NCBI GenBank assembly: GCA_965655095.1
Contig: OZ296652.1
Coordinates: 74,896,001 to 74,960,000, forward strand
Direction: 5' to 3'
DNA from: Haplodiscus bocki
Taxonomy: Eukaryota
Length of the DNA: 64,000 nucleotides
How positions within the stretch are numbered: position 1 is the stretch's first letter; the number at the start of each line of letters is the position of its first letter. Made by a program: the position numbers and the translations under genes. The notes beneath the pieces were generated by a model, which was not told the origin of the DNA, searched no databases, and saw only the letters and a program-made list of their open reading frames with translations. This document shows positions 1 through 64,000 of this stretch, piece after piece.

Positions 1-458
1 CAAATCTTTAAGATCGTTATATCCAACTTTTTTTAATTCTTGAAGTATCTCATATTTTTGATTATCAAAATCTGATAATTTATATTCTTTGCCTCCTATC
101 TTTATTATATTACTCTTTTTCTAACTTCTTCCACATGTAATTCAAGAGATTTGAGCTCTAATAATTTATTTAAGTCATCAATAATTTTTTCAGCAAATTC
201 GGTTTCGTAATGTCCTGGTATAATTATTGAAAATGAATTGTTATCATCAGTTATATTAAAAACAGAATTTGTACATTCGAACGAAGACACAGCAATTAAT
301 CATTTACCTTCTTCAATCAGATTAGTTGGTGGATTAAACGAAAAAGTTTGCATTTGCTTATTCATTTTAAATTCAAGAGTCTCTTGTGGTTTTGTTCTCG
401 TTTGCTCTATCAACGTATCGGTGTGTTTTTTTATTAAAAGTAGTAATTTATTATTCAT
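1..458 (-). pseudogene. Polinton-like minor capsid (penton-like) protein, N-terminal part, disrupted
   Basis: ATG at 458 is in frame with ORF 105..290 and reads MNNKLLLLIKK...FSFNPPTNLIEEGK*LIAVSSFECTNSVFNITDDNNSF. This resembles the P-x-x-L-x-x-x-x-x-W...N-I-x-x-x-N-N-x-F N-terminus of Polinton pentons. In-frame TGA at 302-300 falls at the expected Trp, and a frameshift near 112 leaves an open frame running off the window. Confidence 0.55.
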
Positions 459-652
459 TTAAGTATTGCAAATCCACTAGCTGTGAAATCTTTAACAAAT
501 TTTTTATTATTTTTTGCAAATTTTTTGTTTTGTTTGCCTCCTCCTGAAACAGGTTGAATTTTTTTATTTTTTGTTGTGTTTTGTTTAATTTCTTTTTCAG
601 TTATTGGAATATATCTAACACTATTGTCAATTGTTATTTTTCTCAAAGTCAT
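455..652 (-). CDS. Small basic protein, candidate virion core/DNA-condensing protein
   Basis: 65 aa, very Lys-rich, TAAATG start, contains VSGG-G. Its stop overlaps the next ATG (ATGA). Function is inferred. Confidence 0.5.
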   Translation of the reverse strand: MTLRKITIDNSVRYIPITEKEIKQNTTKNKKIQPVSGGGKQNKKFAKNNKKFVKDFTASGFAILK

Positions 653-707
653 TTATAATATTTATTATTGTATAATTACATTTATCCGAATACGAATAAG
701 AAATATT

Positions 708-1124
708 TCAAGAAAGTCTTTGATAATATAAATTCAAAACAGCTGATTTAAAATCCATACCTAACACTTTTGTTAAATAAATTATATATAAACAATAACT
801 TGCACAATAACTATCATTTTTTTGAATCTGATATTCTGAATATAAACAATATCCATTTCGTTTTATGATAAATTTAGATAGTTTCTTTGGAGGTGTAATC
901 CCATATGAATCAATATAGTGTTCGTGAATATATAAAACCCAATGTGTTCCTTTTGATGGATGTAAGTTTACAATGCCAATATCAGATTCAAAAGGTCCGT
1001 CTCTTAAATAGATCCCTATATCATTCAAACACAAAGATGAAAGGATCTGTTGAATTTTTATATTTGATGTTGCTTTGTTTTTCAAATTGTGTTTTTTAAT
1101 AAAATCATTGAATGTCGGTATCAT
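708..1124 (-). CDS. Adenain-like (C5 family) maturation cysteine protease
   Basis: Intact 138-aa ORF with catalytic motifs in the order seen in adenovirus/Polinton proteases: GTHWV (His), IDSYG (Asp), QIQ...SYCASYC (oxyanion Gln, Cys). Confidence 0.9.
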   Translation of the reverse strand: MIPTFNDFIKKHNLKNKATSNIKIQQILSSLCLNDIGIYLRDGPFESDIGIVNLHPSKGTHWVLYIHEHYIDSYGITPPKKLSKFIIKRNGYCLYSEYQIQKNDSYCASYCLYIIYLTKVLGMDFKSAVLNLYYQRLS

Positions 1125-1294
1125 TTAAACACTCATATAAATGTATGTATAAATATACGTATAGTTGTATGTATTACTCATATTAATATATGTATCAATA
1201 CCCATATATTTATATGTATAACCGGAATTTATATTCTCATAAACACTCGTATAAATGTATGTATACATAAATATAATTACTCGTATAAATAAAA

Positions 1295-1729
1295 TTATGT
1301 ATTATCTTCTGATAAATCACCTCTTCTCCTTGTAACAAACAAAAAATCTTCTAAAACTTTATCAGCATTCTGAAAATTATCAAATAAACCTTTATCATAT
1401 AATATTTGTATGGTCGTTTTTACAGCTCTTTGAATTAAAATTTCTTCTACAGATTGTTTGTTGTATTGTAATTTAAATTCGTTAAAATCTTTTTCTAACT
1501 TTGATAAGTGTCCATCTATTTTCAATAATTTTTCATCTAAATAACCTTTGTTTATAACATCTTCGTTATCGATAGGTTTAAAATTTGTTGATATTTTTTC
1601 ATCTTTTTTATAAGTATCGTGTACTTCAAGTTTTAAATTATTGATATTCAAATCTTGTAATTTATCTCTTTTAGAAACGATGTTATCAAATTCGCTTTCC
1701 CATAGTTTATTATATGATATATAAGCCAT
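1295..1729 (-). CDS. Viral hypothetical protein with a fibre-neck-like motif and coiled coil
   Basis: 144 aa, TAAATG start. PIDNEDVINKGYLD resembles the P-x4-D-x-x-N-K-x-Y-V-D motif of trimeric fibre/adhesin stalks and is followed by a heptad-like helix. Confidence 0.6.
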   Translation of the reverse strand: MAYISYNKLWESEFDNIVSKRDKLQDLNINNLKLEVHDTYKKDEKISTNFKPIDNEDVINKGYLDEKLLKIDGHLSKLEKDFNEFKLQYNKQSVEEILIQRAVKTTIQILYDKGLFDNFQNADKVLEDFLFVTRRRGDLSEDNT

Positions 1730-1761
1730 TTAAACAATAATAAACATACAATATCAAAAAA

Positions 1762-2100
1762 TTAATTTTGTTTATTCATCTGTTTTTTCATCCTAAACAT
1801 AATCAAATCAGCTCTTTTCTTGTCATCGATACCTTTTAATAACTTCGCTTTTGATTCTTCTAACCATTTTTGATCATATTCTCCTATTTGATTTTTCAAA
1901 ACATCATTTTCTGTAGATAATTCAATTAAGTCATCACCTAAGACGTTGAAAGCTTTTTTGATTGCTGGCATCATAGCTGTTAACTGTTCTCCTTTCTTTG
2001 CTTGAGTCGATAGCGATTGTTGATTAAATTCTTTTAAGTCTTGTATAGTATCATTTCTTACTGTTTTATCATTAGAGCTCAATTGCATAGCTAATTCCAT
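1762..2100 (-). CDS. Viral hypothetical coiled-coil protein
   Basis: Intact 112-aa ORF, TAAATG start, helical composition, tightly packed in the gene cluster. Confidence 0.6.
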   Translation of the reverse strand: MELAMQLSSNDKTVRNDTIQDLKEFNQQSLSTQAKKGEQLTAMMPAIKKAFNVLGDDLIELSTENDVLKNQIGEYDQKWLEESKAKLLKGIDDKKRADLIMFRMKKQMNKQN

Positions 2101-2536
2101 TTAAATATTATTATTCTTAAGTATTTTATCTAAATAGTGTTCATTAATTTCATCATTCTCTTGTATGGATCCACCTTTTAATTTGTTCTTTTTATTTTTA
2201 ACTCTTTCGTTTGAAGTCGTCTTGACGTCATTTGAGGTCATTTGAGGTCTTTTGAGGTCACCAATATCGTCGATTTTAGGCTTTTTCGGTCGTTTTTTTG
2301 GTGTTATTAGGGGTAATTCTGTATGGTGAAAGCATATTTATATCGTTTCGATATCTTTTTATAGTAGAAGAAGACATATTTAATTGAGATGATATCTCTG
2401 ATTGTGTCATTTTTGGATTCTGATATTTGATATTCATGAAATCGTTCATAAGTTTCAATTTATAATATTTAGTTAACATATTAGGATCCATAGTAGAATT
2501 TTTATTTATTTCGTTTAAAGAAGGAGTATTGTTCAT
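2101..2536 (-). CDS. Helix-turn-helix DNA-binding protein split by a 1-nt homopolymer frameshift
   Basis: PKMTQSEISSQLNMSSSTIKRYR is an HTH-like pattern. Removing one base from the T7 run at 2293-2299 extends the ORF (...DLKRPQMTSNDVK...NKLKGGS...KNNNI*) to a TAA that directly abuts the next ATG at 2100. Confidence 0.65.
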
Positions 2537-2759
2537 TTATATATTTTAATAATAATATTATAAGTATAAACACTATAAATATAAGCATAATTATATACAT
2601 CCATAAGTTTTTATTTTGCTTCTTTGTGACATCAACAAAATTGACATATTCATGAATCAAATTCGTTTTAATGTTCATTAAAAAAAATATTCATACAAGT
2701 ATATAAAATTGATATCGCTAAAAACGATGATGATGATAGTAACGATTTTTAAATTATAA

Positions 2760-3266
2760 ATGATAAATCAATCAATTTATTTAGTATCGTATGTTGATAT
2801 GATTATATATTTATTATTGGTTTTTACAAATAAAAAAAGAGCTCAAATTTATTCATATCCGAATATAGAAAACAATAACAAACAAATAAAATTACTCATC
2901 GAATTTAATTATCAAAAATTATATAAACTAAATAATTATAAATTCAATAAACCAAATATGATACCTCAGAGAGATCGTTTTTTATTTAGGATTAGTGATA
3001 AAACATATATCCATATAGGTAAAAACGTTTTCACATTCAACAGCAATTCAGAAATAACCAAATACAAAGCTGATATTCGTAATGATAATGATTTTGAGCA
3101 TCCGTATGCTTATGATGATAAATTTTTATACAATCTTGTTGATTATAAATATGCACCTATTGAAAATTATAAAAAATCAAAACAAAAAAACGAATATGAT
3201 TATTTTTATAACTCGACAAGGATGCCGGGTAAAAAATTAATGAATCTTAAGTTTTTAGATAAATAA
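2760..3266 (+). CDS. Viral hypothetical protein, divergently oriented
   Basis: Intact 168-aa ORF with TAAATG start. The YIHIG..VFTF....I.KY......ND..HPYAYD pattern is reminiscent, from memory only, of hypothetical proteins in large DNA viruses. Confidence 0.6.
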   Translation: MINQSIYLVSYVDMIIYLLLVFTNKKRAQIYSYPNIENNNKQIKLLIEFNYQKLYKLNNYKFNKPNMIPQRDRFLFRISDKTYIHIGKNVFTFNSNSEITKYKADIRNDNDFEHPYAYDDKFLYNLVDYKYAPIENYKKSKQKNEYDYFYNSTRMPGKKLMNLKFLDK

Positions 3267-3736
3267 CCAAATTTTCAACATATTAAATGGCAGTTACTTT
3301 AAATAAAAAAATTAATCTTATAATCCCAAAAAAATGTAATCACAATCTTATTATTCCAAATTATAATAATCTAGGTTATGATCTTATAATACCAAAAAAT
3401 AATGAATGTAATATTATTATTCCAAATATTTGAAAATCGTGATTATATAAAAACCAAGGTATACTTACATGAATTCAAATACAAATAATAAAATTTGTTT
3501 AAATACTCATATACTTGTAAGTATATCTCTGGTATACGTACAAATATAAATGTATAAAGAAATTATAAATATTAATTGATATTGTATAATTACACTTATT
3601 CAAATATGAATAATCATATAATTATACGTATACTTGTATGAATAATTTAACATATTTTATTTATTCATATTTTTGTATGAATACTATTTTGTAATATTAT
3701 AATTATACTTATACTTGTATAGATAAGTATAAATTT

Positions 3737-4036
3737 ATTTTCTCGAAAATGGTAATAGCTACAAAGCTGAAATTTTCAGCGTAAACTTAGTTTTTAACGA
3801 GCTATCCAACGATGTCTTACTTGTATTTGTAACTTGAAATTTTATAATCTCTACATGTTTAAGGTTATGACGTCATTTCTGTTTTTGTCAATTTTCTCGA
3901 AGATTATAATAGATACAATGTTGAAATTTTCAGGGTATACTAAACTTTTAACGAGCTTTCTAATGGTATATCATTTGTATTTGTAGCTTAAAATTTTATA
4001 ACCTCTACATGTTTAAGATGACGACATTTCCTGTTT
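3737..4036 (+). repeat. Two diverged ~154-bp tandem units
   Basis: Units start ATTTTCTCGA at 3737 and 3891. Both contain TGAAATTTTCAG, TTTTAACGAGCT and CTCTACATGTTTAAG. Confidence 0.85.
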
Positions 4037-4429
4037 GTATTGCTCAGAAATCGTTTTTTTGCGTAATAAGCTAAAAATATCCACTGGCCAACTTTCGTGT
4101 CAGGCTTTTCAGCTATCTATCGAGTGAGCATTCCTGGTGGATATCCCCATCGGTCTTTTCCTCTTTTTCAAGCAACAAGACATGGACAGTTCCTCCATAT
4201 AGCTTTTGCGCGTGATGTTACAAAGACAGTGGGACGTTGGATAATCGTGAACCACAAACACGACGACTATACAATTAAGCACAGCCTTAACTTTAGTCTA
4301 TGTAACAAATACCACTAGGCTATATGGAGACGAAATAGAAAAGGAAATACTAATATAAAATTACACGTGCAAGTTCATTTTACCATTACTTTACAATTTT
4401 ATGTTTACGTAAATATGAAATCATATGTT

Positions 4430-4665
4430 CATGCTTTTTTACAAAATTAAATTTTCTTTCCTGTGTACCCCCATTGATATATAAATGATAAAGTGTTTTT
4501 ATAAAATTACAAATTCTTTCCTGTGTACCCCCATTGATAAGACTACTCAAAAAATTTTTTACAAAACTAAATTTTCTTTCCTGTGTACCCCCATTGACAT
4601 GTAAATGAAAAAATTTTTTTATAAAACCACATTTTCTTTCCTGTGTACCCCCATTGACATAGATT
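4430..4665 (+). repeat. Four 60-bp tandem units
   Basis: Invariant core TTCTTTCCTGTGTACCCCCATTGA recurs with an exact 60-bp period. Confidence 0.95.
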
Positions 4666-4679
4666 ATTTTTATGTAACT

Positions 4680-5172
4680 TTCACTGATTTTTACTAATTT
4701 TACACAAATTCCACTGATTTTTACTAATTTCATGTGATTTTTACTAATTTTACTAAATTTACGTATTTTTAACTGTTTTTTTACTGTTTTTTACCGTTTT
4801 TCACTGTTTTTCACTGTTTTTCACTATTTTTTACTGTTTTCATTGTTTTTCACTGTTTTTCTCTGTTTTTCACTGTTTTTCACTGTTTTTTACTGTTTTT
4901 CACTGTTTTTCACTGTTTTTCACTGTTTTTCACTGTTTTTCACTGTTTTTCACTGTTTTTTTACTGTTTTTCACTGTTTTTCACTGTTTTTCACTGTTTT
5001 TCACTGTTTTTCACTGTTTTTCATTGTTTTTCACTGTTTTTCACTGTTTTTCACTGTTTTTCACTGTTTTTCACTGTTTTTCACTGTTTTTCACTGTTTT
5101 TCACTGTTTTTCACTGTTTTTCACTGTTTTTTACTGTTTTTCACTGTTTTTTACTGTTTTTTTACTGTTTTT
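4680..5172 (+). repeat. 10-bp minisatellite (TCACTGTTTT)n with a degenerate left edge
   Basis: About 40 near-perfect copies from ~4770, preceded by diverged ACTGATTTT/ACTAATTTT variants. Confidence 0.97.
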
Positions 5173-5819
5173 GGGTAGGGAACAGCTATAATGTCAGATT
5201 TATTAGTAAGGAGTCGTCAGGCGAGTTACTGGTAAATCCGCATTATAGTATATTATTTAAGTGAGTGTTTTGATTAGGTGGAGGACCCTCCATATATTAA
5301 GATACGCTATAGCAAGCCGAGAAGATGCCTCTACACTAGCCGAGAACTCTCGGTGTTTTTTCGCCGTTGTGATACTCGATTCTGATTGGCTGACGAAGTT
5401 TGAGTTTTTGTGCTCGATACCGATGGGTGGTTGACTTTTCACTTTTGGGCGGCTGACTGTGTTCCGTAATGTATTGAAATAGGCAGTCAAGTTTGGTAAT
5501 GTATTAGAACATTCTATGAGGTTTTGCAAAGTGGAAAGATTGAGAGTCGGGTTTAATGACTTCTTCCGCACTGTAAGATTCCGGGAAAAAAATTGAACTG
5601 CTTTTTTCCTTGCAGGCCCACCGGAGCGACTTCAACCAATAGAGGGTTTCGAACAGTTCACCAGAGCCTGGCGACTTATGAACAAACCAGGGAATGGTTG
5701 TTCTTTTTTAACCCTAAAAATAGAAGCAGATGGGATACATGCAATACCCTAACAAAAGTAAAAAATCACTTTACTACTCTGTGTTTTGTTTTATATCAAT
5801 TTAAATAACTTTCAAAACC

Positions 5820-8800
5820 CTTTATCAATCTTTTCAGAGAGCAGTGAGTTACAAGAGTACACGCGGCTGCCGAACGCTGGCGCTCCCTTATAAGTTAACA
5901 GCAGGCGTAATATTCAATCGAAGGCGTAGTTTTTGTCCACAACCGTAATTTTTGTCCGCGTTTACCAATTTATCCGACACGTTTCAATACATTGAGTGGC
6001 CGATCGCCAAAGTCTTTGAAAATTCGTTTTTCTAAAGTTTTGGTGCTGAAACTGTACTTATTGATCTTTAACTCATTGCAACAATACGTTTCATTGCATA
6101 AACACAACGTTTCTGTATATCTAGGTTTTTCTTCAGAGGGAGCTTGTTCCCTCTTCTCATGTTTCCTGTGTGCGTTGCAGCACCTTCTGGGAAAGAAGTT
6201 GTCTGTTGCGTCGGTGGTGGAAGAGTGTGAAGTCTCTCGAGCGCATCGCGTTCCAATTGTCCCGTTTTTTTTCGGTAGAATATCGTACTCCAAGTTTTTC
6301 CACGACACACCTAACTAGAGAACATCGTTGTCTTTTTAATTTTTTTCATTTTTGTTAGTGTCACAAAACGTCTTGAAGAAGTTCCGACAAAGATCCAACA
6401 TCCTCATAATAGCATTATATATATGAAAGACTCCAGGAATGATTGGTTTTCATGCTCAACTTCGGGCTTCACCGGTTCAAGTTCGTACATTTTACTAATG
6501 AAGGTGATTCAGATGCCTGACATTTTTACTATTTGAAGAATCGTGCCCTTTTTCAATATTCGAGTACTTTTTCATTTTGTGTCTTCTCCAATCCTTTGCC
6601 TGATATCCACATGAGCTTTTGGGTTGCGGTCTTGTAGTCTCAGCTGCGACACCTGAGTTCAGAATTTCATCTCCATGACTGCTCCCAATCAAGACAGACT
6701 GTCCAAAGCTGTCGAAACGCTTTTTGGGAGTGTATTGAACGAAGCGATGAATTTTCTTGCACACCAGTTCAAGGATGCAGTAAAACAAAAGTAACGGTGT
6801 GGTGGGCGTTCTTTTGGTAAATGCAAGCCGGATATAAGCATTTTTCTGGACTGAGAGAATATCTTTGTTTTCTGCATATTCTTTCAGCAAGCTTTCAAAA
6901 TCTTCCTTACTGACTACGGTTTTTTTGAAAATTGGAGGGAAAGTTGAAAAGTGGGGACGCACATGTTCAGAAACTTCAATATCACAATGAGTGTCTCCAA
7001 AGAGCATCCCCTCGACAATTCTTTGCATGAGTCGATCTTCACTCAGAAGAAGGGTATGTGGCAGAATTCCCTGAAAATGCCTTTTGACTGATGCGATATT
7101 TAAATAGAGACTCCACCACTGGCACTCACACAATTCTACAAATCGATATCCCTTCTATTGAATATAAAGCCTGCGCTTCTCGTCTTGCTCCATTTTCTAG
7201 ACCTACTCCCAATAATTATACAGTCAGTAGATGTTGTGCTTCTCAAGAAGGACAGTAATGATGAAAACATCGCATAGCTTCAAAAGCAGTGATACAATGA
7301 TTGCATAATTCGTCTACACCAAAACAATCAATTTTTCTGACTAGAAGTAAAGTTTCTCTCGATTTTATAGTCCTGTCCTTGTCCTTGAAAGTTTGAGAAC
7401 CATATTCTCTACGGATTGGGGTTTGCTTTGGTGAGCTGTGAATTTTTCAGTTCAACTCCCACCTCGTATACAAACCAGTATGCATTGATTGACACATTGC
7501 GTGGGGATAACGCTGGCTAGGATCAAAACCAACAACAGACTTGCACCGACTTGTTGATTCCCGTATAAAAATTTAATCTACTACAGCTTCACGGGTAAAG
7601 ACCATCGATGGCAACGTCTTCTATTTTTTCAAGCAAATCCTCATCCATTCCAGTGAGGGGATAAAAACAGGTTGTTGATTTACGTAAACCAATTTTGTCC
7701 AAAATGGGTATCGTGCATTCAAGGTCCTCTTCTTGTGGTACAAATCGGTCATTTTCTGCAGTGTTCCCAATGTTGGAACACAACCTTGTTTGTTATACTA
7801 ATTATGAAAAACTGCAAAAGAGGGGATTAACTCGTTTTCTCAGACCATCTGCCAAAAGCTGTCAACTTCTCCAGTTGGCGGTACTTAGACAATTATTGAC
7901 TGGGCTACTGCTTGTGTTCTCGTTACACCATTCTTAAAAATGTTTTCAAATCGTTAGTTTTGTTCTTGGAGATGACTGTTGCGGAGGATGCTGAAGAATA
8001 GGTGATTAGACGGAATTTCTTTTGTTATTCATTCTATCTGTACCAGCAAACCATTCATAGGGGAATAGCCCATTTTGTCTGGTTTTCAGAAGACAGTTAC
8101 GAGTTGTGGCAATACCGAGGAACTTCATGATATCAAGTACCGGAATCTCCTGGAATTTGAGAAACGAAAAAGATAATTAGCCTTCCTTTTAACCGTCGGT
8201 TCAATGTCTCGTTCATTTACTAGAGTCGATCAAAAAAAGGACTTGATCAGAATATTATGTAAATTGCGCTCCTGAAACCAAAGACCTTTAACACATTCCA
8301 GTACAGTCTAAAGTATTTCTGTAGATCAATCGATTGCTTCTTTTGCTGTAGCAGGAACTGGGTAAACAGATCTTGTTCCACAGAGTCAGCGGTACAATCG
8401 CCAACAAAACCTATCATTATTTCTGCTTGATTGATCTAGTTAGTGTACCACACTGTTTTATCTTGATTCCTGTCTCAACTTCTAGAAAAATCAATTTACA
8501 CTGAGCTTTGCTTCGCGTAACAAATCATTCCGGAGCTGTAATAAAGCATGGGACGAAATAATGGGGACAAGTAATGCAAAAGAAAAAAAGGCTCAGGAAT
8601 CAAAGTTGACCGTATAGAAACTGTCTTCAGTAAATGCTTCCCGATCCAATTTGTAGTTTCAATTCCTTGTATGAGACATTTTTAACAGAGATCGATCTAC
8701 AAGCAAACATTGCGAATTTCTTGAACGGTCTTCTCTCATTTCTATATTGGATATTGAATCAATCTATTGTTTTAAAGAGTGTTTCTCAGTTTCTAAACGT

Positions 8801-9500
8801 TCTTCGAGTGAAAAAGGTTGACGCGTTCACTGCAAGAAACCAAACGTCGTTCTAGAATACCAGTGTTTGGAAATATTGTGTCACAAGTACTGCGTCGGAA
8901 AGCTTTGGAAAATGGACTGATGTTGCTGACGTAGCAAATGTGATTGCTGCAACGTTAAAAATTGAGTTTTTGCCATAAATTTCATTCGTTTCCTCGAAAG
9001 TTCGATAATTAGTTTTCCGTATTCCAAAACAAGATCTTACAAAAAATGAGCTGAAGTATATGTTTGAAGTCTCCCGTGGCATGATATCGTAACTATGCAA
9101 CAGCAGGGATACTTCTCTAAACAATCATAGGTTGTCAACTCAGGTTGTCTCGTATTTCACTCCAAAATAAGACAATTCACATTGTGTTGTTTCAAAAGAA
9201 ACTCAGCTGATACAGTGTCTTAACATCTCGTGGATAAATCTCAGAGGAATTACACAAAGGCTGTCACGTTTGTCAGTTTTCAAAGTTTCCGTTTAAGGTT
9301 AGCTCTTTTCTCTTGTTTAATGATCAGCAATTTCCATTTTCCTTAATTTTTTGTAAGTTAGCGATATCATCCTGTATGCAGTCAAGTTTGTACGTCTCCA
9401 TATCTGTATTTTTTCTTTTTCATCAAAGAATATTTTTGCTTATCTCCAATGTATCGCGGAAAAAAAACCGGTTGCAACGTTGACTTAATTTGAGCTTCCT
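5820..9500 (-). pseudogene. Protein-primed family B DNA polymerase (pPolB), decayed
   Basis: Relic motifs in the expected order: Exo II VFGFRSAIY (~8270), GLFPYEWF (~8060), motif A SVVGFDPSQRYP (~7520), ECQWW (~7120), FPPIFK, motif B AETTRPQPKSSCGY (decayed KxxxNSxYG, ~6620), motif C DND-VL (decayed DTDS, ~6330), C-terminal LCLCNETYC. The 5' boundary is approximate. Confidence 0.85.
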
Positions 9501-9879
9501 GAACGCATGATCAAATTTTTGCTGCGCAAAAACTTATTGAGGGATCACATGACTCAAATATTTACATTGTGTCTTCTCGAACTCAGTGTCAACGAAAAAA
9601 TGTTCGCAAAAATTTGGCTTCTCTTGCAATTCTCTGTCACCTTTGTCCGTCAGGAGAGTATTGATATCAAGATTGGATGTCTTTATTGGATGTCCACGTC
9701 GACTTCTTTTTTTCTTTCAACTCGCACAAAAGCCACAAAAATCGTCCAAACAAAGTTCGCATCTGTAGGTGCATTGTGTTTGCCCTCTTGGACGTTTCTT
9801 ACTGACTCCCTAATCTTTCAAACCTCTTAGGTTTTTAACCACTAGACCATAGTATCACATTTTGTAGTCAACACAAAAC

Positions 9880-10220
9880 TACCTAAATCTGACTGGTTGG
9901 AATAAAAGTTGTTTTCGTTAAAAATCGGAATCAATAGCCAATCTTCATCGGTGACACGTTGTAGGTAGTTGAACCAAAATCTGACACGCTGTAAATTTTT
10001 TCGAGCAAATTCTGATTTTTTTTTGAAAATTTTATGGGCAACCTTTGACGTTTTCACGGAGTTGAAGGGGTCAAAATGTGGCTGTTTGAACGCTGATTGT
10101 CCTTCAAAAACTGATTTTAAACCAATATTTTCAAATCAAAGTCTGACACGTTGTAGCTATAAATGTTTTAATATATGACACGTAAATTTTTATTTCAAAA
10201 TCTGATTTGTTGTACAAGTT
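9880..10220 (+). repeat. Cluster of (AATC)TGACACGTTGTA motifs between the divergent Polinton gene blocks
   Basis: TGACACG-containing copies at ~9952, 9982, 10144 and 10176, plus variants at ~9886, 10010 and 10199. Confidence 0.5.
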
Positions 10221-13200
10221 TTTACTCCCCCTCCATTTTCTCATTTTTTTCTCAAGTTCCTAGTGAAGGATTATTGGTCTGCCGTATTCATTGTACTAAA
10301 CCAAAAGAACAAAAGAAGTTGGAAAAGTTTTAACTCATGAGTATGTGTTATGTGTTTGCACAACAATCGGTGTTCTTTTATTGGCAAGTGATTTTTTTCA
10401 TGTTAACTGGACTGTTGTTCGATGCGTTCGTAACAGAGTTTGCACGCACTACCAATAGATTTTTACCAACGTTCTTGGAATGCAAAAAATACTATGTTTT
10501 GGGATTTACATTTACATTAAAAGTTACCATCTTATTTACCATGAAAGTTTAAAAAAACGTACAATTTTAATCAATTCCAGTTCAAATTTTGTCTTTTTGA
10601 CGGGTTTAATTCATTGTACCAACGCTGATGCGCTAGTTTGTGATGGTTCTGTTTTTTGCAAAAAGCTCAATCGGTGCTCTTTATACATTTTTGTCAAGGC
10701 TCTCTTTTTTTGCTCCGCTTGGAATTCTATCCAATCCTCTGTTTTTTGATGTTTGCGTAGACTGCTCTCTGCACATAATCAAACATTTGGCGGCTCTTTG
10801 CAACAATTTTTCATCCAAATGGTTACTAAAAGGTTGAACAGAGGCAGTCACGTCACGTCTTGTCGTGGTGGTGGGCAACGCAGTACTTTCTACTCAATGT
10901 ATTTTTCATTTTTATTTGCATAACTAAACAAATTCTTATCTGAATTTTTAGGTAAAAAATGGGAAATGCTTGCATCACAACAGCCACCATTTGACTCTTG
11001 CAGAAACTTCAAGAACAATTGAATCTGAGAAAAGAAGTATTACTGATTTTACACAAGCTTACCAAAAATGGAAGTGGGATCCATATATGGAAAGAAGTCC
11101 TTCCAATAACAAAAAAGGACTAAACTTCCTTCTATAGAAATAACACATTACAATGACCATAAAAGGTATGCAGAGGCGTATATGAGTAACTATTTACAGC
11201 TTCAAAAAATTTCTTTCACCTTCATTCCATACAAACAAATCCCTTCTCTCAGCTATCAGCGTGCTATCTTAGCGATCAAAGCCCATGATATACAACATCA
11301 CTGCTGTCTTGAACAAGACAACATCTACCGACTATATGGACTCTATAAGACATGAAAACAAAATTGAACAAATTTTTCAATTCCAAAAAGGACTCCAATC
11401 ACTTGGATATCAAACATGGAGTGTTTAAGAAGGACAAAAAACAGAGACTTTCGCCTATTCCCAAACCTTACAGTTGTAAACTCAGACCACAACCAATTCA
11501 TGTGATGGAACTACCAGCTGGTCGTTGCCGCAGATAACTTTATAAAAGGGAAAAACATATATCCAGTACAGATTTCAACAAGGTCGAAGGTTATGGAAGA
11601 ACAACTCAAGCTGGCTCATAAAGTAGTTGACGTCGTGGATTAAGCAAAAAAATGTAAGACTCTATTGCGTTTCAATGTGGACAAGCGCGAAACTTCCTAT
11701 GCTCAAGTTTGATCTTTTGCAAAAAGAAGGAAGAGGAAAAGTTGCAACAAAATGCTTGACGTAATTATTTCTGTATTTGATATAGTTGTTGTTGATCAAG
11801 TCATTTAAATTTTTCTATAAATTTTAATCGCAACTAAATCTTCTTTATTATCTATGTCCTTCGATTAAGGACGAATTGGAAGGTTGGACTTAAAAAAATT
11901 CTCTTTCTTGAAGTAAAAACGAATTTGGGAATTTGTCATGGTGTACTAAATCATCCAAAAAGTCTACCAAAAAACCTACGCTAACCGTAGTTGAAGTTCA
12001 ACAATTACATGACTTTGAATTGGTTTATCGGAGAGATGAATTGTCCACGTAAAATGGACATTTTATGAAAGTAGGAGACAAGTATGTGCAGGCGTCAAGA
12101 TTGATACAGACAAGTTGAACTTTGTCGTATACCGTTACCGAAACAAATTTTACCACAAACATAATGGAATTGATCTGAAATGACAAACTACCAGAGGTTC
12201 ATGGCAAAACGAGTATATCTGTTGTGCTATTTTGACAAACATTTGCCATTGTTCTTGTGGAAAAAATTGTATATTTTCGAAACGAATTTCATGAAAAATG
12301 GTTGTCCACTTTACAGTGACAATCTTCCGTTAAGACTTGGGACTGAAAACTTTGTTTGAGCGCAATAGTGTCCGCAAAACTTATTCTAAGTGCATGCTGA
12401 TGTAGGATCGACAAAGACTGTTAACGTGATTTGGACCAAAATTTTCCGTTTGCTGGAAGCCTTGGTTTTGGAGAATCCTACTTGGACATTGTATTTTACT
12501 ACTCCCAAGTAATTAGACTACTTTCAAAATTACGTGAAGCTGCTGGAGCATTACAGTCACATTCCGGCAAAGGAATTGGCCGCTGTTACATAATTGGAAG
12601 AGGACCATAGTTTTGTTGGCTTCGTCGCGTGACTGGACTACACTTTTGTTTTTGTGTAAAACTGTTTCTGCATTTTATCTTCAATTCTGTTTAATTTTGA
12701 ATTGGTATGTTTTCCTTTGTACTAAAAAATTAGGCTTGCAGATATGAAAAAGTCATCAAAGAGTTGGGAATTTTTTGTTAATGGGAATGTCCATGAAAAT
12801 TCGTTTTGGCCTTCCAAAAAGTACAAACCCACAGGACAAGCATTTTGGTGTACGGGGAAATTTAACGGAATTGTAGGGTCTAGTCGAAATATGCAATACA
12901 TTGAGCTCCCAAACAAGCTCTCTAAAAACTTAAAAACTGAACAAATTGCAGAAAAAAGCAAAGAAAAACAAGATTTTCACAATTTTTCCGGACAAAGAGT
13001 TAGAAAACTTATATGATCCTGGTTGCTCCAAATTTTCGGGATCGTGTAGATCTCCAAAAACGACCTAGAAGTGTGTATTTGCTCAAATTACCCATTCTGA
13101 TTCAGGACTACATTTCACTCTGCAGAGCGCATTGCAAAATTGTTCGATAACTGGACAATGAAGCAAATGAATTTGTTATTTTTGTAAGGTGAAATAATTT

Positions 13201-13384
13201 GCTTTTGTCTACCTACTTGAACCTTTTCAATTTATTCAAAATGTTTTCCAAGAATCTCTATTATCTTTATTGACTAACTGAGCGTACAATCTATATGACC
13301 TGCTACCACGATTATACTAACCTAGGCAGAACTCTCCTAATCTAGGCAGAAGTGAAGCAAGATACATTTTACCTTCGTCAAAAC

Positions 13385-13860
13385 CATGAGCGGAGCAGTT
13401 TCTACAAAAAATCGCATCTTTGTATATTTGGTTTGACCGTTCGATACTGGAAAGTCGTAAGTTATTTAAAATTCGTGTAAAATAGGATTTTTCAACCAAA
13501 TTTTGACAATTTACAATTTATTGTCATGACTTCCAGCTACTTTAGGATGTTGCGTCAGAAGAAATTGAAAATCTCGACTTTGTTCAAGGTTTTAACCTAG
13601 TTTTTATTTATCGATTATTTAAAAGTCAAAGTGTGAAAATTCTTGAATAATTTTGAATATTCTTGTGAAAAAAATTCAATTCAAAGGGTTCTGTTGACTT
13701 TGCCTTGGCAGGAGGACATCGTGCATTAAGCACTTTTTACATTAAAAACAATTTGTTCCGTCAGGGAAAACTAAGTCGGGACATTGGGCTCCAAAACAGA
13801 TACATCGTTCTCTTCTAAATTCCCTGTGATGCGATGCAGCTGAGTGCACTTAGTAGTATT
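13385..13860 (+). pseudogene. Polinton packaging ATPase (A32/FtsK-HerA-like), decayed
   Basis: Translation across stops and shifts gives STKNRIFVYLV*PFDTGKS (decayed Walker A), then FALAGGHRALSTFYIKNNLFRQGKLSRDIGLQNRYIVLF, matching the GRH...QN..YIVLF region of Polinton ATPases. Confidence 0.75.
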
Positions 13861-15401
13861 ATACGAGACACCATCAATTCAACTCTGCAACACACAAAAT
13901 CTGAACATCATGGGCGAGATCAGGAAAAGGAGAAAAAACTCCGACTGCTGAATTGAATATTTTCCTTTGGAAAAAATTTTTGTACGCAAAATAATACAAG
14001 AGGATCTGTCGTTCTGCGATGTTTTCCATCAAGGTGGCCCAAAAAGTTAATCCAGTATACAACAAATCACTCTTGATGTTTTGATGTACTACATTTTGAA
14101 AGCAGCAAACACTTGGGAAGAGTAAAAACTTATCTTGTTCTTTTCAATAAATAAGTGAGAAGCAGCGTTCGTATCACCTCCTACACACGCCTTCTTGTAA
14201 AGTTTATAGTTTTTGAAACAAAATTCCAGTTTGTAGACAAGCGAGTTGCAAAAATTTATGGTTTCGAAAACAGCGAGATTTAAAAAGGTTTGGGACAAAG
14301 GTGATTGTTTCTGACACATCTTTTCGAAAAATTATAACGAAAAACACTTTGAGGCCGCAAAAATCGTTATCAGTTGCAAACGGTTCGCATCCAAAAGCTT
14401 CATCCAAATAATAGTCAACTAGCTGTGAGTTGTCTAAATATAACCTTTCTGAATGGCGAAGTGTGTAAAAGTTGCAAAGTTTTAGTATATAGTTGAAAAA
14501 AGTCGCATGTTTCGGCCAGCAAACCTTACGAAACTTACAATATTGTTTTTTTGTTGCAGACAACAGTTGGTTTCGTTGATAACTGACCTGATGAAGTATA
14601 TACGGTTTTGAAGACAGCTAAACCTCAGAGTTTTGAAATGAATGTAAGGGAAAACTGCTATCTCACAAGAAACAGAAAAAAAACAAGAAAAACACTGCTC
14701 GAGTATTTTGAAGTTTAACAAGCAATTCGACTTGATTTGAGAAACGTTCAAAACTTGTTTTGAAACCTTCTTCAATTTTGAATGTTTTTCGTCAAGTTCG
14801 AAAAAACTTTGGGTCTAATAGTTATTGTTAGAAATATGCCAAAAAGTAATGCACATATCGGAGAAAGAAAAAAGAACTTCTATGAACATATTGAATATAC
14901 TTCATTCTTATGACGCAAAACGAGAGAGCAGTCCTTACCAATATTCACTATTGTTCAGAAAAAAAAATTGAATCAACTCATTCAAGGGAGTAGTGCTGAA
15001 GATCCCCTCAATATCTTTTTCGAGGACTGTGAGTTGCAATATTTACTCAAGTACTGTTACTTGAAAAACTTTGCTATGGTGAATTTTATATAAACAAAAC
15101 AGGCCCATGGTGTGCTCGATTATCGAAGCTAAATAAATTCACGATTGGTTTTTTCTCTAAAAGTTTGAAATAAAAATGAGAAAAACCTTAACTGTCCTTT
15201 CAAAAAGTAAGCTAAGACTACAAAGAACTGAGAAAACATTGATTGCTTTGAAAAGCTCAAACGAATATCAAACTAAGCATCAAAATGATTCCAAAATACA
15301 ATTCATTCAACTATTTGGAGCAAAATTCGTCAACAGTTCCATGTATAATCATGAGAGGAGATTACTGCAAATAAAAAAAGAATAATCGTAACAGACCTGA
15401 C

Positions 15402-17123
15402 TGTGAGAGGTCTCCTCCGGGTCAGAGTCAACTGAATTGCTGGTCCGACAGGCAGAGAACTCCACTTCGGGATGGGGATCACTCGGAACGATTCCCAGTT
15501 GGTTCCGGTTTTCCAACTCATTGTTCCGGGATGTCCCCGGAACGGTTCCGGAGAATGTCCGTACCTGCGGGTTCAACAGAAATTCGTCCAATTTAGGCAG
15601 ATCACCCGAATTGCGTGACTCTGTCCTGCTGAATTCCTGGAACAGCTTTTTAGTGACCCTGCCTTCAATCTCCTCAGAAACCTGCGCGATGTACTCCTCG
15701 ATAATTCCAGGAACGATTGTTCTGTAACTGGCTGTTCCTAAGATGTTCTTGTGCTTCCCTTGAAACAGTTGCAAACTTTCGTTTGTTTCTTAGTGTTGCC
15801 ATCTCTTGGGGGAGAGAATGTTCAACAGTGGTAAAAAGATGATAATCTTGCATTTTGTTGAAAGAACTCTTGAGTGCAACGCAATCTAGCTTCTTCTTTA
15901 CTGAATAAATAGCTTTCAATCATTAACAGTGAACTTAGTTACAAAAGTGGGAATAACAGTAGTCAGTACAAATCATAGCAAAGAATAGCCATTCCTTTTC
16001 TCCTATTTATACTTTTTCCCAGGCGGGGAACAAAAATGTTCTCACACCAAGTCAAGGTACAAATAGGGAATAGTATTTCAATCATATTAACTATAAAGAA
16101 GAACATGCCGACTCCGATGGGAAAAACACCTTTCTATCCATTTCTTCCCTCATACGCCGCGTCTTCTCCATCTTTCGACGGAAAAAGTACGGGCGTAACC
16201 CGTTAGAAACGGATATCAAAGTGCGTATTTCCGCGCCGACTCAATAAATACCCGTATAAACAAAAGATCAAAAGCTTTCCCATAATAGGAATAAATTATT
16301 GAAAAATTCATCAAATTAAGTGAAATAATGAACAAAAAATTCATGATTACATGTTTGAAATGTATATATGATCTGATTGTGCATCGATTAGAGATATTTT
16401 GAACTTGAACTAGGCTAGTTTATAGTCCGTTCCTCATTTCTCCTATTTGGTTCCTCGTTTTGAACAATGCGTTCCGGAATGGTTACGTACTTGATTGTAG
16501 AACTGCTTGTTGCAGTGTCGTCGAAATGAAAGAAATGAGTGTCTGCGTAATCGTTTCCTATCTGGCCGAAATGACACAGCATTGTAGGACAGCGAATTGG
16601 AATGAAACTCAAGGGACATCACCAGATTGGCATCGACGGAACAGGTTCGAAACAAATATACTCTTTTAAAGTCACTCTTTATAAATTGCAGTTGTTCTTA
16701 AGCAAACTCCTTGACCTTCTCAATTTCAGTTTAGTTGTTGCACTAGTTGTTGAAAAAATGGATTTTTAATAATAAGTACATAAATTGAATAGAAATGTAG
16801 CGTTTTTATAAACATATAAATTGATGAGTAGAAAAAAGTGAAGATTCGTTTGTTCCGTAGCGTTTCCGTCCCAATCTAGATCACTACACTGGAGTAATAC
16901 GTATACAATACGTATCGATTTCACAATTATTTACTGGGAAGTGATTCCTAAATGATACGTATCAAATACATGTAAAAGCCTTAAAATTTGATTGCAAAAT
17001 TACTATATTAAAAAATGAATTAGTTTAGGGTTTAAAACAGTTTGATCTAATCCTTAGACGATCCGGGGGTGTCCTTGTCCTTTGGCAACACTTACCCGCA
17101 GGCTTCGCAGGCATGCTAGGGCA
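15402..17123 (-). mobile_element. Solo LTR (1722 bp) of the A/B Gypsy family
   Basis: TG...CA ends with an exact 5-bp TSD CTGAC at 15397-15401 and 17124-17128. Aligns with the element B LTR at both ends and contains the gag start MATLRNKRKF. Confidence 0.92.
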
Positions 17124-17854
17124 CTGACTGAGGCTTGATATTAACTTTCTGAAGCGGCATGGCAGGAATTTTGGGGGGAATTAACAGGATGTACACAGCT
17201 TTCAAGTTTTCTCTAGAAACTTTTATCAGGTTGAGCAAATTGGAAAAAGAAGAGGGAGGCAACCAAAAATTGTTCTTCGGTGAATCCACGCTGCCGTCTC
17301 TGACAAAGAAAACCTTCCGATGTTGTTGCAATGTTTCTGGGACAAGTGTAAGCTCGGAATTCAAATGCGTCACTCTGGTTTAGCTCTTCCTCTTATGAAC
17401 TTCAACGATCGTGAGCCGATGCTGCGACCTGTCAATAATAACAGTGGTCGTGACGAGGAAGAAAAAAATCAATCTGGAATCAGCATTCCGGTCAGTATAA
17501 TTATCGAAACCCGCGACGGGTCAATTTATTGAACTGAAGAAAACTTGACGGGGTGGATCAAAGTTGTCTAGACCTCAATCAATACTGTCGTTAGTTTTCA
17601 GCCATGTCTTTTACAAATTAACCAGAGACCATTGATCAGATATTATGTCCAACATGACAGTTTCATTTAGTTTTGAAATGCTTTGAATGATGAAACAACG
17701 CGGCCGGCTAGCAGCGGCCTATTTTTTGCCCAACTACAACTATTTTGATCAACTTTTGCCAACGATTAAAAACAAAACTACTGTTTTGATATTCGTTTTC
17801 AAAGAGTTTTTACAAACATTAATTCCATCACTGATTTCTGTACTTCATGCAAGA

Positions 17855-18655
17855 AGGTATCACGTTTTTCGCTTGAAAATTTTTTGTCTCACATTGCCGG
17901 AGATTTTCGTGGAGGAACCCGCCTGTGTTTCAGAAAAATTCTGATGCCGAAAAATGTTAGGGATGAGAAAGGGGGCGGGTATCACAATTTTCCGTCAAAA
18001 TTGTTTTGTCTCACAGTACCGAATCACTTCGTAGAGGAACCCTTCTGTGTTTCAGAAAGTTTCGGGAGTCAAATAATTTTATGCCTAAGAGGGGAATATC
18101 ACGATTTTCTATAGAAAATTTGTTGTCTCACAGTACCGAAAAGCTTCGTAGGGGAAACCTTCAGTGTTTCACAAAAATTCTGGTATCGAAAAATTTTATG
18201 GTTAAGAGGAGGGGGGGGGGATTATCACGATTTTCTGTCAAAAATTTTTTGTCTCACAGTGCCGGAAAATTTCGTAGGGGAACCCTTCTGTGCTGTGTTT
18301 CAGAAAATTTCTGGTAGCGATAAACTTTATGGATAAGGGAGGAGGGGGAGGGAGAAAGTATAAAAACTTTCCGTCCACTATTTTTTGTCTCACAGTGCCG
18401 AAAATTTCGTAAAGGAACCCTTTAGTGTTTCACTAAAGTCGGGTATCGAAAAATGTTAGGGATAAATCGTAAAAATATTTGACACAACGCAGACTCGAAC
18501 CCCCAAACTACGGCTTGAGAACCCTGCTGTCCTAACCCTACTGCTGTCATTTATTTTTGAATAAAAAGAGTTGGCAATTTTGGTCTGGAAAAAAAGAAAA
18601 GCGACCCTATTGAATGAACAATTTTTCTTGCATATTACATATGCGGCGAAAAATA
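17855..18655 (-). mobile_element. tRNA-headed SINE-like repeat with five ~120-bp tandem units
   Basis: Units TTTTGTCTCACAGT.CCGAA...TTCGTAGGGGAACCC start near 17882, 18002, 18120, 18246 and 18381. A tRNA-like head lies at 18549-18480 on the minus strand. Confidence 0.65.
18480..18549 (-). ncRNA. tRNA-like (Glu-CTC-like) degenerate sequence, SINE head or tRNA pseudogene
   Basis: Minus strand reads TGACAGCAGTAGGGTTAGGACAGCAGGGTTCTCAAGCCGTAGTTTGGGGGTTCGAGTCTGCGTTGTGTCA: pairing TGACA/TGTCA ends, an A-box-like GGTTAGGA, a TTCTCAA loop and B box GGTTCGAGTC. Stems are imperfect. Confidence 0.55.
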
Positions 18656-20007
18656 AAAACTCAGAATCAAATCAGCCATAAAGGAAACTTGAAAAAGTGA
18701 ATGTCCCAATTAAAGAATCGCATCACGCATCGTTTGCATTGAAGCAAAGAATTGAAGTGTCACTGCCTGATACATGCGAAGATTTGACGATGGCAATGAT
18801 TTTAACCTTTTCGCACAGCTTAATGATGTTTAATGTCGTCCAAAAAGAGTCTGCGCAGCATCTAAATCAATTTGTTCAGGATTAAAAATATCGCCCTTTG
18901 ATTTGCGAACACTTAACTACTACGAACCTAAGTTTTCACAGGTTAGATAAATCAAGATTCGCACCGCGGGTATCATGAGTGTTTTTGAAAAAAAAAACAT
19001 TTTTAGGTCCAGCCGAAACCCATAGAGTAGAGGAAAATAACGCCAACCAAAAATATTTCGACAAAGATAACACGTTGCAATTTCAGACATTTCGTTCTTA
19101 AACGAGAACTTTGTCGTTTTGTTTCCTTGCTAAATGTTTCAAATCGGCAGCAACGGCGTAGAATGATCCGTGTGTGCAATGAAATGGGGTGCCGCAACTC
19201 CCCCGGTGCTAGAAACAAAACAGAGAAGTCGCAGAGACCTTTTCTGCAGACCTCCGAAACAATGTCCCATGGAGTGCTTTGATTTCGGTTGAATTAATAT
19301 TTGCGGAACACAATTTATCTTTCTCAAAAGAGAATTCAGTTACTTTTTTTATGCCATCCCGTCTTTTCAACGCCACCTCTTGATTAGGAGTGTTGACTTC
19401 GAACGGCCTCCTTTTTTTTGTTACAACACTAATTTTCTGGATATAGTTTTGTTTTGCGTTAGAGTATCTGAAAAAGCGACCTGCATATCTCCGAGGAACG
19501 TAGTCTGAGCAATTGCAAAACAAATGAAAGAATTGATTCCACAACTGCATGACCGAGTAGTTGAAGTTTTAGTTGATTTTTTCATGTAATCGTTGGCTCT
19601 GAGTACAAATACGGCTTTGCTACATTTAGTTGTGATGTCATAATTTTTAATCCACTCGGCTAAATGCAAGTATTCAAGAAACTGCGGTTTTTGCTAATAG
19701 AGCTCGAGAATCTCATCATTGTAAAATTCGATATTCACCGTGGGCAAACTTCAATTCATCTAATTTTTCTTCAAACACGGACTGGATTTGTTGATCTGAA
19801 TGTCTGTTTTCAAATTTTTCTGTCGACTAAATTTCAGAAGTGACAATGGAACTAGTTATCGCGTTACACACAACGCTTAAACGTTAATTAATTGAAACAT
19901 GATTGTTTAACTAAAACTAACTTTTTCTGAAGGAAAGAAGAATTATAAAAAAAGCTGATCGAAAAAAAGAACCGTTGGAGTTGCACAATTAATTTTTACA
20001 AAAAAAT

Positions 20008-21060
20008 TCTAACGGGAGCTATTTTCCTATTGGCTCCTGCTGCCAGTCATGCTTGGTACAAGCCTATTTTCTATTGGTTGGATTAAATGGCAGCATGCTG
20101 TTATTTTGGAGTCCATCTAGGAAAGATACTGGATCATTATCTTCTTTCCCGCTTAACGGACGGGACCCCTCACTCCTCTTCTGACTTGCTTTACTTTACT
20201 CATTTTCTCCTTTTTATTTTGGACAAAACTAATCTGAATCCAAATCCTCCTCCTTTTTATTTTGGACAAAATAGTTCTAAGTCAAAATTCCCTCTCTGCT
20301 GTTCCTGGACAAAAAAAAATCCCAAATCCAACTTCAAATCAACAAAAATAATCTAAGCCAATTGTTTATTTTCTTAGCAGCAAATCTTTTCCTATTCTGC
20401 AAAAACATTCTAGATCCCATTTTCCTTCCCACCTAGAAAAATTTCTCTTTTTGCGTACCCATTTCATACTCTTGCCGCTGGAGTCTACACAGTGTCCACT
20501 AACGCCAGCTTCGGTATTGGCGTGTGCTGATTCCGTGGATGAACTTCGGTTCTGAAACAAGAGTGAATCTAAAATTGAGCAACTTCCAATTTATTCCATA
20601 CGATACTCTTTTTGCTGGATTCTAAACAGTGTCCACTAGCGCTAGCTTCGGTATTGGTGTGTGCGGATTCCGCTGACGAGCTCCCGTTCTGAAGCATGAG
20701 TGGATCTTGAACTGCACAACCCTCAAGAGGTCCCTAGAAAAAAGATTTGACATTACATAGATCAAACCTCACCTCGTCTGCTTCCGTGGTATTTAGAAAT
20801 CATTCTAAATTCCGAGATACGGAATCATTACGAAGAAACCGTCCACCTTTGCTACATTCGAAAAATTCCATTCCTTGCACTAATTCGAAATTTCCCATTC
20901 GATTTCTTTGCAAGTCAGATCTATAAGAGGAGAGTCTCAGAGTTACACACAGATCGCCCGACTCCATCAACGGTGTCCGTTACTTAAGAAGTTTTCTAAT
21001 TCAGAATGACGATATCTCTCTGATCAATTCTAATATTCTATAAATCCCTTCCATGAAATC
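20008..21060 (+). repeat. 5' LTR of element C
   Basis: 20084-21060 aligns with 28647-29628. The start is inferred from TCTAACG (decayed TGTAACG) at 20008, followed by two ATTGG boxes. Internal ~138-bp tandem duplication at ~20487 and 20626. Confidence 0.75.
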
Positions 21061-21499
21061 TGCTTTTGCCGGATGCGACCTGTGAGGCTCATTCAAGGTT
21101 TTTTTTTGAGCAATTGGTTGGGATTTATTTCGGCGCTAAATGCTCTTTTTTATTTTTGCTTTTTCAACATTTAACTTTCTCTAATCACATGGAATTTTAA
21201 CAGTTGCTCTGATTAGAATACTCTCCTCCAATATTTCTCGAGTTTCGCGAGTGTAAATCTTCCGGAATGAGAACTGATTTGATCCTGGCGTTATACGTTT
21301 TCCTAATTGCTGTTATTGCTCTACTCCAAACATCTACCTATCTCCTAGCAGTTTTTGAGGTAGAAAAAATTATTCGCAATCGAACCTCTGAAAATTGAAC
21401 ACTAAAACCGTAATCGTTACAAGTGTTATTTTTTTTCCATTTTATATAATAATGTAGGTTTAAATCAACAATAAATGTTGCACGAACTTGAGAACCTTC

Positions 21500-23269
21500 C
21501 ACCAAATTGGGATGATATCCAATATGATTGCTAGCTTAATCCGCTGAACTGTCCGTGGACCATTACCTTTGAAGACGAAACTCTGACAGTCGTCATCACG
21601 TGCTTGACATGGACTTTCAACTATGATCTTTGTATAAGAGTGACTGACCATCCAGAAAGAAAACCAACAGTTCGAAATAAATAGATATTTATAACCGTCA
21701 CTCCTTACTTGGATCTCTATCAGAGACTCTAGACAATTACGAAGATTTTCCTGAACCCCACTTGAATTCCTATCAACTTCATAACCTTGGAGAACTACAA
21801 GGCTCTCTATTTCGAAGATATAACTCCAACAAGGGCCAAGATTCACCTTGTTTATCCTGATCTAGCCATCGATATAGTTTCTGGCACAAATCCCGATCAA
21901 GACGCTGTATCTTTTATTCAACTAATCAACCGAACACTAAATTTCACTCTTGCCGATGCACCTGGAGATGCTGTTGAACTGGCAAACCACATTGTCAGGA
22001 AGAAAGCGTTGTTTTCTTCTTTACTCCGAGGACCAGCCGCCGAATGGTAAAAAAAACATTACCAACGCTACTACCTGGGAGGATGACCGAACAAATATCA
22101 TCACTAGACTTTCAGATGGACAAAACAAGTTTCGATATCAAGTGGAAGGTTAACATTGTATTAGAGAAGATGGAGAAGAAACTCCGGACTTTCTACACCG
22201 CATCAAATGAACGATTGATAAAGAGTTGCCCGATGATATAAACGGTATTGAAGCCGCTCAAAAAAAGCAGAACGTGAGGCTCAGGGACGACAAAGAAGCC
22301 AAAGATGCATTGACTACCCACTAAAACGACTCAGACCAAGATACCTAAAACGAAAAGCACAAGAATATCTGATGAAAAACCCCAATGCTACGTGGAATGG
22401 TTTTTCAACCCAAATAATTCAAAGAGACGTGTCCCTCCAAGTCTCATCTAACTTTTTAAACGACGAAGAACAGACCAAATCATAAAAAGCTACACTTTGA
22501 CATGAAATGAAAAACCTACGATCGCAACCACAAGAACAACGGGTTGATGCCGTATAAGAGAATCCTCGAACAGTAGACAGATACCAAGAAGGAAGACAGT
22601 ATGCAACACGATTTTGTAACTACTGCCGCACAAATGGACATACCCCAAGTTGGTGCCGCAAGTAGATGCGAGACGAAAGACTGAAACGAATCAAGAGAAA
22701 GAGAACTGCCGAGAATAATGTCACGTTTACTCAGGACTACAACAAAAAACGGGGACCGGACCATCTATCAGAACAATGGAATAGAGGCGAAGATTTCCAA
22801 AGGAGGAACCAGAAATGCACTGACGATGGATTCAGGAGAAATTCGCCCACTACCTATCAGAGTTTCTCTCCACGGCCAAACTTCGCTGATGGGAACAACC
22901 ATCCGGAAAATGGAAGATCATATGATCAACGCCTAAATAAGTCATTCAAAAGAAGCGATGAAAATCGATCTCGAAATGGATCTTCCAACAATCATAATGG
23001 GAACTGGCGAAATTGTGGAAACTTTTTTCGTTCTCCATCGACTCAAAGGAGAGACTTTTAATAAAGTAATTTCATACCGCCAACCAAGAAGTGATCAACT
23101 TGACAATTTTGCCTTCCGCAAACCTGACAATCGATTTACGAGTGGTTTCACGCATTACGAACAAAACCTTTCACAGAACATTCACCAGATGTCATCTAAT
23201 GTGGTCTGCTTCACCACACCCGATGATTCCATTAACGAAATATCAGACCTCTGTCCGTTAAACTACTAA
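21500..23269 (+). pseudogene. gag: gag of element C, fragmented
   Basis: KKALFSSLLRGPAAEW (retrotransposon capsid region), zinc knuckle FCNYCRTNGHTPSWCRK at ~22612-22662, Asn/Arg-rich tail. Confidence 0.8.
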
Positions 23270-24357
23270 GGTCTCCGAACTCAAACATCGACAAATCTCA
23301 AAATTCTACAATTAGCCTCAATATCTTCTACTTCGCCACCGGAGACACTCAAAACGATAGTATTTTGGAGACTGAATTTATGTCGGATACAAAAGCATCT
23401 TGCTGAATCAATAATTATCGAACCTTCTGGGATTTCTGTCCGTTACAGGAACCAATTACCATACAAAAAAGTACCAAAGTAACGAAGACATACTCAAGAC
23501 AATCATTTCTTATGATTGACCATGCAACTATAACTTTTAGTAATGATCCAGATGGACAATTTATCTTTCCAATCTTCTCCGAACACAACTTTCCGAAGTA
23601 CTTCCGGAACGAGAACGTGATTTCAAAAAAATCCGTTCTACTACCCTCAAAAGATGTCGAGAAAAAACGTCTGCTTACATCGCAAGCTGACAGAAACCGA
23701 TTGAAATTGGGACAACACCTAGACATCGGCCGAAAACTTTTTAACGAAAATCCTTGCCATGATCTTTCCAAGAGTCAAAAACTTCAACAGGCACGACCCG
23801 AACCTTTTACAAAAACAAAACGAGTAACCAACACAGTTTACCAATTTCAAGATGACAAGGATCCTACAATTCTCAAAACGGTGAACTGATATCATCTAGT
23901 CGGGTAGAAGGAACTCTACTTCCAATGATAGAAAAATACGTGCCTATGGATAGACGGCATGACTGTTTCTATGAACGATTCATGGAACAACGAATTCAGA
24001 AGTTAAACAACTTCGAACAACCAAGCATGGAAGACTCCCACCCATTTCCTATTGAACCTCCTTGAACAGCTCCGGTTACACTTCCTCAAAAACGGGTCAG
24101 TAACACTAGCAGTGATTCTGGAGTCAATTCCCTTCATGATCTATCACCGGCAAGGCCAATAACTCCTGATAATTCGCAGCCTTATCCAGTACCATCAACT
24201 TCACGAATGAATCCTTCTAGTGGACCATTAACACCAATTTAACAATTCGTTAACAATAGTTGTAAATCTAAGGCCAAGGAACCTAAATACAATCGTTCCC
24301 AGTTAGATCATCCTGGCCCACAGTCGGTGCTTCGAACACGCAGTAGACAAGGCTAAA
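23270..24357 (+). pseudogene. pol: pol remnant of element C: protease N-terminus fused by deletion to integrase C-terminus
   Basis: FMSDTKASC (~23377, decayed D-T-G-A) followed within ~400 bp by PEPFTKTKRVTNTVYQ (GPY/F-like integrase C-terminal module). Confidence 0.7.
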
Positions 24358-24440
24358 AATTCTAAGTTTTCATCTTTTATAAAATTTTTGTCCATATTTA
24401 CTCATATAATTTCCCGATATCTGGAGCTCAACAGCTTTTT

Positions 24441-27316
24441 ATGAAGCTTTCAGTCTTCTTTGTTTCATTGCAGATAACCATGCCCAAATGCCACGAAGTT
24501 TACCCGAATTGCATTTGGCACGTGCCACTTGAATGGTTTAGCTTAAGTTTCAACTCAACTCTCCTCACTAAAGTCTACTGGAATTACGCTATCCATATCA
24601 TCAGCGTATGCGGTTCTCCTCTTGACCCTATCAATCTTCAATTGAATGTTTCAAAACGTAATCTACAAGTTCATTTTGGCTCCAAAGCTAAGGCTACTTT
24701 GTACGAACTCCTATGCGATCAATCTCTCATGAATACAGACCCACTGCTTGAGGAACTGCTTTTTTATCTCCCAACTAGATTTCCTTCACACATTTTCGAA
24801 TATATAGCTTATGGAGACTCTGATCATGAATCAGTTGATTCAATTGATTCATATGTTTCTGCATTTTGTTCTGATGGTTTCACCTACTTTTCTTAGATAC
24901 CACTTACATTACTCTTCCTGTTTTTTGTGCAACTCCCAGATTTTTACCATAAAAACGAACACAAGACATTTAAAAGGCCGCTGAAGGCTAAAAGGGTTCC
25001 GACGGCCAACAAAAAGAACCGCAGGTTCTTTATGACAATAATTCGGCCGGAGTTGGCCATCAACTCCAGCTGTTCCCGGAGCTCAAACAAAGTCCACGCC
25101 GAGAATAGCCGGACCCACTGCTGCCACTTAAACGGAGTTATTAATTCGAAACCTTTCAAATAGGTTCCTAGTAGGAAGAACAAGACCTCTCACGAAAGGT
25201 GCACTAGCTCATGCTGCCATTGTGCACCCTGATTGTACTTTAGGAAGAGCCGTAAATTATCTGAGATCTCTGGCTCAACCATTACATAGTCATCCGTCCC
25301 TCTCAGTTCCCGGGACCAACGTGCCCAATTTTCCAAATCCACTAGGTCGTCTAGCGAGTAGAAATCCATAAAAGTTGAGGCGTTCCCATCCGGTTCTCCA
25401 ATTACCGGCGAGGGACCTGGAGGATGGATCCGGAAACTCCGCGGACTATTGCGCCGCGACCTCCACCTCTAGTGGCTCCTGGTAGTTATTCTCCGTCTTC
25501 CAATACAAGAACATCAGATCACGAAGCTACGACCCCCCTGCCTTTATCCCGACTCCTGGTCTATATTCTGATGACCTGCTTTACACTTATTTGACCCCTT
25601 GTTCTTTCAATGGGTTTCCTGACGTTTACGCCTATCCGAACCATTCCTACCCTACCCACGGACACCTATTTCTACCCAGAAGGCCCTCCTACGATGACAG
25701 TAGCAGAACAAGCAAAATGGAAGAGAGGAACGAATGAAGAACGCTGACTTGACCAATGATTTTTTGATTTGAATTTTTTTTTTCGAAACAACTAACCTAA
25801 TCAAAACTTTGATAAAAATGATCTTAGTTATATAACAGTAATTCACAGACAGTTCATACTCGAAGAGCAAAGAAATAACTGATGGTTTCGTTCTCAAATT
25901 TGCTATGACTCGGTGTGTGTGAAAACTGACTGAAAATTAAAAGTAATCAAACGAAGTAAACTGACGTCCAATTCAACGACTATTATACCGCATATTGAAA
26001 CTGAGACAAGGACTGAAGAGGTGTACAAATATTTTTTTGAATCACCTTTTTACTATCACTTGCGCAAGCTTCTCTCCTCAAAAATCTATATACCTAGCGA
26101 GATCCTTTGTGGAAACAAAGACTTCCGTAACTAAATGACACTTGCTCTCCTCAAAATTCACAAACAACCCCAAATAATGGTGAGCACCATCTTTAATAAT
26201 ATTACTAAAGAGTTCAGAGTAAATACGGAATCCACAAACGACGAACAAAGATCAGCTATCCTTTGTACCCCTGGATCATCGCATTATTCATCCATTGAAG
26301 CTCCTTTCAAAAATCGACCTCCAGTTTTGATCACGAGCCAAGACGGGAAGTTTTAGATGACAACTATTTTCCTCGAAATAATTAACGAAATAAACATTAT
26401 CAAATGCTTAATATACAACATTACAACTAAAAGTCACAAAATCGACACTGAAAAGGTTGAAACTTGGGAAAAAGCTACCTTTTCTTATCGCCAGAGTCTA
26501 CGAACTTCGCAATTATTGAAAGTTTCTTCGAGAACCGTCCTCCAACGAAGATTGTGAGCATGTACCAAACGATTTGAATAATTGACACTTCACTGAACGA
26601 ACCCATTAGAAAATACTCTAAATCGACCTGGTGACGACAAGACGCATTTGAGAGCTGACATTCGTTGCAAGTGGACACCACTTTCTCTGCAAGGAGAACA
26701 TTTCATAACTACAATCTTCTGGATCGTGGACGGAAGTCCTTTACAAGTCAGATTGCGGGTTACCGAGAATCAATTCACTCGCGATAATCCTTTTTCACAT
26801 AACAGTTCGAAAAAAGAGTTCGCCAACCTCTTTGTGACTCTAAAATTTTCCAGGAGTCTGGAAAAAGGGGAAAACCAAAGCTTGGACTATCTACTGGATT
26901 TTATGGACATGAACCTTGGGAGACATAATGAGGTGTCACAAATCAATATCTTGCACGCTCTTGTTTATCTATATGACATTTGACCTAAAAATCAAGTGCC
27001 TCTGGCAGAACCTTGCTTGGACTATTTACTTGGAAATCACGACAATCGAGTGGAGCGAAATATCTGACCCAAATGTTATAACAACCCAAAGTCTCAGGCA
27101 ACTGTGACCTGGAAACTGGAAAAATCCCATTAAACCAAGGACTGAAGAGCTAACGAATGTCCTGTCAGCTCTGCAAGGCTTTACAAAGTTTCCTCATTTC
27201 AAGAATACTCATCCTTTGACTAGACACTTAGTTAAAGAACTCGTTCGTCGGTGTCAATCTTTAGTCTCTGACAACCAGGCAACAAGCCCTAAACGAAACA
27301 AAACAGACTACCTTTA
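24441..27316 (+). pseudogene. Accessory ORF region of element C (24441..24896 open; further fragmented ORFs to ~27316)
   Basis: A 151-aa open ORF plus a chain of same-strand ORF fragments (26135, 26357, 26648, 26916) between pol and env. No domain recognised. Confidence 0.45.
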
Positions 27317-27614
27317 AGCCAATTCAACGGTCGAGGTGACTCACTCTTTATATTTTAATTTGGCACTTTTTTGGTGATACCTGTTCTATTCCGGCACCCC
27401 TCATAAAAATCCTGACGTCGTTTTAATAGTAGTGGAGTTACTACTACAAAGACTTAGCTTCCACTTTGTGTTAGTTCCCACAAAGCGCCGGTTTGATATT
27501 ACGGCATTTATCATTAGCTATTCCTCTCGAAAAATAGAAGGAACTTCCAGTGGGCAATCCTCTGAAGACGCTGAATTCTTCTGTTGTTGTTCCCTTTGAA
27601 GTAAAATACTAGAG

Positions 27615-28646
27615 ATGCAACCTCCGCTGCTGCGTTCAGCGATGACGCGGTCTCTCTTTCAAGTCCTCGTGTTTTGTTCCGATGTTTTTTACCCTTTAGT
27701 CCCAGTCACAGGCCAGGTTGCCAAGAATCTTGAAGTTTCTCAATTTGACTGCGGTGCAATGACAGAAAATACTCTCCATGCTCTCAACCCGGTACGACAA
27801 TGCCACATTACACCCGAAGAGCTGGAAATTAGTCGGACGAAAATCATTCTTTACACTAAGCACTTCCAAAAATAAAAGAACGCGACAAAATGTCGAATAC
27901 AGCACCAGCGAGAAACATGTCACTGCGGACATAACAACCACAGCAGCATTGATCACACTGAAGCCAGAATTACCAGCAACTTAGTGATCTCACCAGAACA
28001 TTGCCGATCTCTTGCGAAACGAAAGATGGTTTATCTGGTTGAGCGTTTTTTGGGAGTTGTGTACAATACAGAGAATCCTATTGTAATCACAGACGGTTCT
28101 ACGTGCGATAAAAATAGAAATCACTGCACCGCACCTGGTTGGATTACCCGCCATACCTTCCTCCCTCATCTGCCACGAACGACACTAAAAATCAGAATAT
28201 CGACAGGTAACGTTTTGTCCGACTCTGCTCAAGTATTGCCATGTGCACTGGAAGAGTTGTGTTGCGAGACAAGTTCGTTGGATCCTTACGCCTACATATG
28301 AGACTACCCGCAGAATTGTTTCTTTTCAGTCCTCCGAACAGAAGATGATAACATGCTGAAACAAAAACCAAAATATGATATCTTCAGTGGACCCGACTCA
28401 ACAACTAAAATGGGTTCGAAGTTAAAAACAACCCTCAAAAACATTGTGGAAAACCGACAGATATTTATCCAACAAATTACGATTCATTTTAAGTGGAAAT
28501 CATCAATGGAGGCTTCGACTTGAGAACTGGAAGGAATCTTGGTAACTAACGGAATGGTGTTACTCACGTTTTACAGTATATAGCACCCACTGAGAGCAAC
28601 GGATTTGCCCGAGTCTATGCATACGATCCGAAACATACGCAGCACG
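27615..28646 (+). pseudogene. env: Envelope glycoprotein, chuvirus-G-like, 3'-truncated
   Basis: Hydrophobic leader, then the cysteine pattern FDC...C...TKCRIQHQRE..CGHNNHSS...SPEHC...NHCTAPGW...LPCALEELCCETSSLDPYAYI*DYPQNC. This parallels the YDC...QCKV...CGMHSH...C..G.C...FW...C pattern of chuvirus glycoproteins. Contains stops and a frameshift and is cut off by the 3' LTR. Confidence 0.7.
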
Positions 28647-29628
28647 AAATGGCAGCATGCTGTTATTTTGGAGTCGATCTGGGAAAGAGATTGGATCATT
28701 ATTTTCTCTTCCGCTTAAAAGACGGGACTCCTCACTCCTCTTCTGACTTGATTTACTGTACTCCCTTTCTCCCTTTTACCCTTGGACAAACTTATTCTAA
28801 GTGGAATTCTTCTTCCCTTTTCTCTTTGCACAAAATATCTGCGAGTCAAAATTCCCTCCCTACTCTACTCTTCCTGGACAAAAAGAATCCTAAGTATAAC
28901 TTCGAATCCACAAATTTTTTCTCAGCCAATTTCTTTCATTGTCTTTGCCGCAAAATTTTTCGAATTCTACAAAAATATTCTAAGTCCCATTTTCCTTCTG
29001 ACTGAGAAATTTTCACTTTTTGCTTACCCAGTTCATACTTTTGCTGTTGGAGCCTATAGAGTGTCAACTAGCGCCCGGTTTGGTATTGGCGTGTGCTGAT
29101 TCCGTGGACGAACTTCGGTTCTGAAACAAGAGTGAAACTAAATTTGAACAACTTCCAATTTGCTCGATACGATACTCTTGCCGCTGGATTCTAAACAGTG
29201 TCCACTAGCGCTACTTTCGGTATTGGCGTGTGCGGATTCCGCTGAAGAGCTCCGGTTCTGAAGCATGAGTGGATCTTGAACTGCACAACCCTCAAGAGGT
29301 CCCTAGAAAAAAGATTTGACATTACATAGATCAAATCTCACCTCGTCTACTTCCGTGGTATTCAGAATTCAATCTAAGTTCCGAGATACGGACAAATTAC
29401 GCAGAAACCGTCCACCTTTGCTACTTTCAAAGAATTCCATTCCATGCACTAATTTGAATTTTCCAATTCGATTTCTTTGCAAGTCATCTATAAGAGGAGA
29501 GTCCCAGGTTTACACACAGATCACCGGACTCCATCAGCGGTGTCCGTTAGTTAAAAAGTTTTCTAGATCAGAGTGACGATATCTCTCTGATCGATTCTAA
29601 TATTCTATAAATCCCTTCCATAAAATCC
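28647..29628 (+). repeat. 3' LTR of element C (5' end deleted)
   Basis: Diverged direct repeat of 20084-21060, from AAATGGCAGCATGC to ATAAATCCCTTCCAT.AAATC. Confidence 0.8.
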
Positions 29629-30269
29629 TCTAGACGAAAATCTCATTTAGAGAAAAAAGGACTAAGAGCACATCACCAGGTTAGTTCTAGCAAACGAGCT
29701 TTTACTTGAGTGTTAGACGAAACATAAAACAGATCAAACCCCGCCAATAAAACCGGAGATTTAATCACGGTTTGCAAACTTGGGGAAAAACAAAGAAACG
29801 ACGACCCATAGACGGCGAATTGCCAGTTAAGGAGTCTAGACAAAAGGTTTTGATTTTATATATGACATACAATTATCAACTAAAAATTAAAACTAACAAA
29901 AATTTAGACCCTACCATAAAAATAGTGCTTGAAAAGTCGGTGAACAAAGTCTCCTTCTCAGCCCCAAACTATGAAATATATTCACCTGTATTACTCAACC
30001 TCATTTCAAATCACTCCAGGTGAAGTTTACTGAAGGTTTTCTAGCAACTAAGTTGCCTTTTTTAATGACATAAACTTCTACTGATTTTCGGGGCTTTCAT
30101 ATTATTTGCAATTTGAAAAAGTTTGATCCAACTTGATAATTTTTGTACACTTTTATCGTTAATACTCGGCCAACTCAGCATCAGTATCCCCTCACACGGG
30201 ATAGCTCATAAATCGTATGATTCCGAAAATTCTTGGGTATGAAAATGTTTCTATTACTTGGGTAATCTT

Positions 30270-30270
<1 letters not shown>

Positions 30271-30301
<31 letters not shown>
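30271..30301 (+). repeat. (AG)n microsatellite
   Basis: About 15 perfect AG units. Confidence 0.95.
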
Positions 30302-30306
<5 letters not shown>

Positions 30307-33300
30307 ACTATTAACAATCAGGGGGTAAAAGTGCTGCACCGGAATAAAAATTGGATTCGCAATTTGAGTAAATTTTATCTAGCGAATGCTGTTTGTAAGT
30401 TTAATGGAATAGACGGAGTTCCCCTTTCAGTTCCCACTTTCATCGCTTGCAAATATACATGACTCAATACCCAAATTGCGCTCTTTCCTTTTCAATTCAT
30501 TTGCATATGTTTGTTTCCCTCGATAGACTGAATATTTGATTATTTCATTTTCTATTTCCCCTTCATCGCTCATAAAGTCCTTGCTTTTGAACTTACGCAA
30601 TCTTTTTCGCGGAGCCAGTACGGCAGCGAAAATGGAGATATAAAAGCTCTAGAGACTCGTTCTGTTTATTAACAAAATAGTTGAAGCGCAGCTGCCTCCG
30701 CTTTAATGAACTGTTAGTCATGCGCCGCTTCGAGCAAGTTGAAAAATAGAACCAAATAGTATTTGTAATTTCAACCTCTCTTTTCTAACTACTCATGCTC
30801 TGCGACATACTTGGGCTATATGTTTATGAATTTTGACGAAACAATTGGTAGGAGCATTAAATGGGTCAACATAAATTTGCTGGCAAGCTTTAGCGCTTCC
30901 AATTTTACAAGTGCATGAGCGCGAAAACTGCTATTTTTTAAAATAGGAACAAAGATGTTCAATAGCAGTGTGTAGATGAAAACACACAGTTCTTCATCAT
31001 ATAAAATCTCCAAAGATTGTGGATATTCATTGGAACACCAGTGGAATCACGTTGCAATAGGACCCACAAAGATCATGGTCTGGGGTCGAAAACATAGTGG
31101 CAAAAACATAGTGGTTTTTTCACCGGGAACGATTCGAACAACATATTGCACTCGTTTAATCAAAGAAACGCTTGGGCGTTCAATCTAGTGAGGGTGAAGC
31201 ATTCTTTTGCCTCTTTCATGCGAACTTCCTTTGTGTCATTCGGTGGAATCAGGTTCGTTTTTGGCATCGGTTCAGCAGACAAGGCGTATGAGAAGACGTC
31301 ATTTAGAGACCTTTTTTCAAGCAGCTTGTGTTACGTTTATGTGATTGTACCAAAAGCAAGTTTTTGTTTTCCACAGTGAAAAATTTCTGCGGGTTCTCAA
31401 ATGGAGCACCTCTCGTTGTCGGCAAACTCTTGGCAGGCTTACCTGACAAAATTCTACTGCTAATCTAGAATAGTCGAGAAATCGGAATGCGCTGTGAATT
31501 CCTTGAGCGTGTATTCATCTCTTTTCCGCTGCTCAGTAGCCCACTCAACTGATAACCAATTTGGCAAATTGGGCTACCCTCACATTAATATCGCTTTTCT
31601 AACCATTGCAACCTCTTGTGAATCAATCGAGCCACATTAACAAGGTCGGTGGTGATAAAATCAATGGCCTCCTTGGGCGTTAAGTGTACTAAGTTCCCGA
31701 TAGAACATTCTGCTGTTCTTATTTGCATAGTACAAGCCCGCCTGAATACACCTTAGAGATGATTTTTGCTGCGAGTTAGAAAATATATTTTTTTCAAAGA
31801 AATTGCGAACCAACGATTGGCGGATTGCATGTCAGTTTTGATAAACTATTGATCAGTCAGTCTGACAACTCGGTTAGAGATCGAAATTCTGGGACATCCA
31901 GTCAACTTGACCGGGAAAGATAGCTCCTCCCACTTTTCATTGAGGATAATTGATGGTGGGTCTTCTTTGTTTGTTGTCCACAAATGAAACGCTTTACAAG
32001 ACAACGTGGGTTAATTTAATCAGAAACCAAGAGCCGGACTTTGTTTGGCTCTCTGACCCTTCAGAGCATGATGAAATATCAGCAACAAAAGAGTCACTTT
32101 CGTCAGTAACGTCAGCTGGAATAAAAGTTGCAGCTGAGTCCCTGACGGAGAAAGACATATCCTAACAAAGATTGAGTTTCTTGCGCACATTGCCCCGACT
32201 TTTGCTGGTTAGGAACAGTTTTTGCTCAGTATCATACCTAAGTTTTGCCAGGTGAAACTGAAAGGCTTCTAGTTTTCATGGTCGAATTCAAACAGTGGAA
32301 ATCATGTTACTTGGTATTGACAAATGTCCATTTTACGCTCTTTTGGCCTTTCTGGGAAATTGTACCTATTTCAGGAATGGTACCCAAGCTTCAACACACC
32401 ATTCTTCTGCTCGATTGACATTGGAAATATCCAGAGTGGGTAATGCTAGTCGAGGATACCAAAATCCATTCTCCGTTAAAATTTTGGCTCACTTGCACCT
32501 TTTCAAAACCGTCAAACACTCAGCTCAAGTCCAATACTTCGTGTTCATAAAATTTAATTGGCGGGAAATTTGGCAACTTTTACTGTATTGGACTAACTAC
32601 AAAGCGGAACATTGCAAACATATAGGACTTACAGGCTTCGAATTCGCCCCCTCAAACCTGCAGACCGAATGTTCTCCCACTTAAGCTAAGTTCCGCTTAT
32701 ATAGCTCGCCTTCCGATTGTAAAATTAGTTCAGACCAGTTTTTAGCGACATTTTGATAATTGGAAAAATGAGCTTAGTCGGCATTTTTTGTTGAGCAAAA
32801 CCAGTCAGATTATTTCAGGACAATGAGATTGGGTTTTAGCTAACCAATTTTTGGCATTCAAAGAGTTTTTTTTTCAATAATGCCGAGGTTAAAGTCCGAC
32901 AGAAATATTGAGGAACACGTAGAACTGTTCAGTGAACGGTAAAGCACAACTGTCACCGTAAGAGTCGAAGTCCAGTTTTTCCAAAGCTAATCGAGGAGAG
33001 CGAAGTGATGAAACATTTACCATCATGCTTCAAACTCCTCCAGTTGAAAAATGAGATTGAATAATCTAATGGTTTTTAGGTCAGTTTTTTGCAGTAAATC
33101 TTTGTAGCGGTTGCGTGAGGCATACGCGACTAATGGCAACAGAAAGTGTGAAGAATGTCTTATTCAGAGTTAAAACGAAAGAGTATATTCACTTTTTGAT
33201 GGTCAGAACAAAAAGATGAAGCATTTCAAATATCACGCAACATTAACAAGTTTTTCACAAAATTTTCCATTCAGAATGGCAACAAAAGTCACAAAAAAAC

Positions 33301-33522
33301 TGCTGGTCAAAGATGAATCAATTAAAAAAATCATCAATGAAACGCAATGGTAACAATTATATCTAACTAGCAGTAAAAAAATCTTGCTTAATTTCAGATC
33401 CAAGTCATCAGAGTGTAATCCTGATAAACGAAAGATTAAAGGGAATCCTCTTTGACATCGCTTAAGGTAATGAGTTTCTAGCCCATATGAAAAAAATGTC
33501 AAATGTAACAATATATATATAT

Positions 33523-34146
33523 ATTGATTATTTTTTGCAGAACGGAAATCAATTTCGGTATTTCAACAGTTGTGATTAAAACAACGAAGGCAATTAACAA
33601 TACTGGGTATTATTGTCAGTACTCCAAAATAATAACAACACTTGAGTTTTTTATACTTTCATTTCTCCTATTTATACCTTTTCCTGGCGGGAAACATAAT
33701 TGTTTACACGCCAAGTCAAGGTACAAATGGGGAAAAGTACTCTATACATTATCACATCAAAGTCAAAAATGCGGACTCTGACGAAAAATAAACAACTTTT
33801 CCATCCATCTCTTCTTTCGTAGGACGCGCCTTTTCCATCTTTCGACAGAGAAACGGACGGACATAATCCGTCGGAGACGGACATCAAAGTGTTTACTACC
33901 GCGCCGACATATTATTTACATACTTAGTAATTGTATGCTCCATAGATGGAAAATACTAAAAATTTCCTTAGATAGGAGAGTAAAAAATAAAATGTCTAAA
34001 ATGGAAAAATGAGAGAAATAAAATCAAATACAAACAACATGACTTAGTACAAAAACACGTTTAATCATCATCCTCATGCTCGTTTGATCACCAGTTAACC
34101 TTTCTGACTTCTACTCTTTTAGAAATGAAGAGAAACTAGTAGCACT
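33523..34146 (-). repeat. Partial 3' LTR of element A
   Basis: Near-identical to 41989-42612. Truncated at a (TA)n run on one side and joined directly to the antisense gene on the other. Confidence 0.88.
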
Positions 34147-34154
34147 TGTTCTAG

Positions 34155-34875
34155 TCAATCATCCTCAATGGAATGTTTCCACGCATTCTGGATCGAGTTG
34201 TTGAGTGGGTGCAGGCGCACAAACAGATCGGGCTTGAGTTCCAAGAACGTGCTTCTCACACCTGGGTGTTTGTGAGGACGTGGCGCAAGGACAGTTTCTA
34301 CCGTGTGGCTGTGGGCGTGATTGATCGTTATCATGGCGATGCTAGTAGCGAGCTGGTCATCCTTGGGCACGTTCTGTGTGCAATTGGCTGTGGGACGTCT
34401 CTGGTGTCATTTTTGGGGGGGTCAAACACCCTTGTTGAATGCTACATAGAGTATCTTGGGAGCGGATACATGCGAAGACTGCTTGATTATCCGACTTTCG
34501 ATGTGAGGCTGCTCAAACGCTCCCACAAAAAACTGCTTCCACTGTGTTTGGGACGCTCGATTCCTTCTCGCTGACTGAATTCATCGTTACCCGACTCAAA
34601 GGCGCTGAGCCTCGTGACTGGATGCAGTCGAGGCAATCTCTGCGAAGGGCGATTGAGACAGGTGATCTTTCACTTCTTGGGCTGGTGGATGTTGTCAGCA
34701 ACATAAGCCGGGTGTGGCCGCTTATTGTAACTTACCTCAAGGAAACTGGCAAGAACGACAGCGCTGATAGTCTTGTGGTATGGCCTTCTCTTTTTAGTTT
34801 CAGTTTTAGCGTGATTGCCACTGCCTATTTCCGTTTTCATGTTTAGAAAAAAGGGATAAATGGATATTTCTTGAG
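34155..34875 (+). pseudogene. Fragment of the antisense, spliced hAT-transposase-derived gene in element A
   Basis: ORFs 34173..34574 and 34544..34846 are homologous to 55423..55797 (DYPTFDVRLLKR vs DYPSFDLRLLKR; VWPLIVTYLKE vs VWPLIVS*LKE). GT-AG intron at 34778-34846. Confidence 0.75.
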
Positions 34876-35439
34876 AGACGAGACGGATAGATGAGAAGGG
34901 ATTGCCTTGAGAGACGAAGATAAAACTGTTTCCTCGCGCCGTAGTGGCCATAGTCGTCGTGCTGCGCCAGTTTTACAGTCAAGTCCCCGATAACTGACCA
35001 TATCATTATGATTTGCAATTTTGTTTTAGTATTTAGAGTATATAGTAAACTAACTATAGCCCGTCGTCACTTTACAGAGTTGAGTCGTATTTGAGTATGT
35101 CACCAGGGTGTAGCCTCAAAATAATAGGGATAACTTGTATGTACTCCGTATTGTATGCGTAGGCACAGTTTCAGGAAGTTTCAGGAATGTCTCCGGAGGC
35201 GCTCCGGAGGACAAACTAGGATACACTAGGTAAATATTTCTGGAACGTGGGGTTTGGATTTCTGCCAATTGAGAATTACTAGGACTGGATTGCTAGCAGT
35301 TCGATGCCGTTCCAAAGGTGATATTAGGAGTTTTATGGGTAGACGCGTAAGTGCTCCGTAAGCGTTCCTTAGCTTTTTTCCAAAATCCACGTGTTGTGTA
35401 CGTAGTTGTTCCGGGTGCGTACCAAGACAGAATTGTGAT

Positions 35440-38400
35440 TTAAAATCTGTAGTCGTCATTACAATTTGGCTTTGGATTATGATGTAGGTCATATTTTGAG
35501 CTGCGGGGCTTGCTAGGCGTAGGGTCAGGTTGCTCTACACTAGCATCCGCATTAAGTAAGTATTGATCCGCATCCGTTCCGTCATACGATCTGTCTGCCT
35601 GCGGGATAATTTCTGCGGAACTCTCGCTTATGGTTCCCGAAGTGCTCCTCATTTCATCGGTTGGTTCATCAGATCGTATTGTGATTTCGGGTGAATTAGG
35701 TGTTACAGAATTATTGTAATCGCTATCAGATAGTGGCTTGTCATATTCACACTCCCATGCTCTGGCGTATAAATCATCATGTTTAATGATAACTTCCGGA
35801 TCTGGTTGTCAATCGCGCGGTGTGATTGGTATATCCGGTATGGGTTGACAAGGTGTGAATTGGCGTAGCCTCAATCGATGAAGTATTTGCGTCTTTTTGG
35901 TGCCAATTTTGCGTACCAAATAATTGTTGTTCGGTAGCACCTTTTCAAAAATATAAGGTCCAATGCACCGAAAAACTGTAAAAGGAATTTTGCTTCCTTG
36001 GTGATCTGCTCTTGGTTGTAACACGTAAATGTAAGCTGTTTTTTTTAAGTTTTGAGGCGTTGGCTTTTTTATCATAATACGCTTTGTCATTGATATAAGC
36101 TTGCATGGCATTTTTGCGGACATCTTGGAAAATCATTTCCGTCTGTTCAAGCAAATCTTGGGCAACTTGTGAGTCTTGAGAGGAATTTTTGTGGACGAAT
36201 ACCCACTTTTGAATCAAGGATGTTATAGGGAAAGCGTCCATGAAACACTCTGTCGCATCACATCCAATACTCGAGTGATAAGAGGTGATGTAATTAAGGA
36301 CTGCAATGGTGACGTACTTAGGCCACAGTGATCTCCACTCGCCTGTCTCTATCTTCAACGCCTGTTTGGTTGACGCGTGAGATCTTTCAAGTAGCCCAAT
36401 TATTTGAGCGTGCTTTGTAGTGGCGTGCTTCAGAGTAATGCCAAGGACGCCAGACACTTCTTTATTTACATATAACACAAAGTCTGTGCCTTTATCTGAG
36501 ATGAGTGTCGTTGGTAAGTAGGCGTGTTTGGTCTTGATGTCATTAGCGATTGTCTTGGTGTCCTGATTTGATGTCAGGTATGCAAATAAGTAGCGGGAAA
36601 ACACGTACATGGCTGTCAAAATGTTTTGATAGCCATCTGACGGAGGTAATCCCGGTACCCAATCAATTTGCATGGCGTCTTCTGGCGCAGCGCAGTAATG
36701 TACTCATTCGGGTCTTGCAGGGGAGTGCGGGTGAGTCGGGGATTAATCCGTGATTCTCTGAGCCATTGCTCACATGACATAACTCAATCCGTGATTAGTT
36801 GAGCCATTTTTGGGTTTTAATACTTTTCTCTGTATGCAATTAATGTTTTGATAGTTCCAGGATGTTTCCCAAATCCCCGTGGAGACTCCGGAGTACTTCG
36901 TTTACAAGCTACTTTGGTAATGAGAATTTGGTAGTATTTGGCGCTACCAGTTTCCCCGTAGTATTTCCGGAATAGGAGTCCATCTTTGAGGATAATGCGA
37001 CTCTCGTTTGCTCTGTAGTGCTTAAATCGTCTGTCCGTTGTCAATAGCACATCATCATCTGGTTGGCCAAGTACTTTGAGTTTCAGGTCTTCAGTACTAG
37101 ATCTGCATCCTCCTCTATTTGTATTCGTGCACTTGCTTTAATTCCGTTGATGGAATACGACGTAGTGTTTCCGTCGATCTTTGTGAACTCTTAAATAGTT
37201 GGCTTCATTGAGGATGGTTCCTGATTTATTACCCATTGTGCTGCCTTTTTCTGAGATTGTAAGGATCTTTTCTTCGGTTTCATCTTGACCATCTGCTTGC
37301 GCGAAGAAGAACTGTTCTTCATCTGCAACATCTGAGGAAGAAGTTGACACCTCTATGGGTGTTGTTTGTACATCCTCCCTGATTTTGAGATGGAACTTCT
37401 CCGTGACTTTCTTTTTTAATCTGGAGAGAAACTCAGCTGCTGTGTTAACTGAACCAGCGATATGTGCTACATTGAAGTTAAACTGCAGCACATGATCACA
37501 TGCGTTTCACAGGGATGGTGGAATAGCTTTTGTCTGGAAGAACCGGGTGACTGATTTATTGTCCGTTAAGACAATCGTCAAATTTGTTGTTTCTCACAGA
37601 ACGTGTGCAAACTCAAGAAAAGCCATGTGGATTGCCAAAAAATTTTTGAGTTAATTGACATCTTGAGCTGTGCGGGGAAAAGACTATTGATCCAAACGCG
37701 ACGGATGCGTATGTTTTCCATTTTGATTGGATATTTTGGTCCGGGTTATCTTCAATCATGAGAGCATAGCGTGCGCTTCTGAAATTTGCATCAGTAATTA
37801 GGACTAGCTGTTTCCCAGGAAGAGGTTGTTTCAGTGCTAGTTCGCAAGCATCACTCAGTGCTTTGTTTACTGAATCAAAGGTTTCTTTCAATTCTGATGT
37901 GGCGTTGATCGGGACTTCTGCTTTCAAAATTTTGTATAAAGGATTGAGATTTTCAGCCGTTGTGGGAATAAGGTTTCTGTAAAAGTTTACGAAGCCCAAA
38001 TAGCGCTGCAAAGCGTCTTTCGATTTGGGAATTTCAGTTTACTTAGGAAGTTCTGAATGTTGTAAGATTGTGGTAATACTCCCTCGGATGAAATGGTTCA
38101 CCCTAGTAATTCAACTTGTCTAACTCCGAAGTGGCATTTCTCAATTGTCAGTTTCAAGGGTGCCTGGCGAATACACTTGAAGACTGCCCGAATGTTCCGG
38201 GAAAGGTCCGTAGGGTTATTGGCTGCAATTCCAATATCATCCACATATTGAGCACATTGGTCACCTTTGACAACTGGGTCCAAATACTCGCGCATGTAGC
38301 TCGAAAAAGCAGACACAGATCTGCTGAGACCTTGCGCAATTCTTCTGTAGGCAAAGGTTCTGCTAGCAAAATTGATGCATGCATTTCCAGCGAACGTTGG

Positions 38401-40290
38401 TCCGCTATCTGCAAGCAGTGATACGCTTGAGAGCAGTCAAGCTTACAGAATAATGACTTCCCTGCCAGGTTTTGTGCTGCATCTGACAAAGAGCCGACAG
38501 GGTGATTATTGTTAATGTAATCATCCGGTATCTGAGTGTTGATTTTCCTGAGATCCACAACGAGACGTAGTTTTCCGTTGGGTTTCCTCTGTGTAAAAAT
38601 GGGACTTGCATATTTTGAGAACGGTAACACTGTGATGATCCCATATTTGTGGATACTGGCAAGCTCAACAATTATATCGTTTTTCACGTGGGTGGCTTTG
38701 GCTGTAGACACCTTTATCATCCTTTGGTGTTAGTGTCACCTTGAATTCTGTGTTCTTCCCGATATCCATTCTATGTCTAGCAAATATGTCATGATATTCG
38801 ACTAGAATATCTTCGACTGCGTGTAATTCAGTTTTTGTGAGCAGTGAGTCCGTCCAATCAAATCGCTTTAAGAATTCCTTTCGTGATTGCATGTCATCTT
38901 TCGGTTTGAGTTTTTCTTTTAGTTGCAGTTTAAGATTCGTGTTTGAATTGGGGTATGATTCTCTATGTTGCCAGGATTTTCGGGTGTCGGAAACCAGAAA
39001 GTAATGTTTTGCTGGTCTGGTTTATTGGTTCTGAGTAGTTCAGACAGGTAAGTAATCAGATCTGGGTCACCTTCGTGAATCATACTAAGAATTGCCATAT
39101 CTACTGGATTGATAAACTTGGATTGCTTCGGAGTGAATACGGCAAATTCGGCACTTTGTGTGTTCTTGTTGACTCTGTAAGGTTATTCCGTCGTGTTGGT
39201 GACTCCTATTACTATCTTTCTGTCAATTATTGTTGACATTGAATAGGATAATATGAGACTCGCGCTTTCTGTGATTTTTTACTGGAGTCACTGTCCCTGT
39301 TCTATTCCATTCTGATAAGTGGTCAACAAATGCTGTGATTGTTTTTTTGTCATTTCTGGTATTGTTATACTATCGTGGATGAGAACAGGTTGGGGTATAG
39401 CACTTCTCTGACTCAAAGCACTTTTGACTTGCATTGTCAAATGTGGGAAGTGGATGAGGCCGTGTGTGGTATGGATGACCACACTGTTATGTTTGATAAA
39501 GTGCAACCCTATAATTGGTCCTGTCAGTTTCTCCATCAAGACGAAATGTTCTGCAAAGATGTGTTCTCCAATGTCAAATTTAAGTGCGGCTGTTGCTTTT
39601 GGCTTTTCTAACTGGCCATTTGTTACTTGAGTTTGAAAGTTAGGAGTTTCATTGATTTTTAGGATTTTAGATGTAGCTTGTTGTTTAATTCTATCTAATT
39701 CTTTCTGAGCTATTCCACTGAGATAGGCTTCCGAGTCAGCAAATGCATCTTATTTCAAGCCATTCTCCAAATCCAAAGGGACATACAACATTTCACTCTT
39801 TCGTTCTAGGACAATTGTGGAGGATAGTGGGATGTAGAGTTCATTGGTAATATCATCCCTCACAAGTCGTTCTTCAATTTGTGAAGTTGTTATTTTGTTA
39901 GGGGAAATGTTATCATCTCCATTGTCATAGGTTGTCATGTGGGTTTCATTTCGTTGGATTTCATGTTGCTGCTCCCTGGAGTCATTGGGGCAATATACTG
40001 GCGCACTCACAGTTTGATTTCCTGGGATTGGCTCCGTACTGGATCCGGATACTTGGGATGAGGTTTTGTTCATTGGCGACGTTTCTGATTGTACATCATT
40101 TCTCTGTTTGCATTCGGGCATGTGGGTATTTTTATGAGTTTCAGTAGTTGAAGTTTTTTGAATATTAGTTAAATGAGTCTCCTGAGGTTGCTGCCAGACA
40201 ACCTCTGGGATTGGGATTGGTGGACGTGTTGAATGAGTTACCTCCGGTCTGTCAATCGCAGCTCCGGAGTGAAGACGTGGCATTTTCTGT
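35440..40290 (-). pseudogene. pol: pol of element A (PR-RT-RNase H-integrase), many stops and frameshifts
   Basis: FADSEAY (decayed protease D-S-G-A, ~39735); RT motifs YASPIF..RKPNGKLRL, KLDCSQAY, QYVDDI; RNase H LITDA and TDNKS; integrase QIDW, ISDKG, GLLERSH; GPY module. Confidence 0.93.
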
Positions 40291-40503
40291 TTAAGTTTTA
40301 GGCTGCAGCCTGAGTAGTTTCATTCGAGTCATTCTGGTTGGCTCTTTCTTGTACCTGATTTTGTCTTTCCGGTCTTCTCTGCCGGGGAGGCGGTCTATTT
40401 GCTGAATTGGCTCTGTTGTAACATTTCTCTGTGGAATGGTTTGTCTTGCCACATGTCTCACGGGGTGAGTAAACAGTTTTTGGCTTTCTTTCGGCTCGGT
40501 TAC

Positions 40504-40537
<34 letters not shown>

Positions 40538-41954
40538 AAGATTGTTGACGTTGCTGTTGGAGTTAGATGTATTGGCGTCACTGTTTTTGTTTCCAGGATT
40601 TTTTTTGGCTATTATCAGTTTGTTCTCACTGTTTTTTCATTAATCGACACTGATTTCTGAAAAGTCCCTGTTTTTTACAGTGGTGGCACGTTGGTTTGGG
40701 TCTGTCAGCATTTAGATTTGCAGTATTGTGGCTCACAGTTTTTCTCTGTAGCTCATCAGGGGCTTCCAAACCGTTCAGCTCTATTTCCTTTTCTAAGTGT
40801 GTGACAATCTGCTCATATGTGCCATTTTCCAGGTGGGCCTGATTTATTGATTTTTTCAGGTGTGGTGGCATTTTGGCGTATATGAAATGTTCAAGAATGG
40901 CGTGTGCAGCAATTCCGAATGCGTCTTTAGCCAGTCTTTGAAGTTCATCAAGGAAATCTACTAACTTTTGATTTGTTGGGTTGAAGACGCGTTTTTGGAA
41001 TTTGTGTTTCGCTGTTGCCATCGACCGGGGTTTCACATACTTCCCTCGGAAAACTATTTCTCCCAAAATCTCTCGGGTTGGGCCATTATTGTTTTTAAAG
41101 TTTTGTAGCGCATCCCCCCGCATGAGAGAGTGGAAGTAATTGTTTCTGTCATCGTCTGTCAGCCGATTAGGAACTTTGAGGCTCATTTGATTTTCAAACA
41201 GCTCAAATTTCTCAGATTTCCCGTCAAACGTGGGCCTCGTTGTGGTGAGTGACTTTGGCAGTTTGGAATTTTTGTTGATGTTACTATGAAAATTCGCAGA
41301 ATTGTTGTTATTTGCCAACTGCTGAAGGGCCAGCAAAATTTGGTTTCCTTCGATTGTCGCAGGAGTGTTCTCGCTGCCAAATTGCGGCGGATTGGTGGAA
41401 AGGTTCTTTTTCTGCTCTCCTGAAGATGTACTAGGGGAGCAGTATGTGACTTCCTCGTGGACTCCTGTCATGTCGTGGCAGTTGCCAAGCTGTTCTGTAG
41501 TTCCTGTCGCTATGTCGTGGCCGCAGAGGCTCTCTTCTTGAACTCCTGTCACCATGTCTTGGCAGTCTCCTAGGCCAGAGTTCTGCGTCGTCTGGCCGTG
41601 GAAAAAGCCCGCTTCAGGATGAAAATCCTTCTGGGAATCGTCCCCATTCGTTCCCTGGCTTGAACTCAATGCGTTCCGGGAGGCCTCCGGAGTTGTTCCG
41701 AAGTAGCCTTGGAGTAGCGGTTTCATGAGAAAGTCGTCGAGACGTGCTAATGCGCCTAGTATGCGGTTTTTTGTTCTGCGAAACTCCTTTGACAACCTTT
41801 TTGTGACCCTTCCCTCAATTTCTTCAGAAACTTGAGTTATTGAATCTTAGTGCGATCTGGGAGCATTCGAGTTTTGTGCCAAGTTGCTCCTAGGATGTTC
41901 CTCACAGTTTTCTTTGTTTAATGCTGCCAATTTTCTCTTGTTTCGAGTTGCCGT
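40291..41954 (-). pseudogene. gag: gag of element A
   Basis: Start decayed to ACG (41954) followed by ATRNKRKLAAL. ORF 40626..41795 has PTFDGKSEKFELFE and knuckle CHHCKKQGLFRNQC; a second knuckle CETCGKTNHSTEKC follows. An (AAC)n poly-Asn tract lies at 40503-40537. Confidence 0.9.
41540..41554 (-). promoter_or_regulatory. Primer-binding site of element A
   Basis: TGGTGACAGGAGTTC immediately follows ...CAAGACA, the position homologous to the solo-LTR end. The cognate tRNA was not identified. Confidence 0.65.
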
Positions 41955-42790
41955 TTTCTACGGGAAAGTAATGATCAGTGAGTGAAACTTGATTATCTTT
42001 TGCAGAACGGAAATCAATTTCGATATTTCAACCAGTTGTGATTAAAACAACGAAGGGAATTAACAATAATGGGTCTTACTGTCAGTACTCCAAAATAATA
42101 ACAACACTTGAGTTTTTTATACTTTCATTTCTCCTATTTATACCTTTTCCTGGCGGGAAACATAATTGTTTACACGCCAAGTCAAGGTACAAATGGGGAA
42201 AAGTACTCTATACATTATCACATCAAAGTCAAAAATGCGGACTCTGACGAAAAATAAACAACTTTTCCATCCATCTATTCTTTCGTAGGACGCGCCTCTT
42301 CCATCTTTCGACAGAGAAACGGACGGACATAATCCGTCGGAGACGGACATCAAAGTGTTTATTACCGCGCCGACATATTATTTACATACTTAGTAATTGT
42401 ATGCTCCATAGATGGAAAATACTAAAAATTTCCTTAGATAGGAGAGTAAAAAATAAAATGTCTAAAATGGAAAAATGAGAGAAATAAAATCAAATACAAA
42501 CAACATGACTTAGTACAAAAACACCTTTAATCATCATCCTCATGCTCGTTTCATCGTCAGTTAACCTTTCTGACTTCTACTCGTTTAGAAATGAAGAGAA
42601 GGTAGGAGCACTACTAGTTTACTCCTCGTTCCGACGACTAGCTACTAGTGGTATCCGGAATAGTTCCGTAGCCACTAGTAGTATTAGTTGAATTTCAGTA
42701 AGCCGTGCTCGAATGAAGAGTGAATACGAAGTCACTCCGTATTCACCATAGCACTACAGCACAGCATAGTTGGAAATAGTTTTGTGACGT
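41555..42790 (-). repeat. 5' LTR of element A (U3 side truncated)
   Basis: Ends in CA before the PBS, includes the gag start, and is homologous to the solo LTR and B LTRs in the conserved central block. Confidence 0.75.
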
Positions 42791-42809
42791 GGAATATGGA
42801 ATATGGTAA

Positions 42810-43473
42810 TTTATTGAATTAACAAAACTGGGTATTATCATCAGTACTACAGAATGATAACAAAAATCTAATAATCTGTACTTTCATTTCTTTTATTTAT
42901 ACCTTTTCCTTGGCGGGAAACATAATTGTTTACACGCCAAGTCAAGGTACAAATAGGAAAAAGTAATTTATAAATTACAAGATCAAAGTCAAATTACCGA
43001 CGCCGGTGGAAATAAACAACTTCTCGATCCACCTCTTCCTTCAAAAGACGCGCTTTTTCCATCTTTCAACAGAAATCGGACGGATCTAGTTCGTCGGAGA
43101 TGGAAATCAAAGTGTTAATTCCCGCGCTGACATTTTGTTTATAGTTCGAAAACTGTATGATCCATAGATGGAAAACACTACGTATTTCCATAATTAGGAA
43201 AATAAAATAAAAAAAAATATTTGAAAAATAAAAACACAATATGCATGACTTTAAAATGAAAAAGAAATAAAGATACAGCTAAGCATGAACTTCATGCTCA
43301 TTTTGTAATCAATTAGTTTATGCGTCTTCTACTTCTTTAGAAATGAGGAGAAACTAGTAGCACTACTAGTTCACTCCTTGTTACGACGAATAGCTACTAG
43401 TGGTATCCGGAACAGTTCCGTAGCCAACAGTAGTATTAGTTGAACTTAAGTAATGCGTGCTCAAAGGAGGAGT
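42810..43473 (-). repeat. Additional diverged LTR fragment of the same family, running into the gap
   Basis: Colinear with 42055-42720 at clearly lower identity than the two A LTRs show to each other. Confidence 0.85.
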
Positions 43474-43673
43474 NNNNNNNNNNNNNNNNNNNNNNNNNNN
43501 NNNNNNNNNNNNNNNNNNNNNNNNNNNNNNNNNNNNNNNNNNNNNNNNNNNNNNNNNNNNNNNNNNNNNNNNNNNNNNNNNNNNNNNNNNNNNNNNNNNN
43601 NNNNNNNNNNNNNNNNNNNNNNNNNNNNNNNNNNNNNNNNNNNNNNNNNNNNNNNNNNNNNNNNNNNNNNNNN
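43474..43673. other. Assembly gap (200 N)
   Basis: Run of N. Confidence 1.
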
Positions 43674-44300
43674 AAGATGTCGTACCCGCATATGATGCGC
43701 CACCAAAACAATGACGCCGGCTGGAACGGTTGAACTGTTTCTGGGGAATGTTGGAACTTTCCCCGCATGAAAACTGTAATTATGTAGCGCTTTATCAACA
43801 AACTGTTAAGAAAAACAGGAAATTACTTTCGGACTCAGACAACTTCCAAGAAATCGTAATTTTGTCATAAAATTTAGAATCTCCCAGTGAAAAAAAAACA
43901 AGTTGCGCCTTCGCATAAAATAAATTTTCATTTAAATGAGTTCACGTATTCAAATTCCATAGAGAAAAGCAGCCGAGGAAACCAAAAATTCAGAATTTAG
44001 CAAAACAAGTCAACCGTAGAGCTAACGGGAAAGAAATATCAGCAGGGCTGACAACATTGAGATTTAACTAAAAACATTGAAGAAAGAATTTTGCTGAAGT
44101 TCAACGAACTTCTGCTCATTTGAGAAAAAAAGCACTCGGCGCACTTAGAAACGTAAACACTGCCTGGCACCAACAGCAAAACTAACAATGTCTAGAGGAA
44201 CAAGCACAGACGAAAATATCAAAGTAGTGCTGACGGCTCAGTCAACTTCGGCATGGAGATCGGTTTATCTCAGACAGTATTTGCGTCAACACTGCGACGC

Positions 44301-46201
44301 TGTCGCAGCATATCTGCGAGGCTTGTCGACAGTTGCTCCCTGAGCCGAAGGACATACCAGGCCCGTCGTCAACAAACTGAATACTCAGGACTGAAAACTT
44401 CATATAAACATACTAGATTAGTTTTCATCAATTGTATAGAAATGATACGTAGTAGTTACGTATCAACCCTGTGCACATATACAAAGTTCATGAAAACGAT
44501 ACCATAGTGGTTACGTATCGTTCCATAATATGTACTTCATGTAAAAGCAGGTACTTTTTACGTGTAATTCCGGTGAACTGATCCAGATTCGGACGGAGCA
44601 ACTACTGAACAAACGGATTTTCATTTACTTTCCCTACTCTATATTTATCATACTATTGGGTGCTATTTTTATAAATAATATAACTAATTAGTGTATGACT
44701 CCACGTTGTCAATTGACTTGTGCAGTAATTTAAACCAAAATTGACAGTGTCAACAAGTTTGCATTAACTGTTAAGGCTATTATTACAGAGCGCGAGTTTA
44801 AAAGTGAATATTTGTTGCGTTTGTGTTCCGTCATAACCAATCTGCTGACGTCATTAGAAATTAAACCAATCCGCTGTGCTACTACGCTGTGTCGTTTTGG
44901 ATGGACACGGAACGGTTACGTAGCCACATAATTCTTTTTCCTCAGTAGCACTGTGGAGAGCAGTGCTACAGGCGGCTACGAAGTCGTTCCGGAACGCCTT
45001 GGCGAAAATGAGGAAACGGCATGTAGAAATGATGAACGGGCTGGGAAAAAGCCTAAGTTTGTTCCCAGCAGTGGATATAATTGACGCAATATGTAAACAC
45101 ATGTAAACATTAACTTTATCCATCAATTATATGTTTTACTTTTACGTGTTTTATTCTTATTTGTTGTATTTTTTTTAGTAATTTCCTCCTATAAAGCAAC
45201 TTTGTGATCTTTTGTTTATATTTTTGTTTATTGTGTCGGCGCGGTAATAACCACTTTGATGCCCATTTCTAACGGATTAGACCCGTACATTTCCTGTCGA
45301 AAGATGGGAAAGACTCGGTCTGTGAAAGAAGAAACGGACGGAGAGGTGTTTATTTCCAGCCAGTGTTGACATTTTTTCCTTTGTAAATATTATGATTAAA
45401 GTTTTTTTCCCTATTTGCAGCGCGAATTGGAGTATAAACAATTTTGTTTCCCGCCAAGAAAAAGGTACAAATGGAGAAACGAAAACACCATTACTGTCAT
45501 ATCATTTGTAGCTTTTGGTATTGCACTCATTTTTCGAGTCATTAACTGTTTGTTTGCGTTGAAACCTTTGCCTCATAATAAGAAGAGATTTTCGTTTTTG
45601 TTATAAAATTAAAAACGCAATTCAGTCTTCACAACTGACAGAACATTTTCCTCAGAGTCATGACAACGTTGAAGAATAGAAGGAAATTAGCGGCAGTTGC
45701 AAGGGAAACACCTGAAGATACTGGGAACAGTCAGTCGCAAAACACACTTGATCCAGGAATGGCTCAGGAGTACATCTCCTAGGTTTCTGAAGAGATTGAT
45801 GGGAGGGTAACTAAAGAAACTTTCCAAAGAATTCAGCCGGACGGAGTCACGTATTTTGGGTGCTTTGTCTAAGCTTGACGATTTTTTTTCTGAATCCACA
45901 TGTTGAGACTTGTTCCGTAGCTGTTCCGGGAACATCCAGGAACAACGAACCAGAAAACCGGAAACCCACTGAGGATCGTTCCCTGGGCGATTCCTGTCCC
46001 GAAGCGGTGTTCTCTAACTACCATTCTAGTAATCTGAACGATTCAGAGCAGGAAGAGACGCATCACAGCCACAACCGGCAACACCACAGTGCAGCTCCAA
46101 CGCGTTGAAACCCTTCATATTTTCCCCTAGCATCCGTATGGTTGAGCAATGAAATCAGAAAGTCACCAAGTCGACTTCAGAGCAGCAGGAGACGCATCAC
46201 A
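44301..46201 (+). repeat. 5' LTR of element B with a duplicated end
   Basis: Starts TGTCGCAGCA. The LTR end GAGACGCATCACA occurs twice (46067 and 46201), separated by ~108 bp that also follow the 3' LTR. Confidence 0.88.
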
Positions 46202-47415
46202 ATGTGACAGGAGTTCAAAAAAAGATTCGCTATCGTCCTCACATGGTGACGAGAGCTCAAGAAGCTGCCCTGGAAGTTCAACAGGAAAACAAAATAAGGT
46301 GAGCTCTACAAGTCGGCCGCAACTTCGCAGCGATAACACCCCTGCGACAATTGAAGCCAAGCAGATATAGTTGGCTCTTCAACAATTAGCAAGTAACAGT
46401 AATTTCAACAACAACATCAACAGAATCTCGACATTGCCCAAACCCCTCACAACGACAATGTCCACCTTTGACGGGAAATCAGAGAAACTTGAACTGTTTG
46501 AAGATCTGTTCCAAACAAGTTTCAAAAATTCACAATCCGCTTACCGAAGAAAACAAAACAAACTACTTTTACTTTTTCATGTGTGGGATGCGCTACAAAC
46601 ATTCAAAGTCATCACCAGCCTCAATAGAGTGAATTTGGGAGACATTTTGACTGTGTTCCGTAGAAAATGCGTGAAACCTCCGTGTACGCCTACAGCAGAA
46701 CACAACATTCAAAGACTGATCTTCAATGCAGCGAAACAGAAGGTAATGGCTTTTCTGAACGAACTCTAGAAACTAGCCAAGGCTGCATTCGGAGTTGCCA
46801 CTCAGGCGATCATTGAGAAATTCATATATGCCAAAACGCCTCACCACCTGAAGAAATCAATCAACCAGGCACATTTGGAGATTGGCAATATTCAACAAAT
46901 TGTGTCACATCTTGAAAGAGAGTTGGAACTGAATGGTTTGGAAGCTCCAGATGAGTGGAAGATAAAAACTGTGATAGGAACAGGCCACACAACAAATCCC
47001 AGAAAAACCCAAGCCAATCTACCACCACCGCGAAAAGCCAGGTGACTATCGAAACTAGTGCCGTCATTTCAAGCGAGAAAAAAACCCCGCCCAAAACAAC
47101 ACGAATAGTGCCGGCAATTACAACAAAAATAATAGTGGTCCGACAAGGTCCAACTCCAACAATGGAACTCCTAACAATACCAATGCAAACAATACAAATA
47201 ATCAAAAAGAGAGGAAACCCGGACCTATCTACCCAACCTGTGAGACCTGTGGTAAAACTAACCATTCCACAGAGAAAAAATACTCTGTAGCAAATGCAGC
47301 TAAGCAAACGCCTCCCCGGAACAGACGACAGGAAGGACAGAATCAAGTTGAACAGAGAAATACCCAAAACAATTCAGATTGGAATGTTCAAGCCGCAGCC
47401 AAATCTATAAACTAA
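45660..47415 (+). pseudogene. gag: gag of element B, fragmented
   Basis: MTTLKNRRKLAAV starts inside the LTR; STFDGKSEKLELFEDLFQ; knuckle PCETCGKTNHS. Colinear with gag of element A. Confidence 0.88.
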
Positions 47416-50400
47416 AAACGCCGCGTCTTGACTCCGGAACTGCATGTGACAGAGCGGAAATATTTAACACATCAACTTTTCCACCAATTCTCCCGGTTGT
47501 CTGGCAGCGAACCCCCCAGAGATTTACAGATCAAGGCAACTTAAATAACATCAATATTGACTCTACAAAATAATACACTAAAGAAATTTCAAAGACAACT
47601 GTAGCAAGCCAACGGTCGCCACCCATGGGAAGTCAACCAGAGAACTACGTTGTTGCCACGGAGCGATCTCCAGGAAATCAAACAGGGAACGAGCCAGGAA
47701 CGTCCTTTAACTGCTCAAAGAATCGTCCTACCGATATCCAAGTTTCAGAACAACACGCAAAGACCACCTTCACTGGAGGTACAACATCTCCACCTCTCAC
47801 GATAACAACCCCACTGATCGAGGAAGGGCTGGTGAGGGATGAACAGACAAATGAATTTCATCTTCCATTAACCTCTACAGTAGTCCTGAAACAAAAACAA
47901 GAAAGGCTTCAGGATTTCGCGAATAACCAAACAGTATATGCTTTGGTAGACCCAAGAGCCTACGTCAGTGCAATTTCCAGAACGGCTTGGACACAAAAAA
48001 AACAGAACGCCCCACATAATGTTCTCAAAATCGACGGCTCTCCAAAATTTCAAACACAAGTAGGCAAGGGCCAGTTACAAAAACTGTTAGCAACGGCCAC
48101 GCTCAAAATTGAATTTGGAAACAAAATCTTCCCTGAACATTTCGCTGTAATGAAAAATTTAGCAAGACCGATAATAGAGTTGCATTTTATGAGGAACAAC
48201 AGTGTAGTCATTGATACGAAACACGGCCTCATACATTTCCCACAGTTGACGATGCAAGTCAAAACTGCTTCAAATGAAACAACCGCAAAAGCCCGGTCAA
48301 TCTTCACTAACTATATTCTAACGATACCACCCAGCACCACAAAAACAATCCTAGCCTTTGTTGACCATCCGTCAGAATGGAACACAACAAGGACCGTGAC
48401 ACCACTGGAGATGTTTATGGAAACGGCAAGTTTGCTGATTTCACACTCAATGTCGACAGGAGTTCATAAAAGAATAGCAATCAGAGTAACGAAGACAACG
48501 GAATCACCATATCTAATCAAGAAGAATACACAGATTGCAGGTTTCTCCGTAGTCATTCCGTAGCAATCCAAGCACATTAAACCAGTAGGTATCGCAGTCC
48601 TCAGTATGATTCCAAAAATTGATCCTGACCTGACTGCCTATCTAAACGAATTACTCACAACGAATAAAACCGAGCAGCAAAACAAGATTTTTTGGTTCTC
48701 GACACCTGAAATTTCTGGAAACCCTGAGGATGACACCCCAATACAGAAACGAATCAGCAAAGAATCAACTGAACTCAGAGATAAAGAAAAAACTCAATCC
48801 AACAGAGAGCACAGAATCCCAAACAAATTCCTCAAACGATTTGATTGGACTGACACACTTCTAACGGAAGCAGAGAAACAAGCAATTGAAGATATCCTGG
48901 TCGACTATCATGACATTTTCTCCAGACGCAGAGTGGACATTGGGAAGAACGCGGAACTCAAGATGAAACTAACCTCGAAAGACAACAAAGCTGTACACAG
49001 CCTAAGTCTACCAAGGCCAATCCACAAGAAAGAAGACATCATTGTTGAATTAGCTCTGATGCACAAATGTGGAATCATCAGGGTACTGCTTTTCTCCAAG
49101 TACGCAAGTCCCATATTTGCACAGAAGCCCAACAGAAAATTACGTCTCTTTGTGGATCTCAGGAAAATCAACACCCTGATTGCAGATGACTATACTAACA
49201 ATATTCAATCAGTCAGCACTTTGTCAGATGCAACGCAGTTCTTGGCAGGGAAGTCACTCTTCTGCAAATTAAACTGCTCCCAGGCTTCTCACTGTTTGCA
49301 AATGGCGGACCAACGGTCAGTGGAAATGCTTGCATTCAATTTTGTCAGCAGAACTTTTGCGTACAAAAGACTTGCACAAGGTTTCAGCAGATCTGTGTCT
49401 GCTTTTTCGAGCTTCATGCGCGAGTACTTGGACCCAGTTGTCGAAACTGACCAATGTTCTCAATATGTGGATGATATTGGAATTGCAGCCAATAACCCTA
49501 CGGACCTTACCCGGAACATTCGGGCAGTCTTCAAGTGTATTCGCCAGGCACACTTGAAACTGACAATTGAGAAATGCCTCTTCGGAGTCAGACAGGTTGA
49601 ATTCCTAGGGGCAACCATTTCATCCGAGGGAGTATTACCACAATCTCATAAAATTCAAAACTTTTTAAAAAAAGTGAAATTCCCCAAATGCAAAAAGGCT
49701 TTGCAGCACTATCTGGACTTCGTAATTTTTTACAGAAAATATATTCCCAGAATGGCTGAAAAGCTCAACCCATTCTAAAAAAATACCCACTCAAAACGAA
49801 TAATCCCGAGCAGCAAAACAATACTTTCTGGTTCCCAACACCTGAAAAAGCTGGAAAGCCTGACGATCACACCCGAATACAGACACGAATCCTCAAAGAA
49901 ATAAATGAACTCAAGGAGAAAGAAAAAATCAATCGACAAGAGAGTACAGAATCTCGAAACAAATTTCTCAAAGGATATGATTAGACTGACACACTTCTAA
50001 CCGAAACAGAGAAGTAAGCAATTGAAGAAACCCTGGTTGACTATCTAGACATTTTCGCCAGACACAGAATGGATATCGGTATGAACACAGAACTGTAGGT
50101 GATACTAAGTCCGAAAGACGATAAAGCCGTCTATAGCCAAAGTCTGCCCATGCCAACCCACTTGAAAGAATACCTAATTGTTGAATTGGCTCTAATGCAC
50201 AACCATGGAATCATCACAGTACTGCCTTTCTCCGAGTACGCAAGTCCTAATTTTGCAAAAAGGAATCCCGACGGAAAATTACGTCTCCTTCTGGATCTCC
50301 GGAAAACCAACACTCTGATTGCGGATGACTATACTAACAATAATCATCCAGTTAACACTCTGTCAGACGAAGCACAACACTCGACAAGGAAGTCATTGTT

Positions 50401-53330
50401 CTGCAAACTAGATTGCTCCCAATCTTGTCACTGTTCGCAGATGGCGGACCAACGGTCAGTGGAAATGCTCGCATTCATTTTCGCTAGCGGACCTTTTGCC
50501 TATAATAGACTTGCACAAGGTCTTAGCAGGTCTGTGTTTGCCTTTTCAAGTTTCATGCCGGAGTACTTGAACCTAGTCGTTAAAGCTGACCAATGTGCTC
50601 AAAACATGGACGACATTAGAATCGCAGCCAATATTTATACGGACCTCACGCGGAACATTGGGGCAGTCTTCTTGTGTATCAGCCTAGCAGGATTGAAAAT
50701 GACAATCAAAAAGTTCCATTTTGGAGCCAGACAAATTGAATAACTAAGGAGAACAGTTTTACCAGAAGGAATCTCACCACAAGCCCGGAAAATTCACAAT
50801 TTGTTATACAAATTTGGATCCACCAAGTCGAAAAAGGCGTTACAGCGACACCTGAGATTTTCGAACTAGTACAGAAACGAATTTCCTAGGATGGCTGCAA
50901 AAATTAATCAATTCCACAAATTGCTTCAAACGGAAGTCCCAAGCAACATTACGTCAGAAGCGAAAGAAACATTTCATTCAGTCAACAAAGCCCTCAGTGA
51001 CGCCTGCGAGTTATCATTGGAACAACCTATTCCAGGAATGCAGCTCCTCTTTTTGAGGGATGCCAGTTTTGGAAGCGCCGGGCATGTCCTCATGATTGAA
51101 GACAACCCTGATCAAAAGTTACAGTCGAAGCAGAAAACATACGCCCCGTGGCGTTTGGCTCAAAGGTTTTATCCTGCGCGCAACTCAAAAAGTCCATACA
51201 CTCAAATGAGTTTTTGGCACTTTATATGGCATATCTCGAGTTGGCACACGTTCTGTGAGAAGCAGCAAAACTAACGAATGTTCTGCCACACAAAATATCC
51301 AATATGCGTTTTTTCCCAACAAAAGCAATACAGCCAGCACTCTAGAATGCATATGATTCTGTGTTGCAATTTAATTTCAACATAGCACACATTGCCGGTT
51401 CAGTCAACACTGCGACTGATATAATCTCTCCAGACTGGAACTCAAAGTCGCGGAGGAGATTCGTCTCCAAATCCGCGAAGATATCCAAACAATACCTATC
51501 AAAGTGACCACATCTTCCTCGGATGTTGCTGACGCAGAACAACTTTTCTTCACACAAGAAGACAAAGAGGACGAGTCAGAAGAAGAAACACTTGAACGAA
51601 ACGAACAATCCCGACAAAATCCGAAACAATGGGCAGAAAATGAGGAACCACCCTCCTTGAAAACAAATGTGAAAGAGTTTACCAAGACCGACGGATACAC
51701 TACGTCGTATTCCATGAATGGAACCAAATAAATGCACGATTGCGAGTAGAGCTAGATGTCGATCTGGTCCTAAAGAACAAGAAATTGAAAATTCTAGGCC
51801 AACCACATGATGAAGTGCTAATTACGACAGATCAACGCTACAAACACTATAAAGCAAATGAAGACCGCATAACTCCTAAAGACGGCCTAATATTCAGGAA
51901 ACATTTTGCAGAAACCGGTAGCGTCAAATACTTCCAAAGTGTCATCCCAAAGCAATTAGTTGAAGAAGTACTCCGTAGCTTGCACGGAGAAGTTGAAAAA
52001 CAGCAGGGAATTACCGGAACAGTAAATGCTTACAGGGAAAAATATTTTTTCCCAAAACTCGCGCAATTAATTAGGGAGTGGGTCATGTCGTATCAGCAAT
52101 GTATCAGAGAATCACGAGTTGATCGCAGCCTCACCTGCCCTTGCCTACAAAACCTCAATGAGCACATTGCTGCGCCAGAAGACGCCATGCAAATTAATTT
52201 GGTGCCAGATCTACTTCTGTCCGGTGACTATAAAAATTTTGTGACACCCATGGACGTGTTTTTCCGCCATTTGTTTGCCAACACGACATTTAATCAAGAC
52301 GCCAAATCAATTGCTAAAGTTATAATTAACATCATGACTAAGCAAGCCTACTTACCAACTACACTCAATTCAGATAAAGGCTCAGCCTTTCCGTCTGACT
52401 TAATTAAAGGAGTGGCCTGTGTACTTGGTATTACTCTGAAGCACGCCACTACAAAGCACGCTCAAGCAATTGGGTTGTTTGAACAATCTCATGCATCAAT
52501 CAAACAAGCGGTGAAGAATGAAACAGGCGAGCGAAGATCACTGTGGCATAAATATTTTAGTATTGCGTTCCTTAGTTATAACACTTCTTATCACACAATT
52601 CTTGGCTGTGACTCAAGCCGAGTTCTTCTTGGACGTATTACTTACAATATTTTGAAATCGAATTTGGGAATTCGCCTACAGCAAACACCCATTCCCACCT
52701 CCTAGATTGCCCAAGATGTTTTTGATCAAACGCAGATGATCTACCAAAAGTTTCGCACGAGTGCTACGCAAGCTTACATCAAATACAAAGCTTTTTGAGA
52801 CAAAAAAGGTCACCGCTTCAAAACTTAAAGAAGCAGATTAAGTATTCGTCTCACGGCCGAAAGCAGATCACCAAGGGATTAAAATTCTTTTCATGGAATT
52901 TCGGTGGATTGGCCCCTACATTATTCAAAAATTGTTACCTACTAACAAAGATCTGGTATGCAAACTTGGCACCAACAAGACGAAAGTGCTTCATCGCATA
53001 CAGATGCGGCAATTCACACCCCGACAACCTCTACCTGATATACGCATCACGCCACGATAGTGGAAAGCCGATCCGGAAGTGAGCCTCAAACACGATGATT
53101 GGTACGCTAAAGCTTGGGAGTGTGAATACGAAAAGCCAATTTTTGACGCCGAAAATGATAATGCAACGCTACCCAATTCACCCGATAAGTCTTTTACAGG
53201 CTGATTTATTAAACGAAGAAACCTGAAACCCACCACGAACCGCACGGGAGTGTTCCCGAGAAGTTTCTCCCCAAACGAAAGAATTATGTGGCGTAACGTG
53301 AAGCCTAATTGCCATGAAGATTACAGACAT
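47416..53330 (+). pseudogene. pol: pol of element B with tandemly duplicated RT segment
   Basis: ALVDPRAY (decayed protease); RT copy 1 with QYVDDI, RT copy 2 with QNMDDI; RNase H LRDAS; integrase ORF 51740..52705 (NSDKG, GLFEQSH); GPY module. Confidence 0.93.
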
Positions 53331-53699
53331 TAATTTTTTTCCTGCACTAGTGTGTTCCACAGAACGCGTACGTAGACGTTCCAGAAATCCCAGGAACCCG
53401 TCAGGTAAGAAATACGTAGCAGTTCAAAAATTTTGCTTTATTCATTTCTGGCTGTTTCCTGTTGACTAACTCACCTGTTACTCACTCCTACTTACTGAAA
53501 ATTACGGCCACTTACATTAAAAACAGTTATAGATTTTTTTCTACATGTCAGCCGGATTTATGTCCATAATCCTTTATTATTTTCGACTACCTGACTAAAT
53601 ACTATATATACATCAAAATCAAACCAATACAATAAACATGGCAGTTCAACAAGGATCAAAAGAGGGGAAACAACGAAAAAAAATTAAAGAAAACTGGCC

Positions 53700-56600
53700 T
53701 CACGGAAAGCCAATTTGAAATACTGGGGCGGCACGTCAATCCCGCCCACTTCAACGTGACTTCCCACCAGAAGCCTGTGATGCCAAAGCGGACGCAAAAC
53801 TCGGATTTTCTACAGAAGATCGCGTCTGGGGACAAGTCGAAGGACTGGAACTTTCAAACTTCCGCGGCAATTTCATGGGCTCTGAAAAATTTTTCACCTC
53901 CGCTTGCTGAAGGAAGAACGAATTTTGCCAGGCCCAGGAGGACCAAGAGCAGACGAAGCAACTGGCACATATTCGACGTGCCCCTCTTCCACGACATCTG
54001 AAATTCGCACCCCTGGCCCTGATGCTAGTTCGCTCCAAGGGCTGCCACCATGATACCATCGCTCACTGGTGTCTCTGGCAGTGCGACGGCGCAAGACTAC
54101 CCGATTCCAACAAGCAAACAGATCAAGTACGACTTGACCTGCGCATGCTATCTCTACAATACTTCACGCGGTATAGGCAGGACTTGACGTGATGCTATCG
54201 GCGACGGCAACAAACTCAAACAGCATTGTCAAGCTGGACTCTGAGAAGAAACTTCTCTGTGTGAAGTGCGGGCTCGGAACAAAATCTTACATATAGAGCA
54301 GGACACCATGCACTTCTTCTTCCTTGATGGCGACACGATCGAGGCTGACAACAAAAGTTTCGCCACGAGTTAAACGACCACGAATAACAAATACTGTTGA
54401 CCGGAACACCTGAAACATCGTAGTCTCATGAGCAAAAACAAACAACTCATGAAAGTGCAAAAGAACATGCATGATTGGATGAGAAACCAGCCTGTGCAGA
54501 ACAGAACAATAGTACATCCCCTACGTCAGGGCGGCTCCTCGTGCACGACAGCTCCAGCTGCCGCTGTTCCTGCACAAAGCGCTGGTACACAGCCCTGCAT
54601 GCTTCAATTTCGCTACCATCCAGGAGCTTGTTGAACAGCTGGAAGGGAGCGACGTCATCCCCACCAACTACAATTGCAGGGCAGAAGCAAAAAATACCCT
54701 GTCTTATGAGCGATATCGAAGCAACGGTCGACAGTAAACAATTCACAAACTCTTCGAGAAAGCGACGGGCATCACGGCGAAACTCTGTCCGTAAATACTG
54801 GCTCCCAACTTCGTCCAGTGCAGCCATCACGCGAGTGCCAGAGAGAAAGTCTTTTCCATCAATCGCAGGAAACCACGAATGATTTCCGACCACATGTTCC
54901 TCCCATTGCTCTACAGGTTGCACCGATGAGGATTTCTTAATTTTCTGTAGCAAGCAGTCAATAAAGCCTGCCAATTCTCTGAAAGGGTGGTATCCATGAT
55001 CTGCTGCAGCGGAAGAGTTAACAAAATTGTTGGCAACTGAAACAAAAACTTTTATCACAGGCATGGCAACAGAACTAGCAACATCCACTGTTTGCTGTGA
55101 GGCGAAAAAACAAACGTGGAACCATCTTGGAACAATACTAGTGTAATCCTAGAAAATCACGGGAAAGTTTTCCCGGAATCACTACCTGCCTATGAAAACT
55201 CAAAAGCAGACTGCATAGAATTACTTACAGATTTCAAGAAGGAGGTGTAGCAAACGGAACTTCGTACGCGCCATTTGGTCCAGGTACAAGTACCCGTCCC
55301 TTCTCTTCTTCTAAACATCACCAAGGCAGTAAACATGGGTACAAAAATGCACCAACAGAATCGAAATAGGAAGATTTTACCAGAAAACTATCGCCGTCAT
55401 CTTTGCGTCCCATCTCCTTCAATTAGGAGACGATCAAGGGCCACACACCAATGATGTTGGCCACAATGTCCACAAGATGAGGCATACCCACATAGTTTGT
55501 CAAAAAGGACTTTTTCCGAGCGGGGCAAAATGACGTCCAATCTCGTATCTCAGCGCCTTTCAGCCGATTTACAATGAACTCAGTCATTGCGAAACCGTCT
55601 AAACTACCGATTACACTGGAAGTTGTCCGCTGCAAACAACGTTTGAGCAGGCGAAGATCAAAACTGGGGTAGTCAGTTGGCTTTGGACGATAGCAACTGC
55701 TCAGATACTCGCAGAAGCTTTCCACGAGAATGGTTGATCCGCCGCTGATTGAAAGCACTGACACGTCAGGTCCCAGTGCGTCTATTAATCGACCCATTGC
55801 TGAAATTTACTGATGAGGAACGCTACTGTAACGATCCAACGTTGCCACGCAAACTCTCCGAAATATGTCTTTCTCCCAGGTGCGAAGAAACACCCGCACC
55901 TCTTCGCCTTGTTCATCGAACTAAACGCTGCAGCTCTCGTGTGATTGTGTCCAATTGATGCAACGATACAAAATCCGAGGATACATCCCATTGAGAATGA
56001 CGGACTAAAACACGCAACAAGCTGAATGCACACAAGCTACGTGGACAAAACGGCACAAATGGAAATACTAACCAATACCTCGTCGCCTGACCACGTAACA
56101 TCCACGTTAACTCGGACAGCAGACAGAGTAAACTGCGGCCAGAGCTAGTACACCACTTCATAACTTCCACCCACACGCAGCACCTCAATGAGGGAAGAAA
56201 CTTTAGCCATAATCCCAAGATTGGGATCCACATCAGCGGTCTCGTCCAAAATGACGTCCTCAGAAAAGGGGTAATTCCTGTCTCTCACAACAAAAAAGCC
56301 CTCATTATTCTATCCCACTGTCGCTCAACATCTGCAGGACTCATGACATTCCCCGCATAGTCCAACATTTCCCAGCCTTGTGTCTTCAACCTCAGACGTT
56401 GGTCAGGTGGAAGATGCTTGCTGCACTGGAAGTGTCGCAAATTTTCGTGGTGGCCATGAGTCACTACAGAGACGTACTTGCACCAAATACGGCAATACAA
56501 ATGGCTGGACTTTGTCGCAACATCTGTGGGCCCAGTCACAAGAAACTGTCCAACATCACTGGTCCCCACTCCTTCTTCATTTTGTAAATCTTTTTGGACC

Positions 56601-58094
56601 GCATTCTTTGCCGGCGCTCACCCATGTGACATTCATCGCCGCTTGCGTCGCTGCTGTCACCCAATGGAGGAACAGCACGGGACGGCCTCTGCTCCACCTG
56701 CTTCAGCCGCCTCAAAACTTCATCTAATCCCGTGAAAAGCAAATATGCCTGAAAAGAAAGATTCTGTGAATGGAAAGAAGCACCATGAGTGTGAAAAAGA
56801 AACCTTGCTGAACTACAAAACAATACGAGGAAATTAAAATATTTTATGACGATGAAAACAAGTAATACTAATTTGTCAATAGGGGTTCAAGAATCTGTGC
56901 CTTCTCCTCAGCAAAAACTGAACGGCAAAAGGTGACTAACTGGTGATCTGTCGCGTTGATTGGCGTAATAGCAAGATCGGTGGAGAAGTGGTCTAACAGA
57001 AAAACAGCGGAATTGTGGAACCGCCAGGGAGCGCCACTAGCAGTATCCTTATTTTCATTGATACATACCATTGTCGAAAGCATGCTCCATTAAAGTGCGA
57101 CTGCGCTCTTGAATCAAAATTTCAATTGGGGCTGATGCACCTCGTGCTAAAGGCACTAAACGGTGAGTTATTCAAGCACTTCTTGATCTCTGCCTTTTCG
57201 TCTCAGCCTCTGTAGAGTTGTCTTTCTCTCCAAAATTAGCTACTGGGGCTTATGCTTGACCTGAAAAATGACACCGATGAAAATCGACTCAAGTCTTGCC
57301 AAATGCAAAAGTAAATCAAATCCATATTTGACTCATGATCAAGTCTGGTATCAGTGAACAGGAGCATTTCTCAAGGTGTCAGCACCCTCTTTACATGATG
57401 TGGTACGCCCGACCTCGAATTAAGTCAAAAAAGTACCCGGAGCACAAGATTCACTACTTCCGGGATGAATAGCAGCCTCACCAGGTGAATCAGGCACTAA
57501 AACACAATAGCCTCATGATGCCTTCTTCATGAACAGGCGCGCGCTGAACACCAGCTTTGGGAAAATATGAGTGGCCCCCATGTAAATCCTACAGACTAAA
57601 AACTAATGGAGAGTGAAGAAAGAAGACTAACATGTAGGCAAAGGAGATGTGTCGACAACACCCTCTGCCAACGTCTCCAATGACAATTTCGTACGTGCCA
57701 GCGCATCCGCAAAAGTCCAGCCCTCGGACTCAGCATTGCCGACTGCAGTAATACCGCTCATGATATCAACGGAACTATCATTGTCATCAGCCTCTCCTCC
57801 CAAAATAAAATGACGCGAATAACTCTCCTCACCAGTCAGATGATCCAAAAAGTCTTGGACACATTCCTCTCCTTCTCGCACAGCCACAGACGTTTCGGGC
57901 ACAACACAAACATTTAGGGCTAGACTGACCGTTGAAGCAGTCTCATCGATTGCCAAGTCCCCCTCAGCAGAACTTGACACACCCTCAGTGAGCAGGGCGG
58001 CCACTTTACTCTCACCACAAGAACTAGCCATCACAGATTTGGCGCAAGACGTGGCTTTTAAACTATTACATGGTGGATTTATACATACATTCAT
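53700..58094 (-). pseudogene. Antisense multi-exon gene derived from a hAT/BED-finger transposase, carried in element B
   Basis: BED-like finger YCRIWCKYVSV..HGHHENLRHFQCSKH (~56500-56420); hAT-like helical segments LVDIVANIIGVWPLIVS*LKE and TKFRLLHLLLEI; ORFs 57627..58094, 55423..55797, 54447..55088 and 53894..54094. A GT-AG intron at 55380-55311, a GTAAGT donor at 55228 and several polypyrimidine-AG acceptors, all on the minus strand. Confidence 0.7.
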
Positions 58095-58415
58095 ACAAAT
58101 TTCAATTTTTCAATTTCAAGTTTGATTAAATCGTCTGCCACCAAACATGTCAGCATTCATTTCCAGGGACACATTGAGGAACGATACCCAAGTGTTCCTT
58201 AAGTTTAAAAACTCAATTTTTTTAGATTTGTTTACACCTGATAAACTTCAACTTCACTCCTTCCTTCGTAACTTCATCAACGCTGAGCAGGAACGCGGGA
58301 ACATCAAAAAAAATCCCGCCTGATGAAAGGTGAAATATGGTTACCCGCAATACCAATCACTTTCTGAAGTCAATATCTTATATTCAGTTGCATTTTATCG
58401 ATCAGTACAATCGAA

Positions 58416-59075
58416 GATGTTTGGACCATTTTCTGCAGAAACCAATGATTCAGATTTATTTTATGTGGAACAATTGTCGAATGAAACCAGTCCACCCGGC
58501 CGAATGTCCTCAATTCCACACAAATTTCAGGCAACAATAACCGGAAAATGATAACAATATCATCCATTGCATCGCTGGGACCAGAAATCATTACGAGCGA
58601 CTCTATTTTGAATGAACCAACGATGCCATACGGATTTGGACGGCAGCTACCAAATATTTCAACAAGCCTCAACAATGTGAACCTGACGCCCAATCCATTC
58701 AATATTTCGGCAACAACGGCGGGGGCATAACGTACAGCAGAAGGGCATGATGAAAACTACAGCCCACAGTCAACGGAGCCTCCGGAACCGTCACCGATAT
58801 CAACGCCCCCGATAAGCTTCAGCACAATTGAGTGACGGGAGACAACCCACACGACGATGGATGATAATGCATTCTACTCCGATGATGAACCCAAGAGAAT
58901 TTATTTTTCTAACATCAAGTCCTTCCCACCGCCACCACCCCGAAAGTTGAAAAGGAAAATGAGCCTTGCAATGTCCTTCCCGAAACAAGGGTGAGTGTTG
59001 CAGCACATCTGCGAGGCTTGTGGATAGTCACTCCCTGAGCTGAGGGACATACCAGGCCCGTCGTCAACAAACTGA
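58416..59075 (+). pseudogene. Pro/Ser-rich sense ORF crossing the PPT and ending inside the 3' LTR
   Basis: MFGPFSAETNDSD... then, after a frameshift and in-frame stops, ...PPPPPRKLKRKMSLAMSFPKQG*VLQHICEACG*SLPELRDIPGPSSTN*. The LTR-encoded end is conserved as protein in other LTR copies. Confidence 0.55.
58982..58995 (+). promoter_or_regulatory. Polypurine tract of element B (decayed)
   Basis: GAAACAAGGGTGAG immediately precedes the TG of the 3' LTR. Confidence 0.7.
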
Positions 59076-60763
59076 AATCTCTAGACTGAAAACGTCATAT
59101 ACATATACTACAATATTTTTCATCAGTTTTATATAAATGATAAGTAGTAGTTACGTATGAACCCTGTGCACATTTATGTATTTCATATAAACGATCCACA
59201 GTGGTTACGTATCGTTCCATAACTTGTACTTCATGTAAAAAGCAGGTATCCTGTACGTGTAATTCCGGTGAACAGATCCAGATTGGGACGGAGCAACTAC
59301 GGAACAAACGGATATTCATTTACTTTCCCTACTCTATATTTATCATACTATTGGGTGCTATTTTTATAAATAATATAACTAATTAGTGTATGACTCCACG
59401 TTGTCAATTCACTTGTGCAGTAATTTAAACCAAAATTGACAGTGTCAACAAGTTTGCATTAACTGTTAAGGCTATTATTACAGAGCGTGAGTTTAAAAGT
59501 GAATATTTGTTGCGTTTGTGTTCCGTCATAACCAATCTGCTGACGTCATTAGAAATTAAACCAATCCGCTGTGCTACTACGCTGTGTCGTTTTGGATGGA
59601 CACGGAACGGTTACGTAGCCACATAATTCTTTTTCCTCAGTAGCACTGTGGAGAGCAGTGCTACAAGCGGCTACGAAGTCGTTCCGGAACGCCTTGGCTA
59701 AAATGAGGAACCGGCATGTAGAAATGATGAACGGGCTGGGAAAAAGCTTAAGTTTGTTCCCAGCAGTGGATATAATTGACGCAATATGTAAACACATGTA
59801 AACATTAACTTTATCCATCAATTATATGTTTTACTTTTACGTGTTTTATTCTTATTTGTTGTATTTTTTTTAGTAATTTCCTCCTATAAAGCAACTTTGT
59901 GATCTTTTGTTTATATTTTTGTTTATTGTGTCGGCGCGGTAATAACCACTTTGATGCCCATTTCTAACGGATTAGACCCGTACAATTCCTGTCGAAAGAT
60001 GGGAAAGACTCGGTCTGTGAAAGAAGAAATGGACGGAGAGGTGTTTATTTCCAGCCAGTGTTGACATTTTTTCCTTTGTAAATATTATGATTAAAGTTTT
60101 TTTTCCCTATTTGCAGCGCGAATTGGAGTATAAACAATTTTGTTTCCCGCCAAGAAAAAGGTACAAATGGAGAAACGAAAACACCATTACTGTCATATCA
60201 TTTGTAGCCTTTTGTATTGCACTCATTTTTCAAGTCATTAACTGTTTGTTTGCGTTGAAACCTTTGCCTCATAATAAGAAGAGATTTTCGTTTTTGTTAT
60301 AAAATTAAAAACGCAATTCAGTCTTCACAACTGACAGAACATTTTCCTCAGAGTCATGACAACGTTGAAGAATAGAAGGAAATTAGCGGCAGTTGCAAGG
60401 GAAACACCTGAAGATACTGGGAACAGTCAGTCGCAAAACACACTTGATCCAGGAATGGCTCAGGAGTACATCTCCTAGGTTTCTGAAGAGATTGATGGGA
60501 GGGTAACTAAAGAAACTTTCCAAAGAATTCAGCCGGACGGAGTCACGTATTTTGGGTGCTTTGTCTAAGCTTGACGATTTTTTTTCTGAATCCACATGTT
60601 GAGACTTGTTCCGTAGCTGTTCCGGGAACATCCAGGAACAACGAACCAGAAAACCGGAAACCCACTGAGGATCGTTCCCTGGGCGATTCCTGTCCCGAAG
60701 CGGTGTTCTCTAACTACCATTCTAGTAATCTGAACGATTCAGAGCAGGAAGAGACGCATCACA
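58996..60763 (+). repeat. 3' LTR of element B
   Basis: TGTTGCAGCA...GCATCACA, a direct repeat of 44301-46067. Confidence 0.93.
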
Positions 60764-63299
60764 GCCACAACCGGCAATACCACAGTGCAGCTCCAACGCG
60801 TTGAAACCCTTCATATTTTCCCCTAGCATCCGTATCGTTGAGCAATGAAATCAGAAAGTCACCAAGTCGACTGCAGAGTACCTCATATCAAATTAACCTA
60901 CAAGAAGGAAAGTTTAGCGAGTTTCCGCATTTTGCGAATTTCTCAAATCATGGGTCAAATAAGTATCTACCATAAATAATACTTTTTATTGAATCACTTC
61001 AACTTCTGATGCATTGACTTTTTACCATGCCAGGTAACCGCCATCAAAGGTTGTGTCTTTTGGTAATTTGATTTGGTTCTTTAATAGCGTGATTTGTTCT
61101 AATTTTTGTCAAAAACTGACAAAAACCAAGTTATGGCGGCCCTACATGTTTGAAATGCTTGTATAGCCGTTGAAAGACGACCTAGCGCTCATCTGTTAAT
61201 GTTGAATGAATCACTCTCCATTTCACTTCGTGCATACTTGACGAATCTTTGTTTTGACAAAATCAAATCCATGCGCTGCCAGAAGTCATTTAATTATGAT
61301 AATTAATTGCGCTCAAGTGACTTTTAACAGCAGTACAATAGCGGAGACACCAGAAAGTAGCACACTTGTCATGTTTTTGGATCAGTACTACAATCAGCAC
61401 TTACACGTGTAATTCTAATGTAACTTACTTGTCAATTGTATAGATGATATTCCACTTAATTACAAGAACGACTTTGTTTTTTCAGTAGTACCTTTTCACC
61501 AAGCATGTTCTTTTGTTTTCATTCTCTCCTTTTGTCTAAAAAATAATTCTCATCGGTTGCTTTTCTCTTTAAAAAAGTGAAAAATTTGGTTGAGTTTTCT
61601 ATTTCCATTTCATATAATTTGTTTAGCGGCAAAATCTGACCAATAGAAAATGAGTATAAGCGCAACGCTCAGATCTGCTTACAATTTGTTCGATTAAAAT
61701 ACTATCTAAAGACTAGTAAGCAACCAATCGATATTTCAAGAGTAATAAACTTGTCTTCAGATCGGATCAGAATTCTAAGTCGAAGGTATCACACCACTCG
61801 TAGCCTCTCATTTTTCAAAGCCACGAGTTTTCACGCTACAATCCTCTAGCTTTTTGTAAACATCATCTATCAATAACTGTAGCTTTTTACTGGAAGCAAG
61901 TTGCAAGCTGCAGGTCAGTTCCTGTATTTTATTTCAAGTTCTTTTAATTTGACTCAATTCCCCAACCGTTTTTTGGAACGACATCGAAATTCGAAAACAA
62001 TACAGCGAAATTTGAGTTTAACTTGTTTTGTACTTTACTTTCACTTGCGTGATCTGAACGTGAAATTTCAAAGCAACAGATTTTATTCCAAATTTGGACT
62101 GATGTGAAAATTTGGCCATCTTTTCATCATCTCTGAGCTGAAGCAACTGGTACACGAGTTATCGCATTTTTTATTCCCATCTTCCTACTGGAGAGACGAG
62201 ATTGCGCGTGCCAGTAACAGTTGCTACTCCGTCTAGCCTTGCCTACCTGCGTCGTTCTATCCTTTTTACTTTATTTCCTAGTGACACCTGAGACAATCAA
62301 TATTGCAGCACGGGGCAGCAAATTCTACCAGAAATTATTCCTCATTTCTTTTTAGGGCGGGGCACCGGACTTGTCTTTTGAAGTTGAATTCATTTCATTC
62401 TACAAAAATTGAGTTGAGAGAGCTGAATTTACTCTAAATTGATAATAACCCATCCTTTTTGATTATTCACAACTTGTTCACAATTTTGCCGTTGTGGGAC
62501 AAGTTTAATTGCAAATTTGCAAAGTGCTTTTCAACTTTTGGCTCAGAACCCCTAAGAAGCAAACCCTTGTCCTTCTTCATTCTTCAAATCAATCAAGGCC
62601 GTGTCTACATCGTAATAAGCCCCCCGAAAGTCTGTTACAAGTCAGTCGCTTCTTCAATACAAACGCGACTTTCGCCAGCTAGAAAAACAACTTTTTCCTG
62701 AATCAACTCCTTCCAATTTCTTTCTCAATATTTCAACATGACCGTCATTTTGTGGATAGCTGCTCTGGTCCATTTTGTAATCCCCATATGCCTCGCTGAC
62801 ACAGGTTAATTTTTATTTCATGCCAATTTCATATGTGAAAGAGAATTTTATCTAAAAAACTTTGGAGCATTTGAATTTGACCTCGGAGGTACAACAACGT
62901 CTAGTGTGAAGTAGAAACTGAAAAACATAGTATTGGTCAGACTTTTTTCGAGAAACATTTTCGAACAGATATCGACAAAAAGTCCTGACTAAACTTCAGT
63001 GCCTCTGCTACTGATTGGATTTTGATCGATCGATTTTTTTAGAAAAAAAACAAGTACTCTGCGGTCATCCACCATTTACTGTCTGAGCCTCAAAAATGGC
63101 AACCCCCTCTGATTTTGATCCCCATCTGGTATTGATTTTCGAATTAGTTGAAATGTAGAAATCGTTTGGCAGTTTTATGTTCACAATTGCAATTTGGGTT
63201 GTCTGTGACTCACTAAGTCAACGCTTTCCCGAACTCAACTCATACAAATGTTAGTGGAAATTCCAAATTTCGGACGAATGAAGCTTATGAATCTGGAAT

Positions 63300-63900
63300 T
63301 TTTTTGGACCCTCTCCTCATTAGAATCCCTCTCTTCAGTGTTAGCAACTTTCAGTCGAACCCCCTCTAAGCATAACCCCAATTATTAATAGGAACTGCAG
63401 GGTAGCTACTTATAACGTCTGTATTAGTAATCGCGGAAATTTCAAATTGGCACCGTTGTCAAATAGATAGTTATGAAACTATTATACTGAAATCTATCAA
63501 AATACGCGGTAGGCTTGGGGAAACTGATTGCAGGGCAATTTCTTTTCAAACCGCTACATAAAGGGCTTGTGCAGCGTAAGAAATTTTTTTTGAAGAATTT
63601 TGACTAAATTACTTAACTTTTGAGAGAAGCGCTGCCGAATTATTTGGTTGATAGCTTTTGAATCCAATTGGAGAGTTGTTTTCAGAGATGGTTTTTAATG
63701 CCCAAATCAAGTGTTTTCCAAATATCACTTGTTCACTAAATGCATGGAGATAATGGGTCACTTAGGGGAAGCGATGCTGTTCCGTCGTCGAATCGTGTTA
63801 GCGTCTCAAAATGAAAGGAACCCGGGAAATGTCCAAGTTGATGCCACCAGTAGACTGAATAAACTTCATCGTGGAGTCTTTGAAAAGTTTTGGGATTTTC
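63300..63900 (-). pseudogene. Possible very old retroelement integrase relic
   Basis: Minus-strand peptides QLGHFPG (~63835) and FDNGAN (~63460) are in integrase order and plausible spacing; otherwise unreadable. Confidence 0.25.
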
Positions 63901-64000
63901 CAAAGAAAATTCGATATAACAAAGGAGACTCCTTTTTTTGGTGCAAAATACTTCTTCATAGGGCTGAAAATTATCGGTTGGGGGGATTTTTGGTGTTTTG

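Follow-up and report, generated by a model that had tools for sequence, protein, structure and literature searches.

All seven genes in view of an AT-rich Polinton-type element begin at the word TAAATG. Six of the seven starts recur, with order kept, in a syntenic, diverged relative from metagenomes (L002, 76% protease identity). The placement of TAAATG at these starts is non-random and conserved in the relative, and the word is supported as a signal that does not arise from contact between stop and start codons. It has the form of a poxvirus late initiator.

Genes and features of the element

Within the window, the 64,000-nucleotide stretch of DNA analysed here, TAA lies directly 5′ of the ATGs at 458, 652, 1124, 1729, 2100 and 2536 (minus strand) and 2760 (plus strand), as the first-pass annotation had reported. 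That annotation spoke of all seven genes of the element; the statement holds for the seven in view, but the element passes the left window edge (position 1) and shows one end only. Because the edge cuts the element, any genes for a protein-primed PolB polymerase, rve integrase, packaging ATPase and double jelly-roll major capsid are out of view. The features of positions 1-5172 are as follows.

1..458, minus: penton-like gene, 5′ part; sister copies encode 356 aa; broken here and cut by the window edge
456..461, minus: TAAATG of the penton-like gene; ATGA overlap, TAA read within the upstream gene across Leu-Lys codons; L002 has the same at 1900
455..652, minus: 65-aa basic protein; orthologue at L002 1706-1903
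650..655, minus: TAAATG, 55 nt past the protease stop (6 nt in L002)
653..707, no strand: AT-rich spacer; 49 nt of it missing in L002, omitted by some contigs
708..1124, minus: adenain-type cysteine protease, 138 aa, Polinton maturation protease; His61, Asp72, Cys107
1122..1127, minus: TAAATG behind a 170-nt spacer; in L002 it lies inside the upstream ORF, overlapping by 17 nt, with TAA in another frame
1125..1294, no strand: AT-rich spacer, missing in L002; its plus (antisense) strand has three ACTC(A/G)TATAAAT boxes
1295..1729, minus: conserved 144-aa protein; L002 856-1302
1727..1732, minus: TAAATG, 32 nt after the upstream stop; L002 reads TAA TAA ATG
1762..2100, minus: conserved 112-aa protein, no known family; L002 517-852
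2098..2103, minus: TAAATG; sole case in the window with TAA as the upstream gene's stop
2101..2536, minus: helix-turn-helix protein gene; Pfam HTH_24, E 2.3e-5, above cut-off
2534..2552, minus: TTATTAAAATATATAAATG; identical in L002, DNA further upstream diverged
2757..2762, plus: TAAATG of the divergent gene, directly at the 2760 start
2760..3266, plus: 168-aa gene; same start in sister copies
3267..5172, no strand: non-coding AT-rich end region; tandem arrays of 154, 60 and 10 bp

The genes were defined by homology and not by the motif. The protease, the 458 gene and the 2760 gene share their N-terminus with sister proteins, and 132/133 sister proteases and 119/120 sister penton-like proteins carry no N-terminal extension, an indirect sign of the start. 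Since sister N-termini match for these three and six of the seven starts recur in L002, all seven are real genes, as first annotated, although two of them (the 458 and 2536 genes) are broken in this copy.

Assignment of the element to the Polinton/Maverick type (Polintoviricetes), made in the first pass, is supported by the adenain-type maturation protease, the Atlas features of the 458 product and the many integrated copies in a eukaryotic genome. The protease matches a Peptidase_C48 protein (HHalign 96%, E 4.7e-9), its model (pLDDT 80) finds the adenovirus protease 4wx4 as best PDB match (prob 1.0, E 0.012), and its top BFVD matches are the Tetraselmis virus 1 protease, Sputnik V9 and an adintovirus adenain. 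The catalytic motifs are present in 113, 115 and 111 of 120 sequences. Protease homologues form 3651 clusters, the best 120 of which are 83-100% identical and lie on contigs up to 900 kb, and 60,647 and 69,983 contigs were placed in two runs of organism A.

The 458 gene has 2002 sister matches among 2215 candidates, with a length of 356 aa in 85 of the best 120; in this copy its reading frame is interrupted by a stop at 300-302 and shifts near 114-120. A TAAATG at 303-306 is internal to this broken gene and was rejected as a start. Its product has Atlas features of 0.97 to unnamed Preplasmiviricota/Nucleocytoviricota clusters at a recognition value of 2070, below the 2300 mark, and its fold model is uninformative (pLDDT 37.8, no structural match). 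The product is likely the minor capsid protein (penton), in Polintons a single jelly-roll protein, and we take its C-terminus to resemble Polinton pentons.

The 65-aa basic protein, which matches no family at E 0.1, is possibly a core protein, and a family search with the 144-aa protein gave nothing above cut-off. The helix-turn-helix gene is split here into 2536-2276 and 2241-2101 (two frames) and is a single 151-aa ORF in L002. A 47-aa ORF (1268-1125) was rejected as a gene; it is low-complexity spacer and missing in L002. Sister copies of the 2760 gene make up 12 clusters out of 36 candidates, and two of these clusters comprise 77 and 181 members; the gene has no family and no usable Atlas match and is likely accessory cargo; positions 2794-3234 of this region were without cover in runs X5 and X6, a gap that proves nothing. 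Sequence searches of solved structures returned nothing meaningful. The region 3267-5172 probably holds the element terminus, at a boundary that is not fixed.

TAAATG is enriched at gene starts

On both strands of positions 1-3300, 12/121 ATGs are preceded by TAA: 7/7 gene starts and 5/114 others (Fisher p 1.3e-8). The start contexts of the relative, which the first pass had suggested tabulating, give TAAATG at 6/6 starts and 2/55 other ATGs (p 5e-7); since window and L002 sites are orthologous, the 13 starts cannot be counted as independent. Any ATG directly behind a stop necessarily comes first in its frame; corrected for this bias, the chance of TAA before a start is 0.079 per gene, 1.9e-8 for all seven and 3.9e-5 for the four junctions beyond the reach of stop-start contact. 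Chance in AT-rich DNA combined with the choice of genes could draw on the TAA share of spacer trinucleotides (5.6%), but is refuted by both p values and by a gene set fixed by homology.

Position −3 is T at 13/13 starts, a poor context for scanning ribosomes. UAAAUG might be the preferred start context of host ribosomes or of very short host 5′ UTRs, common to host genes and ordinary Mavericks; the comparison covers L002, one giant-virus locus and the rest of the window, so TAAATG may be common among Polintons or in this host. We hold this explanation to be improbable: eukaryotic contexts favour a purine at −3, and the word begins 0/30 ORFs of at least 100 aa in the rest of the 64-kb window, a poor control made up mostly of decayed retroelement frames, and 0/13 in an AT-rich giant-virus locus.

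TAAATG is independent of upstream stops

If the minus-strand run were one polycistronic message translated by termination-reinitiation, TAA-ATG would join stop to start, or would guard in frame against an extended N-terminus. Six genes do lie on one strand, the commonest stop is TAA (4/6 in the window, 3/5 in L002), and the five internal starts of L002 are offset from the upstream stop by 0, 3, −17, 6 and −4 nt, all within −17 to +6 nt as coupling predicts. The TAA of the start word, however, is the upstream gene's stop in only 1/7 starts of the window and 1/6 of L002. One or two couplings had been allowed for in the first pass; direct contact occurs in the window at 2100 only, and the 458 start is an ATGA overlap in which TAA is not the stop. 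Stop-to-start gaps range from −17 to +170 nt, the latter before the intact protease gene of the window copy, and TAAATG also precedes the opposite-strand gene and the 2536 gene, first of the minus-strand run with no upstream gene in reach. A guard could equally be TAG or TGA, yet TAA is found in 13/13. Translation coupling is accordingly a quite unlikely source of the word.

The window-L002 alignment picks up again at TAAATG after each of three indels. Some contigs omit the same spacers (joints 657-707, 658-708 and 1729-1762), weak evidence given that the joints were placed at 80% likeness. Because TAAATG is retained inside overlapping genes and next to gained or lost spacers of 32-170 nt, we regard it as a signal in its own right.

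A candidate poxvirus-type initiator

We tentatively propose that TAAATG combines an initiator with the start codon and is recognized by the poxvirus-type polymerase of a helper virus. Each gene would be transcribed into a separate mRNA, with initiation at the three A's and slippage of the polymerase producing an untemplated poly(A) leader; this leader would make up for the absent 5′ UTR and the unfavourable T at −3. This mode of starting would let genes abut or overlap and AT-rich spacers change harmlessly. Copies integrated in host chromosomes would be expressed mainly with the helper present, like protist endogenous virophages, and the polymerase would come from a co-infecting large DNA virus. 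We infer all four parts of the proposal: initiator role, leader, polymerase type and helper.

The vaccinia late initiator is TAAAT(G/A) and overlaps the start codon, according to PMC5294985, an identity that the first pass had recognized; the same word covers the start codon at 7/7 window and 6/6 L002 starts. In vaccinia the TAAA is read by the viral polymerase core and not by the TBP/TFIIB-like factor, as PMC12917281 describes. Several observations count against a helper: the thousands of integrated variants indicate a nuclear phase and are compatible with autonomous spread, the spacers contain clusters of TATA-like boxes, and the internal L002 starts keep the spacing noted above for coupling. 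The 20 nt upstream are at least 75% AT at 10/13 starts, not clearly above the element's own 76%, and 60-65% at 3/13, unlike the AT-rich core (~20 bp) of pox late promoters. The promoter match is to the poxvirus word, and the only giant-virus locus compared gives 0/13. The upstream regions share no common motif beyond TAA.

An autonomous element could use the same initiator with no helper, host Pol II being steered to it in the nucleus by element-encoded factors. The T-A step agrees with the general pyrimidine-purine start of Pol II; a 2-nt leader is ill-suited to Pol II messages and to scanning. The steering factors may be TBP/TFIIB-like or VLTF3-like proteins encoded in the out-of-view part, or the helix-turn-helix protein; a figure legend of PMC8502044 assigns TBP-like genes to related midsize DNA viruses, and VLTF3 is labelled in coral polintoviruses (PMC11131425). 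Pol II is also favoured by the very high copy number and by TATAAAT/TATAAAC boxes, which lie on the opposite strand within the spacers and ahead of 2536. No TBP- or TFIIB-like gene is found among the seven genes in view, however, and vaccinia TAAA is read by the polymerase itself (PMC12917281), and we consider steering of Pol II unlikely.

The first pass had interpreted the element as a virophage-like parasite transcribed by a large DNA virus rather than as a Pol II-driven Maverick. What stands of this is a motif that is non-random, conserved and independent of stops; against the remainder, Polinton-type elements with their own TBP offer a helper-free route, as a figure legend of PMC8502044 records, and 3/13 starts lack the AT-rich core. 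An animal host, also part of that interpretation, is suggested only by LTR-retrotransposon-type remains and a weak chuvirus-type glycoprotein fragment in the window. That a germline Polinton of a marine invertebrate, in thousands of copies, is the provirophage of an undiscovered poxvirus-like virus, with every gene tied to the pox late initiator and AT-rich promoter spacers exchanged right in front of TAAATG, is a rather doubtful extension of our proposal.

Comparison with known systems

The late/intermediate initiator of vaccinia, TAAAT(G/A) or TAAA, is the same word with the ATG within it and no space for a templated leader, as PMC5294985 and PMC12917281 describe. Here, in contrast, the word belongs to a Polinton-type element that is integrated and shows no polymerase in its visible part, and is used by 7/7 genes in view, the AT-rich core is lacking at 3/13 starts, and the role is predicted from sequence.

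The yeast cytoplasmic virus-like elements pGKL1/2 are not known to integrate. They are likewise AT-rich and compact, and their pox-like polymerase uses a TAAAN initiator and slips to give 5′ poly(A) leaders, but in their case RNA polymerase and capping enzyme are element-encoded, and they have an upstream conserved sequence (PMC6211774). A pGKL-like upstream motif was not found before the element starts.

Mavirus/EMALEs, Sputnik/Guarani and the PLV Gezel-14T are also small dsDNA viruses, some of them multicopy-integrated, whose genes carry a promoter motif in common with the helper; they differ in their protist hosts, their known Mimiviridae-type helpers and their motifs, TCTA-type late (CroV) or AAAATTGA early, which lie upstream of the ATG and are not TAAATG (PMC10945749, PMC6510173 and 10.1101/2022.07.28.501842). 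Two occurrences of TAAATG in virophage papers proved to be primers.

AHEV_PLV1/2 and CBEV_PLV1 are Polinton-like animal elements present in entomopoxvirus occlusion bodies and proposed to be poxvirus parasites; they differ in being ~12-kb contigs from those bodies (PMC11296320), and the main text of that paper makes no mention of promoter, motif or TAAAT. Animal Mavericks/Polintons and adintoviruses likewise have an adenain-type protease, a likely penton and many integrated copies, and vertebrate Mavericks have been proposed to act like virophages (PMC8097293); a search of passages in PMC8502044 and PMC8097293 found no start motif. Our literature search found no report of a TAAATG initiator in a Polinton.

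Implications

Transcription of animal Mavericks/Polintons may be autonomous or may depend on large DNA viruses; their particles and helpers are mostly unseen, and a virophage-like role is only a proposal (PMC8097293). An invariant initiator at the ATG makes a sharp prediction, 5′ ends in AAA with untemplated A's, that would split helper-driven from Pol II-driven expression. A helper-driven element would suggest that a poxvirus-type virus infects a marine invertebrate, and might amount to an inherited antiviral system; an autonomous one would be a Polinton in which the host polymerase initiates in a pox-like manner. Were the provirophage reading true, the start contexts of endogenous Polintons would reveal the helper's class from sequence alone.

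Searches, word counts and surroundings

Searches of viral contigs with the protease, penton-like and cargo queries gave no relative; the single match (L001) is a giant-virus Ulp1-type protease and was kept only as a control. GTDB genomes and phage records likewise held none. At least two metagenome loci matched: L002, which is a genuine relative, and L003, a bacterial sequence that matched spuriously.

AATAAA is neutral (12 seen against 13.1 expected; 9 against 10.2), and AATAAA, ATTAAA, TAAAT and CpG inside ORFs do not differ from synonymous shuffles. TTTTTNT is if anything over-represented in L002 (3 against 0.84) and uninformative on late promoters.

The element has a GC content of 0.22-0.25, against ~0.39 in most of the remaining window, and CpG is depleted in neither element nor flank. 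The window also carries LTR-retrotransposon-type remains and a weak chuvirus-type glycoprotein fragment.

TAAATG at the gene starts of a Polinton-type element

The element at the left end of the window is Polinton-type and AT-rich (GC 22-25% in bases 1-4000, versus about 0.35-0.49 over most of the window past 5000). Seven genes are in view, starting at 458, 652, 1124, 1729, 2100 and 2536 on the minus strand and at 2760 on the plus strand. Because the window edge cuts the element, its genes for polymerase, integrase, ATPase and major capsid are out of view. ORF 1124-708 encodes a 138-aa adenain-type cysteine protease. A 35-sequence protease profile aligned with a Peptidase_C48 protein across the His, Asp and Cys motifs (96%, E 4.7e-9); the protease model (pLDDT 80) is closest in the PDB to adenovirus protease (probability 1.0, with an E of only 0.012) and in BFVD to a Tetraselmis virus protease, Sputnik V9 and an adintovirus adenain. 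The 458 gene covers the beginning of a 356-aa protein (that length in 85 of the best 120 matches), which we read as a penton-like minor capsid protein from its language-model neighbours, unnamed Preplasmiviricota and Nucleocytoviricota clusters (0.97), and from a C-terminus that we take to resemble a minor capsid protein; its fold prediction was uninformative. The 2536 gene encodes a helix-turn-helix (HTH) domain, the remaining four proteins had no family match above cut-off, and the 458 and 2536 genes are damaged in the window's copy. Inverted repeats at 2681-2707 and 3629-3690 (20 nt at 95%) bracket the cargo-like 2760 gene and may be a sign of an exchangeable cassette.

The first-pass annotation had placed TAA directly before all seven start ATGs, and the count agrees (7/7). 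On both strands of 1-3300, TAA precedes 12 of 121 ATGs, comprising 7/7 starts versus 5/114 others (Fisher p 1.3e-8). Any ATG that follows a stop necessarily comes first among the ATGs of its frame; correcting for this bias leaves a chance of 0.079 per gene and 1.9e-8 for seven. The same script found TAAATG at 0/13 starts in an AT-rich giant-virus locus, 0/8 in a bacterial locus, and 0/30 in the remainder of the window, a poor control made up mostly of decayed retroelement frames. TAAATG may yet turn out to be common among Polintons or in the host, which we think improbable. Starts in the giant-virus locus are often preceded by AAA and never by TAA, and its positions 3691-4674 encode a giant-virus Ulp1-type protease. 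Further TAAATG words in the element are:

3284-3433, plus strand: eighth TAAATG, 20 nt past the 2760 gene's stop, opening an ORF of 48 aa that contains four LIIP/IIIP repeats; putative gene
679-684, minus strand: in a spacer, with a stop directly after
1138-1143 and 1252-1257, plus strand: in spacers, both antisense

Conservation and independence from upstream stops

TAAATG is a real, conserved gene-head signal in this Polinton-type element. A related 1941-nt metagenome contig (76% protease identity, six genes, order kept) carries it at 6/6 starts versus 2/55 other ATGs (p 5e-7); its sites and the window's are orthologous and so do not count as independent events, though their surroundings differ. 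When the two are aligned, three indels of 32, about 175 and 49 columns run up to TAAATG or to within a few bases of it, after which identity returns; at the HTH gene, a stretch of 19 nt that closes with the ATG is the same in both. Some contigs also skip spacers 657-707 and 1729-1762, joints that are weak evidence because the contigs were compared at 80% likeness. N-terminal extensions are absent from 132/133 sister proteases and 119/120 sister penton-like proteins, which indirectly suggests fixed starts.

In the window the starts lie 0, 32, 170, 55 and −4 nt from the upstream stop; in the relative the distances are 0, 3, −17, 6 and −4 nt. The relative's compact layout fits termination-reinitiation (translational coupling), an explanation we regard as unlikely. 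One or two stop-start couplings had been allowed for at first pass, and TAA doubles as the upstream stop in only 1/7 cases (1/6 in the relative). The penton-like gene has an ATGA overlap, its TAA being read across Leu-Lys codons; in the relative's protease the TAA lies inside the upstream ORF, out of frame; and the 2536 and 2760 starts have no upstream gene nearby. Taken by themselves, these four junctions give a chance of 3.9e-5.

A candidate pox-like initiator

These data demonstrate that TAAATG heads the genes, is conserved and does not depend on stops; what follows is inference. Start contexts prefer a purine at −3. TAAATG never varies between −3 and +3, its −3 base is T, and no shared motif was found upstream of the starts, so it appears closer to an initiator than to a ribosome context. 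Because of this invariance and parallels in vaccinia virus and yeast elements, we favour an initiator, which TAAATG probably is when all variants are taken together; judged by sequence, it would behave like a pox late initiator. The first-pass equation with the vaccinia late initiator holds: that initiator reads TAAAT(G/A) and overlaps the site where transcription begins (PMC5294985). Within vaccinia's intermediate complex, the polymerase core, not the TBP/TFIIB-like factor, reads TAAA (PMC12917281). In yeast, cytoplasmic elements that have a pox-like polymerase rely on TAAAN and acquire poly(A) leaders via slippage (PMC6211774). Counting against a pox-type initiator, AT content in the 20 nt upstream is only 60-65% at 3/13 starts and at the others not clearly above the element's 76%.

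The initiator could be read by the pox-type polymerase of a helper virus, a tentative reading that we favour over host Pol II steered by element-encoded factors. The Pol II route, which we think rather unlikely, draws on TBP-like genes labelled in related viruses (PMC8502044), VLTF3 in coral polintoviruses (PMC11131425), and TATAAAT boxes clustered in spacers, mostly antisense. Pol II poly(A) signals in ORFs are neither avoided nor enriched (12 versus 13.1 expected, 9 versus 10.2), a low-power test that decides nothing. Following the helper-polymerase reading, the element might, more doubtfully, be a provirophage of an undiscovered pox-like virus of a marine invertebrate.

It is established that mavirus-like elements, Guarani and Gezel-14T share promoters with a helper (PMC10945749, PMC6510173, 10.1101/2022.07.28.501842, 10.1101/2025.10.09.676808); the motifs concerned differ from TAAATG. 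The closest animal precedent is the PLVs present in entomopoxvirus occlusion bodies (PMC11296320; mentioned in 10.64898/2026.06.19.733378); 'promoter', 'motif' and 'TAAAT' are all absent from the main text of PMC11296320. A virophage-like role has been proposed for vertebrate Mavericks, with no promoter data in the text examined (PMC8097293). A literature search over the main texts of mostly open-access papers turned up no Polinton for which TAAATG is described as an initiator; the supplements of PMC11296320 and PMC8502044 may contain start contexts relevant to novelty. In two virophage papers TAAATG occurs within primers. The signal would be best filed as a new form of promoter mimicry by virophage-like elements.

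Abundance, host and repeats

The element family is very abundant, with 3651 protease clusters, 2002 penton-like clusters, and 60,647 and 69,983 matching contigs in two runs of the sample source labelled organism A (4 of 8 runs compared). Two runs of a coral-metagenome sample covered 27/30 bins at 80% likeness. The host may be an invertebrate, judging by remains of retrotransposons and a chuvirus-type glycoprotein fragment that scores below cut-off; a decayed frame, which presumably resembles the C-terminal part of Maverick DNA polymerase, is perhaps from an older, different element.

27876-28298, plus strand: Monjiviricetes (chuvirus-type) fusion glycoprotein-like fragment (Pfam E 2.1e-5, below cut-off)
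35800-41850, minus strand, and 47570-52700, plus strand: decayed remains of LTR-retrotransposon type, including reverse transcriptase and integrase domains
6498-7154, minus strand: decayed 219-aa frame with no Pfam match

AT-rich boxes recur in the spacers and end region of the element, and repeats mark its transition to the host. Spacer 653-699 is 82% like 3563-3613.

1126-1290, 2565-2580 and 3632-3722, mostly plus strand: AT-rich boxes ACT(C/T)(A/G)TA(T/A)(A/G)(A/G)AT and TAAACACT
4435-5172: 60-bp tandem array, then about 40 copies of a 10-bp TTTTTCACTG satellite, where the element gives way to the host
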